Virus record (IMG/VR): IMGVR_UViG_3300023196_003068
Coordinates: 1 to 64,000 of that record
DNA from: a virus
Reading direction: 5' to 3' (one strand)
Length of the DNA: 64,000 bases
Under the pieces are notes generated by a model. It saw nothing but the letters and a program-made list of their open reading frames with translations, was not told where the DNA came from and did not search any database. Made by a program: the position numbers and the translations under genes. Numbering within the stretch: position 1 is the first letter of the stretch; every line of letters starts with the position of its first letter. Positions 1 to 64,000 of this stretch are shown here, piece by piece.

Positions 1-104
1 ATAAGAAAAAGATATGGTAGACGTACCACAATCATTCTTATTACGTGTGGGTATGTGGCTGCTCAACATAACACTTCGGAACTGAGGCCATGAAACATTA
101 AATT

Positions 105-569
105 ATGACACTTAACGATATAAAAACGTACATCATTAAACAAAATTTAGATAGCCCTTCTCGAAAAAGAAAAGCTATTGACCAACGTATGTATCTTTAT
201 GCATATATATATCACTTTTTAAACTATAAAAATCTCACCAAAATAGGGAAACTATTTGGTAATAGAAATCACGCGTCTATAAGACATGCATTAATTAATG
301 CACCGCAAATACAATTCCAGGAAGATTTCTTAAACAATACCAAAGAACTCAATGATCAAATCCCTATTATTATTCCAGAGTATAAACAGAGCTTAAAAAA
401 CATAACACACACCTACGAACTTAACATTAAGGTGTCACGTTCTGAATTCTATACTTATATGGAAACTAAGGATAACAAAATAGTTTATGACATACTATTT
501 CGCCACCTTATAGGCTCCGCACCAAAACTTAATAACTCAAGGAATCCTTTCAAAATATCAAACAAATAA
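105..569 (+). CDS. DnaA domain IV (C-terminal HTH)-like DNA-binding protein
   Basis: SRKRKAIDQRMYLY...LTKIGKLFGNRNHASIRHA matches the DnaA signature (R...AMYL...L.EIG..FGGRDHTTV.HA); no AAA+ domain. Confidence 0.7.
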   Translation: MTLNDIKTYIIKQNLDSPSRKRKAIDQRMYLYAYIYHFLNYKNLTKIGKLFGNRNHASIRHALINAPQIQFQEDFLNNTKELNDQIPIIIPEYKQSLKNITHTYELNIKVSRSEFYTYMETKDNKIVYDILFRHLIGSAPKLNNSRNPFKISNK

Positions 570-626
570 AGGTACTATCATCACTTCACTCTATACAATT
601 ATCACACTTATAAAAAACATCTATAA

Positions 627-1259
627 ATGGACACAGAAACTATTACCTATAAATCACATAAAATCGAAATAGAACAGGACGATTCAGCAGAAAATCCTAG
701 AACACATCACGATCCTATATCAACTATAGTAGCTAATGAGATTACATATAATGAATCCGAGCACACTGATTATTCTTCAATTAACGATTGGTTAGAATAC
801 GAAACATGGGAGGACATTAAAAAGCATTATATATTCAATGTTAAAATTGTAGCTATATTGCCTTTATACCTTCGCAATGATTGGGTTGATACATTAAATA
901 CAACACAGCAAGGTCGTCAGATAGGATTTATATATATTACCAAAGAATCCTGGAACAATCAAATGGGTACTGATTTTGACTCACACAAACAAAAAAGAAG
1001 CCTAGCCAATAGATATATAAAAGCAGAAATAGAAACACTTAATAATTGGCTTATGAATGATTGTTATGGTTGGACAATTCCATCACTAATGGAATCCTGT
1101 TGGGGGTTTTATGGTTCTGACCATAGTAAATCCGGTTTATTAGAATCCGCAAAAGATGAGATAGACCATGATCTTAGATACAAGCATAAAATACACCTTG
1201 AGAAGCTTAAAAAATACATTAAAGGAAATACACCAATACAATATAGATTTACGACATGA
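627..1259 (+). CDS. hypothetical phage protein
   Basis: 210-aa ORF with A-rich leader and ATGA overlap with the next gene; no motif recognised. Confidence 0.7.
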   Translation: MDTETITYKSHKIEIEQDDSAENPRTHHDPISTIVANEITYNESEHTDYSSINDWLEYETWEDIKKHYIFNVKIVAILPLYLRNDWVDTLNTTQQGRQIGFIYITKESWNNQMGTDFDSHKQKRSLANRYIKAEIETLNNWLMNDCYGWTIPSLMESCWGFYGSDHSKSGLLESAKDEIDHDLRYKHKIHLEKLKKYIKGNTPIQYRFTT

Positions 1260-2599
1260 AAAATCCTAAAAAAATATTAGATGCGAGAGAAACAAATATT
1301 GATTATACTCGCGATCAAGCAAAAGCATTAGTGCATATAGAATCCTTTTTATCCACAAATGATAAATTTTACCTACTTGTAGGTAATGCAGGAACCGGTA
1401 AAACAACTATTGCCGAAAATATAGCCAGATACTCAAATGCACTTATTTTAGCACCAACAAACGCAGCTATTAAAAGACTTAAGGATAAGTTTATGTCTGA
1501 AACAATTAAAGACAATCGATTTAAAACTATTCATCAAGCATTATACGGAACTCCAGACTTAGATACAGGAGAGTTTAGAATATCAGATAATATGGAATCT
1601 CGCTGCGTATACCTTATTGATGAAGTCTCTATGATTGATTTGAAAGTCTTAAAAGATTTAATAGTAGAAACCACCAAAAAGAATTCTCGAATCATATTTA
1701 TGGGAGATGATTTTCAATTGGAACCTATAGGATATGATCCTAAAATATTCCAATGGGAAGCCTGCCCATTTATGCTCGAACATCATAATGAACGATTCCA
1801 AGAAAATTGGAAGTTTAAGCTAAATGAAGTCAAGCGTAGCGATGGAGTAATTTTATCCGTAGCTACTCATTTGAGAAACAATAAAGGATGTCAAATCCTT
1901 AACTATAACACCCCTGAATTTAAGGTTGTTCCAAAATTCACCGAAGAATTACCTTTAGATATATCACACGAGAAAGATTTCATTGTCTTGGTATCTACCA
2001 ATAAAAGAAGAATGAAATACAACCAACATATTCGTATTGCTAAATTTAAAGAAGATGCAGTACATCCGGTTGTTGATGGAGAAAGATTAATATCAGTAGC
2101 TAATGCACAATACCTAAATGGAGATATATATACCATTCGACATCCAAAAATAATTGATGAATTTAATGTGGAGATAAATATAGGAACTCAAAATGATCCT
2201 AATTTTAAAGAATACCAATTTATCCTATTAGAGCATGAAGTAGAGAACTCTTTTAACTCATTTAAAACTCTTCTCATACCTAATTTAGATAAACCATCAT
2301 TACATCCCACAACATTACTATCATCACAATACATTAAAAATCACCCAAAACTTACTAAGTTCACAAAATCATATTACAACAAAAAAAAGATATGGAACAA
2401 TATGGTAAACATTTCAACATATGGATATGCCACATCAGTACATAAAAGCCAGGGCAACGAATGGGATACAGTTTATATTGATTGCGATTGGCTATCAAAT
2501 AAATGGAATCATGCACGTTGGCTATATACAGCTATCACAAGAGCTAAAAAACGTGTAGAATTAAAGAAGTCAAATTATTTTCAACTAATAGATATTTAA
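1256..2599 (+). CDS. SF1B helicase, Dda/RecD-like
   Basis: Walker A GNAGTGKTT, LAPTNAA, IDEVSM, GDDFQLEP, YATSVHKSQG, YTAITRAK. Confidence 0.93.
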   Translation: MKNPKKILDARETNIDYTRDQAKALVHIESFLSTNDKFYLLVGNAGTGKTTIAENIARYSNALILAPTNAAIKRLKDKFMSETIKDNRFKTIHQALYGTPDLDTGEFRISDNMESRCVYLIDEVSMIDLKVLKDLIVETTKKNSRIIFMGDDFQLEPIGYDPKIFQWEACPFMLEHHNERFQENWKFKLNEVKRSDGVILSVATHLRNNKGCQILNYNTPEFKVVPKFTEELPLDISHEKDFIVLVSTNKRRMKYNQHIRIAKFKEDAVHPVVDGERLISVANAQYLNGDIYTIRHPKIIDEFNVEINIGTQNDPNFKEYQFILLEHEVENSFNSFKTLLIPNLDKPSLHPTTLLSSQYIKNHPKLTKFTKSYYNKKKIWNNMVNISTYGYATSVHKSQGNEWDTVYIDCDWLSNKWNHARWLYTAITRAKKRVELKKSNYFQLIDI

Positions 2600-2600
2600 T

Positions 2601-3194
2601 ATGCCAAATTGGTGCTATAATAGCGTACAGTTCGATGGAGACGAAAAACAAATAAGTAGAATACAAAAGGTATTCGATAAAATGATACAAATTCAAGTAA
2701 GAACACAAAAAGCATCTAAATTTTTGCTTATAGAGAAAAATGAAGACCTACAATATTGCTTTGATATCAACTTTGAAAAAGGCGATGATCATATGTCATA
2801 TACAACCAGATGGAGTCCAGACCCCAAGACATTTGTAATAATATCTAAGCTGTTTAATGTCGGATTTCATTATGAGTGTGATGAATCAGGAATGGGAATC
2901 TATGGAGCATATAAATTTTGTCCACATGAAAACATTCTATACCAAAAATTTCTTACCGATGATGATATAAGTAGCTGTCATGTTTGTGATAACGAAGAAC
3001 ATGGAGATCCTTGTAAAAAAGAAGATTGCATGCATACCTTTGTAAATTACGACACAATGGATAATGCTCTTGAAGATACTTTATGGGAAGAATGTGAAGA
3101 ACATTCTAATATAGAATACAAACACCATGTAGATCCAAGACGCGAAATTCAAATAATTAATGGCGTTTATCCACCTACTAATGCAGATACTTAA
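2601..3194 (+). CDS. YubB/DUF1281-like ferredoxin-fold protein
   Basis: N-terminal MPNWCYN and internal TTRWSP...DESGMG are typical of this phage/plasmid family. Confidence 0.6.
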   Translation: MPNWCYNSVQFDGDEKQISRIQKVFDKMIQIQVRTQKASKFLLIEKNEDLQYCFDINFEKGDDHMSYTTRWSPDPKTFVIISKLFNVGFHYECDESGMGIYGAYKFCPHENILYQKFLTDDDISSCHVCDNEEHGDPCKKEDCMHTFVNYDTMDNALEDTLWEECEEHSNIEYKHHVDPRREIQIINGVYPPTNADT

Positions 3195-3573
3195 GATAAC
3201 ACTAAAAAAAGAAGGAGATAAGCTAATCATTCCAAATAAGTTGGATGAGGAAAGATATAAATTATTCATAAATTCCCTTGACCAGGATAATGAAGTTGAA
3301 GTCCTCTTTGAATTAAAAAAAGAAGACAACACAAAGTCTCAATTAGCCAAAATACATGTATGTATTAAAATTATGGCAGACGAACAAGGATCCAGTGTGC
3401 GAGACATGAAACAACAAGTAAAAAATGAATGTGGAATGTCTTATATGGATGAGAAACAAAATAAAGTATATGAATCCTTTGCTAAGTGCTCTAAAAAAGA
3501 GCTATCAAACGTAATAGAAACATGTATTCAAATGGCAAGATTCATGAATATTAATCTCAATCATCTAGATTGA
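3181..3573 (+). CDS. NinB-like recombination accessory protein (putative)
   Basis: TKSQLAKIH...MADEQG...MK...SFAKCSKKELSNVIE resembles the NinB/Orf pattern; ATG at 3181 preferred over 3160. Confidence 0.45.
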   Translation: MQILKITLKKEGDKLIIPNKLDEERYKLFINSLDQDNEVEVLFELKKEDNTKSQLAKIHVCIKIMADEQGSSVRDMKQQVKNECGMSYMDEKQNKVYESFAKCSKKELSNVIETCIQMARFMNINLNHLD

Positions 3574-3859
3574 TATCCGGAACAGGCTTATACACTAAAA
3601 CATCTTGTTCTGCAGCTGCATTTTCAATGCCCATAAGCATAACATACATTAAGTATAGCCTATGCTCTTTTAAAGTAGTAATCTTTTTATTAGATATGTT
3701 ATCTAATATCAAGCCAATACCTGCCTTATCCTCACCTTCAATAAGAAAATTATTGAAGACCGATTTCAGGCTAATATAATAATCACCTATTATTTCAATC
3801 TTAATAACTGAATCCTTGGGAATAGAAGGATATTTTTTAACTTTTAAATCATCACTCAT
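3557..3859 (-). CDS. hypothetical protein (lone inverted gene in the early block)
   Basis: 100-aa ORF that exactly fills the gap between two + strand genes, with protein-like composition. Confidence 0.65.
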   Translation of the reverse strand: MSDDLKVKKYPSIPKDSVIKIEIIGDYYISLKSVFNNFLIEGEDKAGIGLILDNISNKKITTLKEHRLYLMYVMLMGIENAAAEQDVLVYKPVPDINLDD

Positions 3860-4532
3860 GAGTAATACTAATAAAATTCAAGACACAATAAACAAACTTT
3901 GTACAAAATACGAAAAAACATCTTGGGTAGACACTCTACCAGTCATTTTTAAAACCGAAGAGTTTGAAATGGCCATGAACCAATTGATAAGTGACATCCA
4001 GGCGGGACAGCCTTTCACACCAACTTTCAAAGACTTATTTAAATCATTTGATCTTTGTCAATTAAAGGACGTAAAAGTTATCTTTGTTAACTCACATCCA
4101 TATTCAGAAAAAGGAATAGCCAATGGACTTGCCTTTGGTGGAGCTCTCAGCCCTTTTACAAAAGAAATCGATGATTTCTATCCTCTTCCTAATTTTGATG
4201 ATGATAAATTATCTTTAGAATATCTTCCTAAAAATGGAGTAATGCTTCTTAACAGAGCATTAACCTGTCCCATAGGAAAAGATACAGATCATATTCCCAT
4301 GTGGACACCCATATTTGATGAGCTATTTAAAGACATCGCATATAAAACATCAAAAACAATATTTGTATTTATTGGAAATGATGTAGAATACTTATCAAAG
4401 CACGTTAGAAAAGGGCAATATAAACTATTCATTCCCGAAATTCCATCTGAAGGTCAATGGGACTCTATAGATATACTAAATCGCATAAACGAAATCCTAA
4501 AAAAGATTGAAAAAGAACCGATTGATTGGTGA
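3858..4532 (+). CDS. uracil-DNA glycosylase family 1 homolog with degenerate catalytic motifs
   Basis: DLFKSF...DVKVIFVNSHPY...ANGLAF...GVMLLNRALT...H...W; the GQDPY motif reads NSHPY and there is no HPSP; ATG at 3858 preferred. Confidence 0.8.
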   Translation: MSNTNKIQDTINKLCTKYEKTSWVDTLPVIFKTEEFEMAMNQLISDIQAGQPFTPTFKDLFKSFDLCQLKDVKVIFVNSHPYSEKGIANGLAFGGALSPFTKEIDDFYPLPNFDDDKLSLEYLPKNGVMLLNRALTCPIGKDTDHIPMWTPIFDELFKDIAYKTSKTIFVFIGNDVEYLSKHVRKGQYKLFIPEIPSEGQWDSIDILNRINEILKKIEKEPIDW

Positions 4533-4559
4533 TAATTCACTATATTGGTAGCCCCTTTT

Positions 4560-5162
4560 ATGTTAAAGCAATCAACATTCTTTAGGAAACTAAAACAAAA
4601 AAAACTTACCCTGATGGAGTATCAAACTATCTATAATCTTAAGATAATAGACAATACAACGTTGTCTAAATCAACAAAAGATAAGATAAGAAAGATGATA
4701 CCATCTATATATATTAACCTTGGAAGTTGCACATTATCCGATAAAGGAGAAAGATTAGTTAATGAAATAGAAATGTTATTTAAGCCTCTTAAGAAGCTAA
4801 AAAACATTGAACTACTAGGAAATGATTTTAAAGAAAAAATCCAGGAGTTCGTAATGATATTTCCAAAACAAAAACTTCCTTCAAATAAATACGCAAGAGG
4901 TAATGTTAAGAACATAGAGATAAATTTTATGTGGTTCTTTCAAGAATACACAGACTATAATTGGAAGATAATATTAGAAGCTACTGAAAAATACGTAGAA
5001 GAATACAGACTAAACAATTATGAGTACATGAGAACAGCAATGTATTTTATTAAAAAGATAAAAGATAACACACCCGAATCGGAATTAGCAAACTATTGTG
5101 ACATTGTTACTAATTCTGATGATTACATCCCCAAGCGTCAAATTAAATCGCGTGTAGTATGA
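4560..5162 (+). CDS. putative replication initiator / helicase-loader-like protein
   Basis: wHTH-like N-terminus (LSDKGERL) and C-terminal YMRTAMYFIKK; coupled by ATGA overlap to the DnaB-like gene; function inferred from position. Confidence 0.4.
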   Translation: MLKQSTFFRKLKQKKLTLMEYQTIYNLKIIDNTTLSKSTKDKIRKMIPSIYINLGSCTLSDKGERLVNEIEMLFKPLKKLKNIELLGNDFKEKIQEFVMIFPKQKLPSNKYARGNVKNIEINFMWFFQEYTDYNWKIILEATEKYVEEYRLNNYEYMRTAMYFIKKIKDNTPESELANYCDIVTNSDDYIPKRQIKSRVV

Positions 5163-6169
5163 GTGAGAAAGCTAACAACACTACTGTACAAAATTGGATT
5201 TCACATCATATATTCTATGAAGAAGCTTTGCTTTATATGGAGAAGCGAGCAGAAGGTAAGATTCATAGCTTTAAAACTCCTTGGCATAAAATTAATGATG
5301 CAGGGATACTTGGGTTCGAATACAACTCTATAATCCTATTAGCGGCACGCCCCGGTGGAGGAAAGACTTTAATGAAAGATCAAATGATTCGTGAAGGTTT
5401 TCGTATCAACAAGGGGCAAGGAATACGCGTCTTAGAATTTAATTTTGAAATGGTAGGAAGAAACTCTAAGATAAGAGAATTCTCATCTGTAAGTAAACAC
5501 AGCTACAAATATTTATGTAGCGCAGAACAAGAAGGGGTTACTATTGATCCAGAACTCATTGAAAAATGTAGAAAATATGCAGCTTCGGCTTCAAAATATC
5601 CGATTGATGTTGTAGATAAACCAACTCCTGTAACAGGACTTCGTTCTACTATCATCAATTATATGGATTACCATTATAAAAAAAACGGAAGATATCCTAA
5701 AACAATTGTAACATTAGACCATTCAGTATTAGTAAAAAAAACTAAAGGACAATCAACTTTAGAAATGCTTAACGCTTTAGGAGAAATGACAACTGAACTA
5801 AAGAAAATATATCCAATACTTTTTATAATACTATCACAATTAAACAGAGAAATAGACTCCCCAGTAAGATGCGAAAATGGTAGACATGGGAATTATCCCT
5901 CACCAAATGATATCTTTGGAGGAGATGCATTAAATCAACATGCAGATATGGTAATCATTCTTGATAGACCAGCTCTTAGGCATATCACTGTATATGGACC
6001 AGAGCGATATATCATTGAAGATGATACACAATTAGTAGCTCATATTGTAAAAACTAGAACAGGAGATACTCGTATGAGTTTCTTTGGTGCAAATTTTAAA
6101 AATATGTCCATAGATGATGCAAACACTCCTCCACAAGAGGAGCCTAGAAAAAAACATGGCAAAAAATAA
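5159..6169 (+). CDS. DnaB-like (SF4) replicative helicase, C-terminal domain only
   Basis: AARPGGGKT, FNFEM, TLDH, ILSQLNR, ADMVIIL, VKTRTG. Confidence 0.9.
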   Translation: MSEKANNTTVQNWISHHIFYEEALLYMEKRAEGKIHSFKTPWHKINDAGILGFEYNSIILLAARPGGGKTLMKDQMIREGFRINKGQGIRVLEFNFEMVGRNSKIREFSSVSKHSYKYLCSAEQEGVTIDPELIEKCRKYAASASKYPIDVVDKPTPVTGLRSTIINYMDYHYKKNGRYPKTIVTLDHSVLVKKTKGQSTLEMLNALGEMTTELKKIYPILFIILSQLNREIDSPVRCENGRHGNYPSPNDIFGGDALNQHADMVIILDRPALRHITVYGPERYIIEDDTQLVAHIVKTRTGDTRMSFFGANFKNMSIDDANTPPQEEPRKKHGKK

Positions 6170-6653
6170 TAACATTGGTATGAGTAATAAAATAAAAATA
6201 GCCGAGTTACGCGAAAAACATGAAAGAACTTTCGAAAAATTAGGAGTACCCGATGCTCTTTATATTCCAAAAATGATCTTCGGAACACCTCTAAGATTAT
6301 TATTCTTTAGAAGTGAACTTGAAGCTGGCAAAGATATATACACAGAAAGAGTAAATCAAGATTATGAAACATTAGATGAAAAACGATCATTATATGTATG
6401 GAAATTTGATGCTGAATATAAAGATAAGCTAGAAAAAAAACCATATGGAGATGATGTCATGTATTATATTGACTTTAGTGACTTCAAATCTATTCCTATC
6501 AATGAAGAAGCAGCTAAATTTGATATTCCAGACCCTAATTCAGATGCTCCATTTGAAGAACTTATGGTTAGAGATTTATGTGCGATATTATGGAAGGAAC
6601 CAGTAAGCCAAAAAAGTTGGCTTAATGATTTAGTTAAACAAGTAAAACGTTAA
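6156..6653 (+). CDS. hypothetical protein in replication cluster
   Basis: ORF between the helicase and the AAA ATPase; ATG at 6156 preferred to limit overlap. Confidence 0.7.
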   Translation: MAKNNNIGMSNKIKIAELREKHERTFEKLGVPDALYIPKMIFGTPLRLLFFRSELEAGKDIYTERVNQDYETLDEKRSLYVWKFDAEYKDKLEKKPYGDDVMYYIDFSDFKSIPINEEAAKFDIPDPNSDAPFEELMVRDLCAILWKEPVSQKSWLNDLVKQVKR

Positions 6654-6655
6654 AA

Positions 6656-7480
6656 ATGCAAAAAATAAATTTACCAACAAAGCCGCGACCTGCGGTACAG
6701 TTAACACCAAGAAGAACAATATTATTTTCCAAGCCTAAGACAGGGAAAACTATAACGGTAAGCAAATTACCTAAATGTTTAATCCTTGATTTTGAAAAAG
6801 GAACATTGGCTATTGACGCAATAGCATATCAAATTAATAAAGTTAAAGATGTAATTGATGTATGTGCTCAAATAAAAGAGGATGGTTATCCTTATGATTA
6901 CATTGCTATAGATACGGCATCAGCATTAGAAGAAATGTGCCATCCAGAAGCTGAACGTAGATGGTCTAGAACAAAAGATGGATCCAAATGGTTTCTTACC
7001 GATGATAAAGGAAATCTACACCCACAATCAGGGAAGGCAACAATGGGAAATATATTAAATCTCCCTTTCGGTAAAGGCTATGCGTTAATAGCAGAAGTAT
7101 TTACAGAAGTGCTAAATATTATAGAAAAACATGCTCCAAAAATAATCATACTCGCACATAGCACATATGCTACAGTAAACAAAGAAGGAGTAGAATTTAA
7201 TTCACTTGACATAATGTTAGGAAAGAAAAGTAAATTCGCTGCAACATTCCGAGCAGATGCTATTGGATATATTTATCGTAAAGGAAAACAAAACTTTATA
7301 AACTTTACAGCATCAGAAGATGTAGGTGCTGGAGGAAGACATCGTTATTTAGAAAAAGACCATATTTTAATAAGTGAATGGGATATAGATAAAGAAGGTA
7401 ATGAAGAACTCATTACATATTGGGATAAGATTTACACCCCTAAGAATGGTAAATCAACTAAGAAAACCATTAAAAAATAA
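6656..7480 (+). CDS. Sak4-like / AAA_24 ATPase (ssDNA annealing recombinase)
   Basis: FSKPKTGKT, ILDFEKG, IAIDTAS, IILAH, ADAIGY; directly upstream of an SSB-like gene. Confidence 0.8.
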   Translation: MQKINLPTKPRPAVQLTPRRTILFSKPKTGKTITVSKLPKCLILDFEKGTLAIDAIAYQINKVKDVIDVCAQIKEDGYPYDYIAIDTASALEEMCHPEAERRWSRTKDGSKWFLTDDKGNLHPQSGKATMGNILNLPFGKGYALIAEVFTEVLNIIEKHAPKIIILAHSTYATVNKEGVEFNSLDIMLGKKSKFAATFRADAIGYIYRKGKQNFINFTASEDVGAGGRHRYLEKDHILISEWDIDKEGNEELITYWDKIYTPKNGKSTKKTIKK

Positions 7481-7483
7481 AAG

Positions 7484-8269
7484 ATGGGAATAAATACTAG
7501 TGACATAAAAGTAGGAGGGGGTAGCCTTCCAAAATCATTTACACCAGGAAATCATGTTTGTAAAATCAACAACATTTCTTTGCGATGGCCTAAGTACTTG
7601 CAAAATAAAGGCGAAAAAGCTTATGAAGTTGTTCTGGATTTAGAAACAAAACCCATCACTGAAGAATTTGAAGGATGGCTAATTGATTCCGAAAAAGAAA
7701 ACGGACCAAGATATCTTGGGCAAACCGGAAGAATTAAAAGTCGAAAATGGCCATACAAAGATGGATCGTGGACTAAAGACGGAAAAACTGTAAAATTTGA
7801 TATGGCTTTAGACATCCTAAAGGTAATCAAAAGCATTGAAAATGAATGTAACTCACAATTCCTTATGGAAACATCAGGAAAATACGATACAGTTGAAGAA
7901 ATCGTAGAGGCTTTTAATAACGCCAAGCCATTCAAAGATGTATATATGAACTGGTGCATAGGTGGAGAACAAGAAATACAAGATAACGGACATCCGAAGT
8001 ATTATATGTTTCTTCCTAAATACCAAAGAGGTACAAGCTTGTTCGCTAACGAAGAAAAAGCAAATCAAGTCCTCGTCTTTGACAAAGCATTGCATGTTGA
8101 AGGCAAGCCTTCAGCTCAACCAGTAGCTGGATTTTCAGCTAATGAAAATGAAGCTAAAGCAGGAGGAGCTGACGCATTATGGGATAATTCAGCTGATGAT
8201 AAAGAAGACCCGTTTGCGGTAGACAATTCATCTAATGATGAAGAAGATCCGTTTGCAGTAGAAGAATAA
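7484..8269 (+). CDS. single-stranded DNA-binding protein (phage type, acidic tail)
   Basis: PGNHVCKI N-terminal strand, acidic C-terminus with DPF motifs, position after the Sak4-like gene. Confidence 0.65.
   Translation: MGINTSDIKVGGGSLPKSFTPGNHVCKINNISLRWPKYLQNKGEKAYEVVLDLETKPITEEFEGWLIDSEKENGPRYLGQTGRIKSRKWPYKDGSWTKDGKTVKFDMALDILKVIKSIENECNSQFLMETSGKYDTVEEIVEAFNNAKPFKDVYMNWCIGGEQEIQDNGHPKYYMFLPKYQRGTSLFANEEKANQVLVFDKALHVEGKPSAQPVAGFSANENEAKAGGADALWDNSADDKEDPFAVDNSSNDEEDPFAVEE
8183..8260 (+). repeat. 2 x 39-bp imperfect tandem repeat encoding DNS..D.EDPFAV
   Basis: Copies begin at 8183 (DNSADDKEDPFAV) and 8222 (DNSSNDEEDPFAV). Confidence 0.85.
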
Positions 8270-8285
8270 CAATTTTTTCACTATT

Positions 8286-8318
8286 AAAAGGTGGGACACA
8301 ATAGTTCCACCTTTTTTT
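8286..8318 (+). terminator. rho-independent terminator
   Basis: AAAAGGTGGGAC / GTTCCACCTTTT stem running into a T tract, after the SSB gene. Confidence 0.85.
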
Positions 8319-8329
8319 AACCTTAATAT

Positions 8330-9325
8330 ATGGGAATAGACACTAGAATATTCAGCACAGATACGTTCCCTGTACCAAACACCTGGGTTTTTGAGAAATT
8401 CTTAAACCTTAGTGAGAGATTAACAGGACAATCCGTATCAATAAAATCAATCTTCAACAAAGAAGACAGTAATCCATCTATGATTATATATCTACATGAG
8501 AATAATAAGTATAAGTTTAAAGATTTCTCTACCGGACATCATGGAGATGCCGTAGATTTAATACAACTACTCTATCAATTACCTAATCGTCAGGAAGCAT
8601 TTCGAAAAACATATGATTTTTGGAAAGCTGATGATTATGAAAGCTATAGTATTGAAGAAATAATTCCAACTAAAAAAGAAGTAACTAATTATGTAGTACG
8701 ACAATGGAATACTAATGATGTTAACTATTGGACTAAATATTATTTAGGATCCGATATGTTAGAACACTACTGCATAAAACCATTAGAATCATATACTTTT
8801 AAAATTACAAGGGGGTCTGATGTTAGCGAAAAAATATTCGAAAACCCTTATTGTTATGGATATTTTAGAGCCAACGGAATGTTATATAAAATATACAATC
8901 CAAAAGCAAAGCGTACTAAATTCATTAAGGTTAAAAACTATATACAAGGACACGACCAATTAACTTACAAGAAAAATTGGTTAGTAATACTTGCATCTCT
9001 TAAAGACCTTATGACATTTATGAAGCTTAACCTATCAAACATAGAGTGCATTGCTCCAGACAGTGAGAACACTATGATTACTCCAAAGCAACTATCGTAC
9101 TATAGAAGGAGGTATAAATATATATCCGTTCTTTTTGATAATGATATAGCAGGAAAAAAAAGTGCTCTTAAATACAAAGAAAAATATGAGATTCCTTATA
9201 CAGAATTTGAAGTTGAGAAAGATATGGCTGACTGTATAAAAGAACATGGATTAAAAAACACGAGAATATTTCTTAAACCCCACTTATTAAAAACTAAAGA
9301 TGAACTTACCAGAAAAAATAGATAA
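8330..9325 (+). CDS. DNA primase (DnaG/TOPRIM type)
   Basis: Cys-free CHC2-like N-terminus (PS...FKDFSTG..GD), YKIYNP, SLKD, LFDNDIAG, KDMAD. Confidence 0.85.
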   Translation: MGIDTRIFSTDTFPVPNTWVFEKFLNLSERLTGQSVSIKSIFNKEDSNPSMIIYLHENNKYKFKDFSTGHHGDAVDLIQLLYQLPNRQEAFRKTYDFWKADDYESYSIEEIIPTKKEVTNYVVRQWNTNDVNYWTKYYLGSDMLEHYCIKPLESYTFKITRGSDVSEKIFENPYCYGYFRANGMLYKIYNPKAKRTKFIKVKNYIQGHDQLTYKKNWLVILASLKDLMTFMKLNLSNIECIAPDSENTMITPKQLSYYRRRYKYISVLFDNDIAGKKSALKYKEKYEIPYTEFEVEKDMADCIKEHGLKNTRIFLKPHLLKTKDELTRKNR

Positions 9326-9749
9326 GCTTTTTAAAACAAAGGAAGAAGACAATATCAAATTAGCAAAAAACATAATTACACAAAAGACAGATAGTCAAAA
9401 TGTTATAGCATTTATCTGTATATTAAAAAAACACAGGCAATTTGAAACATGCAAAGAGTACTCAATAATAGAGTCAGTAAATAAAGTACTGAAAGAAAAA
9501 ATAAGCAACCAAATATCAGCAGACACTATTAATTACACAATAGCCAATGTATTTAGATGGGCAATAACTAATTTCAAAAGTATAGATAACATAAACTATG
9601 CTTATGAAATGTATACAATGTATATAAATACACTTAAAGCAAAGGCTATAGATGAAATAACTCTACAAACAAAACTTAAAGGATCGATAATTGAGTCCGA
9701 TGAAGATGGACCAAATCCACCCATTCACAAAGAAGATTTACCTTTTTAA
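9300..9749 (+). CDS. hypothetical protein ending in EDLPF
   Basis: 149-aa ORF overlapping the end of the primase gene. Confidence 0.7.
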   Translation: MNLPEKIDKLFKTKEEDNIKLAKNIITQKTDSQNVIAFICILKKHRQFETCKEYSIIESVNKVLKEKISNQISADTINYTIANVFRWAITNFKSIDNINYAYEMYTMYINTLKAKAIDEITLQTKLKGSIIESDEDGPNPPIHKEDLPF

Positions 9750-9752
9750 ATT

Positions 9753-10934
9753 ATGATAAGAAATGTACTAAAAATATCTAAAGAACTTCTTTATGATCAA
9801 CCATTTTATGGTTCAGTCCTACTGAGCTTATTAAAGGAAGTTAATAACAAAAAAACAAAAACAGCCGGAGTTGGTCTTAACGGAATAATGTATAAATTAT
9901 ACATCAACTCAGATTTTTGGGATCAATTATCCGACAACCATAAACAAGGATTATTGATGCATGAATTGGGACATATAATAAACTTTCATCTTGTAGAATA
10001 TAACCATCTTGAAAATCAAAAGATTGCTAATATTGCTATGGATATATATATTAATCAAACCATCCCTAAAGATTTATTACCAGATGGCGCATGTACCTGG
10101 GATAAGTATGAAAATCTTAAACCGAATAAAGACACCAATTGGTATTATCAAAAACTTATAGAGAACAATGATTCTGATTCAGATAAATGTCTTGAAAATT
10201 GTTTGTCTGCCATGGAAAATGGCGATGGTGAGTGTAACGATGGTGACGGAAATACTATTAACGTTCCAGATCACGATTGGAAAGAAATAGAAGAAGCATC
10301 CGAAGCTGTTCAGAAAATGATTAGTAAAAATACACAGGTATTACTAAGTGAAATTGTAAAATCCATAGCAGATCCAGGATGTATTCCTGGTGGATTACAA
10401 GATTTACTTGATACATTAACTACAATTGAACCACCTAAATTTAATTGGAGAGCCTTTGTGAAACGCTTTATAGGAACATCGACGCGAGTAGATGTAAAAA
10501 AGACAAGAAGAAAAAAAAGTAAGCGGTTTAAAGACATGGCGGGTTCTAGAGAACAATTCTTTTCTAACATTCTTGTAGCTATAGATACTTCTGCATCTGT
10601 AAATGAAGCAGAACTTATAGAGTTTCAAAATGAATTACACCATATGCATAAGACTGGTCATGATATAGAAATCATTTTATGCGATACTCAAATACAAGAC
10701 CAATTCAAATTTAATCCACGAAAGCCTTTAAAAGTAACAGGGAGAGGTGGTACAATATTTCAACCTGTTATAGATGTCTATAACAAGAATATAAGAAAAT
10801 ACTCCTGCTTAATCTATCTTACAGATGGTGAAGCACCATCCCCTGAAAATGCTAGGGGAAATATATTATGGGTTCATTCAAGTCATTCAACAATTAATGA
10901 TGAACTCCCAGGAAGATGTATAAAGTTAAACTAA
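9753..10934 (+). CDS. HExxH metallopeptidase-like + VWA domain protein (DUF2201 type)
   Basis: TAGV, LMHELGH, NIAMDIYIN, MIDAS-like IDTSAS, GRGGT.F, YLTDGE. Confidence 0.88.
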   Translation: MIRNVLKISKELLYDQPFYGSVLLSLLKEVNNKKTKTAGVGLNGIMYKLYINSDFWDQLSDNHKQGLLMHELGHIINFHLVEYNHLENQKIANIAMDIYINQTIPKDLLPDGACTWDKYENLKPNKDTNWYYQKLIENNDSDSDKCLENCLSAMENGDGECNDGDGNTINVPDHDWKEIEEASEAVQKMISKNTQVLLSEIVKSIADPGCIPGGLQDLLDTLTTIEPPKFNWRAFVKRFIGTSTRVDVKKTRRKKSKRFKDMAGSREQFFSNILVAIDTSASVNEAELIEFQNELHHMHKTGHDIEIILCDTQIQDQFKFNPRKPLKVTGRGGTIFQPVIDVYNKNIRKYSCLIYLTDGEAPSPENARGNILWVHSSHSTINDELPGRCIKLN

Positions 10935-10950
10935 ATAATTTTTATGTACT

Positions 10951-12189
10951 ATGAGTAAATCAATCGTATCACAAGTAAACATCAAACAGTTAGAAGAAGT
11001 TTTAACTCACATGATTAATAACAATAATACAATACAACACAACGGCCAAACACCTGTAGCAATGAATGTAGTAGGTGCAGCTGGATTAGGTAAGACAAGT
11101 GTAATAAAACAAGTTGGAATAGCAAAAGGTTTTAAACCTGAAAATATTGTAAAGCTATCCCTATCTACATTTGAAGAAATAGGCGACCTTATAGGAATAC
11201 CTGTTACTGAATTCAAAATGGCTAAAAAGAATCCCGAAACAAAAGAAAAGAAAGCTACATACAGCACTCTATGGGTTAAAGAACAAGCAATCAATAGCTT
11301 TGAAAAAGCAGGATACCTTGTAACAAATGAATCCAGAATGAGTTACTCAGTTCCTGAATGGATTGCAGGAAAGACAGGCCCCGGTATTTTAATATTAGAT
11401 GATTACACTAGAGCATCGCAAAGATTTACTCAAGCCGTAATGGAGTTAATCGAATGTCAAGAATATGCTACATGGAAATTGCCTGAAGGATGGACTATCT
11501 TACTATCATCCAATCCAGACGACGGCATATACAATGTAACAGATCAAGACCCTGCACAACGCTCAAGATATATGAATGTATCACTAAAATTTGATGCTGA
11601 AATATGGGCTGAATGGGCAGAGAAGAATAGAATTGATTCACGATGCATAAACTTTATACTCTTAAATAAAGAGTTAGTTAAAGAAGAAGTACCCGAAGTT
11701 AACGCAAGAAGTATCACAAAATTCTTTAATTCTATATCCAGCATTAATGATTTTAACATTCCTAAAAACTTAGAGCTAATCCAATTACTTGGAGAAGGTT
11801 CACTTGGGGTTGAAGCAACAACAATGTTTACAGCATTTATTCATAATAAAATGGATAAGCTTATAACAACTCAAGAGATTTTAGATACTACCGTTCCTTT
11901 TAAAGACATAGAAAAGAAATTACAGAAGCTCATTAAAGGGAAGAAAGATAATTACAGAGGGGATATCGCATACGTAATATGCTCCAGACTCATAACATAT
12001 GCTCAATTCCATCTAACTGAAGATAATGTAACTGATGAAATTATAAAACGCATTGAAGAGCTATTATCTACAGACAGCCTTGGTACAGACCTTAAATTTG
12101 TATTAGGAAAGAAGATAACCAATCTTGATGTTCAAGCATTTAATAAGCTATTAACATCAGACGCAGTACTTGATAATATTTTAGAATAA
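10951..12189 (+). CDS. AAA+ ATPase (MoxR/dynein-related), partner of the VWA protein
   Basis: GAAGLGKT, GDLIGIP, LILDDYTRA, SSNP, DPAQRSR. Confidence 0.88.
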   Translation: MSKSIVSQVNIKQLEEVLTHMINNNNTIQHNGQTPVAMNVVGAAGLGKTSVIKQVGIAKGFKPENIVKLSLSTFEEIGDLIGIPVTEFKMAKKNPETKEKKATYSTLWVKEQAINSFEKAGYLVTNESRMSYSVPEWIAGKTGPGILILDDYTRASQRFTQAVMELIECQEYATWKLPEGWTILLSSNPDDGIYNVTDQDPAQRSRYMNVSLKFDAEIWAEWAEKNRIDSRCINFILLNKELVKEEVPEVNARSITKFFNSISSINDFNIPKNLELIQLLGEGSLGVEATTMFTAFIHNKMDKLITTQEILDTTVPFKDIEKKLQKLIKGKKDNYRGDIAYVICSRLITYAQFHLTEDNVTDEIIKRIEELLSTDSLGTDLKFVLGKKITNLDVQAFNKLLTSDAVLDNILE

Positions 12190-12206
12190 CATAAATCTAT
12201 ATGTAA

Positions 12207-12230
12207 AAGGGGAGGAGAAATTCTCCCCTT
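12207..12230 (+). terminator. stem-loop (weak terminator or regulatory hairpin)
   Basis: AAGGGGAGGA-GAAA-TTCTCCCCTT with a GNRA loop and a poor U tract, 3 nt before the next start codon. Confidence 0.55.
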
Positions 12231-12233
12231 ATT

Positions 12234-12662
12234 ATGATGAACAAGCCTATTTTAAATAAGAAGCGATATAATCGCATGAAACAAATGATGAAAGGAACTG
12301 ATGAAGACCTTAAACTTATCATAAACATCATTGATAATTGTAATATTGAAGAATCATTATTATATATCCTTGCATTAATACCCCATCGTTATGATGAAAA
12401 AAAAACAATGGCTACACCCATAACAAGGAGTTATAAATTATTTACCTTCCTATCAGATCTAGACCCCACCATTGGAAGATTTGTGGGAATTCAATATGAT
12501 CTAAATAAGTTAATAGATGTTTGGAAAGCTCATTGCATTAGAGAAAACAAGAATCCAACACAAGGAAGTAAATTCTTAGCTATGGAGTATATTGAACCAC
12601 CAAAAAATCTTAACGTTAAATCCACAATACCAAAACTCAATCCTAAAAGAAAACAAAGATGA
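12234..12662 (+). CDS. hypothetical protein
   Basis: 142-aa ORF with ATGA overlap to the nuclease gene. Confidence 0.7.
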   Translation: MMNKPILNKKRYNRMKQMMKGTDEDLKLIINIIDNCNIEESLLYILALIPHRYDEKKTMATPITRSYKLFTFLSDLDPTIGRFVGIQYDLNKLIDVWKAHCIRENKNPTQGSKFLAMEYIEPPKNLNVKSTIPKLNPKRKQR

Positions 12663-13714
12663 ATACACCAGAAAAAGATACATTAAAACAAGAGAAAGAA
12701 TTCCAAGAAGAAAAATTTTACTTCAGCTTTAGTTCATTAGTAAAACTACTAACTGATCCAAGAGTATTTTATAGAGATTACATATTAAAAGAACGAGAAG
12801 AATTAAGTGCGAAATACTTAGACATAGGAGAATTAGTACATTGCTTTGTTTTAGAACCTGAAAACTTTGAAGACAAATTTGTCCTTATGTCAAAAAAAGT
12901 ACCAGGAGGAAAGCTAAAAGAAGTTATTGATGATGTATACAACAAGTCATTCCCTTCTACTGACGTTCCTTTAGATGATTTAAGTATGAGAGATTTAATA
13001 ATCTCTACATTAAAAGAGTGCGATTTATATCAGGGACTTGTAGACTCTAAGAAAGAAGTTAATGGTGTAAAACCAACTGGCGATGATAAAAGATTAGAAA
13101 AGGCTGTTACCCCGGAAACGATTGAATACTTTAATGTATTAAGAGAAGGAGAAACTAAGACTATTGTAGATATAAACACAAGTATTATTGCAAAAGAAAA
13201 AGCCAATGCGATACTTAATAACAAAACAGCTATGTCCCTATTGGAAATAGCAGAAGAAGATCAGGATTTACATATAGAAATACATAAAGAAATCGAACTT
13301 AAAGCTGAATTAGATAGCTATGCATTTGGATTGAAAGGTATTATTGACTGCGTAAAAGTTGACTATGAAAATGATACCATACATATTATAGACATAAAAA
13401 CAACATCCAAGACTCTAAATGATTGGACTAAAGGTTTTGGCACCTCGCCCTATAAGTATTGGCTACAACCAATTGTATATAAAGAACTATTGTTATCTCT
13501 TATTCGCAGGAACGATAGAAAAGAATGGAAAATGAAGGTTCATTATGTAGTTATTGATAAAGACAACCAGGTATATTGCTACCCAGTATCTACAGAATCC
13601 TTACGAATATGGGAAAAAGAAGCTAAAGAATCTTATGATATCGCCAAATGGCATTTAGAAAACAATAACTTTGAATTACCATACAACTATGCAAACAATT
13701 TTGTAGAACTATAA
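12659..13714 (+). CDS. PD-(D/E)XK exonuclease (RecE/ExoVIII-like)
   Basis: FSFSSL, GELVHCFVLEP, EIEL, LKGIID, IIDIKTT, YWLQ..VY. Confidence 0.85.
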   Translation: MNTPEKDTLKQEKEFQEEKFYFSFSSLVKLLTDPRVFYRDYILKEREELSAKYLDIGELVHCFVLEPENFEDKFVLMSKKVPGGKLKEVIDDVYNKSFPSTDVPLDDLSMRDLIISTLKECDLYQGLVDSKKEVNGVKPTGDDKRLEKAVTPETIEYFNVLREGETKTIVDINTSIIAKEKANAILNNKTAMSLLEIAEEDQDLHIEIHKEIELKAELDSYAFGLKGIIDCVKVDYENDTIHIIDIKTTSKTLNDWTKGFGTSPYKYWLQPIVYKELLLSLIRRNDRKEWKMKVHYVVIDKDNQVYCYPVSTESLRIWEKEAKESYDIAKWHLENNNFELPYNYANNFVEL

Positions 13715-13730
13715 GACTTTTATATATTTG
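13700..13730 (+). promoter_or_regulatory. Bacteroidota sigma70-type promoter (-33/-7)
   Basis: TTTG at 13700-13703, 19-nt spacer, TATATTTG at 13723-13730, 15 nt upstream of the ATG at 13746. Confidence 0.7.
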
Positions 13731-13745
13731 AACTAAATAAAATTT

Positions 13746-14159
13746 ATGCCAAAAGAAATCAACAACAACGCAATTGGGAACATAATGCTTATTAAAAGTT
13801 CGTTCCAACAAGAACAAATGGAGAAAGCAGTAGATAATTTCTCAGGAGTTCCAATGTCTACAGACTCACCCTTTGTAGAGATAATTTGGGATCCTGTAAG
13901 ATACACTCTTGCTATTATCAGCAAAATTAAAAAGGAATCTTTTCATTTCTTACCTAAGTTAAATGGTAGTGGAATTCCATTACCAAACAACAACAAACAA
14001 TCAGCTGCTCAAGTGCCATATCAGCAAGAAAGAGTGCTTATTGAAACATTCCATGAATACTTCATTGAAGATTTGGATGATGTTAAAAAATTCTTAACTG
14101 TATATGCCTACAATCAAGATTTTGATTGGGATGCCTTTGTTGGTAAGAAGAAAGAATAA
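13746..14159 (+). CDS. conserved hypothetical protein
   Basis: 137-aa ORF with its own promoter and terminator. Confidence 0.75.
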   Translation: MPKEINNNAIGNIMLIKSSFQQEQMEKAVDNFSGVPMSTDSPFVEIIWDPVRYTLAIISKIKKESFHFLPKLNGSGIPLPNNNKQSAAQVPYQQERVLIETFHEYFIEDLDDVKKFLTVYAYNQDFDWDAFVGKKKE

Positions 14160-14178
14160 TAAAGAAGCCTTTAATATG

Positions 14179-14207
14179 AAGGGTACTCAAACGAGTGCCC
14201 TTTTTTT
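14179..14207 (+). terminator. rho-independent terminator
   Basis: AAGGGTACTC-AAAC-GAGTGCCCTT running into a T tract. Confidence 0.85.
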
Positions 14208-14219
14208 ATCTCATAACAT

Positions 14220-16280
14220 ATGAAAAAAACATACATACATGACTATGAAACAATAAAGAACTGTTTCCTTGCTGTTTATATAAACATTAAGGACACGAAA
14301 GAAATAATAAAATTTGAGGTATCCACTTATGAAAATAAATTCACTCAATATATAGCATTCCTTGATGAAATCATGGAAAAACATTACCTGGTTTCATTTA
14401 ATGGACTAAACTTCGATTCTCAAGTAGCATTATATTGTTATAAAAATAAAGATGCATTTTTTAAATGGTCTGGAGAAGAAATAGCTACAAGCATATTTGA
14501 ATTTGTACAAACGCTTATAGAGACAAAGAACAAAAAAGGATATCCGATATACTATATTAAAGAACTACCCTTTAGAGAGATCGATTTAGCTGAGATTAAC
14601 AATTATAACAATCAGCAAAAGTTTGCATCTTTAAAATGGTTGCAATACAATATGGATTGGCACAATATCATGGACATGAATTGTAAGCCAGACAGTATTC
14701 TTAATATGAAAGAAATCATAGAGCTCACCGTCTATTGTATCAATGATTGCCTTTCGACTAGAGAACTATTAACCCGAAATATAGAGCTAATTAAGGTAAG
14801 AAAGGATTTATCTAAACACTTTAAAATAGACCTTCAAAATTTATCTGAACCTAAGCTCGTCAAAGCTATCCTACTTGATTTATTAAGTAAGGATATGAAT
14901 ATTGATAAAGCCGAATTAAAAGAAATGAAAACATATAGGAACGTCATCCACTTAGGAGAAGCAATACTTCCTTATATTGAATTCATCACAAAACCTTTAC
15001 AAAACACCCTACATAAGTTCAAGCAACTAAAATTAGATGCGGATAATTTAAAGGGAAGTTTTAAGCATAAAATCACATACAGAGGGTTGCAGTTATCTTT
15101 TGCTCTTGGAGGAATTCATGGTGCTAAAAGAGGCTTATATAGGCATAGTGAAGATATGATTATTAAATCATTTGATGTCAAATCATATTACCCAAACCTA
15201 TGCATACGTAATAAATGGAGCCCAGCACATCTTCCTGCAGATATTTTCTGTAAAAGATATGTGTGGTTCTATGACGAAAGATTAAAATATCCTAAATCAA
15301 ATCCATTAAACTATCTATATAAGATTGTGTTAAACTCAGCGTTTGGCTTAAGCAATGAAAAGAATAGCTTTTTAAAAGATAGCATGTTTACAATGCAAAT
15401 AACGTGTAATGGACAACTGCTGCTAATACAGCTATTGGAAAAGCTTTGTGAAAATATACCAGGAGCAAGGCCCATTATGGTTAATACAGATGGAGGAGAA
15501 ATAATATTTCCCAAAGAACATGAATCTCAATATGATTTGATATGTAAGCAATGGGAAGAAACAACTAACTTAATATTAGAGTATGAATACTATGAAAAAC
15601 TAATTATATGGGACGTAAATAATTATATTGGAATATTCAAGCCTTATGAAATAACTGAAGATGAGGCTAATGATATGTTTAAGAAAACATACCCAAAACC
15701 TTTAATAAAGAAAACGAATGGTAAATTTTATCACTATCCGGTTAAGCTTAAGGGAAGGTTTGATATCAATAAAGAGTTACATAAAAATAAAAGCTATAGA
15801 ATAAAAGCTATAGCAATATACAATTACTTTATACACAATGTAAGTCCAGAAAAGACAGTTAATGCCTGCAAAAATATATATGATTTTTGTGCAGGTATCC
15901 GGGCTAAAGGTGATTGGAAGATAATACAAACATGCGTTGAAGACGGAGATTTATATAATTATAACACACAAAAAACAATGCGTTATTATATAGCAAATCG
16001 TGGATGTAAATTAATCAAAGAACAGCGCACTGTTATTGAAAAACCATTAGACATAAAAAATACAAAGGGAGATGTAGTTAAGCATTATAAAAAAGGAGAT
16101 GTTGTAGTAAAACAAATCAAAGTAGAAGCATCTAATGTAATGGAGCAAGTTGCTATAAAAATCGATCCCGATAAAAAGTTTGAAGATTATGACATTAATC
16201 TCGCATATTATTTACGCCTAATTAAAAAAGAAATAGAAACAGTAGAACCCTTAAACAAAACTAAAAGTTTATTCTCATGA
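14220..16280 (+). CDS. family B DNA polymerase (crAss-like)
   Basis: ExoI HDYET, ExoII SFNGLNFD, ExoIII YCIND; polymerase motifs SFDVKSYYP, KIVLNSAFG, NTDG. Confidence 0.93.
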   Translation: MKKTYIHDYETIKNCFLAVYINIKDTKEIIKFEVSTYENKFTQYIAFLDEIMEKHYLVSFNGLNFDSQVALYCYKNKDAFFKWSGEEIATSIFEFVQTLIETKNKKGYPIYYIKELPFREIDLAEINNYNNQQKFASLKWLQYNMDWHNIMDMNCKPDSILNMKEIIELTVYCINDCLSTRELLTRNIELIKVRKDLSKHFKIDLQNLSEPKLVKAILLDLLSKDMNIDKAELKEMKTYRNVIHLGEAILPYIEFITKPLQNTLHKFKQLKLDADNLKGSFKHKITYRGLQLSFALGGIHGAKRGLYRHSEDMIIKSFDVKSYYPNLCIRNKWSPAHLPADIFCKRYVWFYDERLKYPKSNPLNYLYKIVLNSAFGLSNEKNSFLKDSMFTMQITCNGQLLLIQLLEKLCENIPGARPIMVNTDGGEIIFPKEHESQYDLICKQWEETTNLILEYEYYEKLIIWDVNNYIGIFKPYEITEDEANDMFKKTYPKPLIKKTNGKFYHYPVKLKGRFDINKELHKNKSYRIKAIAIYNYFIHNVSPEKTVNACKNIYDFCAGIRAKGDWKIIQTCVEDGDLYNYNTQKTMRYYIANRGCKLIKEQRTVIEKPLDIKNTKGDVVKHYKKGDVVVKQIKVEASNVMEQVAIKIDPDKKFEDYDINLAYYLRLIKKEIETVEPLNKTKSLFS

Positions 16281-17695
16281 ACAGACCCAATTATTACAAA
16301 TATTGTACAGAAGAATTCTTACGAAATGTAGAATTACCAAAGAAAACAAAATCATACACGCCAATTACACATGGCGAGATAATAGATAAAGTTAACGCAG
16401 AACTAAGTAATGCCGGCTTTATTATAGAGAAAAGCGAATACATATATACCTATGACGGTAAAATTGTAGTATCAAAAATATATATTAAATCAGATAAAGA
16501 TCCAGAAATGGGAATGCTATTTTCCTGGGCTAATTCATACAACAAAATGGTTAAATTTAGTTGTGGAATTGGAGCATTTATATACGAAAATAAAGCATCA
16601 TTCTTTGGAACTGAAGGATTATCCTGGAATAGAAAACATACAGGTACCGCTAATCAAGAGGCGTTTACTATTATTGAACAAATAGTTGATAATGCGGATG
16701 CACACTTTACCAAAATTATTGAAGAAAGAGATCAAATGAAAAGGAATCCCATGTCTATTGAACTATATGGACAATTGATGGGAGCTTTATATTTTGAACA
16801 TGAAATACTAACGTCATCACAAGTATCGTTTACTAATCATGAATATAAAGACAAAAAATCCACAGCTACTGATAAAGAAAACCTTTGGGGCTTATATAAA
16901 TTATTAATGTTTGGAATGGAAGCTGCAATTATTGCTAAATGGCAAACATCTCAGCAAAAGTTACATCATTTAATAATGACTGAATATGCCATTGCTACAG
17001 ACGATTATTTATCAATTGCAGTAGGTACAACAGCACAATCAGACAATCCAATGCCAACGATTGGAGAAAATGCTGGAATAAATAAGGAAGCTCCTTTACA
17101 ACCAGGAGAACTTAGAGAAACCGATCCTCCCGAAGTAATACCTGCAGTATTTGTAGATAACAACGATGATAAAATAACAGCTGTAGAAGAAGGTTTAGAC
17201 CATTATACGGGAGATGAAGATCCATTCAAGGATGAATTAAAAGTAGCTGAAGTTGACTTTGAAGATGATGGCAGACCAGTAGCTACACCTGAGATACCTG
17301 TAGGTGATACTCCAGAAATTACAGGGGTACCTGACGGAAATGTGTTATCTGATACAGAAGAAGACATAAATATATTAACTGTAAATGAACATCTAACACA
17401 TGTGCCAGATTCTGAATTAGAGAACCTATTTCCGGAAGATGATGAAAAAGAAGCTTTATTAGATGCAGCTGCAGCTATTAAAGATCCAGTTCCAATCATT
17501 GATCCGGTAAAAGAAACAGAAAGTTTCTTAGATATTAAGGAGCATGATGTTCCAAAAGAAGTATCTAAAGAAGATACGGCAATAGAAAAGAAAATGAAAA
17601 CATTATTTGGCTCAGTTCAACCATATACAATAGAAGAGAACGATACTCAAATAAACGTCATTTTAAACGAAACAAAAGAATGTTTCTTTGTTTGA
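16277..17695 (+). CDS. DUF932-like protein with long acidic C-terminal extension
   Basis: SYTPITH, NSYN, RKHTG in the N-terminal 240 aa; D/E/P-rich C-terminal half. Confidence 0.6.
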   Translation: MNRPNYYKYCTEEFLRNVELPKKTKSYTPITHGEIIDKVNAELSNAGFIIEKSEYIYTYDGKIVVSKIYIKSDKDPEMGMLFSWANSYNKMVKFSCGIGAFIYENKASFFGTEGLSWNRKHTGTANQEAFTIIEQIVDNADAHFTKIIEERDQMKRNPMSIELYGQLMGALYFEHEILTSSQVSFTNHEYKDKKSTATDKENLWGLYKLLMFGMEAAIIAKWQTSQQKLHHLIMTEYAIATDDYLSIAVGTTAQSDNPMPTIGENAGINKEAPLQPGELRETDPPEVIPAVFVDNNDDKITAVEEGLDHYTGDEDPFKDELKVAEVDFEDDGRPVATPEIPVGDTPEITGVPDGNVLSDTEEDINILTVNEHLTHVPDSELENLFPEDDEKEALLDAAAAIKDPVPIIDPVKETESFLDIKEHDVPKEVSKEDTAIEKKMKTLFGSVQPYTIEENDTQINVILNETKECFFV

Positions 17696-17707
17696 GAAGG
17701 GGTAAGG

Positions 17708-17822
17708 TGTAAGGAGATAAAGCTCGTCATTGCGGAGACGAGGAAAATAATTTAATCATGCTATTAGTTATTGTCCTTCCCTAGTGTGAATAAGTAACTA
17801 TGTGCACAAACCTTTCCTTACG
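17708..17822 (+). ncRNA. candidate structured RNA (four-way junction)
   Basis: Closing helix GTAAGGA(17709-15)/TCCTTAC(17815-21) encloses three hairpins in the largest non-coding gap of the window; family not recognised. Confidence 0.4.
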
Positions 17823-17860
17823 GTAAAGTACATTGAGGAATGATTAAAAACGCGGTGACT

Positions 17861-17888
17861 AGCCCCCTACCATAGTGGGGGCTTTTTT
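17861..17888 (+). terminator. rho-independent terminator
   Basis: AGCCCCCTAC-CATA-GTGGGGGCT followed by a T tract. Confidence 0.88.
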
Positions 17889-17906
17889 ATTATAAAATAC
17901 TTAACA

Positions 17907-18104
17907 ATGAGTAAAAAAAGATACGATGTAATATCACCAGACGGGATTCCAATTAGATATTTTAATTGGAAGACTAAAAAAGAAGCTCAACAAGGATTAC
18001 TTACTTGGATGGAGCGATATGAAACACAGGGTTATTATAGCTCTAATCAAGGAAGGATACCCTTAGATAAGTTAGAATCACAATGTAAAATTATAGAAAT
18101 TTAG
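17907..18104 (+). CDS. small hypothetical protein
   Basis: 65-aa ORF with A-rich leader, abutting the ligase gene. Confidence 0.7.
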   Translation: MSKKRYDVISPDGIPIRYFNWKTKKEAQQGLLTWMERYETQGYYSSNQGRIPLDKLESQCKIIEI

Positions 18105-18105
18105 T

Positions 18106-19182
18106 ATGACACAAGAATCAATTACATTATCGTACCAGCAGGGTACGTCAGACAAAGTGTATAACGCAGAATTAACAAAACAACCAGAAGGTTGGGTAGT
18201 CAATTTTGCATATGGAAGGAGAGGTAACTCCTTAAATACAGGAACAAAAACCAAAGAACCAGTTACATATGAAGTAGCTAAAAAGACTTATGATAAATTA
18301 GTAAAATCCAAGACAGCTAAAGGATATAAAACTAATGGAGCCAATGGGTCTTCCATAAGCGTAATTACAGATAAAGAAGATAGCGGAATCTATCCTCAAT
18401 TATTAAATGAAATTACAGAAGAACAAGCAATGCTTTTTATTAACGATCCTAACTATTGTATGCAGGAAAAATTTGATGGCAAACGTAGGTTGATTATCAA
18501 AAATAAAGATAACTCAATACAGGGTATTAATAAAAAAGGAATAGTTATAGCCTTAACAAAAGAAATAGAAGATATTTCTAAAGGGGTTAATGGTCCATAT
18601 ATCATAGACGGAGAAGATATGGGAGATGTAATAATGTTATTTGACAACATAACTAATCCTGATGAAGCTTATATGCATAGATATCATAAACTATCTAAAC
18701 TAATAGGCTCTCCAACCAATAATATACCACTCAAAGTAGTAACAACAGCTTGGGATAAAAATGCCAAGCTCAACACTTTTTGTCGATTAAAACAAGAAAG
18801 AGCTGAAGGAGTTGTATTTAAACATATCTCAGCATTTTACTCAGCCGGAAGACCAGCATCGGGAGGTAGTCAATACAAGTGCAAATTCTATGAGACAGCA
18901 TCATGTATAGTAGAAAGCATAAGTTCTGTCAAGAACTCTATAGGACTAAAGGTTTATGATGATTCACATCCTGTATCATTAGTAGGAGTTCCTGTAGGAA
19001 ATACAACACTTTATCCTAATTCTCCTAAAGTTAAAATTGGAGATATAGTAGAAATAAAGTATCTATACTATAATGAAGGAGGTTCTTTGTACCAACCGGT
19101 ACTGCTTGCTGTAAGAGATGATGTGGATACAGATGAGTGTCTATTATCTAAACTTAAAAGAAAGAAAGATGAAACTCCTTAA
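18106..19182 (+). CDS. ATP-dependent DNA ligase with N-terminal WGR domain
   Basis: SDKVY...YGRRG...KTAKGY (WGR); QEKFDGKR, IIDGE, EGVVFK, YKCK; OB fold VEIKY...GSLYQP...RDD. Confidence 0.9.
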   Translation: MTQESITLSYQQGTSDKVYNAELTKQPEGWVVNFAYGRRGNSLNTGTKTKEPVTYEVAKKTYDKLVKSKTAKGYKTNGANGSSISVITDKEDSGIYPQLLNEITEEQAMLFINDPNYCMQEKFDGKRRLIIKNKDNSIQGINKKGIVIALTKEIEDISKGVNGPYIIDGEDMGDVIMLFDNITNPDEAYMHRYHKLSKLIGSPTNNIPLKVVTTAWDKNAKLNTFCRLKQERAEGVVFKHISAFYSAGRPASGGSQYKCKFYETASCIVESISSVKNSIGLKVYDDSHPVSLVGVPVGNTTLYPNSPKVKIGDIVEIKYLYYNEGGSLYQPVLLAVRDDVDTDECLLSKLKRKKDETP

Positions 19183-19822
19183 AAACAAATGGGAAATAAA
19201 ACCTCTGCTTCTTAATGAAGCAAGAGGTTTTGTAGAAGAACATCACTATGCTCATGGATGTGGTAAAGTTGCTACAGAATGCTATGGGCTATATTTTAAA
19301 GGAGATCCTTATACGTTACATGGTGTAGCTATATGGAATCCTCCAGCTTATGGAGCAGCCATTAAAGCTCACAATGATTTTGCAAATGTACTTTCATTGA
19401 CCAGGTTCTGCTTAGTTGATGAACGTCCTGAAAATGCTGGTTCATTCTTAATAAGTAATAGTGTATCAAGAGTTCAACGTAGATACCATACCTTATTAAC
19501 TTATGCAGACACAGCTCTTAATCATAATGGAGGGCTGTATAGAGCATCTAATTGGAGTTATGATGGATTAACTAACCCTGCCCCTAGATGGTGGGATCCT
19601 GTAGAAGAACGATTAGTATCTCAAAAACGTGGACCTAAGACATATAACAAACAAGAAATGTTAGATATGGGTAACGAGTATCTTGGTAAATTCCAGATGC
19701 ATAAGTATCTGTATCCACGCTTTGGTCAAAGAAAGAATATAACTATAACACCAAAATCAATGGAACTTGATTTTATTCAAACAGAATTAACATTCACTAA
19801 AGACGGTAAATTAAGAAAGTAA
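19169..19822 (+). CDS. Mom-family GNAT acetyltransferase (DNA modification protein)
   Basis: FVEEHHY, LSLTRF, NAGSFLIS, LLTYAD...H.GGLYRASNW.YDG; ATG at 19169 preferred. Confidence 0.8.
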   Translation: MKLLKNKWEIKPLLLNEARGFVEEHHYAHGCGKVATECYGLYFKGDPYTLHGVAIWNPPAYGAAIKAHNDFANVLSLTRFCLVDERPENAGSFLISNSVSRVQRRYHTLLTYADTALNHNGGLYRASNWSYDGLTNPAPRWWDPVEERLVSQKRGPKTYNKQEMLDMGNEYLGKFQMHKYLYPRFGQRKNITITPKSMELDFIQTELTFTKDGKLRK

Positions 19823-19824
19823 AC

Positions 19825-19998
19825 ATGAAAGAGTCTATTATAAATAAAGAAGGAAAAAAATTAATTGGTGCAACAGCAGTTGCTGATATGATTAAAACCG
19901 TAGTCAACTCATTAAAGGAGGGGCAAAAAGAAGAATACTTAAAAACAATAGTTTCAGAATTAAAAAAAGAATATGGCAGTAGATTTAAGATGTCCTGA
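19825..19998 (+). CDS. small hypothetical protein, 57 aa (not in ORF track)
   Basis: MKESIINKEGKKLIGATAVADMIK...; starts 2 nt after the previous stop. Confidence 0.6.
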   Translation: MKESIINKEGKKLIGATAVADMIKTVVNSLKEGQKEEYLKTIVSELKKEYGSRFKMS

Positions 19999-20113
19999 TT
20001 GTGCAGACAATTTAGGAAAAGACGTAGAGAACCCTAACCCCGCATATTGTGGAAATTGTGGTGAAGATAATATTAAAAATCCTAGAGGATATAAAGAAGA
20101 AGAAGATGAGTAG
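19973..20113 (+). CDS. small zinc-ribbon protein, 46 aa (not in ORF track)
   Basis: MAVDLRCPDCADNLGKDVENPNPAYCGNCGEDNIK...; two CxxC pairs. Confidence 0.7.
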   Translation: MAVDLRCPDCADNLGKDVENPNPAYCGNCGEDNIKNPRGYKEEEDE

Positions 20114-20330
20114 AATACTAATAGAATACTTACCACCCATATCAGAAAAAGGTATGGAAATAATACAAGAAAACATAAGCCCATCTATGACAAGCTCAGA
20201 TGGAGAATCTAATCAATACGATTTAGATATTGTCCTAAAAGATATAGGACACGAATTACCACACAATGATAAGGAATACCTTGGGGGTATTCATAATGAA
20301 GACGTACCAGTAGAATATATAGAAATGTAA
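20106..20330 (+). CDS. small acidic hypothetical protein
   Basis: ATG at 20106 overlapping the previous stop. Confidence 0.6.
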   Translation: MSRILIEYLPPISEKGMEIIQENISPSMTSSDGESNQYDLDIVLKDIGHELPHNDKEYLGGIHNEDVPVEYIEM

Positions 20331-20331
20331 T

Positions 20332-20637
20332 ATGAAACTAACAAAGATAAAAGATACCGGAGTATACAATGGCCACAGCAATGGAGCCAAAATACAAGAA
20401 ATAATTCTAAAGAATGAAGACAAAGTTAAGTATAAGATATATATTAACTCTGAATCATTTGTTAGACAATCCTATGGAAGATTATCTAAATGGGATGATG
20501 AGAAAGGATGGAATGTAATAACGACTATTAATCCTAAAACAGATTACAACATTGATATTTCCTATGGAAATGGACATAGAACGGATGCCTTTGAACCTAT
20601 AATAAAAGACTTCAAAGAAATGATTAAACACTTCTAA
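20332..20637 (+). CDS. hypothetical protein
   Basis: 101-aa ORF in a tightly packed cluster. Confidence 0.7.
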   Translation: MKLTKIKDTGVYNGHSNGAKIQEIILKNEDKVKYKIYINSESFVRQSYGRLSKWDDEKGWNVITTINPKTDYNIDISYGNGHRTDAFEPIIKDFKEMIKHF

Positions 20638-20639
20638 CT

Positions 20640-20825
20640 ATGAAAAAAACTTTAACATATAGAGTTACGTATTACGACAACCAAGGAAATATAAGTCTAT
20701 GGGGATACCATACAGATGAAGGTTTTAAAAAATCTATTGAAAAACATAATCAAGATTTTAAAAAAGGTGAAGATACACTTCTTACAAAAGATGATTTTGA
20801 ATTTGAACCTTTTACAATAGACTAA
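20640..20825 (+). CDS. small hypothetical protein
   Basis: 61-aa ORF in a tightly packed cluster. Confidence 0.65.
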   Translation: MKKTLTYRVTYYDNQGNISLWGYHTDEGFKKSIEKHNQDFKKGEDTLLTKDDFEFEPFTID

Positions 20826-20827
20826 CT

Positions 20828-20986
20828 ATGAAAGAAGCCAATTGTGTAATATGTAGAAAGAAAATAGAAGGTATCGGAAACAACGCAATGCCCTTTAAAA
20901 GGGGCGTGTGTTGTGATAAATGCAACCTTACCAAGGTCATACCTAAAAGAATGGAACAAACAAAGATTACTATCATCAAACCATAA
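20828..20986 (+). CDS. small Cys-rich zinc-binding protein, 52 aa (not in ORF track)
   Basis: MKEANCVICRKKIEGIGNNAMPFKRGVCCDKCNLTKVIPKR; CxxC...GNN.P...CCDxCN pattern. Confidence 0.75.
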   Translation: MKEANCVICRKKIEGIGNNAMPFKRGVCCDKCNLTKVIPKRMEQTKITIIKP

Positions 20987-20990
20987 CAAC

Positions 20991-21584
20991 ATGAAAAACA
21001 AAATCCAACAAGTAACACAGCAAGAGTATCAATTATTAGAAATAAAAGCAGCATCTGAATTAGAGTTAGACCTCAAAAACATCAAATACTTTGCAGGACA
21101 CGATGGAATGCAAGGAATTAATGCTGACCTATACCATCAGGGTAAAAAGTTTGCTCACGCTTATGACGATGCATATGGAGGAGAAATGGACATATCTCCA
21201 ATAGACAGAGAATCGCGTTCAGTCATAGATTTAATAAATGCCAAACTAAATGGATATCCAGAGTATGAGTATATATTTGAACAAAGTAATGGAAAACCAG
21301 TTGGCGGTGATCCATTTACTATGAATTCTAAAATATCCTTACGCGGAATCGTAGATGCTCTTGCTTACAAAAAAGCAAAAGATAAGACAGACAGAAAAGG
21401 TATTGTATATCTAGAAAAAAATGAAGAATATACTATATCCTGGGGATCCAGCCTTAAAAAGTTCATTCAGAAATATCCCACAAAATCAATTCCAACGATA
21501 CAAAAAAAGTATGATGATTTAAAGTCAAAAAATCATACTATTTTAAATACAGAGTATCTAGCTGAAATAGGAATTAAAATATGA
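20991..21584 (+). CDS. hypothetical protein
   Basis: ATG at 20991 after an A/C-rich leader; ADLY...DDAYGGE motif. Confidence 0.7.
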   Translation: MKNKIQQVTQQEYQLLEIKAASELELDLKNIKYFAGHDGMQGINADLYHQGKKFAHAYDDAYGGEMDISPIDRESRSVIDLINAKLNGYPEYEYIFEQSNGKPVGGDPFTMNSKISLRGIVDALAYKKAKDKTDRKGIVYLEKNEEYTISWGSSLKKFIQKYPTKSIPTIQKKYDDLKSKNHTILNTEYLAEIGIKI

Positions 21585-21784
21585 CAAGCGAAGAATTTAT
21601 GAAGAAAGTCCTCATGGAGTGTAATAAACGTTCCATGATGACTTATTCATTTAAAGACAAAGAATATAGCAAGTTTAGAAATTGGTTCTTTAGATATGCA
21701 AAAAAACATATGGGCTGGAATAAATGGAAGGCCCGAACAGAGTTTGAACAATTTGCGAAAGCATTTAAAATAACTATTAAATGA
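21581..21784 (+). CDS. small basic hypothetical protein
   Basis: 67-aa ORF with ATGA overlaps on both sides. Confidence 0.65.
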   Translation: MTSEEFMKKVLMECNKRSMMTYSFKDKEYSKFRNWFFRYAKKHMGWNKWKARTEFEQFAKAFKITIK

Positions 21785-22080
21785 AGCTTATAGAGTTTTT
21801 AACAGAAGATGAGATACATATAATCAATCATCAGATACTTGAAGGAGAATCAATGCGGCACATTAGTAATGCATATCCAAAACTTACTGAAATAAAACGA
21901 GCTGTATTGTGGAATCATATGCGATTAATAAGATTCCCTCCACCAACAAAAATACTTGGTTATAAAAACGAACCATATCAAGATGAGGACCAAATTGGCA
22001 AAATGCCAAAATATACTTGGGAGTCATTATCTAAAGAAGAAAAAGAATTTTATTATATAAACCCCCAAACAAAATGGTAG
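21781..22080 (+). CDS. hypothetical protein
   Basis: 99-aa coupled ORF. Confidence 0.65.
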   Translation: MKLIEFLTEDEIHIINHQILEGESMRHISNAYPKLTEIKRAVLWNHMRLIRFPPPTKILGYKNEPYQDEDQIGKMPKYTWESLSKEEKEFYYINPQTKW

Positions 22081-22532
22081 GAAAACAAATAAGTAAAACA
22101 CATTTAGAATATGTAGGCGGAAATTCATTCAAAGAATACAATGTTATAGTGACAAAGACCTCTAAAATTAATGGCCACTTCTATTATAACGTATATGGGC
22201 TTTATGGCCGTATTGGAAACAACTTAGTTGAAGTTGAAAAAGCATCCGGTGTGAATAATTTACACGCACTAAGAGTTGCAGATGATCTTGTAAATTCTAA
22301 AACAAAGAAGGGATATTCTATTATAACAGAAGATTCTGTGTCTAAATTCGATAAGGACTATGTTGAAGAATTAACACAAAGAGCTGCAACATTAACTGCT
22401 GAAGGACAACTTGAGAGAAATCACTATTCAAACCTTAAATCAATGCTTACTTCACCAGACGAAGAAACATTAATAATGGCAGAAAAGATAATCATTGAAA
22501 ACGAAGAGAATACTGTCGCTAACTCTAATTAA
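22074..22532 (+). CDS. WGR domain protein
   Basis: SFKEY...YGRIG...LVNSKTKKGY. Confidence 0.75.
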   Translation: MVGKQISKTHLEYVGGNSFKEYNVIVTKTSKINGHFYYNVYGLYGRIGNNLVEVEKASGVNNLHALRVADDLVNSKTKKGYSIITEDSVSKFDKDYVEELTQRAATLTAEGQLERNHYSNLKSMLTSPDEETLIMAEKIIIENEENTVANSN

Positions 22533-22538
22533 CATATT

Positions 22539-23096
22539 ATGACTAAATCCAAAATACTAGAAGAATTCACAAAGCACAGGCACGATCATAAAAGCTATGT
22601 GTTTTTATATCCCTTACTACAATTACCAAAAACAATTCTCAAACCTCTAAATACATTTCTATACTTAAATAAAAAGGAAGTGTATAAATATAAATATCTA
22701 TTTGCATTATATCACGAATCATTAGAAAAGATAGAAGAAGCTATGCATATTATAGAGGACAATAACTTTTTTGATTTTAAACTAACAGATAGAGATGGTT
22801 ATATTATAGTTGTATTTATGCTAGAAAACCACTCTATCTATTTTGACAAAATCATGAAAGGAGAATATTCAAAATTAGAGCCTCTTGAAAAGTTATTATT
22901 AAATCAAGCGGGACACCCAATAGCGGCAATAGGTACAAACCCACAACACTTCTATAGGGATTATGCAGACGATATGGACATATCCGAAAGCGACATAGCA
23001 GAAGGGGCTAACTTAATAAACCCTCCTAATATGACTACTGAAATTTTACAAGTAGATAAAAAAGTAATGTCTGACTTTTATAAATACACTAATTAG
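22539..23096 (+). CDS. hypothetical protein (last gene of the + strand block)
   Basis: 185-aa ORF with FLYPLL...GEYSK pattern. Confidence 0.7.
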   Translation: MTKSKILEEFTKHRHDHKSYVFLYPLLQLPKTILKPLNTFLYLNKKEVYKYKYLFALYHESLEKIEEAMHIIEDNNFFDFKLTDRDGYIIVVFMLENHSIYFDKIMKGEYSKLEPLEKLLLNQAGHPIAAIGTNPQHFYRDYADDMDISESDIAEGANLINPPNMTTEILQVDKKVMSDFYKYTN

Positions 23097-26000
23097 TATG
23101 GGAAGGCTTGTTCGCTTTCAATTCCATCTGCTGGAGATATTAAATTTCCATTATAACCAAGCAGCTTACTAAGAATAGCATGCGTCCATTTCGTCTCCTC
23201 AGATTGCTGAAAGGTATAGGGACCGGCATTTTGTTTAATCTCGGTATCCTTACCTTCAGCCATCTCTTTCATAAGTTGAATAATCAACATTATATCTTTA
23301 TAAGCCCCCTCTTGTGCTGCATTTTTCATCATTAACATATCGCCCATCAGCATAAACCCACGAAAAGGATTAAATGTTTTATTTTCTCTTTCCACCCTTA
23401 GACTCAATCTTAAAAATTGAAGTTTCCAATAATCTGTCCAGTCCATATCTGCCCAGGGATGAGCATCTGCTCTACGAGCATCTGCTATCCAGGGAAGATT
23501 TGGCAAAGATGTTGTATTTTTTAAATCCATTATCATACCATCTCTATCTTGTCCTTCCACTAATTCACCATCTAAATTATAATAATTATAAGTAAAAGCT
23601 CTATCGTCATCATCATCATTAAACCTTAACCATAAATGAAACTGATCAATAAGCATATTTACAATACTTGCCATTACAACCTGCATAACAGCAGTTTTAC
23701 GCCCTTGATTTCTCCAAATAGAAGTCAAACGAGAACCTGTAACATTTCCTTGAGATATATCTTTAAGACCAAAAAGCAAATCCCTACCGGCTAAAGCCGC
23801 CTCAATAAATTGACCATATTCTGCTGTTTGAGTATACCAATCAAATCTTCTCTGAAACCTATCCCTCTTACTTGTTTGTTGAGATCTAGTTCTAACTTGA
23901 TAACGATCTAGAGTCATACCCGGAAGAAATCGCATTACAGCAAACGCTGCTTTACCCGTTAAAGTTCTATTAACAAACTCAGATTCAGCAGACAGACCAG
24001 CAATACCTGTTGTTTTCTTAAGATAACCTTTATGATGTTTAATAATCTGCTGTATTTTTTTACCTAATACAACACGCCCTTCTTTATCATAGGTAATAGA
24101 ATATTCTTCTGGAACTCCAGCCTTTGTTTGTATCACACCATCAACAAGTTCTATAGCATTATCTAGCGTAGTAAACCTATCAGAGCCCTCCATCTTAAAA
24201 CGATATTTCTTATTATCAAGAAGAGCATACATAGCAGTATAGTTTGCTTCATTCTGTAGATAAGCCCTTATGCCAAATCCTACACGAAGCGTTACCACAT
24301 CTATGACAGATGTACGAGATCCACGCTCTCCAACACTTTGAGCAAGTCTATCAGGACTTGCATCCATAATATCTAAAAATTGCAAGGTAATAGGTTTTGC
24401 AGAAGCTTTATATTGTTGATAAGTAACTACACCAATAGCCCTCTTAGCCTTTAACTTTCCAACTAAAAGATTTTTAGCATTAAAATGACGAGTATCTGTA
24501 ATTTTATAAAGAAATTGAATATTAGCACTCAAATAGTTTGTTACATCAGACATCCAATTAAACATAAACCACTTCCTACTTGAGAGTTTCATGAATTTAC
24601 TAAGAATAACAGCTCTAGCTTTTCTAGATGAATCTTTCTCCCATCGAGATGACAATCTAAGACCTGAAAAATATTGTTCCAAAATATTTCCTACAGCAAA
24701 TGCCCTGTTAGATATTGTATTATCTCTACTCATTTGTTGTAATGTTTTCGTTCTATTCTTAATTCTAGCAACAGTTGGATCTTGAATTTGATCCTTTACT
24801 ATCTGATTAAGAGATTGTGCCAATGAATTTATCTCACCAAGAGATTTAAAAATCTCTACCGAATGTTGATACTTACCTATACTACTAATGATATCAGTAC
24901 TAACTTCATTGACATCAATATCATACATACCGGTAATTGGTCTTGTTAAGGTCTGCATTTGTGCATTGGGAACTTTCAATCCTTGAGCCAAATGATTATA
25001 ACCATACTCAACATCATCCCTTTGAATTCTCCAAATATTTCGAATAGACTCAATTAGTCTATTTGTACCAATGCCCCTTAAAATTTTGCTAGACGTGGAA
25101 TCACCCTTAGCATATCTATTATAAACAGCACCAATACCAATACCCTCTACAAATTTCTTACGAGTTCTAGGGAAATGCAATCCTAATTTTTGAGAATTAG
25201 AAAGATTTGCTTGATTATCCAGATGATGGTTCTTTACATACTGTAATAAATCCCATTTAACACGATTCTTTTCAAACAAATCAAAATACTCCTGATTTAT
25301 GAATCTATCATCCTTTGCTCCATTCTCTACAGTTTTAGGCAACCACTCCCCTTTATTATTTATAGTCGCCACAACAAGTTTACCGTTATCATCTACATAA
25401 TCTCGTTCTATTTTTTTAGTAAGAAACTCATCTTTTACTTTTCGGACTTGATAATTTGAATTAGGAACCCTAGGTACACCATCAAATTCTAATAACCCAG
25501 TAACATTTCCGTCTGAATCCTTTAAAGGGAAGGCTTTGTAAAAATTATCATCAGTTGGACGTGTATATTGCCAAATAGAAGTTTTCATATAAATAATGGT
25601 TGGCTTTCCCTTATCTATAGTACGCTCTGCTTCGTAATGGTTATCGTCAAACCATTGTTTAAACATACTATTTTCTTCTCTAATTATATCAAGCGTACCT
25701 CTAAAACCATCATCTGATAATATAGACTCAAATATATCATCACTTACAATATCTCCACTCTCCCTATCGATATTATATCTCTGATACACCTCATTATCAA
25801 ACATCTTTTTAGTTTTATCATTGGAATCTATGATTTCTAAAAACCTATCTCTATAGAATCCAGTAGAAAAACTTCTTGCCAGTCTACCTAACAAGGTATC
25901 AATTTCTTGAAGTCGAGCGGCAGACGCTTCACTAATGCCAAGAGATGTTAATCCTTTAGCTAACTGCCTAACAAAGTATTTATGCGCTAAAGCATCCTCA

Positions 26001-28993
26001 TTATTTTTATGTTTCCCATGCTTATCATAATAAGAACTAAGATATGCTAACTCGCTGAGTTGATTTTTTGTTAAGCCTAACTTTGTATATAGCTCACCCC
26101 TTGCTTCTTCAATTTTTTCATGAAGATTTCTAATCTTTATTTGAACATCCCTAGTAAGAGTATTACCATTAGAATGGCCCATCGACGTTCTTGCAGGTTT
26201 AGATAACTCATATATCTCCTCATACAAGGGAGTAAGATCGGTTATCTCTATATTCTTTTGTGTAAGCGGTTCAAGAATTTCTGAGCGTTCATCAAGTAGT
26301 TGCTTACGTTCATCATACCATTTATCATCAACCTGTACTATAGTATTATGCTCAATCCACGTATCTATTGCATTTTGAAAAGCCTCTGTTCCTGGAGAAA
26401 GCTTAGGATTTTTTTCAAGAGATGCAATCATATTATCATAAGCATCTTGAAACTTTTCATCATTTGTTGTAGATTCATAAAATGGACGTTGTTTTTCACG
26501 AAACTCACGCAGCCTCTCTGCTATAGCAAGGGCTTCTCCTGTTTTTTTATTTCCTAACTCATCCGTTAAGCTAAATAAATACTCATACTCCCTCCATTTT
26601 TCCTGAAGAGCTTCAGCATTTTCGACATTTATATGGGCATCAAGAGCAACATCGGCTAACTCATCAGCTTCTTCATAAAACTTATCCAAAGCCATACGTG
26701 CTTTTATACCAATATCATCTCTAAATAGTTTCCTAACCTCATATACTTCAGAAACATTAGTTTGGTTCATGAAGTCTGTCTTAAAATCTTCAAGCTTTCC
26801 TCTGGCAATGATATATTCTCTGTGGTTTTTTACCTTCGGATTTCTCCTATATTCTTCCTTAGCGTTGTTAACTTCTTGTTTCAACAACTTTTCTGTATAA
26901 TGATGGCTATCTTGACTCTTTTTGCCATTAAAAGCATTTTGAAATTCCCAAACTTCAAAATTTTCTACCTCTCCTTTATCATTCTCTCTTCCATAATCTG
27001 TAACTTGACCTAACGCTCTTCCTAAATTCCCCTGGCCTACCCATCGTTTAAAATTCCAACCAGTAGCTCTGAAGTGTTCTTTCAAACCATCAAGAAACTC
27101 CGCTTCATTCTTATTGATATTAGCATTGGCCTCATTTAACTTATTCTCTAGAAATGAGAAAAAACTACCCACTATTTTATCCTGAGAATTATTATACCCT
27201 TCATAATATACATTAACCCAGCTAGGATCTAAGGCCCCTTCCACGAGTATTCTTTTAAAATCCTCTATGTTAGGCTTAAACGCCTCCAGGGCCATGTTAG
27301 AAAGTTCTATAAGCTCATTCTCTTCGGGTGTGGATAATTTCTCATCAACTTTTGATAACCTATTTTGTTTACGCTCAAGTACATCTTTACGATTAAGCTC
27401 ATCAACAGTTAAGCCATAATATTCTTTATGCATCTGATTGTATTCAGCGTAATTAGACTCCTTTAACCTTTCTAATTCATCTAAATACATCTTATCGGCA
27501 TTTCCCTGAGCTTCAATCATTTGAGAATAAAGTACATCAGCCACACCATCAATACGCATAACATCAACCTTCTTCTTAAGAGCATAAATCTTACTCTTTA
27601 AGTCAGATAAAAATTCACGTAAGCTACCTTTACCTTCAGGTAAAATCCCTTTTGTTTCTTCAGCAATTAAGTTATCGATATAGTTATACCACTGGTCTAC
27701 ATACTGAGCAATCCCAAACATTGTATCAATACTAGCAGGATCTATAAGTTTTGTTTTAGGAAGAGAATCTATCTTAGCACCAAAAGCATCCATTACAGTA
27801 TCCACTTCTGTTATTGTATTAACAAACATTTGGATTCGCTTTGAAACAATAGAAGCCGCATCTCCATTATTAAGTGCTGCAACATACTCGTCGGTAAGCC
27901 TATCCATCCTTGGTATTGCTTTACGGTCATTAGTATCTGAAGCAAATTTCTCAGCAGCTTGCCTCATTTTTTGTAGAATACCGGTATTATCTTCAGTAAC
28001 AAGACCTTCTGCAAATCTCTCATAAATAGTCCCCTCCCTCATGTTGGCAACCTGAGATTTAATAACAGTATTAAGATCATCCATAATATCTTGAGCCTTT
28101 GAACGAGACTCTTTATTCTGGGCATCCATCATCTTAGTAAACTCCTTTTGAAGCATGATAACATCATCCTTCTTTAAAAGCTCTACATTTAACTTAAAAT
28201 TCTCACCCTGATTAAGCATATCAACAAAATCATGTAATGATGTATCCCCGGATAGCTTTGCTACATTAACAGACCTACCAAATTTCTTACGTAAAAATTG
28301 TCTGATATTGTATATTAATTTATCAAACCAGCTCTTACTTTTAGTTAAAGACTTATCGTTTATATGAGTTAATGCTCTAACAATAGCCTCTTCCATAAAA
28401 AGATTATGATCCTCAACCTTCCCATAGTAAGAATCCTTCTTAAGTTCTTCAACAATAATATTCCCAAAATCTTCTTTAAGGAGATCGGTATATAATTTTT
28501 GCATCAGCTTTGGATTGCTTTTAGAGAGAGCCTTTATTATAGGATGGGAAAATTCATGGAAAATAGTTTCCGGAGTAAACTCCCCTTCAGTAAAATAAAC
28601 GGTTCCTGCTTGATAAAATCCTTTAACATCTATAGAACTATTTCTTAAATCCTTAGACTCTTTTGCAGATACAATTCTATAATCAATCCCTAATTGATTT
28701 GAAAAAGCCTCCATTGCGGACATACTCTCCTTAGTATTCCTTTGAATAATTATCTTTTCAAGATCCCTAATAATGTCCTCCTCTGTTACTTTAGGAACAT
28801 CTTGAGCAGTATCCAGGATTTTTGGAATATCTACATCCATAAATCGATCATTGATTTTTTTCAACACAACGCTTGGTGGACGAACCACTCCGTCTTGTTC
28901 AAAATAATCACGTTCAGCCTCCCTTTCTCCTACAACAGAAGACAGCTTTTTAAATCTATCCTGGTCTACTTTATTTATAATGCAAATTCCCAT
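23093..28993 (-). CDS. large virion cargo protein with N-terminal zincin metalloprotease domain
   Basis: 1966 aa; KGFY...TIFHEFSH (28544-28558)...MEEAIV; follows the virion RNAP as in crAss-like phages. Confidence 0.75.
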   Translation of the reverse strand: MGICIINKVDQDRFKKLSSVVGEREAERDYFEQDGVVRPPSVVLKKINDRFMDVDIPKILDTAQDVPKVTEEDIIRDLEKIIIQRNTKESMSAMEAFSNQLGIDYRIVSAKESKDLRNSSIDVKGFYQAGTVYFTEGEFTPETIFHEFSHPIIKALSKSNPKLMQKLYTDLLKEDFGNIIVEELKKDSYYGKVEDHNLFMEEAIVRALTHINDKSLTKSKSWFDKLIYNIRQFLRKKFGRSVNVAKLSGDTSLHDFVDMLNQGENFKLNVELLKKDDVIMLQKEFTKMMDAQNKESRSKAQDIMDDLNTVIKSQVANMREGTIYERFAEGLVTEDNTGILQKMRQAAEKFASDTNDRKAIPRMDRLTDEYVAALNNGDAASIVSKRIQMFVNTITEVDTVMDAFGAKIDSLPKTKLIDPASIDTMFGIAQYVDQWYNYIDNLIAEETKGILPEGKGSLREFLSDLKSKIYALKKKVDVMRIDGVADVLYSQMIEAQGNADKMYLDELERLKESNYAEYNQMHKEYYGLTVDELNRKDVLERKQNRLSKVDEKLSTPEENELIELSNMALEAFKPNIEDFKRILVEGALDPSWVNVYYEGYNNSQDKIVGSFFSFLENKLNEANANINKNEAEFLDGLKEHFRATGWNFKRWVGQGNLGRALGQVTDYGRENDKGEVENFEVWEFQNAFNGKKSQDSHHYTEKLLKQEVNNAKEEYRRNPKVKNHREYIIARGKLEDFKTDFMNQTNVSEVYEVRKLFRDDIGIKARMALDKFYEEADELADVALDAHINVENAEALQEKWREYEYLFSLTDELGNKKTGEALAIAERLREFREKQRPFYESTTNDEKFQDAYDNMIASLEKNPKLSPGTEAFQNAIDTWIEHNTIVQVDDKWYDERKQLLDERSEILEPLTQKNIEITDLTPLYEEIYELSKPARTSMGHSNGNTLTRDVQIKIRNLHEKIEEARGELYTKLGLTKNQLSELAYLSSYYDKHGKHKNNEDALAHKYFVRQLAKGLTSLGISEASAARLQEIDTLLGRLARSFSTGFYRDRFLEIIDSNDKTKKMFDNEVYQRYNIDRESGDIVSDDIFESILSDDGFRGTLDIIREENSMFKQWFDDNHYEAERTIDKGKPTIIYMKTSIWQYTRPTDDNFYKAFPLKDSDGNVTGLLEFDGVPRVPNSNYQVRKVKDEFLTKKIERDYVDDNGKLVVATINNKGEWLPKTVENGAKDDRFINQEYFDLFEKNRVKWDLLQYVKNHHLDNQANLSNSQKLGLHFPRTRKKFVEGIGIGAVYNRYAKGDSTSSKILRGIGTNRLIESIRNIWRIQRDDVEYGYNHLAQGLKVPNAQMQTLTRPITGMYDIDVNEVSTDIISSIGKYQHSVEIFKSLGEINSLAQSLNQIVKDQIQDPTVARIKNRTKTLQQMSRDNTISNRAFAVGNILEQYFSGLRLSSRWEKDSSRKARAVILSKFMKLSSRKWFMFNWMSDVTNYLSANIQFLYKITDTRHFNAKNLLVGKLKAKRAIGVVTYQQYKASAKPITLQFLDIMDASPDRLAQSVGERGSRTSVIDVVTLRVGFGIRAYLQNEANYTAMYALLDNKKYRFKMEGSDRFTTLDNAIELVDGVIQTKAGVPEEYSITYDKEGRVVLGKKIQQIIKHHKGYLKKTTGIAGLSAESEFVNRTLTGKAAFAVMRFLPGMTLDRYQVRTRSQQTSKRDRFQRRFDWYTQTAEYGQFIEAALAGRDLLFGLKDISQGNVTGSRLTSIWRNQGRKTAVMQVVMASIVNMLIDQFHLWLRFNDDDDDRAFTYNYYNLDGELVEGQDRDGMIMDLKNTTSLPNLPWIADARRADAHPWADMDWTDYWKLQFLRLSLRVERENKTFNPFRGFMLMGDMLMMKNAAQEGAYKDIMLIIQLMKEMAEGKDTEIKQNAGPYTFQQSEETKWTHAILSKLLGYNGNLISPADGIESEQAFPY

Positions 28994-28994
28994 A

Positions 28995-30101
28995 CTAACA
29001 ATCTTTTCTTTTGCGTTTAATTCTACTTAAATCCTTGTCATTAATGTCCTGGCTTAAATCTTTTGATGGATCGTGTGGCCACTCTGTAGCTGTGTCTTGC
29101 TTTTCTGCGGTTGATTTATAGTTGTCTGGATTAGAGATATCATTCTTAGCAAAAGCCTCTTTTTCGAATTTTCTCACACCATCCACTATTAAACGTTGAG
29201 CTTCTGATACTAAATTACTCCCCTCAATTGTTTTGAGTAACTCATCAAGCCTCCCTCTGATACCTCTTACATTCTCTATACGGTCTGAGACTGTCTTGTC
29301 TTCTTCCTTTAGTGCTGCGTATTCTTTTTCTTGTTTTGAGAGTTCTCGACTGGTAGACTTTTTGTGTTGGTCTTTTTGGATGCCGCTCATATCTCTAACA
29401 CGCTCAATGTTTTCTATTAAATAGTCTATTGTGTTGTTATGAACTTCATCAATAGGACTGCGCAACTTATTTAACTCCTCTATCAATGTCCCATTACGAA
29501 TGCTTATCGAATTAACAATAATATCAAAATCAAGAAGCTTCCTATATAGCTTAACATCTGGTCTGTGGGGTTTTTCTTCTGCTTTTTGAGATTCTCCACT
29601 CCTAACTATAGCTCTAGAAGGGTGAACACTCTGCTCAATCTCCCATTCATTCTTATAGTAGTCAGCATCAGATTGATAATCTCGTTTTTCTTGATCCAGC
29701 AATGCGGTATCGCCTTTAAAAAAAGCAATGTCTCTTTTGAAATCATCAAACTCATCATTTACTTCTTCAAGATCCTTATCGCCATACTTAACCCTCCAGG
29801 CTTGCACTAGGATATTCGGAGTAGAAATAGTAACCTCAATTGAATCAACCAATGTATTATTAATGGAAGTCCATCCTTGAGCAAACTTCGGCCCATACAT
29901 GGCTCCCATTTTTTTAGAAACCCTTTCTGCATTCTTATTAGCAATATGCCATAATTTAGATTTATCAAACTTATGACTAACCGGCATCAATATTACACCA
30001 GGCTTAATTTCACGAAAGGATGTAGACTTCCCCTTAAATGCCTGAATTGCATTATATGTACTTTGTTCTACTCTCTCGTCTAAACTACAATCGTTAGCCA
30101 T
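28995..30101 (-). CDS. hypothetical virion-associated protein
   Basis: 368-aa ORF wedged between two giant genes with 1-3 nt spacing. Confidence 0.7.
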   Translation of the reverse strand: MANDCSLDERVEQSTYNAIQAFKGKSTSFREIKPGVILMPVSHKFDKSKLWHIANKNAERVSKKMGAMYGPKFAQGWTSINNTLVDSIEVTISTPNILVQAWRVKYGDKDLEEVNDEFDDFKRDIAFFKGDTALLDQEKRDYQSDADYYKNEWEIEQSVHPSRAIVRSGESQKAEEKPHRPDVKLYRKLLDFDIIVNSISIRNGTLIEELNKLRSPIDEVHNNTIDYLIENIERVRDMSGIQKDQHKKSTSRELSKQEKEYAALKEEDKTVSDRIENVRGIRGRLDELLKTIEGSNLVSEAQRLIVDGVRKFEKEAFAKNDISNPDNYKSTAEKQDTATEWPHDPSKDLSQDINDKDLSRIKRKRKDC

Positions 30102-30104
30102 AAT

Positions 30105-33100
30105 TTAACATATTTCATCTGGTAAACTGTCTATATCTTCTTGAGTAAGAGCCGTTCCCTTATCTTTTTGTTGATCTGTTATATCTATTGTTCTCGAAGG
30201 TGCCTTTGGCATTCCTTCAGTTATATCAGATGCTCTCCTAAAAGTAAGAGTTATTGTGTAATCTTTAACCACCCTTCCGTCAGGAAGAGTAATAGGAGGC
30301 AAATTATTTCCTTTTGTCGGTGCCATAGGTGTATCATGAGCCATTTCAAATCTTCCTTTTCCATCCATTCCAAAAGTATAAATAGTTCCCGATTTTGTGG
30401 GAATTTCAGTTTTTCTACCCGTCTCAGCCCAAGAAGCCAGGCCAGTAGGATTGCCATTTTTATCTATATCCTCATAAATATTAATAGCATTCCCTACACC
30501 AATGGTATATACAACCACCCCATAGTTTCTTGCAGTTTCACTTTCTGTAGTATCTCTATGTGTAGAAATCTTATCACCAGGTAAATAAATATTACCAATA
30601 ACAGCATCATAATTGGACATATCGATTCCTAAAACTTGCTCCACTTCATCAATTATAGGTTGTAATACAGACAAACCAGGTAATGGATTTCCCTTTTGAT
30701 CTAAACCATGATACGCATATTTGAATCCTGTGGATTTAGTAATACCCTTTCTTTTCATTTCTGCAACCTCAGCATCTCTTGATCTTTTATCATATGAATT
30801 AATTTCCAACTTAGGATCAGCATCCAATTCAATACGTGTCCATCTTAATCCAAACTGAAACATTAGATTGGCTCTCGCACCTATATTCTCTTTAGTTGCT
30901 TGAGCTAGAATTTGAGGCTGAATAAGCTTAATAAATTCCTTCTCCTTTTCTATGGAAGGGTTTGTCTCTGCAACATTCACCCCATAGGCATCAGATATAA
31001 CTCTTACTGGGGTCTTAGGTAGCTTTTTCTTGTATAGATCAAGAATATCCTTCCTATTTCCATCAGTAGCTCCCCACTTCATTTTTTTATTAGATGTAAG
31101 AGAGATAATATTTTCCTTTGGAGTTACTAAATATTTAGCACCTTTATAAGCAACCTGAATAGCTTTAGAATTTAATGGAGTTAAATTTTTCTCGCTAAAA
31201 GATTTTTTAGCCTTAGCACCTTCTTCTTTTAAATTAAGAACTTGCCATGTTCCATTAGTATTTTTCTTAACAGCAATGTACGTAATTCCTTTGGAGTCTT
31301 TAACATACCTACCAACTTCTACAGACAGTTTGTCTTCACTAGTTGTAAGCTTACCTTTAAATGTTGCTTTATATACATCCCTAATAGCTTCTTCTGCATT
31401 AGCAGACATGCCTCTACTACCAATAGCTGCAAAATTATTAGTCAAAATAGGTGTATCAATTGACACAAATTTAGAACCATCCCAAGTATACCATCCTTGT
31501 GGTAAATGTGAATCGGCTTTTTTATTAGGATCATTATACACATATACAGGTTTTCCAGCTTGTATAGCCATTTCTACAGCATACCCAGTACCGCCTTGAA
31601 CAGACTCAGATTTGCTAATTTTTCTTTGCTTATCTTCTGGTTTATATGCATCTTCACTCCAAGTATCCCCCTTTTTTCCAATCGGAGCAACAGCAAATAC
31701 AGCTTCTGAATTAGCAACTTGTGCCCAATTTCTTATTAATCTTGAATCAGACATAGTTTTATACGCATAACCCCACATTTCTTTAGCGGCACTAGCTACT
31801 TTTGTCTTGCCATCCGTTTCAATTTGTGTATTTGTTATATCTACATTACCATAAGGTGCATTTGTTTTAGAAACTTTACCTAAATAATAATGATTGAATT
31901 TAATAGCACCAAATTCCTTAGCTATATCATCCCATATTTTATCTGCGCCAAGAGCTCCACCTGAATGAGCTGTAAAATCTTTAGGATTATTTGTACCCTC
32001 CGGTCGGTCTGCTACAACTTTATTATAAGCATTTATTAATGTTTTTAGAAAATGATTCCCTTTATCTGAAGTCCACCATGTACCTTCTCCTTTTTGATAA
32101 GCTTGAGCATCATCTTTTTCATCGTAAGTATGAATAGATTTTTCCAAGAATTCAAGACCGCCCCGCTCTATTATTTTATCAACTAAGAAAGGATACTGAC
32201 GTAGCTTAGCCTCTATAAGATTAGTAATAAGTTCAAGATTTCTCGAAGTTGTACCTCCTTTGCCTTCTTCTCTTAAATCAAAATAAGCTTCTTCTACGTC
32301 TAAGTAAGGCCTTCCTAGTGGATTACCAGCATAGTTAAGACCTTTATCTAGCTGTAGATAAGTTCCTATAAGTTTACCCTTAGATTTTGAAGACTTTCCT
32401 CTAGGATTATAATGAGTAGGATTAGTAAGAGCTGCTCCCAATGGATCATTAGAACCACTAAATATATTTACACCCTTAACACTAGTTGATTGGGAAGGTG
32501 CTACATCATTAATAAAATAATCCAATACAGTAGCGTGAGATGGGCCACCAATATTTTTATAATATTCAATTGGTAAACCTCTTAACTTTCCTTTCTTAAA
32601 AGCCTCTAATAAAGCCGTTCTATACTCTTGCTCCATAGTTGTATGCATTGTGCCTTGAAGCCACCCTATAAATTCTTGAGCTCCTCTTCCTGGTTTATTA
32701 GGATCCGCTGATATCGGATTTCCTATAGCGTTATACTGTTGAAATGATTTTAAGAAACCTAATTTCTTATTAACCCTAAATGCAGTAACAACTTTTTTAT
32801 TCCTAGTATTTTTAAAAATCCTTAAATGACCTGTTGTTTCATCCACTCCTTCTACAATCACAACCTTTCCGCGAATAGTCTTACCCCCAAGCTTATTCCA
32901 TACTTCCATGATTTTAGCAGAAAACTTGTCCTTTCCTACAGAAATACTCTTTTGATTTTTAAGTTTTGCAATTTCGGTATTTCGATAAACAGTCCTAACT
33001 TCCATTAAGACCTTCTCTAACATTGTAGAATATGGACTAACACCTATTTCTATAGGCCCATCAGTATTTGCAAGTCGATCAAAGAAGTCAGATTTTTTGT

Positions 33101-36100
33101 CACCATGATTCTTGAATTTATCCTTTACCTTTTGCTTCATATCATTAGCAACCTCAATAATAGATTCATTCGTTATAAGATCATCAGCTGACCTACTGTT
33201 TATCTCTTTTGAAAGAGCCTCATTAAACAAATAATCTAAGCCAAGATAATCCAACTTAACAGGAGCCTTATTAGGATCAAATAAATTATTTACTGAAAGA
33301 TCTTTGTCATTTGTCCACTCCATGTACTTACCAATTGGAGCATATCTAGGAATCGCTACCCAGCCTTTTTCTTTAAGAAAGTCAGACGCTAATTGCTCAA
33401 TTCCAGAATCTTTAAGACCTATATTAAAACGAGCCCCGGCTTTCATGGCTTTTTTAATTTTAGGTAAATAGTGTGTCTTAAACACTGCTTCAATTTCTTT
33501 TTGATACCCCTCTTCCTTAAGATCATGGGCTTCTTTAGCTCTAAACGTATTGTTACCAAACACCCAAACAACATCCTCTGAGCTAAATTTAGTTTTACTA
33601 TGAGCTAATCGCTCCTTATAATCCCCTGCTTCAATTATTCCTATATATTTAGAAGTAGTACTTCTTGGTATGCCCGAAAGCTCAACATCTTTCCCAATAG
33701 CTACTGTAGAAGCATTAGCCATTGCTTCATCTCTAGAAGTATCCTTTGCTCTTGCTCCCTCGATAGTCGCTATAGATATATTATCTGGTGTTTGACCAAG
33801 AGATAGATCAACGAGATATGGAACTGATTTTCTATTGTCTATACCAAATTCAGTAAGTAGCATTTGATCAAGTTCTTCTTGAATAACACCCTCCGGAGCA
33901 TCTATTTTTCTATCTAGAATATATATCTCCTCTCCTTTTAGTTCTTCTATAAAATCCAAATCAAGGCTATTACCTTTAAACCATTGATGATCATAAACCT
34001 GAATTGAATCAGACGGCAACTCATTAAAATTATTTACAATCTGAACATTATTATACGTCAGAGATTTAACAACATGAGTCTCAATTGTAACACCCAAATC
34101 ATCTTTCATGTAATTTATACCCCTACTCATTATCCTTGAAGCATTCTCCTTGCTAAGAAGCCCATCATATATTGCAGTAAATAGGTCTATATACCCTATG
34201 GATTCTAAAGGAGTTCCGCTTGCCTTAGCTTTCTCTGCCGCCTTCAATGCTCGAATTACTCTCTCTGCTTTAATCCCTTCCTCAATAACATTCCAAAGCT
34301 TATATTGGTTGATGATTTTTGTTAACGCATATTTAGCACCAGTATTTAAACCAGTTTGCATTATAGCCATATTCCCAAACTTATTAAAAAAATCAGCAAC
34401 AGCTGGTATTCTATGAGCTTTAAGTGCAATAAGATTTTCACGATAAATTCTAGCCATATCTGCATCCTTAATATCGGAAAGGAATATATTAGTTTTGCGA
34501 AGATCTATGGCATAATCAAAACGCAAATCTTGTATTAAACTAAAATTTTCACGCAACTCAGGATGCTTTTGCATAAGCCTTCTTAATATTGATGCTCTGC
34601 CCATTCTGAAATCAAACATTGCTACAGGATCATCGGACCGATATAATGCTGCTTTATATAAAAGTGCAACTCTAGTAAATGTCCCACTAGAATAACTATT
34701 AAACTGGTATAAATGTTTTTGAACCTCCTCATTGCTCATATCTTTAGTTTCCTCCTCTAATTTTGCAAACTCTATTGAGAACCGAACAAATTGATTTCTA
34801 CCTCCCGGTGGAAACATTTGGGATAAATCTGAAGATATATAATCCGCACCAAAAAGAATAGTACTAACTCTTTGTTGCGCTTCATCCATCCACTTACTTC
34901 CAAAGGTAATTTTTTTATCCACCTCATTAATAACCAAAGGATCTGAACTCCCCTGAACTTCTTCTAATGCATACCCATCATAGCTTTCTGAATTAAATAA
35001 AGAGTTCTGATATAAGAATAGTGTGAAATCATTCTTAAACTTATTTCTAGTGACTTGTGGGATAATGCCTGGCGGGGAGTTTATTTCAAATGACTTCTCG
35101 ATAACAATAGGATTGTTACGTAAAGCAAAATATTTACTAAACAACTCTATTATAAATTGATCATTATCAAAGATACCAACAGGAGAAAATTCTATTTCGT
35201 CAAACCATAGATTAGGAATAGCTGATTGCTTACTTTTAAACTTAGTAGTTCTTGTTATGCGGTTTGTCGCTTCAGAAATACTCCTTATTTTTTGAGTGTC
35301 AAACTTTGTTAAATCTTGAAATGTCTGAAGGTCTAATGCCAAATCTTCAATCTCAAGATAATGAGAAAATATCTTAAACTGTTCAAAAGAAAAAGCTCCT
35401 TTACCATCTACTGCTTTAAGCCCCTCATCCAACAAGTCTTTAATTACACTAAAGTCTAAATTACCATCTAATAATGCACTAACTTTCTTGTATTCAGATG
35501 CCTTCCATTCTCTTTCATCTTTAAAACCATCTCCCTCTTTAAACCAATCAAACATTGCATACCGAGCCTTGCTTAATATTTTTGACCTCTCCACAATAGG
35601 ACTCACTCCAAACTCATCACTAAGATTACTAAAGACACCAGAAAGCTCTGCCTTTATTTTGTTATACTTAACAATCATTGGCATCGAAACAAAGTATGCA
35701 ATATCCTTAATACTCATTCCGGCCATAACCATAAGCAAAAGCTGTGGAGTATTCTCTTTATTTCCTTGAATTTTAAATATCCATGGGTTAGTTGCAACAT
35801 CTACATACCCATTAACTAATTGCCCAAGAACTTGTGATATAGGTAACCCGTCCATATTCTTAGCCATAGCGAGTGATATTGCACCATTCGCCTTATTGTG
35901 CTTAAACTTAATGGTATAATCAGTAAACTCAAATATAACCTTATTGGCAATATCTATTTGAGCCTTTGTAGATTTATCATTTTCTAATACCTCAATAGCC
36001 TTTGCGTGTTCTCGCTTTTCTTTTTCAGTAGCAGTATTAAGTGTTGCTCCAAATCTTGTAAATAAAGCATAATATGTCGTAGCAATAGCGGCTATACCCA

Positions 36101-39100
36101 GAGCATCTATTCCTATAGAATTATCTTGTTGTTTTTGTAGATTCATTCTATAGTCTAAGACAGTAGACCTTGCTATATCTGTTCCTGCTTCTTTATCTAA
36201 TCGGTTGAATTCATTAAAGCTTTTTTCTATAAGGGCATATGCCTGGTCAGCTAAACTTCTTAAATCAGTTTCTTCTTGAGCTTTAGTTTTACGCTTTTTC
36301 TTTTTTGTCTTACCCTCTACCTTCTCTTCAGTCTTTCCTTCTGTAAATAGATCGGTTTTATTTGGACGAATAAGAGCTTCAAAATTATTACTCATAGTAA
36401 TTCTATCCTTGAAAGATTTTAAAAGCTCATTTTCTAAGCCTCCCATTCCTTTATTAAATAGCTTTCTTAATACTCTTCCCTTTTTAACTTTAAGATCTTC
36501 AGCTTTATCATATAAACCATTAATCTCCGCTCTATAATTATCTTTAATCTTTTCAATTGTTGCGGTTTCCTCTGAAGTAAAAACTATTTCAGCTAGAGCT
36601 ATATCAAGTCTTTCATCAAATACGGCAATACCTTCATCAATAGCCTGTTGTATCTCAGAAATACGCGATGATGTATATGCATGCACATTTCTTTGTTGCT
36701 TACGAGTATAATTTTTAAAATTACCTACACTATTATAAACATCACTTGCATATTGCAAAGTCTCCACCATTTGCATCTCAAGCTTCTCCATTTGAATAGC
36801 ATACTGCGGGAATTTAGCTCTTATAATCCCCTCAATATCTTTAATACTTTCATTAACCTTCTTTAGCTCATTTATTCTTCTTGTTTTAGCATCCTTTATC
36901 TGATCATAAACATCATTTATTTTAGTAGAGTATCCATCAATACTTTTCCCTAACTTCTCAAAACTTTCAGAAACCTTTTTGTGTACCTGCATTTCAACAC
37001 TTCCATTTATTGAAACTATATTTGGAAACATTGTAAACAGCTTATCAAAATCAAAATCTGAACCTGTTTTTGCGACTATCTCTGAAGGGACAACAACGAT
37101 AGGACCAACGGACTCTGGTAAGAACTGCTTAACTACCATTGCCTCTAGTGTGTTTTCTTCTGCTGTAGGTATACGTGGCCCTGCAATAGTAAGCATATCT
37201 TCATACTTAGCGAACCATTCCTTGTCACGCAAAGCACTATTTAATCGAGCTAAAGAAGCCTGACTATCTATAATGTCCTTGCCTGACTTAGCATCCTTTA
37301 CTCTTACAGTAATATCTTGACCATCGGGATGCTTTAATTTTAATAGATGCTTGAATTTACCTTGAAGGCCAATCTTAACCTCCATCTTAGATATCTTATA
37401 ATCAGCCCAAGCTCCCTCTCTTTCGTCTTTTATAAAGTTCCCATCTGCATCTTTTAAGTAGTAACTCTTAAGATCTCCGGCACTTAATATATCTCCAAAT
37501 TTTTCTATGTCTTCTGCTGTAGGCCCTTCAAAAGATTCCTGCATTGCTCCAGTAACCTGAACCAAAGGCTCACCATTAACCTCTATTCCCCGAAGCTTCT
37601 TGTCAACCATTACTGTAAGAATCTTCTCTATTTTTTCAGCAACCAAAGAAATAGATAAATCATCTATCATTTCTCCACTACCATCCTGTTTTGATATAAA
37701 CTGAACCTCTTCTGGAAGTAAATCTTCTTTCTCTAATTGTGATTGAATATAGATTAATAGCTTTTTTGTATCCCCTTTATAAGTTTTTTTCTCTTTACCT
37801 TCAACCCAGGTAATTTCTTCTTCCATTCCTATATCAAAAAGTAAATCTTCTTTAAGTTTTACTTCCATCCGATGAAGAATATCCTCATAGTTGGTTAACC
37901 ACTTGTAATTTGGAGATTTATTCTCTTGTTCTTTTTCAGATAAACTATCCCAATTTTCCTCTATAACTTTCCATTGCTTTGCAGTACCATTAAAATCAGT
38001 CGGCACACCACCCTCCATAATGCCCAATAGAACTAATTTTCTCCATTGTGTTGGCAGTGTAGTGTAGCCCTTATATCCACTCTGAGTTCTAATCTGATCC
38101 CTAAGCCACCTAACATGAATTTTATTTATAGTAAAGGGAGCATCTGTTATTTCTCTTTCTTTGTTGTAAACATCATCAGCCTTAGCATCTTCTATCGCAT
38201 TTTTATTTATACTACCATCTGAATTTTTTCCTTTTATAGTTACAATAGTGGAAAGTTTAGAGCCTGTCTCCATGGTAACATAATGAACACCATCTTCCAT
38301 CATTTTTTCATGAAGCTTTTCTAATTTAGTCCCTGCATAAGCAGTAGGAATGATTGGTGCTAATGAGTACTTATGAAAGCCCCTCATCTGTAGACCATAA
38401 TTATTGTTATCTTCATTTGAGATGTTCCCATTGTATTGAAACTTCCTAACAGGAAACGTAACCTTTAAGTCTGCCGGCTCAAGAGTCTCTCCCTTAAGGA
38501 TTTTTTGATAAACAGACTCCTGGCTAGCCTCACCTGTAGTCGTCCAATTATTAGAAGCCATCGATAGGATCCGATATGTATCAAATGTTATCCATCCTTG
38601 AGCATCAGCCTCCTCTATTCCTTCATAATTTTCTTTTTTAGTACCACCCAGTTTTTCGTATTGGTCTTTAAAATAAGAATCATGCTCAGACTCTTTAATT
38701 ATTCCTGTATTTAAATGACCATCAAACGTAGTCTCCTTAAATGTTTTGCCAATTGCCTTCATGTGCTTTTTGGCAAACCCATTCATTTCAAATACATTAT
38801 TTTTCTCAGTGTTTATATAGTTATACCAGCTTTGATCAAACCGAAACATGTCTCCTGTAGAGATAACCCCCGCATTACGTTTGTGGAAATTTCCAGCTGC
38901 AACTTCATAAATGGCTAAATCTCCAACAAACATTGTAACATAGTTAACATTGTTGATGTAATTGTTTATGATCATTGCCCTAAACATCCTCTCCTTAGTA
39001 GTGGCTACTTCTTCTTTATCATTTTTTCGATACTCTTCAATCTTATTTTCTGCAATTTTAACGTCTCCCTTCTCCTTAAGTAGCTCCTCAGATCGTTTTT

Positions 39101-42100
39101 CAAAATATCTTTTTAAGTCTTTTTCAATTTCCTTTTTTTCCGAAAAAGAAAGCGTAGAATCTAATGTAAAAGATGTATCAATATTTCTTTCCAAAAGTCT
39201 CTTTTGTACATCATCGCTTAACAATAAATCAAACATGTGAAGATCCTCTCCTCTTTCTAAAAATCCCTTATCAAACTTAACGGTCTCACCCTTTTCAATA
39301 CGAGCCTTGATAGCCTTAATGCGTGCTATACGAACTAACTCCCCCTCCAGGTGTCCTTGAAATTGATTATATAGTATTAATGAATTAATCGGACTCTTAA
39401 GGTCGTCATACTCTTCAGAAAAAATATGATTTATCTCATTCATACTTACAACCAATCCTTTTCGTGGATTAATTTCTCCTTTAACTTTAACCGGAGCAAA
39501 TACAGTAGCAGATGTAGCCTTTGCTTCAGATCGTGGTATCTCCTGACGAGCCGCCAATGTTAAATACATATCAGATATAAACTTGGTATTCTCATCTGAT
39601 GAAATAGCCTCTATTCCTTTTTCTTCTCTTCCATACCTTACCTTAGAGCCTGATAAAGTTTCATGTGTAATATTAATAGCTGGATTACGCTCCCCTCTTT
39701 TATCACCTTCAATATCCAATTGAAACATTTGAATAAACCAAGTATTACCTGCTATAGCCGGATTAGTTTCAACATTAAATCCCTCCATACCAGGAATGCC
39801 TATTAATTCATCATAACTCTTTGCGTTATTTAAGGTAGCAGCCTGGATTGTCATCGATGAATGCTTCGTCTTTTCAGACATGCGTTCATTATTTGCATTG
39901 AATTCAGTAAAATTTACATACTCATCAGAAAGATGTTGTGCTAACTGTACGATTTGTTCATAATACCCACTAACATCTGGCTGTGTTCGCTTCTCATTAT
40001 TGGGGTCTATATAATCAAATGATTTAAAAAGACTCTCAAGGTCGTATATACGAGAAACTTTCTCCGAAGCAAACTCACCTCGTAACTTAATGGATTCTAT
40101 AATATAGTGAAGAACCCCCTTACCAATTCCCAATTCCTCATACCCTTTTTCAAGAGCATCTCTTACCTCAATGGTTTCAGGTAACTCAATTCCTATAATC
40201 TTTAATAAAGGAAAAGGATCTGCCAACCATTGTTTGCGATGAAAAGGTTCGTAATCATAATTTACATCTTTTTCTTTGTGAAACAACTCACCAGATGCAT
40301 TTATAGGAACATGAACCATAGTTTCAAAGCTCTCTATTACACCCATTAAATCATAAGTTTCTAGGTATTGACGATTATCTGCTTCATCTGTTGCGTAAAT
40401 AGACCATTCGTTTATTTCAGATTGATTTCTAAAGTTATCCCGCCATTGTCCTTTAATGATTGCAGCATTCCCTTTTGGCTTACCTACAATTGACTCCCAT
40501 CGAACACTCTCAGTCGCTTCATCTTCTATCTTTTCTAATGAATGATAAGTAAGACGATTTGTTGCTTTAGCTATAGATTGCCACAATGCTCCCCACTGAA
40601 CTTGCTCAACTGTTTTAATATCCGCAGATTGCAAATCACCCATTACCTTTAGCACCTGTCTTATTTCATGGTCAAACTTTGCTGCTTCTTTAAGTGCGTT
40701 ATAAATATCATCTGCATCTACGCGATTTCCTACTATTTTAACAAGCTTCCCTAATATTGTCTTAAAAGGGAGTGGCTGCGGAAGACCCAGGCGATTTGGT
40801 TTATATTTATCACTTCTTCCTTGTCTTTTATATGAAGGAATCCCACTCAATAAATGTCGGGTAAGATCATTTGCCGACTCAGTAATTGAAAATTCAGCTC
40901 CCGTCCGATCAAAAACATGTCTTAAGCGAGCATCTGTTTCATCATCCGTAAGCTCCTCAATATTTTGAACCTCCTCATTGAAAGTGTAAAAATCAGCATA
41001 GTTGTTTAGGAATAGTCCAATTATTGTATTATTGTCATCTTTAAAAGTATTAATCGAAGCTTCGGTATCTCCAAAAGAATCTAAAATTTTATCCAATAAT
41101 GCCACCTTCTCAGCTTCCACTATAGATAAAACATTCATCCCGTTCATGTATATTTGTCGCTTTGTTTTAAATACATTCTCCATGTACTTAAAAGCTGCTG
41201 CTAAAATAGAAGGCTCTTGCACAACTCTTAAATATCCAAGACCATTCCTAATACTAGTCTTTCCCAGGTGACCATCAAGTAACTTATTTGCTTCTTTATA
41301 GTTTTTATTAAACTCAGGATCGCTTACATCTAAAGATGATAACTGGGTAAGCAATTCAATCGCTTTTAGATTTGACTCAGGAGTAGCTCCTGTATTTAAT
41401 GCTGTTACTACAAATCTATGCATCAATGCTTTCATTGATGTCATGGTTATATTAACATCATCAAAACTTAAATCTACATCCTTCCCAAGCTCAAAGCTAG
41501 AGTAATATGTTTCCGGATCATTGGGAATCTCAAATTTAGATATATCAATATTTCCTTCGTATAAATCTTTAAAGATGGCATTAACTTTTGGGCCAAACTT
41601 ATTAAGAGTAGTAACTTCGTTTACTGTTGTTTTACCAAAGAATTTTTTTAATTGAGCCAACAACTTCGCAAAGAACTTAGCAACTTTAGATTTTGGCTTT
41701 TTATTAAAGGCACTACGATTAGTAGCATATTTACGAAATTCCTCTGCTAAATACTCTTCTATTTCTAAATCTGTAGCATCTTTAAAGTTTAATGTCTTAG
41801 CCTTTCCTAAAACCGTTACTGTAAATTGACCACCAAGACCCCTAACCTCTTTATAAATTTCAGCAACTTCCTCTTTAGTTAATATGGAATCAGTAAGACC
41901 ATGCCATGATTCATGGTATATATCTGTTTTTTGCGAACCAGAATATAGTGTAATTAATCCCGCTATATAATCAGCCACATATTTTGGTCCCTTTTCATGA
42001 ACCTTATCCTTAATTTGAAGGCGTATAACTTTTCTTAAAGGATTATCTTCTGATTTCCACCATCTATCTGCAGCATCATCTTGTTCTTTAGTAGATTTTC

Positions 42101-43898
42101 CTCGTTTGTTATGCTCCGATATTGTTCTAAAAAGTAAATCTTTTGCTTCTTCGTCGGTTTTTTCTTCTATCTCCGTAGATGCCTCTATAGAGGAAAATGA
42201 TAAATAAGAACCATGGCCTCTAATCTCTCCTTTATCATTGGGAACTTGTGTAATATAACCATTATCACTAATAAACGCTGCTCTATCTTTTTCGACTATT
42301 GTTATTTCATTATCCTTAATAGAACCTACAACCCTAACCTTATCTGTTAATGTTACCCCACGATATAAACCAAAATTAATTTCTGGTTTACGAGCCATCA
42401 TTATTCTATCCCCATCTCTAAATATTTGATTATGAAAGGTTACATTCTCTAATCCATTTACAAGCTCATAATCTTTAGGAAGATCTTGATGATAATCAAA
42501 TGGTACAAGCTTTTGCGTCCACTCAATAAAGGTTTCTTTAAAATTCTCAAAATTAACCGGAGAACCATTCCTGAACACGATTGCCCTAGAATCACCCAGG
42601 ACTACTGATGTAATTCTTATGCCATCATCTTTAATTGTAAAAGGTATCTCGTGTTTTATATTGCTACTCGCTCTAAACTGAATAAAATTAGTAATAAGCC
42701 TTTTCCTTTCAATTAATGGCAAAGGATTACCATCTATTTTTAAATCAGGATTTACTATTAGCTCTGCAATATAATCAAGTTCCTTTTCGGATAACTGATC
42801 TAAAGGTTTATTGTGTATTCTAGCAGGTGCCGATGATCTAGGAACTTTCAGTACTGGAAAATTGGATTTACCTATAGATGCAATAGTCAGCACAGTCTCA
42901 CTAATATTTCTAATACTCCCTATAGGAGTTTGTGTATTGTGATCCCTTGCAACAAACCCGATGCTACTAGCATTCATGTTTAAATGAAAGAATACATTTT
43001 TCTCAGCCAAAAGCTTTCTTGAAGTATTCAACATTGCGATATGATTATCTATCTCTGCATTAACAAGTTTTGATGCATCCTCCGGGCTTAATGGTTCTTC
43101 TTTTCTATTCACAAGTGAATCAATTTTAGATTCAATAGTTACCTTATACTCAGCCTTGCTTACTCTTATAGGAAAAGCAGGAATCTTACCATTAACATCA
43201 GGGTTTCCTTGTTCATCGAACTTAACTATATTGCCATCCTTATCAACTAACACCATCACCGGGCGAGACAAATCATCCTTTGGATACTTATAACTAATAT
43301 CAGAGTTAAGATTAGCTTGTTCAATGGTCATCATTTTAAACCTATACCCCTTGCTATTGTTAGAATTAATTACAGAAGTCTGAACAGCAATTTCAAATAC
43401 CTTTTCCTGGTCTGGTACATTCTTGGAATATTGAAAATCTGCATCCCACTCAGACTCCTGGCTAATAGTCTTAGCAAAAGAACGAGATATTGCGTTATAC
43501 GAAAGAGGAGCCATTGGTGCTACTGTAATGCCGCCAACTCCTAGTGAGCTAACTATACCAGTAATTATGTTCTGAAAGTCCTCTTTAGATGGTTGTTGAG
43601 AAGCCTTATATATCTCAGTTCTTTTTTTGTTTATCTCTCCAACAAGAGTCTTCTCATTAATTGCCGGGTTCTTTAGGATATACTGCGTAAGTATTTCAGG
43701 CAGAATTGTGAAGTGCTGAATAAGAGTTTCTTGATTATCAAGCTTAGTCTCAGATAGATTAAAATCCTTAAGGGCTTTCTGATAAAGTTCTCTTTGAATT
43801 TCATCATACGTCTTCTCGTTGGAAATTATATTCTCCAAATTATTTGTGAAGTAAGTCCCAAAAAGATTAATTGACCTAGAAGTTATACAAACATTCAT
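30105..43898 (-). CDS. virion RNA polymerase (crAss-like, single-chain double-psi beta-barrel) polyprotein with zincin and C-terminal accessory domains
   Basis: 4597 aa; RIPT...FLP...VVPSEIVAKTGSDFDFDKL (catalytic DxDxD at 37044-37058), EADAQGW, KYSLAP; zincin HESWH (41901-41915)...EEYLAEEF. Confidence 0.92.
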   Translation of the reverse strand: MNVCITSRSINLFGTYFTNNLENIISNEKTYDEIQRELYQKALKDFNLSETKLDNQETLIQHFTILPEILTQYILKNPAINEKTLVGEINKKRTEIYKASQQPSKEDFQNIITGIVSSLGVGGITVAPMAPLSYNAISRSFAKTISQESEWDADFQYSKNVPDQEKVFEIAVQTSVINSNNSKGYRFKMMTIEQANLNSDISYKYPKDDLSRPVMVLVDKDGNIVKFDEQGNPDVNGKIPAFPIRVSKAEYKVTIESKIDSLVNRKEEPLSPEDASKLVNAEIDNHIAMLNTSRKLLAEKNVFFHLNMNASSIGFVARDHNTQTPIGSIRNISETVLTIASIGKSNFPVLKVPRSSAPARIHNKPLDQLSEKELDYIAELIVNPDLKIDGNPLPLIERKRLITNFIQFRASSNIKHEIPFTIKDDGIRITSVVLGDSRAIVFRNGSPVNFENFKETFIEWTQKLVPFDYHQDLPKDYELVNGLENVTFHNQIFRDGDRIMMARKPEINFGLYRGVTLTDKVRVVGSIKDNEITIVEKDRAAFISDNGYITQVPNDKGEIRGHGSYLSFSSIEASTEIEEKTDEEAKDLLFRTISEHNKRGKSTKEQDDAADRWWKSEDNPLRKVIRLQIKDKVHEKGPKYVADYIAGLITLYSGSQKTDIYHESWHGLTDSILTKEEVAEIYKEVRGLGGQFTVTVLGKAKTLNFKDATDLEIEEYLAEEFRKYATNRSAFNKKPKSKVAKFFAKLLAQLKKFFGKTTVNEVTTLNKFGPKVNAIFKDLYEGNIDISKFEIPNDPETYYSSFELGKDVDLSFDDVNITMTSMKALMHRFVVTALNTGATPESNLKAIELLTQLSSLDVSDPEFNKNYKEANKLLDGHLGKTSIRNGLGYLRVVQEPSILAAAFKYMENVFKTKRQIYMNGMNVLSIVEAEKVALLDKILDSFGDTEASINTFKDDNNTIIGLFLNNYADFYTFNEEVQNIEELTDDETDARLRHVFDRTGAEFSITESANDLTRHLLSGIPSYKRQGRSDKYKPNRLGLPQPLPFKTILGKLVKIVGNRVDADDIYNALKEAAKFDHEIRQVLKVMGDLQSADIKTVEQVQWGALWQSIAKATNRLTYHSLEKIEDEATESVRWESIVGKPKGNAAIIKGQWRDNFRNQSEINEWSIYATDEADNRQYLETYDLMGVIESFETMVHVPINASGELFHKEKDVNYDYEPFHRKQWLADPFPLLKIIGIELPETIEVRDALEKGYEELGIGKGVLHYIIESIKLRGEFASEKVSRIYDLESLFKSFDYIDPNNEKRTQPDVSGYYEQIVQLAQHLSDEYVNFTEFNANNERMSEKTKHSSMTIQAATLNNAKSYDELIGIPGMEGFNVETNPAIAGNTWFIQMFQLDIEGDKRGERNPAINITHETLSGSKVRYGREEKGIEAISSDENTKFISDMYLTLAARQEIPRSEAKATSATVFAPVKVKGEINPRKGLVVSMNEINHIFSEEYDDLKSPINSLILYNQFQGHLEGELVRIARIKAIKARIEKGETVKFDKGFLERGEDLHMFDLLLSDDVQKRLLERNIDTSFTLDSTLSFSEKKEIEKDLKRYFEKRSEELLKEKGDVKIAENKIEEYRKNDKEEVATTKERMFRAMIINNYINNVNYVTMFVGDLAIYEVAAGNFHKRNAGVISTGDMFRFDQSWYNYINTEKNNVFEMNGFAKKHMKAIGKTFKETTFDGHLNTGIIKESEHDSYFKDQYEKLGGTKKENYEGIEEADAQGWITFDTYRILSMASNNWTTTGEASQESVYQKILKGETLEPADLKVTFPVRKFQYNGNISNEDNNNYGLQMRGFHKYSLAPIIPTAYAGTKLEKLHEKMMEDGVHYVTMETGSKLSTIVTIKGKNSDGSINKNAIEDAKADDVYNKEREITDAPFTINKIHVRWLRDQIRTQSGYKGYTTLPTQWRKLVLLGIMEGGVPTDFNGTAKQWKVIEENWDSLSEKEQENKSPNYKWLTNYEDILHRMEVKLKEDLLFDIGMEEEITWVEGKEKKTYKGDTKKLLIYIQSQLEKEDLLPEEVQFISKQDGSGEMIDDLSISLVAEKIEKILTVMVDKKLRGIEVNGEPLVQVTGAMQESFEGPTAEDIEKFGDILSAGDLKSYYLKDADGNFIKDEREGAWADYKISKMEVKIGLQGKFKHLLKLKHPDGQDITVRVKDAKSGKDIIDSQASLARLNSALRDKEWFAKYEDMLTIAGPRIPTAEENTLEAMVVKQFLPESVGPIVVVPSEIVAKTGSDFDFDKLFTMFPNIVSINGSVEMQVHKKVSESFEKLGKSIDGYSTKINDVYDQIKDAKTRRINELKKVNESIKDIEGIIRAKFPQYAIQMEKLEMQMVETLQYASDVYNSVGNFKNYTRKQQRNVHAYTSSRISEIQQAIDEGIAVFDERLDIALAEIVFTSEETATIEKIKDNYRAEINGLYDKAEDLKVKKGRVLRKLFNKGMGGLENELLKSFKDRITMSNNFEALIRPNKTDLFTEGKTEEKVEGKTKKKKRKTKAQEETDLRSLADQAYALIEKSFNEFNRLDKEAGTDIARSTVLDYRMNLQKQQDNSIGIDALGIAAIATTYYALFTRFGATLNTATEKEKREHAKAIEVLENDKSTKAQIDIANKVIFEFTDYTIKFKHNKANGAISLAMAKNMDGLPISQVLGQLVNGYVDVATNPWIFKIQGNKENTPQLLLMVMAGMSIKDIAYFVSMPMIVKYNKIKAELSGVFSNLSDEFGVSPIVERSKILSKARYAMFDWFKEGDGFKDEREWKASEYKKVSALLDGNLDFSVIKDLLDEGLKAVDGKGAFSFEQFKIFSHYLEIEDLALDLQTFQDLTKFDTQKIRSISEATNRITRTTKFKSKQSAIPNLWFDEIEFSPVGIFDNDQFIIELFSKYFALRNNPIVIEKSFEINSPPGIIPQVTRNKFKNDFTLFLYQNSLFNSESYDGYALEEVQGSSDPLVINEVDKKITFGSKWMDEAQQRVSTILFGADYISSDLSQMFPPGGRNQFVRFSIEFAKLEEETKDMSNEEVQKHLYQFNSYSSGTFTRVALLYKAALYRSDDPVAMFDFRMGRASILRRLMQKHPELRENFSLIQDLRFDYAIDLRKTNIFLSDIKDADMARIYRENLIALKAHRIPAVADFFNKFGNMAIMQTGLNTGAKYALTKIINQYKLWNVIEEGIKAERVIRALKAAEKAKASGTPLESIGYIDLFTAIYDGLLSKENASRIMSRGINYMKDDLGVTIETHVVKSLTYNNVQIVNNFNELPSDSIQVYDHQWFKGNSLDLDFIEELKGEEIYILDRKIDAPEGVIQEELDQMLLTEFGIDNRKSVPYLVDLSLGQTPDNISIATIEGARAKDTSRDEAMANASTVAIGKDVELSGIPRSTTSKYIGIIEAGDYKERLAHSKTKFSSEDVVWVFGNNTFRAKEAHDLKEEGYQKEIEAVFKTHYLPKIKKAMKAGARFNIGLKDSGIEQLASDFLKEKGWVAIPRYAPIGKYMEWTNDKDLSVNNLFDPNKAPVKLDYLGLDYLFNEALSKEINSRSADDLITNESIIEVANDMKQKVKDKFKNHGDKKSDFFDRLANTDGPIEIGVSPYSTMLEKVLMEVRTVYRNTEIAKLKNQKSISVGKDKFSAKIMEVWNKLGGKTIRGKVVIVEGVDETTGHLRIFKNTRNKKVVTAFRVNKKLGFLKSFQQYNAIGNPISADPNKPGRGAQEFIGWLQGTMHTTMEQEYRTALLEAFKKGKLRGLPIEYYKNIGGPSHATVLDYFINDVAPSQSTSVKGVNIFSGSNDPLGAALTNPTHYNPRGKSSKSKGKLIGTYLQLDKGLNYAGNPLGRPYLDVEEAYFDLREEGKGGTTSRNLELITNLIEAKLRQYPFLVDKIIERGGLEFLEKSIHTYDEKDDAQAYQKGEGTWWTSDKGNHFLKTLINAYNKVVADRPEGTNNPKDFTAHSGGALGADKIWDDIAKEFGAIKFNHYYLGKVSKTNAPYGNVDITNTQIETDGKTKVASAAKEMWGYAYKTMSDSRLIRNWAQVANSEAVFAVAPIGKKGDTWSEDAYKPEDKQRKISKSESVQGGTGYAVEMAIQAGKPVYVYNDPNKKADSHLPQGWYTWDGSKFVSIDTPILTNNFAAIGSRGMSANAEEAIRDVYKATFKGKLTTSEDKLSVEVGRYVKDSKGITYIAVKKNTNGTWQVLNLKEEGAKAKKSFSEKNLTPLNSKAIQVAYKGAKYLVTPKENIISLTSNKKMKWGATDGNRKDILDLYKKKLPKTPVRVISDAYGVNVAETNPSIEKEKEFIKLIQPQILAQATKENIGARANLMFQFGLRWTRIELDADPKLEINSYDKRSRDAEVAEMKRKGITKSTGFKYAYHGLDQKGNPLPGLSVLQPIIDEVEQVLGIDMSNYDAVIGNIYLPGDKISTHRDTTESETARNYGVVVYTIGVGNAINIYEDIDKNGNPTGLASWAETGRKTEIPTKSGTIYTFGMDGKGRFEMAHDTPMAPTKGNNLPPITLPDGRVVKDYTITLTFRRASDITEGMPKAPSRTIDITDQQKDKGTALTQEDIDSLPDEIC
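30230..30985 (-). other. AlkB-like 2OG-Fe(II) dioxygenase domain within the vRNAP ORF
   Basis: AVIGNIY..GDKISTHRD (HxD at 30552-30560), YTIG, SGTIYTFG, AHD (distal His), ITLTFRR. Confidence 0.8.
31360..31980 (-). other. circularly permuted SLOG (YpsA-like) domain within the vRNAP ORF
   Basis: HSGGALGAD, RNWAQVANSEAVFAV, GGTGYAVEMA...GKPVYVY, C-terminal NFAAIGSR. Confidence 0.75.
32015..32478 (-). other. NADAR (YbiA-like) domain within the vRNAP ORF
   Basis: LTNP, DVEEAY, AKLRQYPFL, WW...GNHFLKTL match the NADAR LSNF / E..Y / KF.Q...L / W...G.N.LG..L layout. Confidence 0.65.
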
Positions 43899-46800
43899 TA
43901 GTTCTTACAGTTATTAAGTTCTTCTATAATTGACGCGTTCAATTCTTCAGGTGACATTTCCGATACATCTTTTGTAGATTTTGCTAAATTCCCAAATATC
44001 TTACTCAATGGTTCAGCAAGTTCATTAACATCTTCTTCCGCAATAGTTGAGTCAAATTTCGATGGATCATAATCTGTTCCTTCCTCAAGAACTAATTGAG
44101 CGGTTCCAATAAACGATAGGGGGTTCATGGAAACGATACCCCCATCGCTATAGCGTTGCATGGTTATTCGCATATCATTTGATGGTAAAATTCTCATTAT
44201 CCCGTCTTTAGTTTCAACAGCCTTATAATGGAAGTCTGGATTTTGAATTGCTATATGAACTTCATTACTTAGCATGGCTCTTTGTTTATCACTAAAATTA
44301 GGATCATTAATCAGAGAAGTTATAGCTATCAAATCTTTTAATGATGTTGATTCCTGGATATAACTTCGAAGTGATTTTGCATACCTATATATTTCAGTTC
44401 TGCCTACCACCTTTTTTGAGCTCTCATAAACAACATCATCTATTGCTTTAACCCTTTCTTCTGCCTCTGCCACCGCGTTCATCTTCCTATACAACTTCAT
44501 TTCTGCCTCTGTAAGAGTTGAAACATCTCCATGAAATGCCCCATTAGCAATTAGAAACATATTTGTTTTCTCATACAACTCTCGATCCTGGGCTTTACCT
44601 TCAACTTCTCCCAATCCTTCGGGCGAAGTATAGAAATCCATTTTATTAAAAGATAAAATCTCCTTCTCCATTGATGTTACTAAATGATCTTTTAAATTAG
44701 ATACAGTTGCGTAGTCCTTTAGGATGGTGCTTACACTTTTCTTAATGTCGATACCCAAGGCAGTTATCTGTTCCAATTGCTCATCATTAAAGATACTATT
44801 AATAATATCTCCTACGGACTTAAGTTTAGAATTTTTAGCAGTATAACTTCTCGTCTTTTTGCCCGGCACAGCATTCGGATGTATGTCAGTATTTTTAAGA
44901 AAGTTATATACCATATAATCTATTGAAAGATTATTTGAAATGGCCCCAGTTGGATGGCCAAAATGCTCTTCTAGTTTCTCGGTAAGTGTTTGAGAATCCG
45001 TCTTCTTATCTTTAATTGTTGGATCTTTTTTAAATACTCTATAAGATACTTTATCTGTAGCTGTTTTATATCTTTCAATTCTAAAAGGCGATTTGCTTTT
45101 TTTAAGTGACGCATTAATAGATCGCGCTACCTCAGTGGACATTGTTTTTTTATCAAATGTTTCATCTAATAAGTCCCTAATTGCTCCCTTGTCTTCGGTA
45201 TCTATATTTAATCCATCTTTCTTTATGGACTTATTAAGATTATTGATTTGCTTATAAAACTCATATGCATCATTTATGAATTCTTCTTTTGGCTTTAAGG
45301 CAGAGGTTGGCCATTGCTGTAGGAATAACTCCCAATTTGATTTCGGTATCTTAAATCTTACAGGAACTTCTACATCATTGCCTGCATAAACTAACTCTTC
45401 GTCTGAACTCAACAGCTCTAAGTTTGCGTTAAACCTATCTTTTGAACTCTTAGCATCTGCATCTTCTTTCTTTTCTGATTCCTTTTTCTTTTTATGATAT
45501 TCCTTTGCTATGCTTTCTAAAAGAACCGACGGATCATCGCCAATAGTAATGCTATTTAGTATATCTAATCTATTTTGAACTACTTTTTCTGAAAATAATT
45601 CCGTAAACCCTGGGAAAAAATCATTGAGATTTTTAGCTGTAAACTCTGTACCTGGATTAAAGAACTCACGCTCTCTTTCTTTAAGCTCTTGATTTATACG
45701 ATCAAAGGTATCGCTTCCGTATTTATTAAATTTCGGATCCTTTCCTTCATGATGCATCTCAATAAACCATCCATTTTTAGCAAAGCCTAAAAGCGGAACC
45801 CATTCACCCTTTGATTTTTTATTGCCCTCTCCAACAGAACGGTACATTAGAAATCTTTTGCCATTTGCAAATACATCAATAACCAAACGACCATCAATAA
45901 CTGCACGTAACTCTCCATACTCCCAATCAGAACCCGCTTCATCAAGCTCCTTGCCTAAAGCAACATATTTTTTTAAGTATGCCAAACTTTTTGGATCGTT
46001 TCCATCTTCAACATCAACTACCCAATTATCCAAAGCACCTATAGCATTACCAGAAGTTATTACATGAGGTGCCACTTTGTTTTCATCTGCCGAAGGAGGT
46101 GGTGAAGGATTATCTACTTTTTTAACAGGATCATGGGCTTTTTTATTCCACTCACTCATTGCTTTAATATACTTCCCAGTAGACATCTTACTTTCTATGG
46201 CTTTAACATCTTCTTCAGTTAAGCTTTCCACTCTAGCCATAGGACTTAATACAGGGGGCTCTGAATCAAAATCTTTATTTGCCTTAATAGCCTTATCATC
46301 ATCATCTTTTTTAGGCTTCTGTTTATGATTGGGATCTATTTCTTGAAGATGGAATTCTGCAAAAACTTGTTGAAGTTCTTCTGGAAGTTGGTAGAATGAA
46401 GTCTCATTATCAATTATGATATTTCCACTGGAATCTGTATCAACTTTTGTCTGAACTTCAGAGCCTGGTTGAATAGGTATAGAATCATCTACTGCAATAT
46501 CCTCTTCAATCTTAATCCGTCTTTCATTAAGTTCTGCAATTTTTAATTTTGCGTCTTCAATCTTTTTCTTTACGCGATTGCGCTGTCTCCAAGATAAAAT
46601 TCTAGATACATCTTTCGTACTTTTAAGTTCTGCCCTTAATTTTGCAAGTTCTTCTTCTAGAACGGGAAGAGTCTTATTAATAACCTCAAGTTCGTTCTCT
46701 ACAATTGGGGGAGTTTCATCTTTGCTAACTTCCTTTGGATCTTCTTCTTTTGGTTCTTCAACAACTTCTTCTGTAGGACTCTCTTGTGGTTCTACAGGAG

Positions 46801-49800
46801 GTTCAATTGGTTTTTCCTGAGAAACAACTTCATCTATATTCTCATCGGTAAGTGTTAGGAATGCTAAGTCTAATGCTCTATCCAATACGGAGCCATCGAA
46901 ATTTCCCCTGAGCATATCCTCAACTTCTTTTTTAAGAGACTTCCACAGATTCCCACCTTCAACATCTGAAATATCTTCCACGCGAGCCATTACATCTTGT
47001 AATGATTTGTTGTTTAAGCTCTCAGATAAAAATACAGCTACACTACTAAAAATAGGATGCTGGTCAAGCTCTTCTTTAGTCCACTCTTTAGAATCGCGCT
47101 TAAGAAAAGCATGCTTAGTATCTTCCATAAGGTCTTCAACATCAGACTTGAGACTTGGATTAGCCTCTATCTTTTGATTAAAGTAGTTTTGTAGCAACGC
47201 AGAAATTGCAAGATATTCAAACGCTGTCTCACCTCCCTTATAGTCTTCAGCACTAAAGCGAACATCTATTACTATGTCCCCTTTATCGTTCATGTCTATT
47301 GGGGCATCTCCAGAATCAGTAAGAATAACTCTCGTGTCGTTAACCCCTCCCAACTCTATAATCTCAGATAATATTGCCCTCTCAGTCTGGTTTAATTTTT
47401 TGCTTCGCAATAGCTTCTTAACGAAAGTTGAAAGAGTTGTACGCTTATTCTTCCCATTGCTATAATCTTTGATTAGTTCATTGGCATTTCTTTTATCGGA
47501 CTTACCTTTCTTCTTTCCCCTCCATCCTTTACCAGGAGCTGTAATGGTTTTACCTGTAAGTTTTTTATAACGCCTCGATACTATGTTTTGTGCCTCTCTT
47601 AGCCTCTCCCCTGTAAGCTGCTTTTTGGTTTTAATATCAAAGAACTGTGAAGGCATGATGCCTCTCTTAATTAAATCATCAACTTGACTTAAGTTAAATA
47701 TTATACCCTCCTTTAGCAGGTCACTTATAGCATCATCTGAAGCTTTCTTTTCATAAAATAACTTTAGGGAATTCTCAATGATACGCTCCTTCTCTTCTTC
47801 ATGCTCTTCAAGAGATTTTTTTATACGATCTATATGTGTTAATGAAGATACCGGATCTTTCATGGTATTAATAAATCTTTGTAATACCTTTGATTCTCCA
47901 CGAAGATTCATATAATCCCAAACTTCTTGAAACTTCTCTTTATTAACAATCTCCGCTGCTTTAGAGGATTGAGTATCAGTTGTTAAATTATAAAAGTCAT
48001 TAAATGCTTTAAACATTTCATCAAAAACATCTTCGGTAGCTTCTAAGTTATCCGTTAACTTCTCATACTTTTCTAAAGCCTCATCGTACTTTTTTAATGC
48101 TTCTAATTCCCCCTTTTTTTTAATGGATGTACCAACTTGATATTCTTCTGAAGCAGCTATATCAGTTTCTAATGACTTTATGCGCTTCTGGATATCATCT
48201 CTAGAGAGAATATCATTAAGGTCTGTTGTTGAAAATTTTTCATCCGTAACATAATAATACAAAGCATCCATTCTACCTGACAATTCATGCATCCTGTCTT
48301 CAGAAAAAAGCAACTCTCTTTTAAGTTCCTTAGTAGCATTATATAAAAGCTTTTTCTCCATAAACTCAGGATCATCTACCTCTAATGCTTGAATATTTAT
48401 TGGTTCTATAACATCCTTTTCTATACGATCATATGTTTCTTTAAATAACTTTATACGACCTACATACTTATCAACTTTTGTTAGAAATTCTCCTTTGTTT
48501 TCTGTAGTAATATCTGTTCTACCAAAAGCTTGATTTAATTCTTCAGCTGTATAGTTATGCGTATCCTTTAGGAAATCGATGAGCTCCTCTTCCATGCCAG
48601 ACTCCATCAATGTTTCCAAACCTAATCGAAATGCTTCGGCCCTCTCATCCTCATGGCTCTTTCTATCTCCTTCCTCAGCAGAAGTGGCCATTTTTTCTCG
48701 CGCTATAGATTGAGCGAATAAAGGATGATTTGCAAAATCACTCCAGCTACCACTATCGTTAAAGAATTTGGTTAACTCTTTAGCCTTTACTTTAGCAGTT
48801 TCATAACTCCTTTCTCGCGCTTGATGGAATTCTTCATTTGCAGTAAATCTTTTATAACCACCCCCCTTTGTAAAACTATTAACAGCAGAAATTGATGCAC
48901 CAAAAGGAGATGCAAAGGTACCCATAAGCATACCCGAAGCAAATGAATGCCATGAGGCATCCCCTATTGAATCAAAAAACGCATCCCAATATGCTCCCTG
49001 TAAATGAGAACCTCCTCCAGCATATCTTTTACCCGCACCAGAAATAATATCCTGTCCTACCTCCTGAAAACCCTCCATTGAATTACCTAGAGTTTTCTTA
49101 GCGGTTCCTGCCCAAGTTAGCGAGCTAATTTTTTTCTTTAGATAATTGCTAACAACTTTTTTTGGATCTACTGCCTCAATCACACTCCTTCCCCCAACCC
49201 TCTTAGCTGTAAGCTGTAAAGATCGATGCATTCCAAATAGCTTATTAACAGAACGCATGCTTTTAAACATACCATTAAAAGTAACAGCGTTTGTTGCATA
49301 TATTAATCCAAAATTTCCAGAGTAAGTAGCGTCATATGCAACTTGAGCATCGGCATTTATACCATCTAACATGGTATCATCCATTGTTTTCCCAATATTG
49401 GTTGCATTCCATTCTCTAATTTTTTCTTCTCTATACTCATCCCTAGCAAGATTAGCCTCTAATCTGGATTCAGCATGTGACATATAAAACTTACGACCAT
49501 CTCTAGCAAGAGCTCCGGCACCCTCTAAAACCTTTGCTAATCCATTCAGGTCTTTGAATTTATCAGCATTTCTTACATGATCAAAGGTGTTACTTAAAGG
49601 CAATAGGCCTCTAAAATATTTACCTGTAGAACCAACTCCGGAGGCAAGCCTGGCATTTTTAATATTCTTAGTGAAATTAATTGCATCAATCATCCTATCG
49701 AACCCCTTGACAATTTTTTGAGCTCTATGTAAGTAATTCATCCCTCTTGCTCCAACAGCCACGCCTTCGGCAACGGTTAATGGTGCTCCCGCGCCTCCCG

Positions 49801-50407
49801 TTAATGCTGTAGCTCCAGCTAATAAAAGTTCCTCAGAAGCAATAGCCCCCATGATACCTACAGTATATCCAGACGATAGCATTGTGTTGGCAAGAAAACC
49901 AGCAGTTCCCTTTCTAGTAGATCCATAGAGATCCATTGTTTCGGCAAATTCTTTATGAATGTTCTCATTGCCAAATGCACCAAAGCCAAATGTATCTCTC
50001 CAGCCTACACCTGCTAATTTCCACAACCCCGTCCAAGCCCTTTGTACATCAGCCGATGCGCTTGTATTCTGATTATAAAAGGAAGAGTTATCTCTAAAGG
50101 GGTCATAGCCTAACTTACCATAGGTCTCACTACCATAGGTGAGATATCTATCAATATCTTTTCCAGCAAAATCATAAGCCGCACCAAATCCAGCCATACC
50201 AAATACCCGATCTCCTTGTTGAGCAATAACACTATTTGCTACATGATGTGGGGTTATGACATCATCTGGTATATCGTCTGGATCTGTAATGTTATCTACA
50301 TTACGGCGATGCTGAATACTATTTGCTACATCATAAGGATTTGTAATACTATTCGCTACATCATGCGGAGTTATAATATCTGTGGTGGATTCTTCTTTTT
50401 TCGCCAT
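43898..50407 (-). CDS. large virion cargo / ejection protein
   Basis: 2169 aa directly upstream of the vRNAP (TAATG overlap); Gly-rich hydrophobic segments near the N-terminus; EGFQEVGQ motif. Confidence 0.7.
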   Translation of the reverse strand: MAKKEESTTDIITPHDVANSITNPYDVANSIQHRRNVDNITDPDDIPDDVITPHHVANSVIAQQGDRVFGMAGFGAAYDFAGKDIDRYLTYGSETYGKLGYDPFRDNSSFYNQNTSASADVQRAWTGLWKLAGVGWRDTFGFGAFGNENIHKEFAETMDLYGSTRKGTAGFLANTMLSSGYTVGIMGAIASEELLLAGATALTGGAGAPLTVAEGVAVGARGMNYLHRAQKIVKGFDRMIDAINFTKNIKNARLASGVGSTGKYFRGLLPLSNTFDHVRNADKFKDLNGLAKVLEGAGALARDGRKFYMSHAESRLEANLARDEYREEKIREWNATNIGKTMDDTMLDGINADAQVAYDATYSGNFGLIYATNAVTFNGMFKSMRSVNKLFGMHRSLQLTAKRVGGRSVIEAVDPKKVVSNYLKKKISSLTWAGTAKKTLGNSMEGFQEVGQDIISGAGKRYAGGGSHLQGAYWDAFFDSIGDASWHSFASGMLMGTFASPFGASISAVNSFTKGGGYKRFTANEEFHQARERSYETAKVKAKELTKFFNDSGSWSDFANHPLFAQSIAREKMATSAEEGDRKSHEDERAEAFRLGLETLMESGMEEELIDFLKDTHNYTAEELNQAFGRTDITTENKGEFLTKVDKYVGRIKLFKETYDRIEKDVIEPINIQALEVDDPEFMEKKLLYNATKELKRELLFSEDRMHELSGRMDALYYYVTDEKFSTTDLNDILSRDDIQKRIKSLETDIAASEEYQVGTSIKKKGELEALKKYDEALEKYEKLTDNLEATEDVFDEMFKAFNDFYNLTTDTQSSKAAEIVNKEKFQEVWDYMNLRGESKVLQRFINTMKDPVSSLTHIDRIKKSLEEHEEEKERIIENSLKLFYEKKASDDAISDLLKEGIIFNLSQVDDLIKRGIMPSQFFDIKTKKQLTGERLREAQNIVSRRYKKLTGKTITAPGKGWRGKKKGKSDKRNANELIKDYSNGKNKRTTLSTFVKKLLRSKKLNQTERAILSEIIELGGVNDTRVILTDSGDAPIDMNDKGDIVIDVRFSAEDYKGGETAFEYLAISALLQNYFNQKIEANPSLKSDVEDLMEDTKHAFLKRDSKEWTKEELDQHPIFSSVAVFLSESLNNKSLQDVMARVEDISDVEGGNLWKSLKKEVEDMLRGNFDGSVLDRALDLAFLTLTDENIDEVVSQEKPIEPPVEPQESPTEEVVEEPKEEDPKEVSKDETPPIVENELEVINKTLPVLEEELAKLRAELKSTKDVSRILSWRQRNRVKKKIEDAKLKIAELNERRIKIEEDIAVDDSIPIQPGSEVQTKVDTDSSGNIIIDNETSFYQLPEELQQVFAEFHLQEIDPNHKQKPKKDDDDKAIKANKDFDSEPPVLSPMARVESLTEEDVKAIESKMSTGKYIKAMSEWNKKAHDPVKKVDNPSPPPSADENKVAPHVITSGNAIGALDNWVVDVEDGNDPKSLAYLKKYVALGKELDEAGSDWEYGELRAVIDGRLVIDVFANGKRFLMYRSVGEGNKKSKGEWVPLLGFAKNGWFIEMHHEGKDPKFNKYGSDTFDRINQELKEREREFFNPGTEFTAKNLNDFFPGFTELFSEKVVQNRLDILNSITIGDDPSVLLESIAKEYHKKKKESEKKEDADAKSSKDRFNANLELLSSDEELVYAGNDVEVPVRFKIPKSNWELFLQQWPTSALKPKEEFINDAYEFYKQINNLNKSIKKDGLNIDTEDKGAIRDLLDETFDKKTMSTEVARSINASLKKSKSPFRIERYKTATDKVSYRVFKKDPTIKDKKTDSQTLTEKLEEHFGHPTGAISNNLSIDYMVYNFLKNTDIHPNAVPGKKTRSYTAKNSKLKSVGDIINSIFNDEQLEQITALGIDIKKSVSTILKDYATVSNLKDHLVTSMEKEILSFNKMDFYTSPEGLGEVEGKAQDRELYEKTNMFLIANGAFHGDVSTLTEAEMKLYRKMNAVAEAEERVKAIDDVVYESSKKVVGRTEIYRYAKSLRSYIQESTSLKDLIAITSLINDPNFSDKQRAMLSNEVHIAIQNPDFHYKAVETKDGIMRILPSNDMRITMQRYSDGGIVSMNPLSFIGTAQLVLEEGTDYDPSKFDSTIAEEDVNELAEPLSKIFGNLAKSTKDVSEMSPEELNASIIEELNNCKN
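50225..50385 (-). repeat. short peptide repeats ITP(H/Y)(D/H)VANS at the N-terminus of the 2169-aa protein
   Basis: ITPHDVANS, ITNPYDVANS, ITPHHVANS; the first two form a 30-bp tandem at about 50316-50375. Confidence 0.8.
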
Positions 50408-50408
50408 C

Positions 50409-52850
50409 TTATTCTACTGTGAATTTATCTGCGTTAAGATCATCCCATTCTTTTAAAATACTCTTTGATATATCCATCGCTCTTTCAATATCAACTAAAG
50501 CATTGGCACCTAAAAATAATTCATAATCTTCATAGCCCATAGCGGGTTCTTTAACATTCAAAGTTTTCATCATTAAATATTTAGCACCATGCTTGTCTAT
50601 TATTTTATAGTCTTTAGATGCCTTATATTTTCCATTCCATCCAGAAATATCCCACCCTCCGGAAAGTTTATAGGCCCAATCTTGAGGAGTGTCATAACTT
50701 TCTACCGCATATTGTTCTTTAGCAGCTTCTGCAGCTTTTGTATCAACATAAAAAGTAAAACTAGTTGGCTTTTTACCTTTAGTTGTAACAACATAAGCCG
50801 ATTTTCCGGGTATAGAAGATAATCTAGCAAATCTAACATCAAAACCAAGTCTATTATCCATATTGAAAAGCTTTTTAACTGCCTTCTGTTTATCTTCTGA
50901 AGATATTTTTTCAAGATCTGCTTCTTGTATATTCTGACTATACTCTCCTAGAGCAACGTAACCCGTACCCCCATCCTGAACGCTTTCCTTTATCAAATTA
51001 GCAATTGTCTTAAAATTACTACTCTTACCGCCATTATCATCTTCATGCAACTTAACATTGTTGTGTCCAACAAGAGTCGACCTATTGCGCCCCAAACCTA
51101 ATGTTCGCGTAGACTCTATAAATATTTCATGAGGTGAGAGATCATTATAATCTATTTGATATTCATCTCTCATCTCATCATAAGCATCTTTCATATCAGC
51201 CCAGGTATATGCCGCAATGTTACCACCAACCGTTTCTCCTGGACTACGATAACTAGGCCCTTCGCCACCATAACCACCACTAGGGATTCTTTTTGTGGGT
51301 TCACGATAATTACTTTCATACATAGTCCCAGTATACCCCCTTCTAGTACTTGGATGTGTCTTTCCTTCTTTGCGAAATTTTGCTAATACATCACTAAACT
51401 CTAACAACCCTCCCGCCTCATCAAACATAGTACGCCTTATCATTTGTTTTGGGACACTATATCCTGATTTTGTTTTAAGTAAGAATTCTGCTACAGCCTT
51501 CTCTTTTAATCTATCAAATACTTCATCCGATTGATCCTGGTCTTTGAGTAAATTTTTATATATATTATCCCATGCAATCTTTTCATTTTCTCCATTTGTG
51601 GTGGAATAATAGTCAGAATTAAAATCATCGGAGTACTTGTTCATAAGATTTTTCTTTCCATAATAACCCATTCCTCCAATAAGTTTTTTTATATCCCGCC
51701 TATTCTCATATATAAACTTTTGCCTACTTTCATTATTAGCAGGAAGCTTATTAAGTCCCTCTAATAATTCAGCTGCCTTTGATTTAGCTGCCGTACTAGT
51801 TGAAGGATCATTCATCCCCCATTTTTGAATATGTTCCAACCCGGCAATACTTAAATTTTTAATAAGTTCTTTATTATTAAAACTACTTGTAGCTCCACCT
51901 CCAAAATCAGATTTTGTATAATTACCAAATCCAAAGTCTAACCAACTATTAATTATAGGAGTCATAGCATTTTTATTAAGCTGCTCCTTCATCTCTCCTT
52001 TTGTAGTTTTAATTTTATTGAAAGTACGTTTTGGATCTGTAATATCTTCAGTATGCGTAGGTATTCCTCCTTCCCAAATTTTCTCTACTGCGAATGGAAA
52101 ACTCGCTGTAAGTGATGACTTCCAGGCCATGCCCCACAATGATGTGTAATCTTCTGATACTATATCAGTAGAATATTTATCCTTATCTGCCCCATGCAAC
52201 GTACTCTCAATTATCATTTGTTGTGATATCTCTGGAATTTTTTCTGAATCCATTAGCTTCCAACTGCTAGGGCCGCTATCTGAGGGCACAAATCCAATAT
52301 CAAAATCCCCACCTTTTACACGCACCACGTCCTGAAAAGCACGAGATTGCTCAAGAAATTGTTTTCTTAGCTCATCTATCTTAGCAAAGTCCTCATCACT
52401 TGAGGCACTCTTGGAAAGTTTAGCCAGCTGCCAAGAAGTTAGTCCTAGAGCCTTAGATGAACCCTTTAGGGTTGCGGGATCATCCTCATCTGCCTTTATA
52501 TGACTTAAAGCAACTTTGTATTGACCATTAAGAGAGTTCATGAACATATCATTCATATCATCATCCCCAAACTTTAAAAAATCCTCTCTCGGCATTTGTG
52601 ATACTTTCTTCGTATCTATATCTTCTACGGAGATAGTTCCCATTTTATCAAACCCCCATTGTGGATCACTCCAATTAGTTGTGGGGGGTTCTTCTTCAAT
52701 AGCCGCCTTAATCTTAGATACTGCCGATGTTCCGGCACGCAAACCTAATCCCACACCTATCCCTCCACTCGCATCCTTATCACTAGATTTAACAGTCTTG
52801 GTAATTGGTTTAGTTGTGGTAACACCGCTTTTATCATCATCCCCCTTCAT
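50409..52850 (-). CDS. hypothetical virion protein
   Basis: 813-aa ORF in the late operon. Confidence 0.7.
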   Translation of the reverse strand: MKGDDDKSGVTTTKPITKTVKSSDKDASGGIGVGLGLRAGTSAVSKIKAAIEEEPPTTNWSDPQWGFDKMGTISVEDIDTKKVSQMPREDFLKFGDDDMNDMFMNSLNGQYKVALSHIKADEDDPATLKGSSKALGLTSWQLAKLSKSASSDEDFAKIDELRKQFLEQSRAFQDVVRVKGGDFDIGFVPSDSGPSSWKLMDSEKIPEISQQMIIESTLHGADKDKYSTDIVSEDYTSLWGMAWKSSLTASFPFAVEKIWEGGIPTHTEDITDPKRTFNKIKTTKGEMKEQLNKNAMTPIINSWLDFGFGNYTKSDFGGGATSSFNNKELIKNLSIAGLEHIQKWGMNDPSTSTAAKSKAAELLEGLNKLPANNESRQKFIYENRRDIKKLIGGMGYYGKKNLMNKYSDDFNSDYYSTTNGENEKIAWDNIYKNLLKDQDQSDEVFDRLKEKAVAEFLLKTKSGYSVPKQMIRRTMFDEAGGLLEFSDVLAKFRKEGKTHPSTRRGYTGTMYESNYREPTKRIPSGGYGGEGPSYRSPGETVGGNIAAYTWADMKDAYDEMRDEYQIDYNDLSPHEIFIESTRTLGLGRNRSTLVGHNNVKLHEDDNGGKSSNFKTIANLIKESVQDGGTGYVALGEYSQNIQEADLEKISSEDKQKAVKKLFNMDNRLGFDVRFARLSSIPGKSAYVVTTKGKKPTSFTFYVDTKAAEAAKEQYAVESYDTPQDWAYKLSGGWDISGWNGKYKASKDYKIIDKHGAKYLMMKTLNVKEPAMGYEDYELFLGANALVDIERAMDISKSILKEWDDLNADKFTVE

Positions 52851-52856
52851 TGTTTC

Positions 52857-54737
52857 TTATTTAATAATTACTGCCTGCGTATTTAGTACGTCTATAAAAT
52901 TAGCATCAGTAACTCGTTTATATCCACTAGGCCCCACCTCTCCAAATTCGGGACCTTTATGCCAAGTATTATTACCATCTTTGTAATACGTAGCATCTGT
53001 CTTATCACCAAGCTGCATTACTGCATAATATTTTTCTTTTGAAATTACAGCCCCTTTTGGTTTACTCAAATCACTCATATCCATATTTTTCTTTCCTAAT
53101 TGAACAACAAGATCGTTGTATACGTCAGTAGTTATATTTTCCCAATGAATGTTTCTATTTACTTCATCCGTAGATTCAGCTCCCAATGCTTCCAGAAGTT
53201 GTATTGCCTCTAAGTTTACTTGAGATTGTAATCTATGCTTTTCTGCAACAGCATCCTCCATCGCTTTTCTAACTTTAACTTTATCCCCCTGCTGCGCTGG
53301 GTCATTTAACCAGGCTACTATTTCCTCCAAACTCGCATTTTGCACATAATTCGACTCACCCTGACCCATTGCTTTCTTCACCGCATCCTCCACGTCATAA
53401 TTTAACAAAGCTTTCGATGCTACATCCAATTGAGTACCTTTCTCAGAAATATCCGTATCAACAGTGCTGCCATCTCCATATAAAGCCTTATATCTTGCAA
53501 CAGCCATTGCATTTTCTCCTTGTTGTCTTATTTGAGCCATTCTATGCGCAGCCTTAAGATTCTCAAGAGCAAAATCATCTGCTGTCATAGTTATCTCCAT
53601 GTCACGATGAGCTAGAGTTTTTGATGCCTTTAGTAAATCACTATTAAGATAATCCATAGCAAGAGATTCATCTATCATACTAGCTATGGCATTCATGTTC
53701 CTTTGGTTATACTTGTTCTTTTGAGCACTCTTAATCCTATCGGTAGCCTGCTTTGCCATCATTGCTTGCCCAAGTAATTCATTAAGATCATTTGCCTCTT
53801 TAACTTTTTCTGTATCCTTATCAGTATATACTCCGTTGTCAAAATCCTTTTTAAGAGCCTTAAGCTTCCCCTCTATAGAACTTACATCTAAGTCAACACC
53901 ATTTGCAATTTCTTCAGCATTGGCAATTATCCCTTCTCCTTGTTGTTCAATATAACCAAGAGCCGCATCCTCAAGAGTATTAAACTCTCCGGACTGTACC
54001 GCCTGGTGCGTCCAATCCTTTCTTTTGTTATAAGCCTGAACCTTATACATATCATAATACTGAGGGTTGTCTCTAAAAAGAGCACCAAACATTTCAGTAA
54101 GAGGGGAGATAACATTTTCGCCATTTACAGTACGGTATATATACTTTCCGCTCGGCTTGTCTAAGGTAACCTTAAGGCCTGCTTCTTCTGCATATTCAAT
54201 AGCCTTATCCATCATGTTATTATATGGTATGAACCTAACGTTGCCCATACCCATGGATTCATCATTAGAAGAATTCTTAAACTCTTCTCGCTTGTAGTTC
54301 ATATACTTCATGCCTTCGTCCCAATATTGACCACCACATTTTTCATAATCCTGACAATTCTTAAAACCTTCGGCACGCTGTACTTCACTTTGATAATTTT
54401 TAGTCCAGACCATATCCTTAACTAAATAATCATTTTCGTAAATCTGATTGAATACATGCTGCGCTTGGGATACATTAGAGTCTAATGATAAATCTAATCC
54501 TGCAACTTTTCTTAAATCGCTATCAATAAGCTTGAAAAATTCTTCACGCGACTCAATATTAATATCCCTGGTAAGTCCCGAATTAAGAATCTTACCATAC
54601 ATATCACTAAGCTTCTTATGACCAGCATCATATTTAGCCTGGCGAGTAGAGAGTAATTGTGCCTCAAACTGCCAATTAGTTTGAGGTGGTCTAACCGTTG
54701 CTACCTTATCTTGTACGTTCTGTATATAAGTTGCCAT
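52857..54737 (-). CDS. putative virion cargo protein
   Basis: 626 aa, helical, with N-terminal MATYIQ...RQAKYD; in the late operon. Confidence 0.7.
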   Translation of the reverse strand: MATYIQNVQDKVATVRPPQTNWQFEAQLLSTRQAKYDAGHKKLSDMYGKILNSGLTRDINIESREEFFKLIDSDLRKVAGLDLSLDSNVSQAQHVFNQIYENDYLVKDMVWTKNYQSEVQRAEGFKNCQDYEKCGGQYWDEGMKYMNYKREEFKNSSNDESMGMGNVRFIPYNNMMDKAIEYAEEAGLKVTLDKPSGKYIYRTVNGENVISPLTEMFGALFRDNPQYYDMYKVQAYNKRKDWTHQAVQSGEFNTLEDAALGYIEQQGEGIIANAEEIANGVDLDVSSIEGKLKALKKDFDNGVYTDKDTEKVKEANDLNELLGQAMMAKQATDRIKSAQKNKYNQRNMNAIASMIDESLAMDYLNSDLLKASKTLAHRDMEITMTADDFALENLKAAHRMAQIRQQGENAMAVARYKALYGDGSTVDTDISEKGTQLDVASKALLNYDVEDAVKKAMGQGESNYVQNASLEEIVAWLNDPAQQGDKVKVRKAMEDAVAEKHRLQSQVNLEAIQLLEALGAESTDEVNRNIHWENITTDVYNDLVVQLGKKNMDMSDLSKPKGAVISKEKYYAVMQLGDKTDATYYKDGNNTWHKGPEFGEVGPSGYKRVTDANFIDVLNTQAVIIK

Positions 54738-54752
54738 CTATTAACTTTTTAT

Positions 54753-54777
54753 CAAAAATACTAATTCGTATTAACTA
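54753..54777 (-). promoter_or_regulatory. putative promoter upstream of the 626-aa gene
   Basis: TATTTTTG (TAnnTTTG) on the - strand at 54760-54753, 15 nt upstream of the start codon; no clear -33 TTTG. Confidence 0.45.
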
Positions 54778-54785
54778 TATTTTAG

Positions 54786-56837
54786 TTAACTATTAAAACC
54801 AGTATTATAATTATCCGCATATGGAGGATTTGTATCTCTTTTACGAACTTCGTATTTACCTGAATGTATTGCCAACGCCATATCTGTAATCTCTTTTTCT
54901 GATGCTTCAGGAAGTTTTCGTCTAAGGTCTGCCCATGTTGTGGCTATTTCTTTTTCCTGAGTACCAGCAGCAGGAGTGTCTTTCCCTCTAATAAACCCAT
55001 GAACCCCTGTGTCTGGATCAGTAGCATATTGCTCACCGATAGTAGACTCTAGGTTTAATCTATTTCTGCGCTCATCCCACATTGCAATTTCATTCTCCAC
55101 AATATTATTATCAGCAATTTTTCTAGCATTAGCATATTCTTGCTGGAGAATTGTAGTTTTATCGTGATGCCCTTCAATTGCTTTAGATAATCTTTCCGAA
55201 GCTCTGTTTGCGATTTGTGTATTTGTCAGGTTCTCCCTATTGTAAGCAGCTACATTCTTATCTTCATACTGTCCAACAAGCTTGCCCATCAACTCAAACT
55301 GTTGACCAGCAAGGAAATTAGATACCTGTTGTTGTTGTGGAGCAAACATAGCCTGCTTAGTCCCCGCATCGCTTGTCATTGATTGCATTGAAGCAATTGC
55401 TTGGTCAGGGCTATAATAAATTTGATCCGCATACGTAGTATCTTCAATCGGAGTAAAGGGAGATAGTCGTGGAATATTTGACTTATTCTTTATAGCCTGA
55501 TGTAACGCTCGCTTATGATCCCAGCGATAGTCCATGTTGCGCTCCTTTGGTTGAGCATCAATATGGTCAAGATCGCCCCAATTGAATTCTTTATCTAATA
55601 TCTTTGGGTCTGGTTGAACTCTCTCAATAGAACCATCTGGATTAAAACGGTATGCCTCATATTCTCCATCGCCTTTCCATAAATACCAATTTCCATCACT
55701 CGCTTCAATTCCTTTTTCCTTAATATCACTCTGTAATAAATCGTACTTTTCTTTATCCTTGATATCAGTGATATGACTCCATGGTGCGCGATAGTGATAA
55801 AGTCCATCTTGAAATCCTTTAATGATATAATCATCGTCTATAGCCCCGCTTTTATAATAATCCTGAAGCTCCTTGTTCGTGAAATCTTTACCATTCTTCG
55901 GAGTGAATCCCTGCTGCTTCATCTTCTTTTGAAGTGCCGTATTAGGTCTATGCGACTTTTTTACGCCCTCCCAATTAAGCATGTAATCAACAACGATGTC
56001 AGGCATTTCGGATGCCTTAGCCTGCATTTCTACAATCTTACTATATATCGCCTTACGATCTTTGAACTTATTTTCGGGCAATGCTTCCAACTCTAAACGC
56101 TCAAGAGTTTTATTAAGAGATATAAGCCCCTCTCTTAGATAGGCATCCTTTGGTTTTCTAGGATTAGTTTTCCCCCAATCGTGAGGATGCACATGATACT
56201 CTCCTCCAATAGTTGCTTCAGGTAGTTCGTCAAACCCTACTTCAATACCATTTTCCGCAAGCAATGGTTGAGAATCACCAGCCTCTCCCTGTTCAGTAGT
56301 ACCAAACAGTTGGTCATAATTAATCCCCATTCTTTCCATGAATGGTTCAAAGTGTTTAGAATGTTCATCAGGAGAACCCTTCTTCTCATGAAACTCTTGT
56401 ATAGCAAACAACGCACTCAGCTTAAAGTTGCCATCATCAAGATTTTTCTCAAGAGAATCATTAGTTATCCTATCGTTATTCTCATCTTCAAGTTCCTCCT
56501 GCCATTTAGTAATATCATATTTCTTTGATACCTGAGCAAAGGTCTTAGGCTTCTTTCCGCTTTCATTGAAAAACTTTAGGATGAGTGGGTCTTTAATCTT
56601 AAGCTTATCTGAGTAAACAATAGTACCATCTGGAACATCCAAAGGAGTTCCCCCTTCACTATGCTTTTTACCACCAATAGCAACAATTTTCTTTTGATTG
56701 CTGACACCATCTGCAGTAATCATTGTTTCACCCTTCTCCGCTTCTATATTAGCTTCCTCTCTAGGCACGCCTTGATTGGTGTGCATTCCCTCCTGTTCGT
56801 CAGGAGTTTTTTCTATACGAAACTTCTTTTCGCCCAT
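54786..56837 (-). CDS. crAss-like virion structural/cargo protein
   Basis: 683 aa; ANIEAEKGE...GGKKHSEGG...VYSDKLK motif of the kind seen in crAss-like late proteins. Confidence 0.7.
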   Translation of the reverse strand: MGEKKFRIEKTPDEQEGMHTNQGVPREEANIEAEKGETMITADGVSNQKKIVAIGGKKHSEGGTPLDVPDGTIVYSDKLKIKDPLILKFFNESGKKPKTFAQVSKKYDITKWQEELEDENNDRITNDSLEKNLDDGNFKLSALFAIQEFHEKKGSPDEHSKHFEPFMERMGINYDQLFGTTEQGEAGDSQPLLAENGIEVGFDELPEATIGGEYHVHPHDWGKTNPRKPKDAYLREGLISLNKTLERLELEALPENKFKDRKAIYSKIVEMQAKASEMPDIVVDYMLNWEGVKKSHRPNTALQKKMKQQGFTPKNGKDFTNKELQDYYKSGAIDDDYIIKGFQDGLYHYRAPWSHITDIKDKEKYDLLQSDIKEKGIEASDGNWYLWKGDGEYEAYRFNPDGSIERVQPDPKILDKEFNWGDLDHIDAQPKERNMDYRWDHKRALHQAIKNKSNIPRLSPFTPIEDTTYADQIYYSPDQAIASMQSMTSDAGTKQAMFAPQQQQVSNFLAGQQFELMGKLVGQYEDKNVAAYNRENLTNTQIANRASERLSKAIEGHHDKTTILQQEYANARKIADNNIVENEIAMWDERRNRLNLESTIGEQYATDPDTGVHGFIRGKDTPAAGTQEKEIATTWADLRRKLPEASEKEITDMALAIHSGKYEVRKRDTNPPYADNYNTGFNS

Positions 56838-59800
56838 TAGTGTAATTGTGTTAAACTATATCCTGCTTTTTCTAAAAGCCTTCTTTGTTTATTAGTCATC
56901 GTATGCTCAGAACCTTTCTCCATTCCGGTAGCACCTTTAATTAATCCTCCGTATTTAGCCCAATTATCATTCATTGGACCTGTATAATTATAAAATTGAC
57001 CTTGATTAAATGAGCCAATATCTCCCGTTCCTGGAAGAACGTTCGCTCCTCTCTTATAAGGAATATCCTTTCTTAGATTATAAGCATGATATCCTTCATC
57101 CATATCCTTTTCGTGGCGCGTTAGATTTTCAAGAGCCCTTTGCTTAGCAGCTTCTGGACTATTTGCATCTCGATATTCATTCATTTGATCTAAAAATCCT
57201 TTGAATTGATGCCCAAAAGGTATTAATCCTTCTCGCGTAAATTGATCCATATTAAAATCCCATCCACCTTGGTCTGAAAATTCACCACCACTATTAAACT
57301 TCAAGCGTTTAGGATCCCATTTAAAAGGACTTCCATATATTTGACCGCCATAATATTTCTTTTCTAAATTAGGCTCCCAATTAGGGTAATCGTAAGGGCT
57401 ATATCCTCCCTCTGGCGATGCTTCTTGATTAATATAATCATCTACGGCATCTGCTAAAGCCGGGTTGTTTAAATAATCCTGCATTGTTGTATTAGTTTCC
57501 AATAAAGCTTTTTGTAAAGCTTCTTCTGAATTTGGATTGGTTCGCTTTGGATTCATGGTGCTTGCTCCCGGCTTTGATGGGGGTTGTCGAATCGCAGGAT
57601 CAACATATTGACCACTTGGATATTCTTCTCCTGGTTGTAATTGAGATTGATTATTTTCATCAGCCCAAACAAACCCATCACCAATTGGAATCTTACGTCT
57701 AGTATCACTTGAAGGAGCTTGATTTGCTCCCTGACGCATTGGGTTTTCGGCATTTCTTGCCCTTCTCTCATCTCCACGCCTACCAAGATATCGCCGCTGT
57801 CTAGATTCAGGCTGTTGTTGTTGCTGTTGTTGCTCTTGAACATTAGATACCTCTTCAACATTTGTATGTGGATACTCTTTAGCTTCTGCTTCACTTGCCG
57901 TCATTTGCTCTTTCCCTCTTGGTGTTGTAGCGATTACCATTTGTTCTTGAGAACTATTAGTCGCGACATTAGGATTATTAACGGGAACGTCAAGATATCC
58001 ATCAAACATTGGAATTCTTTCCATTTGTTGTTCAGGAGCATTTGAAGGATCCTGTGGTTTATTTGGGTCTTGAGTATCCCCTGGTCGTTGTATAAGACGC
58101 GTATTATAACGAGTTCCTATTTGCTTTTTGTTTCCAAAGATGTTAACCTTGTCTTGACCTTTACGTCTTCCGAATCGTTTCTGCTTCCATAAAGGATCTT
58201 CAGAAACAATTTCATGAGTCTTTCCTATTGCACTTCTGAATTCTTCAAACGTTTTGTCTGAGAAATCCCCAATCCCTTTAAAGCTATTCCTAGAATTTCT
58301 ACTGAAAGCCCCAAGCATATTGGCAGCTGGTTGCATTCCCCACCGTTGATTATAATATCCACCTGACCTAGGGCTACCATGTGCATTCCATCCTCTATAG
58401 TATTGATCTCTATTATTATTATACCCTTGTTGATTTCGTATATCATATACATCATTTGGATCCCAAGAACCAAGATTACGATTCCTTCTCATGTAATCTT
58501 CATATTCGGCTTGTTCCTCTGGAGATACTTCTCCTCTACTAAGTCTAGCACCGTATCGATCTTCTGGGCTCCAATGGCCGCGATTTGGATCATAGTGCTT
58601 ATATTCCTGCCCCTCATAAGCCATAGGTAAGTCATACTCACCACCATCAGCATATGAATCAATCTCTCCTCCATAAACTTTTTTTCCGGGAGAGACTATG
58701 CGATGGCTAGGGTTGGGTTGTAAAAATTTAGCAATTGCTTCTTTTTCTTCTGGACTATATCTAGTATCATCCACAAAACCAACATCCTTTTTAACTATAT
58801 TCGGATCGTTCCTTAAGTCTCTTTCAAGTCTTGATATTTCAGAAGGAGTATATGTATCTGCCTTGCTTTGAACATTTTTAAAATTAAGCAGCTTATCAAG
58901 CTCTTTTTTGCTTGTACCATACTTGCTACTTAAGGCATCATCTAAATTTTCTGCCATTTCTTTAAAGGTTTTACTTCCATAAAATTCTTTAAAGCCTTCA
59001 TCCTTTATAAACCAATTTTTATTATTATGGGTACTAGAATGACCTCCATAAACTTGCCATTTACCTCCCGTACCTTTCTTTGCCCAATTTGTTGATTTAT
59101 AAAACATCTCGGAAGAACCATCAGGCATTTTTACTTCTACAATCGGCCTTCCTTTATATGTGCCATGATACTCAATTAAATCTTTATGCAACAATTGTTT
59201 TCCAGAGGCTCCCGTTTTATCCCACATTTGACCCCTTAATTTTAGGCCTTCTAATACTTCAGGAACATCATCGACATGGGCACTCATTGGTCCAGAAAAT
59301 GAAACACCTTCTGAAACACCTTTACTTTCTGCAACTAAAAAATCATCAACAAGAGCTTGTCGTTTCATTTGTTTAGCTAAAAACTTATCAATAACAGATT
59401 GATCAACCTTTGGTGACTTAGCCGCATCATCTCCACCAGCTAAAAAATCATCAACAACAGATTGCTTAACCTTTGGTGACTTAACTGCATCGTCTCCTGC
59501 AGCTAAAAACTTATCAATAGTAGATTGCTTAACCTTCCCTGATTTAAGGGCATAGTCAATACTCCTAGCATCAAGTTCTCCCGGATTCTCTAAAAACTTT
59601 GCAATTGTTTTTTGTTCTTTAGGACTAAAACCCTTGAGAGGGTTTCCTGAAAATGGATTGGGTAGACTCCTAGGTTTTAAACCTTTCAAAGCCTGATTGA
59701 AAGTTTTAGCCCCCCTCCCTATATTTCCTAAAAAAGGAATAAGATTTAATCCTGCTGTAAGATAGTCCCCATCTTTTGTTGCTAAATCAGCGTTACTAGC

Positions 59801-61486
59801 CCATTTTAAAGGGTTGCTCATTTCATTAGCAAAAGTAAGTGGATTATACTCTGATCCAAATGGTGTATGTCCTGCATGAAGCATCGCATTGTAATTAGAG
59901 GGCATATTCCCTATCCCCCCACCTGAAATTGAATATTTAGCAGCAGCCATTGGGTTAGTAATAATATCTGTAAATCTTTCCCAACCATCTCTTTCTGGTG
60001 CAGTTTTTACACTTCCTCGATTTGCATCAAAATGAGATTGAGTATCGTAATACTTAGCCAAATCCGCATCACCTATAATAGTACCTTCCTTTGTTAGGCC
60101 TCCAGGATCTTGCCACTTACCACTAGCAATCTGATTACGTGCTATTGCGGCTTTTGAATATTGTTCAGCCATGCCAGAATGTATAGGGTCTGCTTCTAAT
60201 AATGGCGGTGTAATACTTGTTGATTCAGATACAGCTGTATAATCTGAATCTAAATAAGGGTCTTCTCTATTTAAAAGTTTATTCTTTAAATAGGATGAGG
60301 TCTTTGGTTTTTTTACCAAAGGTCTTGAAATACTAGCACCTTTAAGTCTTCCTTTTCCTTTCTTTTTCTTTTCATCCTCTTCGCCCCCATCAGCATATGC
60401 TTTAGGTTCAAACATACCTTCTGATTGGCCGTAACTATTTGTAAGATTATTTTTAACATAGTTAGCGTGCATGTATTTTGTAATAGCATCGCTTAATCCA
60501 TTAGCATATCCCACAGTACTAGACTTATCCAAAGAGCTTTCGTCTGTTTTTCCTCCTGCCTCATATGCCTTAATTCTCTCCCTCTTTATCTTATTGAAGT
60601 CCTTCTTCATTCCACCAAGCATAGCCATTTGCAAACCTTCGGGATGTCCATCTGTACCTAAATTATCTTGCTCATTCTGAACAGCAGTTGCCATTTCTTG
60701 AACCATCGTTTTCTGCTCTTCAGGCTTTGCCTTTTTAAGAGCATCCATAATCTCTTCGGGCTTTACTCCAGATATTTGAGAAAATGCTATAATTAATTGC
60801 TTTAGCTGTTCCTCTTGAGACTCACCGCTTATTGTTTGAGACTCACCGCCTTGTGCCATCATGGGGGGCTGGCCTCCTTGTTGAGGGGGAGCACCTTCCT
60901 GCCCTTGACCACCTTGCATAATTTGTTGCATAACCTGTTGAACTTGTTCTTCGGGCATGCCTAATTGAACTAAAACTTGGGCTACTGCTTCAGGGGGAAC
61001 ACCTTGCTCCATTAAAGCTTGAGCTATCTGCATAGGGTCTGCTCCCTCTTCAGCCATTTGTTGAGCCATCTGCATTACTTGTTGCATTGGATCACCACCA
61101 CCTTGAGGTTGACCCTCTGGAGCTTGGCCTCCATTAGCCATTTCAGAATCAGCCATAACACTTCCATCCGGCATCTGATGATGTCCTTCGGGAACACCCC
61201 CTTCTTGTGGGGGAGGCCCTCCTTCTTGTTGTGCGCCCTGCATAACTTGTTCCATAACTTGCATTACCTGTTCTTCAGGTATACCTAGCTGTGTAAGAAC
61301 TTGAGCCACTATCTCTGGAGGGAGTCCTTGCTGTAGTAAAGTTTGTGCAATTTGCATAGGATCGGCACCTTCTTCTGCCATCTGCTGTGCAGCTTGCATA
61401 ACTTGAGCTAATTGATCCTCTCCACCTTGAGGCTGCCCTTGAGGTGCCTCCATTCCTTCCTGTGCTTTTTTTAACTTTCTTTTCAT
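56837..61486 (-). CDS. mosaic low-complexity virion protein with repeated xxxGG motifs
   Basis: 1549 aa; duplicated Q/M-rich helical unit, internal repeats and an inserted globular domain. Confidence 0.75.
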   Translation of the reverse strand: MKRKLKKAQEGMEAPQGQPQGGEDQLAQVMQAAQQMAEEGADPMQIAQTLLQQGLPPEIVAQVLTQLGIPEEQVMQVMEQVMQGAQQEGGPPPQEGGVPEGHHQMPDGSVMADSEMANGGQAPEGQPQGGGDPMQQVMQMAQQMAEEGADPMQIAQALMEQGVPPEAVAQVLVQLGMPEEQVQQVMQQIMQGGQGQEGAPPQQGGQPPMMAQGGESQTISGESQEEQLKQLIIAFSQISGVKPEEIMDALKKAKPEEQKTMVQEMATAVQNEQDNLGTDGHPEGLQMAMLGGMKKDFNKIKRERIKAYEAGGKTDESSLDKSSTVGYANGLSDAITKYMHANYVKNNLTNSYGQSEGMFEPKAYADGGEEDEKKKKGKGRLKGASISRPLVKKPKTSSYLKNKLLNREDPYLDSDYTAVSESTSITPPLLEADPIHSGMAEQYSKAAIARNQIASGKWQDPGGLTKEGTIIGDADLAKYYDTQSHFDANRGSVKTAPERDGWERFTDIITNPMAAAKYSISGGGIGNMPSNYNAMLHAGHTPFGSEYNPLTFANEMSNPLKWASNADLATKDGDYLTAGLNLIPFLGNIGRGAKTFNQALKGLKPRSLPNPFSGNPLKGFSPKEQKTIAKFLENPGELDARSIDYALKSGKVKQSTIDKFLAAGDDAVKSPKVKQSVVDDFLAGGDDAAKSPKVDQSVIDKFLAKQMKRQALVDDFLVAESKGVSEGVSFSGPMSAHVDDVPEVLEGLKLRGQMWDKTGASGKQLLHKDLIEYHGTYKGRPIVEVKMPDGSSEMFYKSTNWAKKGTGGKWQVYGGHSSTHNNKNWFIKDEGFKEFYGSKTFKEMAENLDDALSSKYGTSKKELDKLLNFKNVQSKADTYTPSEISRLERDLRNDPNIVKKDVGFVDDTRYSPEEKEAIAKFLQPNPSHRIVSPGKKVYGGEIDSYADGGEYDLPMAYEGQEYKHYDPNRGHWSPEDRYGARLSRGEVSPEEQAEYEDYMRRNRNLGSWDPNDVYDIRNQQGYNNNRDQYYRGWNAHGSPRSGGYYNQRWGMQPAANMLGAFSRNSRNSFKGIGDFSDKTFEEFRSAIGKTHEIVSEDPLWKQKRFGRRKGQDKVNIFGNKKQIGTRYNTRLIQRPGDTQDPNKPQDPSNAPEQQMERIPMFDGYLDVPVNNPNVATNSSQEQMVIATTPRGKEQMTASEAEAKEYPHTNVEEVSNVQEQQQQQQQPESRQRRYLGRRGDERRARNAENPMRQGANQAPSSDTRRKIPIGDGFVWADENNQSQLQPGEEYPSGQYVDPAIRQPPSKPGASTMNPKRTNPNSEEALQKALLETNTTMQDYLNNPALADAVDDYINQEASPEGGYSPYDYPNWEPNLEKKYYGGQIYGSPFKWDPKRLKFNSGGEFSDQGGWDFNMDQFTREGLIPFGHQFKGFLDQMNEYRDANSPEAAKQRALENLTRHEKDMDEGYHAYNLRKDIPYKRGANVLPGTGDIGSFNQGQFYNYTGPMNDNWAKYGGLIKGATGMEKGSEHTMTNKQRRLLEKAGYSLTQLH
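59335..59545 (-). repeat. 3 x 63-bp imperfect tandem repeat (KSxKVxQSxxDxFLAxGDDA) plus a partial copy
   Basis: KSGKVKQSTIDKFLAAGDDAV / KSPKVKQSVVDDFLAGGDDAA / KSPKVDQSVIDKFLA. Confidence 0.9.
60905..61440 (-). repeat. two copies of a ~65-aa Q/M-rich unit
   Basis: QVMQxAQQMAEEGADPMQIAQxLxxQGxPPExVAQVLxQLGxPEEQVxQVMxQxMQG occurs twice. Confidence 0.9.
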
Positions 61487-61551
61487 ATCTACTCTCTTAT
61501 ATATAAGATACTGAATTTTATCGAACTTTATTAACTAAAAAATGTTTAGGA

Positions 61552-62814
61552 TTATGTGAGTGTCCAAATACCATCTGCGTTTTGTTTCCATTCTCCTCCT
61601 TGAGAAAAGGGTTCAAATTTTTGAGGAGGAGGGAATGTTTTATTTTGTTTAGCCCAAGCTTCTCTTTCTTTCGTGTTTTTAACTCCTGGATAATCAGCAG
61701 GAACTACAGCTTCGATCCAAGAGTTAGTTTTAGCATCCCAAAACTTAGCCTTACTGTAAAGATCATCCTGGACTATAACACTATTATCTGGAGCTGTAGG
61801 TTTGGCATATATAGGATAAACATCCGTAACTCCCGCAAATTCAGTTCTATATGTATCAGGCTTATATCCTTGAGTATAACGCTTATCATCAAACTCACCC
61901 GATCCTGTGTAGTCTTCCTTTCTGGGGATATATGTATCAGGATTAGTTCCGCCAGGTCCAAGCGGAGAGAAGTCTTCATTGTCCAAATCTTCATACCAAC
62001 CCCATTTGCTATTATAGTTATTTGTTATGTATGTAGGGTTATTTCTGCTCATCTCAACACTATTCTTTATGTCCTCATCTGTAATGTTTGGGTATACAGA
62101 TTTTATGTAATCGTAATCTAATTCGTCCTCGATAAGAGATGTCCAAGGTTTCTTCCATTTACCTCGATTATAATCTTGACTATACCATCTGGAGAAGAAA
62201 TCATCATATATCTTACCTGATTCAAGATACTTAATAGGAACATACTTATTCCATGATTCATCAGGCCTTTCTAAGCTAAACTTATAGTCTTTTCGAGTTA
62301 CAGGAAAATTCCTCAAGCCATGCATACTCACACCTCTATCTCTAAAATATTGTTCGACTTGATCACCAAGACCTTGACTCTCCTCAAAAGAAGATACATA
62401 TCTATTAAATCTAGGGATACTGTAAGATTTTTTGTTGATTTCGGTGCTCAGGTAGGGGAAATTTTCTGGGCGTAAAATGTAATCTTCCCTTTCTTTAGCA
62501 TCAAGGTAATTATCATTTTCGTTAGTATACTCTTTTAATTGTTCTTCATAAGCTTTACGTCTAGGATCGTTCTTGTTTAACTCATCAAATGTGGTAGACC
62601 TAGGTGTTGTTTTCTTTAAATCGGTCTCATCATACTTGTTGATGAATGACTTTTTAAGTTTTCTATCTCTACGTCTTTTACCTTTACCATGCTTCTTGCC
62701 CCCATGAGGATATTTATCCACATCTTGAGTCCAAATACCATCTGCGTTTTGTTTCCATTCTCCTCCGTTAGGATACTTGCATAATGGCGCGAATACTTTT
62801 CTGTTCAAACTCAT
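61552..62814 (-). CDS. hypothetical virion-region protein with terminal direct repeats
   Basis: 420 aa; GGEWKQNADGIWT near both the N- and C-terminus. Confidence 0.75.
   Translation of the reverse strand: MSLNRKVFAPLCKYPNGGEWKQNADGIWTQDVDKYPHGGKKHGKGKRRRDRKLKKSFINKYDETDLKKTTPRSTTFDELNKNDPRRKAYEEQLKEYTNENDNYLDAKEREDYILRPENFPYLSTEINKKSYSIPRFNRYVSSFEESQGLGDQVEQYFRDRGVSMHGLRNFPVTRKDYKFSLERPDESWNKYVPIKYLESGKIYDDFFSRWYSQDYNRGKWKKPWTSLIEDELDYDYIKSVYPNITDEDIKNSVEMSRNNPTYITNNYNSKWGWYEDLDNEDFSPLGPGGTNPDTYIPRKEDYTGSGEFDDKRYTQGYKPDTYRTEFAGVTDVYPIYAKPTAPDNSVIVQDDLYSKAKFWDAKTNSWIEAVVPADYPGVKNTKEREAWAKQNKTFPPPQKFEPFSQGGEWKQNADGIWTLT
61562..61599. repeat. 38-bp perfect direct repeat, copy 1
   Basis: GTCCAAATACCATCTGCGTTTTGTTTCCATTCTCCTCC, identical to 62729-62766. 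Confidence 0.95.
62729..62766. repeat. 38-bp perfect direct repeat, copy 2
   Basis: Identical to 61562-61599. Confidence 0.95.
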
Positions 62815-63998
62815 TATCTTGGGCTTATTTGAACTTTCGTATTAGAAAGCAATAACATCATTTTTTTATTTCCGGATACAGTCCTTCTTAATAATAACCT
62901 TGTGTTATTATGCCTAAACTTTTTACGTTGAAACTCATGCTTGACATAATTTAAGTTATTAGGATTTAAGTCAGTAACATAACCATTAGGTTTTGTATAC
63001 CAAATAGTATTATTTGCAATGCTATATTCACCCCGATCTTTAGTAACATCCCAAAATTGGTTGAATCTATATTTCTGCTCCTCCTTTGAGTAAAGAATAT
63101 CAATATTATTTAATCCTACTATAGGATATTCCACTAAGCTTGATACATTATTCTTTGGCTCAAGATTTAACTTTAACAATCCAGAAACCTGTTCCGAGTT
63201 ATATATTATTGCTTCATCAAAATTGAAATCTAATACATGAAACCTATCCCTACAGTTTTCTGAAAACTCATAAGCCTGCATTAAGTATTCAACATTACGC
63301 AATGTAACAACCGTTGGTGTAGTATCTACCTGAAAGCCCACCTCAAACGGATAGTCTTCCCCATAGAAATTACAATAACTATCGCATCGATCATTATGCC
63401 TCCATATACCATCATCCTTTATAGTAAGGAATGTATTCTTTCCTGACATGTGTAGATTTGGATGCCAATCGTGATGTGAGATATATTCACCAGTATCTGC
63501 ATCAAAACTAACAGTCCATGAAGCATCATCGAAGTATAAAGGATTTCCTATTTGCACATTTGTAATCTGATCGACTACAAAAATACCATTCCCCTTGTAA
63601 ACCATCTTGTTTAACCATTCGGGTTTTGCCCTAAAGTCTCGTTTACAAAAGTAAATAAAGCCCCACTCGTTATCATATATCGTTTGACATCCGACACCGG
63701 AGACAGGATTATCTAATAAATCGTAATCGGGAAAATTAATTAGTATCTGATAAGGCAGGTACTGATTAAACCAATACTTGTTGTGCTTTACTGTTAGCTC
63801 CTGTAGAGCTTTACCAACTTTAAAAACCTTCCCTTGTTCCTGACTTATATAGAATAAACCATGAGGTGTATTTACAGCACCCCTCCTACTTTGACATGAA
63901 CCATATTCTAATTCTTTATCAGTATTTGATATACGTTGCATTTCTCTAGCAAACAAACCTCCATCACCAACTGTTATGGTTGTGCCGCTTTTAAGTTG
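62814..63998 (-). CDS. tail stabilization / tail tubular protein, 5'-partial (runs off the window)
   Basis: Frame is open to the window edge (QLKSGTTITVGDGGLF); beta-rich; YGSCQS, WTVSF...ISHHDWHP, FDEAIIYNSEQVSG resemble crAss-like tail proteins. Confidence 0.65.
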   Translation of the reverse strand, partial: QLKSGTTITVGDGGLFAREMQRISNTDKELEYGSCQSRRGAVNTPHGLFYISQEQGKVFKVGKALQELTVKHNKYWFNQYLPYQILINFPDYDLLDNPVSGVGCQTIYDNEWGFIYFCKRDFRAKPEWLNKMVYKGNGIFVVDQITNVQIGNPLYFDDASWTVSFDADTGEYISHHDWHPNLHMSGKNTFLTIKDDGIWRHNDRCDSYCNFYGEDYPFEVGFQVDTTPTVVTLRNVEYLMQAYEFSENCRDRFHVLDFNFDEAIIYNSEQVSGLLKLNLEPKNNVSSLVEYPIVGLNNIDILYSKEEQKYRFNQFWDVTKDRGEYSIANNTIWYTKPNGYVTDLNPNNLNYVKHEFQRKKFRHNNTRLLLRRTVSGNKKMMLLLSNTKVQISPR

Positions 63999-64000
63999 TA

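What the first reader, a model, noticed from the sequence alone, without database searches (positions are those of the whole stretch)
30105..33750. Virion RNA polymerase carries a C-terminal string of putative counter-defence enzymes (SLOG-like, DUF4326-like, NADAR, permuted SLOG, AlkB)
Seen: after the RNAP core, the 4597-aa ORF continues in frame for about 1,200 aa as beads on a string. The order is a weak SLOG-like alpha/beta unit (about 33745-33355), a DUF4326-like unit (GNP...EFIGWL...SHATVL, about 32800-32510), NADAR (32478-32015), a permuted SLOG (31980-31360), a small beta-rich unit (about 31330-31030) and an AlkB-like dioxygenase (30985-30230). Known: crAss-like vRNAPs are packaged and delivered with the genome; some NADARs remove ADP-ribose from guanine (DarT1 antitoxins, T4 gp30.3); SLOG domains bind nucleotide signals (ThsA); AlkB repairs alkylated bases. 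Inference: the phage injects a ready-made toolkit tethered to the enzyme that first reads its DNA. It could erase DNA ADP-ribosylation or alkylation and intercept nucleotide alarm signals before any phage gene is expressed. This is the best candidate for an undescribed system in the window.
Basis: partly seen in the sequence, partly recalled or inferred. Interest (0 to 1): 0.9.

Follow-up and report, generated by a model that had tools for sequence, protein, structure and literature searches.

The report
Enzyme toolkit on virion RNA polymerase
The giant RNA polymerase that this crAss-type phage probably injects with its DNA ends in a string of swappable enzyme domains (an ADP-ribose remover, a nucleotide-binding SLOG domain, an AlkB demethylase and others) that probably undo host defence marks or DNA damage early in infection; the principle is already published, but I found this build in no paper.

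Summary
ORF 30105-43898 (minus strand, 4597 aa) is a crAss-type virion RNA polymerase homologue: it has a DFDFD motif and a tblastn match to phi14:2 g066.

Module identities:
- **NADAR:** fold-level and profile support. VIA Z 8.3/8.2/5.7 to the three NADAR structures, next row 3.5. hhalign gives 94.9% to Pfam-positive NADAR modules. It is the phage type, with His at the Glu125 position as in T4 AdfN.
- **SLOG:** best match is 3IMK (Z 11.7), followed by LOG, DprA and YpsA. The motif order is circularly permuted.
- **AlkB-like:** the HxD...H triad is invariant in 104/104 relatives.
- **DUF4326-like:** plausible only, on motifs and sub-threshold hits.
- **First unit:** the "SLOG-like" call is not supported.
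- **Small beta unit:** a real mobile module of unknown function.

In 120 giant relatives the same modules occur in other orders and sets. The same SLOG module also sits in an N4-like virion RNAP and in a classified Crassvirales RNAP.

This is a polyvalent protein in the sense of Iyer et al. 2017. It carries the known viral DUF4326/NADAR/SLOG ADP-ribose-processing set plus AlkB. Injection and counter-defence are inferred, not shown. The scan found the same theme on at least five other genomes.

The parts
30105..43898 (-). Whole 4597-aa ORF (P0001): crAss-type virion RNA polymerase giant with a polyvalent C-terminal tail
   Evidence: ORF list and translation. 179 giant relatives of 2.5-5.5 kaa.
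41901..41915 (-). HExxH motif (HESWH, residues 662-666), candidate zincin-like metallopeptidase site
   Evidence: An HExxH occupies this position in 74 of 81 aligned relatives. The phi14:2 gp65 orthologues carry a zincin-like protease and are fused to the RNAP in some phages (preprint 10.1101/2020.03.07.982082). The Pfam MPTase-PolyVal model gave no match.
35199..42101 (-). Conserved core (residues ~600-2900) shared with most giant relatives
   Evidence: BLAST coverage profile. tblastn of residues 1500-2900 hits phi14:2 g066 'Catalytic RNA polymerase subunit' (E 2e-6) and crAssphage RNAP genes.
37044..37058 (-). DFDFD (residues 2281-2285), the DFDxD catalytic motif of crAss-type RNAPs
   Evidence: Regex on P0001. 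The motif is described for all crAss-like vRNAPs. DFDxD is present in 102 of 120 relatives.
32949..34001 (-).
   Evidence: Shared by only 6 relatives. No Pfam or NCBIfam hit. No free-standing relatives in the word-index search of near-length proteins. ESM look-alikes are unnamed clusters at 0.92-0.93. hhalign to the S family gives 0.7%.
32499..32921 (-). D module (residues 3660-3800), DUF4326-like, with GNP 3726-3728, W3746-L3747 and PSHATVL 3786-3792
   Evidence: The family is well conserved and includes free-standing and D+NADAR proteins. The AF2 model is confident, with 10-residue-block pLDDT 82-96 over model residues 1-140. 3 of 10 family members give sub-threshold Pfam DUF4326 hits at E 0.006-0.052. 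Eight DUF4326-named proteins appear among the weak BFVD rows. No solved-structure match was obtained.
32004..32480 (-). NADAR module (residues 3807-3965), phage type: E3869, R3876, H3923, W3941/3942
   Evidence: VIA-align gives 8bau_A Z 8.3 (rmsd 3.0, 118 aligned), 2b3w Z 8.2 and 8bat_A Z 5.7, with the next row at 3.5. hhalign to Pfam-positive NADAR modules gives 94.9%, E 4.7e-8, 94 columns. The residue roles come from PMC11543638 and PMC11825919.
31344..31988 (-). S module (residues 3971-4185), circularly permuted YpsA-like SLOG: HSGGALGAD 3978-3986, R4056-N4057, GGTGYAVEMA 4102-4111, FAAIGSR 4156-4162
   Evidence: PHROG 768 'DprA-like' matches at E 1.3e-6. AF2 pLDDT is 88.9. VIA-align gives 3imk_A Z 11.7 (143 of 158 residues aligned), then LOG-like, MCP, DprA, YpsA and ShosA at Z 5.5-6.4. 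Foldseek ranks 3imk first at prob 0.94. The motif order is seen in alignment A4.
31029..31331 (-).
   Evidence: It recurs as an independent block in 18 relatives at varying positions. No family hit.
30177..31010 (-). AlkB-like Fe(II)/2-oxoglutarate dioxygenase module (residues 4297-4574): H4447, D4449, H4521, T-F-R-R 4552-4555
   Evidence: Pfam PF13532 scores 22.1 bits here against a cut-off of 31.2. Weak NCBIfam AlkB hits. The aligned modules of relatives reach the cut-off (P0003 31.2 bits, P0006 32.3 bits). The triad and the RR pair are invariant in the family alignment, and the first Arg of R-x5-R is Thr in 92 of 105 rows.

Best explanation
The gene encodes a crAss-type virion RNA polymerase whose C-terminal ~1300 residues form a polyvalent effector array. 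The array is a chain of independently folding, evolutionarily exchangeable domains.

Four domains can be named. One is a DUF4326-like unit, said in the literature to belong to the rhodanese-phosphatase superfamily. One is a phage-type NADAR ADP-ribosyl-glycohydrolase. One is a circularly permuted YpsA-like SLOG nucleotide-binding or nucleotide-processing domain. One is an AlkB-type Fe(II)/2-oxoglutarate dioxygenase. Two further units (N, B) are of unknown function.

Because crAss-type vRNAPs are packed in the capsid and ejected with the DNA, the array most likely enters the cell before any phage gene is expressed. The NADAR, SLOG and DUF4326-like set would remove ADP-ribose from DNA bases (DarT1-type guanine modification). 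It could also bind and degrade ADP-ribose-derived signal molecules. AlkB would oxidatively remove alkyl or methyl groups from single-stranded template DNA or nascent RNA. A conserved N-terminal HExxH site may cut the giant into pieces after delivery.

Shown here: the domain boundaries, the NADAR and SLOG folds, the AlkB iron triad, homology of the core to known vRNAPs, and module shuffling among relatives. Inferred: packaging of the tail, enzymatic activity, substrates and any counter-defence effect.
For: - **Core is a vRNAP homologue.** It has DFDFD at 2281 and tblastn matches to phi14:2 g066 and crAssphage RNAP genes. phi14:2 gp66 and the crAss001 RNAP-associated proteins are virion proteins, and gp66 is translocated with the DNA.
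- **NADAR.** The three solved NADARs are the top three of 48,161 chains, at Z 8.3/8.2/5.7 against 3.5 for the next row. hhalign gives 94.9% to Pfam-positive NADAR modules, while all other module pairs give 3.8% or less. The Glu and Lys/Arg pair with +7 spacing is kept. His at the Glu125 position is the signature of T4 AdfN-type phage NADARs, which defeat DarTG1.
- **SLOG.** 3imk scores Z 11.7, and the next eight rows are all LOG-type, Mo-carrier, DprA-type (including ShosA) or YpsA proteins, which I take to be SLOG-superfamily members. Foldseek agrees.
- **AlkB.** The HxD...H triad is invariant in 104/104 relatives, and modules of relatives pass the Pfam cut-off.
- **Exchangeable cargo.** Among 120 relatives A occurs in 102, S in 59, a NADAR in 48, D in 22, B in 18 and N in 6. 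Orders vary. Modules lie downstream of DFDxD in 95 proteins and upstream in 10.
- **Other tail domains in relatives.** These include ART-PolyVal, SF1 helicase, RNase H and Zeta/AAA_33 kinase.
- **The two NADAR types never co-occur.** The count is 0 of 48, Fisher p 0.0035, uncorrected for relatedness. This fits one functional slot.
- **The same S module sits in other virion RNAPs.** It is inside the unrelated N4-type virion RNAP of Klebsiella phage Pylas (residues 982-1158, E 2e-25). It is also at the C-terminus of the RNAP giant of Crassvirales cr109_1.
- **Published precedent.** Viral DUF4326, SLOG and NADAR domains are often fused and are predicted to process ADP-ribose derivatives. Polyvalent injected proteins are a known theme.
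Against: - No data show that this tail is in virions. Crassvirus cargo must pass the tail partly unfolded, and a 4597-aa chain with six extra domains is a heavy load.
- The preprint on phi14:2 expects fused giants to be cleaved, so the tail could be removed before packaging.
- None of the four named modules reaches its Pfam cut-off in this protein.
- In the NADAR module the phosphate-binding Lys is Arg here. In E. coli C7 NADAR, K95R kept activity in vitro but failed to rescue cells from DarT1.
- The first Arg of AlkB's R-x5-R is Thr, so 2-oxoglutarate binding may differ.
- From my memory of the Pfam DUF4326 consensus, its Cys residues are Tyr and Ser in the D family. The D fold has no solved-structure match so far.
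- No DarT-, Thoeris- or alkylation-type defence of the unknown host is known.
- Iyer et al. favour soluble ADP-ribose derivatives over DNA adducts as targets of viral NADARs, so the substrate is open.
Confidence: 0.55

Rival explanations
1. The modules are template and transcript maintenance tools rather than counter-defence. The tail serves the polymerase itself. AlkB and NADAR clean lesions that block transcription, such as alkyl adducts gathered while the virion sits in the environment or base ADP-ribosylation. They would act on the single-stranded template that the vRNAP reads. The SLOG, which is DprA-like, holds single-stranded DNA.
For: phi14:2 gp66 transcribes single-stranded or denatured DNA in vitro. 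DarT1 and NADAR act on ssDNA. DprA proteins are among the structural matches of the S module. AlkB is by far the most widespread tail module, in 102 of 120 relatives, and 30 relatives have it with none of the other five modules defined here. From general knowledge, AlkB domains embedded in replicase polyproteins of plant RNA viruses repair methylation damage.
Against: A housekeeping add-on would be expected at a fixed place and in a fixed set. Here content and order change between relatives, and the tails also carry ART-PolyVal, helicase and kinase domains. The only tested phage NADAR of this His type is a counter-defence factor.
Confidence: 0.2
2. The giant is a polyprotein and the tail is not delivered. 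It would be cleaved, perhaps by the HExxH domain, during assembly. The tail enzymes would stay in the producing cell and act late, for example on progeny DNA or the nucleotide pool, rather than being injected.
For: The HExxH motif is conserved in 74 of 81 relatives. The literature expects fused crAss giants to be cleaved into components. The same modules exist as free-standing small genes.
Against: Cleavage does not exclude packaging. All three proteins of the phi14:2 and crAss001 block are found in virions. An N4-type virion RNAP carries the same S module internally, at residues 982-1158 of 3819. That position is hard to reconcile with a discarded tail.
Confidence: 0.12
3. The modules process the 5' ends of nascent RNA or NAD-derived caps. 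They would act on the polymerase's own transcripts by removing NAD or ADP-ribose-type caps or ends. The phosphatase-like D unit and the kinases seen in relatives would heal ends, and AlkB would demethylate the RNA.
For: Iyer et al. mention NAD-capped RNA products as possible substrates and propose that DUF4326 processes terminal phosphates on ribose. A D-family protein is fused to an AAA_33/Zeta-type kinase (P0223), and kinases occur in related tails.
Against: No cap-related or RNA-binding domain was identified. Modules can lie far from the polymerase core on either side. This has no direct support.
Confidence: 0.08

Closest known systems
Polyvalent proteins of phages and conjugative elements (Iyer, Burroughs, Anand, de Souza, Aravind 2017, PMC5512222)
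   Same: Many enzymatic domains of unrelated chemistry sit in one virion-associated polypeptide that is predicted to be injected with the DNA. A zincin-type protease theme is present. Relatives of this protein carry the Pfam ART-PolyVal domain.
   Different: That paper does not mention NADAR, AlkB, SLOG, DUF4326 or crAss-like phages. Here the scaffold is the two-barrel crAss-type RNAP.
Cellulophaga phage phi14:2 gp66 virion RNAP with gp65 (zincin) and gp67; crAss001 gp47/gp49/gp50
   Same: The DFDxD motif and local sequence homology are shared. The gene lies in a block of giant genes. The N-terminal HExxH resembles the gp65 zincin, which is fused to the RNAP in some phages.
   Different: gp66 has 2180 residues and no reported NADAR, SLOG or AlkB tail. 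The flanking giants of this window have no detectable match in the phage collection.
T4 AdfN (gp30.3) and DarT1-associated NADAR antitoxins (PMC11825919, PMC11543638)
   Same: The NADAR fold is shared. The Glu and basic residue pair with +7 spacing is kept. His replaces the otherwise conserved Glu, as in AdfN-type phage NADARs.
   Different: AdfN is a free-standing protein made after infection. Here the domain is part of a virion polymerase, the Lys is Arg, and no Pfam NADAR, NADAR-DarT1 or Phage_30_3 model matches.
Viral DUF4326 / SLOG / NADAR / Macro fusions predicted to process ADP-ribose derivatives (PMC7824862, PMC9503650)
   Same: The same three domain kinds are adjacent in one chain. 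The viral SLOG is of the YpsA-like clade. S and NADAR co-occur in relatives (odds ratio 2.9).
   Different: Those authors describe the viral versions as typically free-standing outside RNA-virus polyproteins. Here they are joined to a polymerase and to AlkB.
PDB 3IMK 'putative molybdenum carrier protein'; from memory, the structure behind Pfam cpYpsA (PF12694)
   Same: It is the best structural match of the S module, at Z 11.7 with 143 of 158 residues aligned in sequence order. The glycine-rich loop comes first and the G-x-R strand last.
   Different: Identity is only 18%. The Pfam cpYpsA model does not match this protein, and matches 2 of 29 family members only weakly at E 0.018.
N4-like virion RNAP of Klebsiella phage Pylas (gp65) and the RNAP giant gp53 of Crassvirales cr109_1
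   Same: Both carry the same S module, at 36% and 35% identity.
   Different: Pylas has a T7-like single-subunit RNAP and the module lies internally. The cr109_1 gene is annotated only as 'DprA-like' and needs a reassigned stop codon. Neither shows the other modules of this tail.
E. coli AlkB and AlkB domains in plant RNA-virus replicases (general knowledge)
   Same: The HxD...H triad and the terminal Arg of the 2-oxoglutarate site are kept. As in the plant viruses, the domain is embedded in a viral polymerase polypeptide.
   Different: The first Arg of R-x5-R is Thr, and a ~20-residue insert lies between the second His and the TFRR motif. The fold was not modelled here.

Membership tests
crAss-type virion RNA polymerase | DFDxD catalytic motif | tested here: met
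   DFDFD lies at residues 2281-2285. The motif is defined.
crAss-type virion RNA polymerase | Sequence homology to an experimentally characterised member | tested here: met
   tblastn to phi14:2 g066 gives E 2e-6 and to crAssphage RNAP genes E ~1e-8, around the motif. phmmer against PDB sequences found nothing.
crAss-type virion RNA polymerase | Two double-psi beta-barrels in one chain | not tested
   The core was not modelled.
crAss-type virion RNA polymerase | Present in virions and ejected with the DNA | not testable with these tools
   Known only for phi14:2 and crAss001.
NADAR superfamily | NADAR fold | tested here: met
   8bau_A Z 8.3, rmsd 3.0, 118 aligned. 2b3w Z 8.2. 8bat_A Z 5.7. Next row 3.5. 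The match covers the whole module.
NADAR superfamily | Score above the Pfam PF08719 gathering cut-off | tested here: not met
   No hit in hmmscan of the piece at E up to 10 or in the genome search. PF22397 and PF08010 also gave none.
NADAR superfamily | Profile-level homology to bona fide members | tested here: met
   hhalign of 126 sequences against 28 Pfam-positive modules gives 94.9%, E 4.7e-8, 94 columns. Controls gave 3.8% or less.
NADAR superfamily | Conserved Glu and Lys (PnNADAR E43/K50) and the E125-position residue | tested here: met
   E3869 is present. R3876 stands in place of Lys, which is Lys in the family consensus. H3923 is at the E125 position, as in phage NADARs. The mapping is by alignment, not by superposed side chains.
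NADAR superfamily | ADP-ribosyl-glycohydrolase activity | not testable with these tools
   Needs an enzyme assay.
SLOG superfamily, circularly permuted YpsA-like branch | Rossmann-like SLOG fold | tested here: met
   3imk scores Z 11.7. TM1055, MCP, three DprA chains, YpsA, ShosA and TT1887 score Z 5.4-6.4. Foldseek ranks 3imk first at prob 0.94, E 0.023.
SLOG superfamily, circularly permuted YpsA-like branch | Glycine-rich loops (GGxxGxD and GGT...E) | tested here: met
   HSGGALGAD at 3978-3986 and GGTGYAVEMA at 4102-4111. GGT is invariant in A4.
SLOG superfamily, circularly permuted YpsA-like branch | Permuted order, with the G-x-R first strand moved to the C-terminus | tested here: met
   FAAIGSR at 4156-4162 follows all other motifs. 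The alignment to 3imk runs in sequence order over 143 of 158 residues. That 3imk represents cpYpsA is from memory.
SLOG superfamily, circularly permuted YpsA-like branch | Score above a Pfam SLOG-family cut-off | tested here: not met
   No Pfam hit for this module. Family members give only weak hits: DNA_processg_A in 3 (best E 0.0098), cpYpsA in 2 (0.018), LDcluster4 in 2 (0.052). PHROG 768 'DprA-like' matches at E 1.3e-6.
AlkB-type Fe(II)/2OG dioxygenase (PF13532) | HxD...H iron triad | tested here: met
   H4447, D4449 and H4521 are invariant in 104/104 relatives.
AlkB-type Fe(II)/2OG dioxygenase (PF13532) | R-x5-R 2-oxoglutarate-binding motif | tested here: inconclusive
   The second Arg is present (R4554, followed by R4555). 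The first position is T4548, which is Thr in 92 of 105 rows.
AlkB-type Fe(II)/2OG dioxygenase (PF13532) | Score above the Pfam cut-off | tested here: not met
   22.1 bits against 31.2 for this protein. The homologous modules of P0003 and P0006 reach 31.2 and 32.3 bits.
AlkB-type Fe(II)/2OG dioxygenase (PF13532) | Double-stranded beta-helix fold with nucleotide-recognition lid | not tested
DUF4326 (PF14216) | Score above the Pfam cut-off | tested here: not met
   No hit for this protein. 3 of 10 family members give E 0.006-0.052 over profile positions 16-66 of 82.
DUF4326 (PF14216) | Fold shared with DUF4326 / rhodanese-phosphatase proteins | tested here: inconclusive
   The confident model gave no solved-structure match, because the NADAR half filled the lists. 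BFVD rows named DUF4326 (8) and tyrosine phosphatase appear only at E 0.67-2.6.
DUF4326 (PF14216) | Association with SLOG, NADAR and Macro domains | tested here: met
   D lies next to NADAR and SLOG here. D+NADAR proteins P0133 and P0140 exist.
Polyvalent proteins (Iyer 2017) | Several domains of disparate activity in one phage polypeptide, variable between relatives | tested here: met
Polyvalent proteins (Iyer 2017) | Zincin-like processing peptidase | tested here: inconclusive
   A conserved HExxH is present. The MPTase-PolyVal model gave no match.
Polyvalent proteins (Iyer 2017) | Delivered into the host with the DNA | not testable with these tools
   Inferred from vRNAP homology only.

The most novel reading that the evidence does not exclude
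Virion RNA polymerases are general delivery vehicles for pre-made counter-defence enzymes. Two unrelated polymerase lineages, the crAss two-barrel type and the N4 T7-like type, have independently acquired the same permuted-SLOG module. In the crAss-type lineage a whole exchangeable set (NADAR, DUF4326-like, SLOG, AlkB, ART, helicase, kinase) rides into the cell tethered to the enzyme that first touches the phage DNA. That set would erase DNA ADP-ribosylation and alkylation in cis and destroy ADP-ribose alarm signals before any phage gene is read. The two NADAR types would fill one mutually exclusive slot tuned to the host's defence.
Probability: 0.3. Interest if true: 0.8.

Novelty: new variant of a known kind. 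Interest (0 to 1): 0.58.

Why it matters
Most known phage counter-defence proteins must be made after infection. That leaves a gap in which DNA-modifying toxins such as DarT, or signal-based systems such as Thoeris, can act first. A kit of ADP-ribose-removing, signal-binding and demethylating enzymes carried in on the virion polymerase would close that gap.

The family is large: 179 giant relatives in one search, with module sets that change between relatives. It therefore offers a natural catalogue of which enzymes phages find worth injecting. That catalogue includes two mobile modules of unknown function (N, B) and a Cys-less branch of DUF4326.

The finding also corrects public annotation. 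A classified Crassvirales RNAP giant is named 'DprA-like recombination mediator' because of this SLOG module.

The claims can be tested directly with virion proteomics on cultured crAss-like or N4-like phages, and with standard assays on the isolated domains.

Tried and rejected
- **Routine family scans.** Single-sequence Pfam, NCBIfam and PHROG scans of the whole protein and of seven pieces gave only weak AlkB hits and one PHROG DprA-like hit.
- **Own-genome searches.** I searched with Pfam NADAR, DUF7831, DUF4326, ART-PolyVal, cpYpsA, NADAR-DarT1, Phage_30_3 and MPTase-PolyVal. All returned nothing, because the first-look stage produced no candidates. I treat this as low sensitivity, not absence.
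- **PDB sequence searches.** phmmer and profile searches for the whole protein, the D+NADAR alignment and the S alignment gave nothing meaningful.
- **Foldseek.** Against PDB and BFVD no row reached E 0.001 for either model. Only VIA-align separated the true folds.
- **D module.** ESM features for the D region pointed to NADAR-type clusters at 0.78-0.82, below the level that counts, and I do not use them.
- **N unit.** The word-index search of near-length proteins found no free-standing relatives. ESM neighbours are unnamed. hhalign shows no link to any other module. I reject 'SLOG-like' as unsupported.
- **Alignment A2.** This first combined alignment misplaced the D sequences. I replaced it with A3 after an offline test.
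- **Locus searches.** IMG/VR searches gave only 3-6 relatives.
- **Other failed searches.** blastn of the tail, and tblastn of the AlkB module and both flanking giants against the phage collection, found no match.
- **Junction repeats.** None of significance occurs here.
- **Papers not held.** Yutin 2018 and Burroughs 2015 could not be read.

Full report
**The gene.** The window holds one uninterrupted reading frame on the minus strand, 30105..43898, encoding 4597 aa (P0001). It sits in a run of co-directional giant genes of 1966, 368, 4597, 2169 and further residues. The record is a 74.4-kb IMG/VR virus contig estimated to be 63% complete.

The middle of the protein (residues ~600-2900) is conserved in most of 120 giant relatives and carries DFDFD at 2281-2285. 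A tblastn of residues 1500-2900 hits Cellulophaga phage phi14:2 g066, annotated 'Catalytic RNA polymerase subunit', at E 2e-6. It also hits the RNAP genes of crAssphage and other Crassvirales around that motif.

DFDxD is the hallmark of the virion-packaged RNAP of crAss-like phages. In phi14:2 this protein is translocated with the DNA and transcribes the early genes. In crAss001 the three RNAP-associated proteins are found in virions. The 'virion RNA polymerase' label is therefore supported by homology. Packaging of this particular protein is not shown.

**The tail is modular.** A search with residues 3380-4597 found 179 proteins of 2.5-5.5 kaa. Their precomputed Pfam content varies: AlkB-type oxygenase, NADAR, DUF7831, ART-PolyVal, SF1/Pif1 helicase, RNase H and Zeta/AAA_33 kinase.

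BLAST and local jackhmmer cut the tail into six blocks, each conserved on its own: N 3300-3650, D 3660-3800, NADAR-like 3807-3965, S 3971-4185, B 4190-4290 and A 4297-4574. In the relatives these blocks occur in many orders, for example S-A-n, n-A-B, A-S-D and P-A-S. They usually lie downstream of the DFDxD motif (95 proteins) and sometimes upstream (10 proteins).

Counts among the 120 relatives:

| Module | Relatives carrying it |
|---|---|
| A (AlkB-like) | 102 |
| S (SLOG) | 59 |
| NADAR of either type | 48 |
| D (DUF4326-like) | 22 |
| B | 18 |
| N | 6 |

The sample was chosen by similarity to this tail, so the frequencies are biased.

In two IMG/VR relatives whose NADAR-like module is 67% and 31% identical to this one, that module lies near the C-terminus of a giant ORF with different neighbours.

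**NADAR.** No NADAR model matches this protein directly. Locally, the module's family (25 members) and the Pfam-positive NADAR modules of other relatives (24 members, for example P0006 3943-4061) form disjoint sets.

Profile-profile comparison links the two sets. With the first alignments it gave 77%. After enrichment with hits of the exhaustive representative search it gave 94.9%, E 4.7e-8, 94 columns. All 20 other pairs of modules scored 3.8% or less.

An AlphaFold2 model of residues 3660-3975, built on a checked 41-sequence alignment, had mean pLDDT 87.7. VIA-align against 48,161 PDB representatives put the three NADAR structures first. These were Phytophthora NADAR with ADP-ribose (8bau_A: Z 8.3, rmsd 3.0, 118 aligned), E. 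coli YbiA (Z 8.2) and the DarT1-associated Geobacter NADAR (Z 5.7). The next row scored 3.5, and the match spans the whole module. Foldseek alone was not significant.

By alignment, E3869 and R3876 correspond to the Glu and Lys that bind ADP-ribose (PnNADAR E43/K50, T4 AdfN E36/K43). H3923 falls where YbiA-type NADARs have Glu125 and phage NADARs have His. T4 AdfN, of this His type, removes ADP-ribose from DNA and defeats DarTG1.

One caveat applies. The Lys is Arg in this protein, and the equivalent K95R mutant of E. coli C7 NADAR worked in vitro but not in cells.

**SLOG.** PHROG 768 'DprA-like' matches residues 3973-4126 at E 1.3e-6. Free-standing relatives of 190-250 aa exist, none with a Pfam name. 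Scanned one by one, a few give weak hits to DprA, cpYpsA and 'SLOG cluster4'.

The family alignment shows HSGGAxGxD first, then RNWAQV...DAvFAI, then GGTGYAvEMA..GKPVYVF. The FAGIGTR strand comes last. This is the order expected for a circular permutation of YpsA/DprA-type SLOG domains.

The AlphaFold2 model has pLDDT 88.9 and pTM 0.88. Its best match is 3imk_A at Z 11.7, with 143 of 158 residues aligned in sequence order. This stands well above TM1055, the Mo-cofactor carrier, three DprA chains, YpsA, ShosA and TT1887 at Z 5.4-6.4. Foldseek also ranks 3imk first, at prob 0.94. From memory, 3IMK is the structure behind Pfam cpYpsA.

**AlkB.** This module scores 22.1 bits on PF13532 against a cut-off of 31.2, and gives weak hits to NCBIfam AlkB models. 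The homologous modules of P0003 (53% identical) and P0006 reach the cut-off.

H4447, D4449 and H4521 are invariant in 104 of 104 family members, as is T-F-R-R 4552-4555. The first Arg of AlkB's R-x5-R is Thr in most of the family. The module is thus an Fe(II)/2-oxoglutarate dioxygenase of the AlkB kind with a variant co-substrate site. Its fold was not modelled.

**DUF4326-like unit.** The D family is well conserved (A-I-G-N-P-F ... F-I-x-W-L ... L-K-G-K-x-I-x-Y-Y-K ... P-S-H-A-T-A-L-D-Y-L-I-N). It occurs alone, with kinases, and as D+NADAR proteins of 300-390 aa.

- Three of ten members give sub-threshold DUF4326 hits at E 0.006-0.052.
- Eight proteins named DUF4326 and two phosphatase-named proteins appear among the weak BFVD rows for the model.
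- No solved structure matched, because the NADAR half dominated the lists.
- From my memory of the Pfam consensus, the Cys residues of DUF4326 are Tyr and Ser here.

I rate homology to DUF4326 at about 70%.

**Unknown units.** The N unit has no family hit, no free-standing relative in the word-index search of near-length proteins, only unnamed ESM neighbours, and 0.7% hhalign probability to the S family. 'SLOG-like' is not supported. B is a real mobile module of unknown function.

**Context in the literature.**
- Iyer et al. 2017 defined polyvalent proteins: multidomain virion proteins injected with the DNA, often with a zincin peptidase. The N4 vRNAP literature is among that paper's references. 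The paper mentions none of NADAR, AlkB, SLOG, DUF4326 or crAss.
- Iyer et al. [quoted passage not shown] They report that viral SLOGs are mostly YpsA-like. They propose that these domains degrade ADP-ribose-derived immune signals. They describe the viral versions as typically free-standing outside RNA-virus polyproteins.
- Yutin et al. 2021 note that the crAss transcription block consists of large multidomain proteins, some with a PD-(D/E)XK nuclease.
- The phi14:2 preprint notes that gp65 (zincin), gp66 and gp67 are fused into one polyprotein in some phages, and that this is probably cleaved.

P0001 has HESWH at 662-666, and an HExxH occupies that position in 74 of 81 relatives. I found no paper combining crAss-like RNAP with AlkB or NADAR.

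**Beyond this family.** The S module also lies inside the virion RNAP of the N4-like Klebsiella phage Pylas (residues 982-1158 of 3819, E 2e-25) and in an Alteromonas N4-like RNAP. It also lies near the C-terminus of the 4328-codon RNAP giant of Crassvirales cr109_1. That gene has DFDID at 3222 and is annotated only as 'DprA-like DNA recombination-mediator protein'. Two unrelated kinds of virion polymerase thus carry the same module, which fits the idea that the polymerase serves as a vehicle.

**Patterns among relatives.** The two NADAR types never occur together (0 of 48; Fisher p 0.0035). S and NADAR co-occur (odds ratio 2.9, p 0.009). These tests ignore relatedness and selection bias and are only indicative.

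**Verdict.** The interpretation as an injected counter-defence kit is the best reading, at about 0.55. It rests on homology and context. Template maintenance for the polymerase itself, or a cleaved tail that is not delivered, remain live rivals.

The thing is a new variant of a known kind: a polyvalent protein with the known ADP-ribose-processing domain set. It is not an undescribed system.

Earlier notes of this scan describe the same theme on at least five other genomes. They agree with this reading. One of them gave me the lead to the gp65 zincin, which I checked in the preprint. Another note concerned the Thr in the AlkB motif, which I confirmed here.

Noticed in passing
window 41901-41915 (minus strand; residues 662-666): An HExxH motif (HESWH) is conserved in 74 of 81 aligned giant relatives. 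It is probably the gp65-type zincin peptidase fused to the RNAP, which would allow self-processing of the giant.
   Followed up: partly
L010:12001-12525 (Klebsiella phage Pylas NC_049444.1, gene gp65): The N4-like virion RNA polymerase carries the same permuted-SLOG module at residues 982-1158 of 3819. An Alteromonas N4-like phage RNAP matches too.
   Followed up: partly
L012:1-12987 (CrAssphage cr109_1 NC_055892.1, KNV50_gp53): The RNAP giant (DFDID at 3222) is annotated 'DprA-like DNA recombination-mediator protein' because of its C-terminal SLOG module. Its frame holds 70 stop codons under table 11, so the phage reads a stop codon as sense.
   Followed up: partly
relatives P0002-P0121: Two sequence types of NADAR module, Pfam-positive and Pfam-negative, occur in 24 relatives each and never in the same protein.
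   Followed up: partly
P0223 (327 aa): A free-standing protein joins an AAA_33/Zeta-toxin-type kinase to the DUF4326-like module. The kinase-plus-phosphatase-like pairing recalls end-healing enzymes.
   Followed up: no
window 23093-28993 and 43898-50407 (minus strand): The giant ORFs flanking the RNAP gene (1966 and 2169 aa) have no PHROG hit and no tblastn match in 50,697 phage records. The upstream one overlaps the RNAP start by one base.
   Followed up: partly
window 14220-16280 (plus strand): A DNA polymerase (PHROG 1252, E 2e-116) is the only neighbour among nine tested that matched a PHROG family. This phage lineage is poorly covered by reference phage families.
   Followed up: no
window 1-22000 versus 22000-64000: GC skew and AT skew change sign near 22-23 kb, where the gene direction switches from plus to minus strand.
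   Followed up: no
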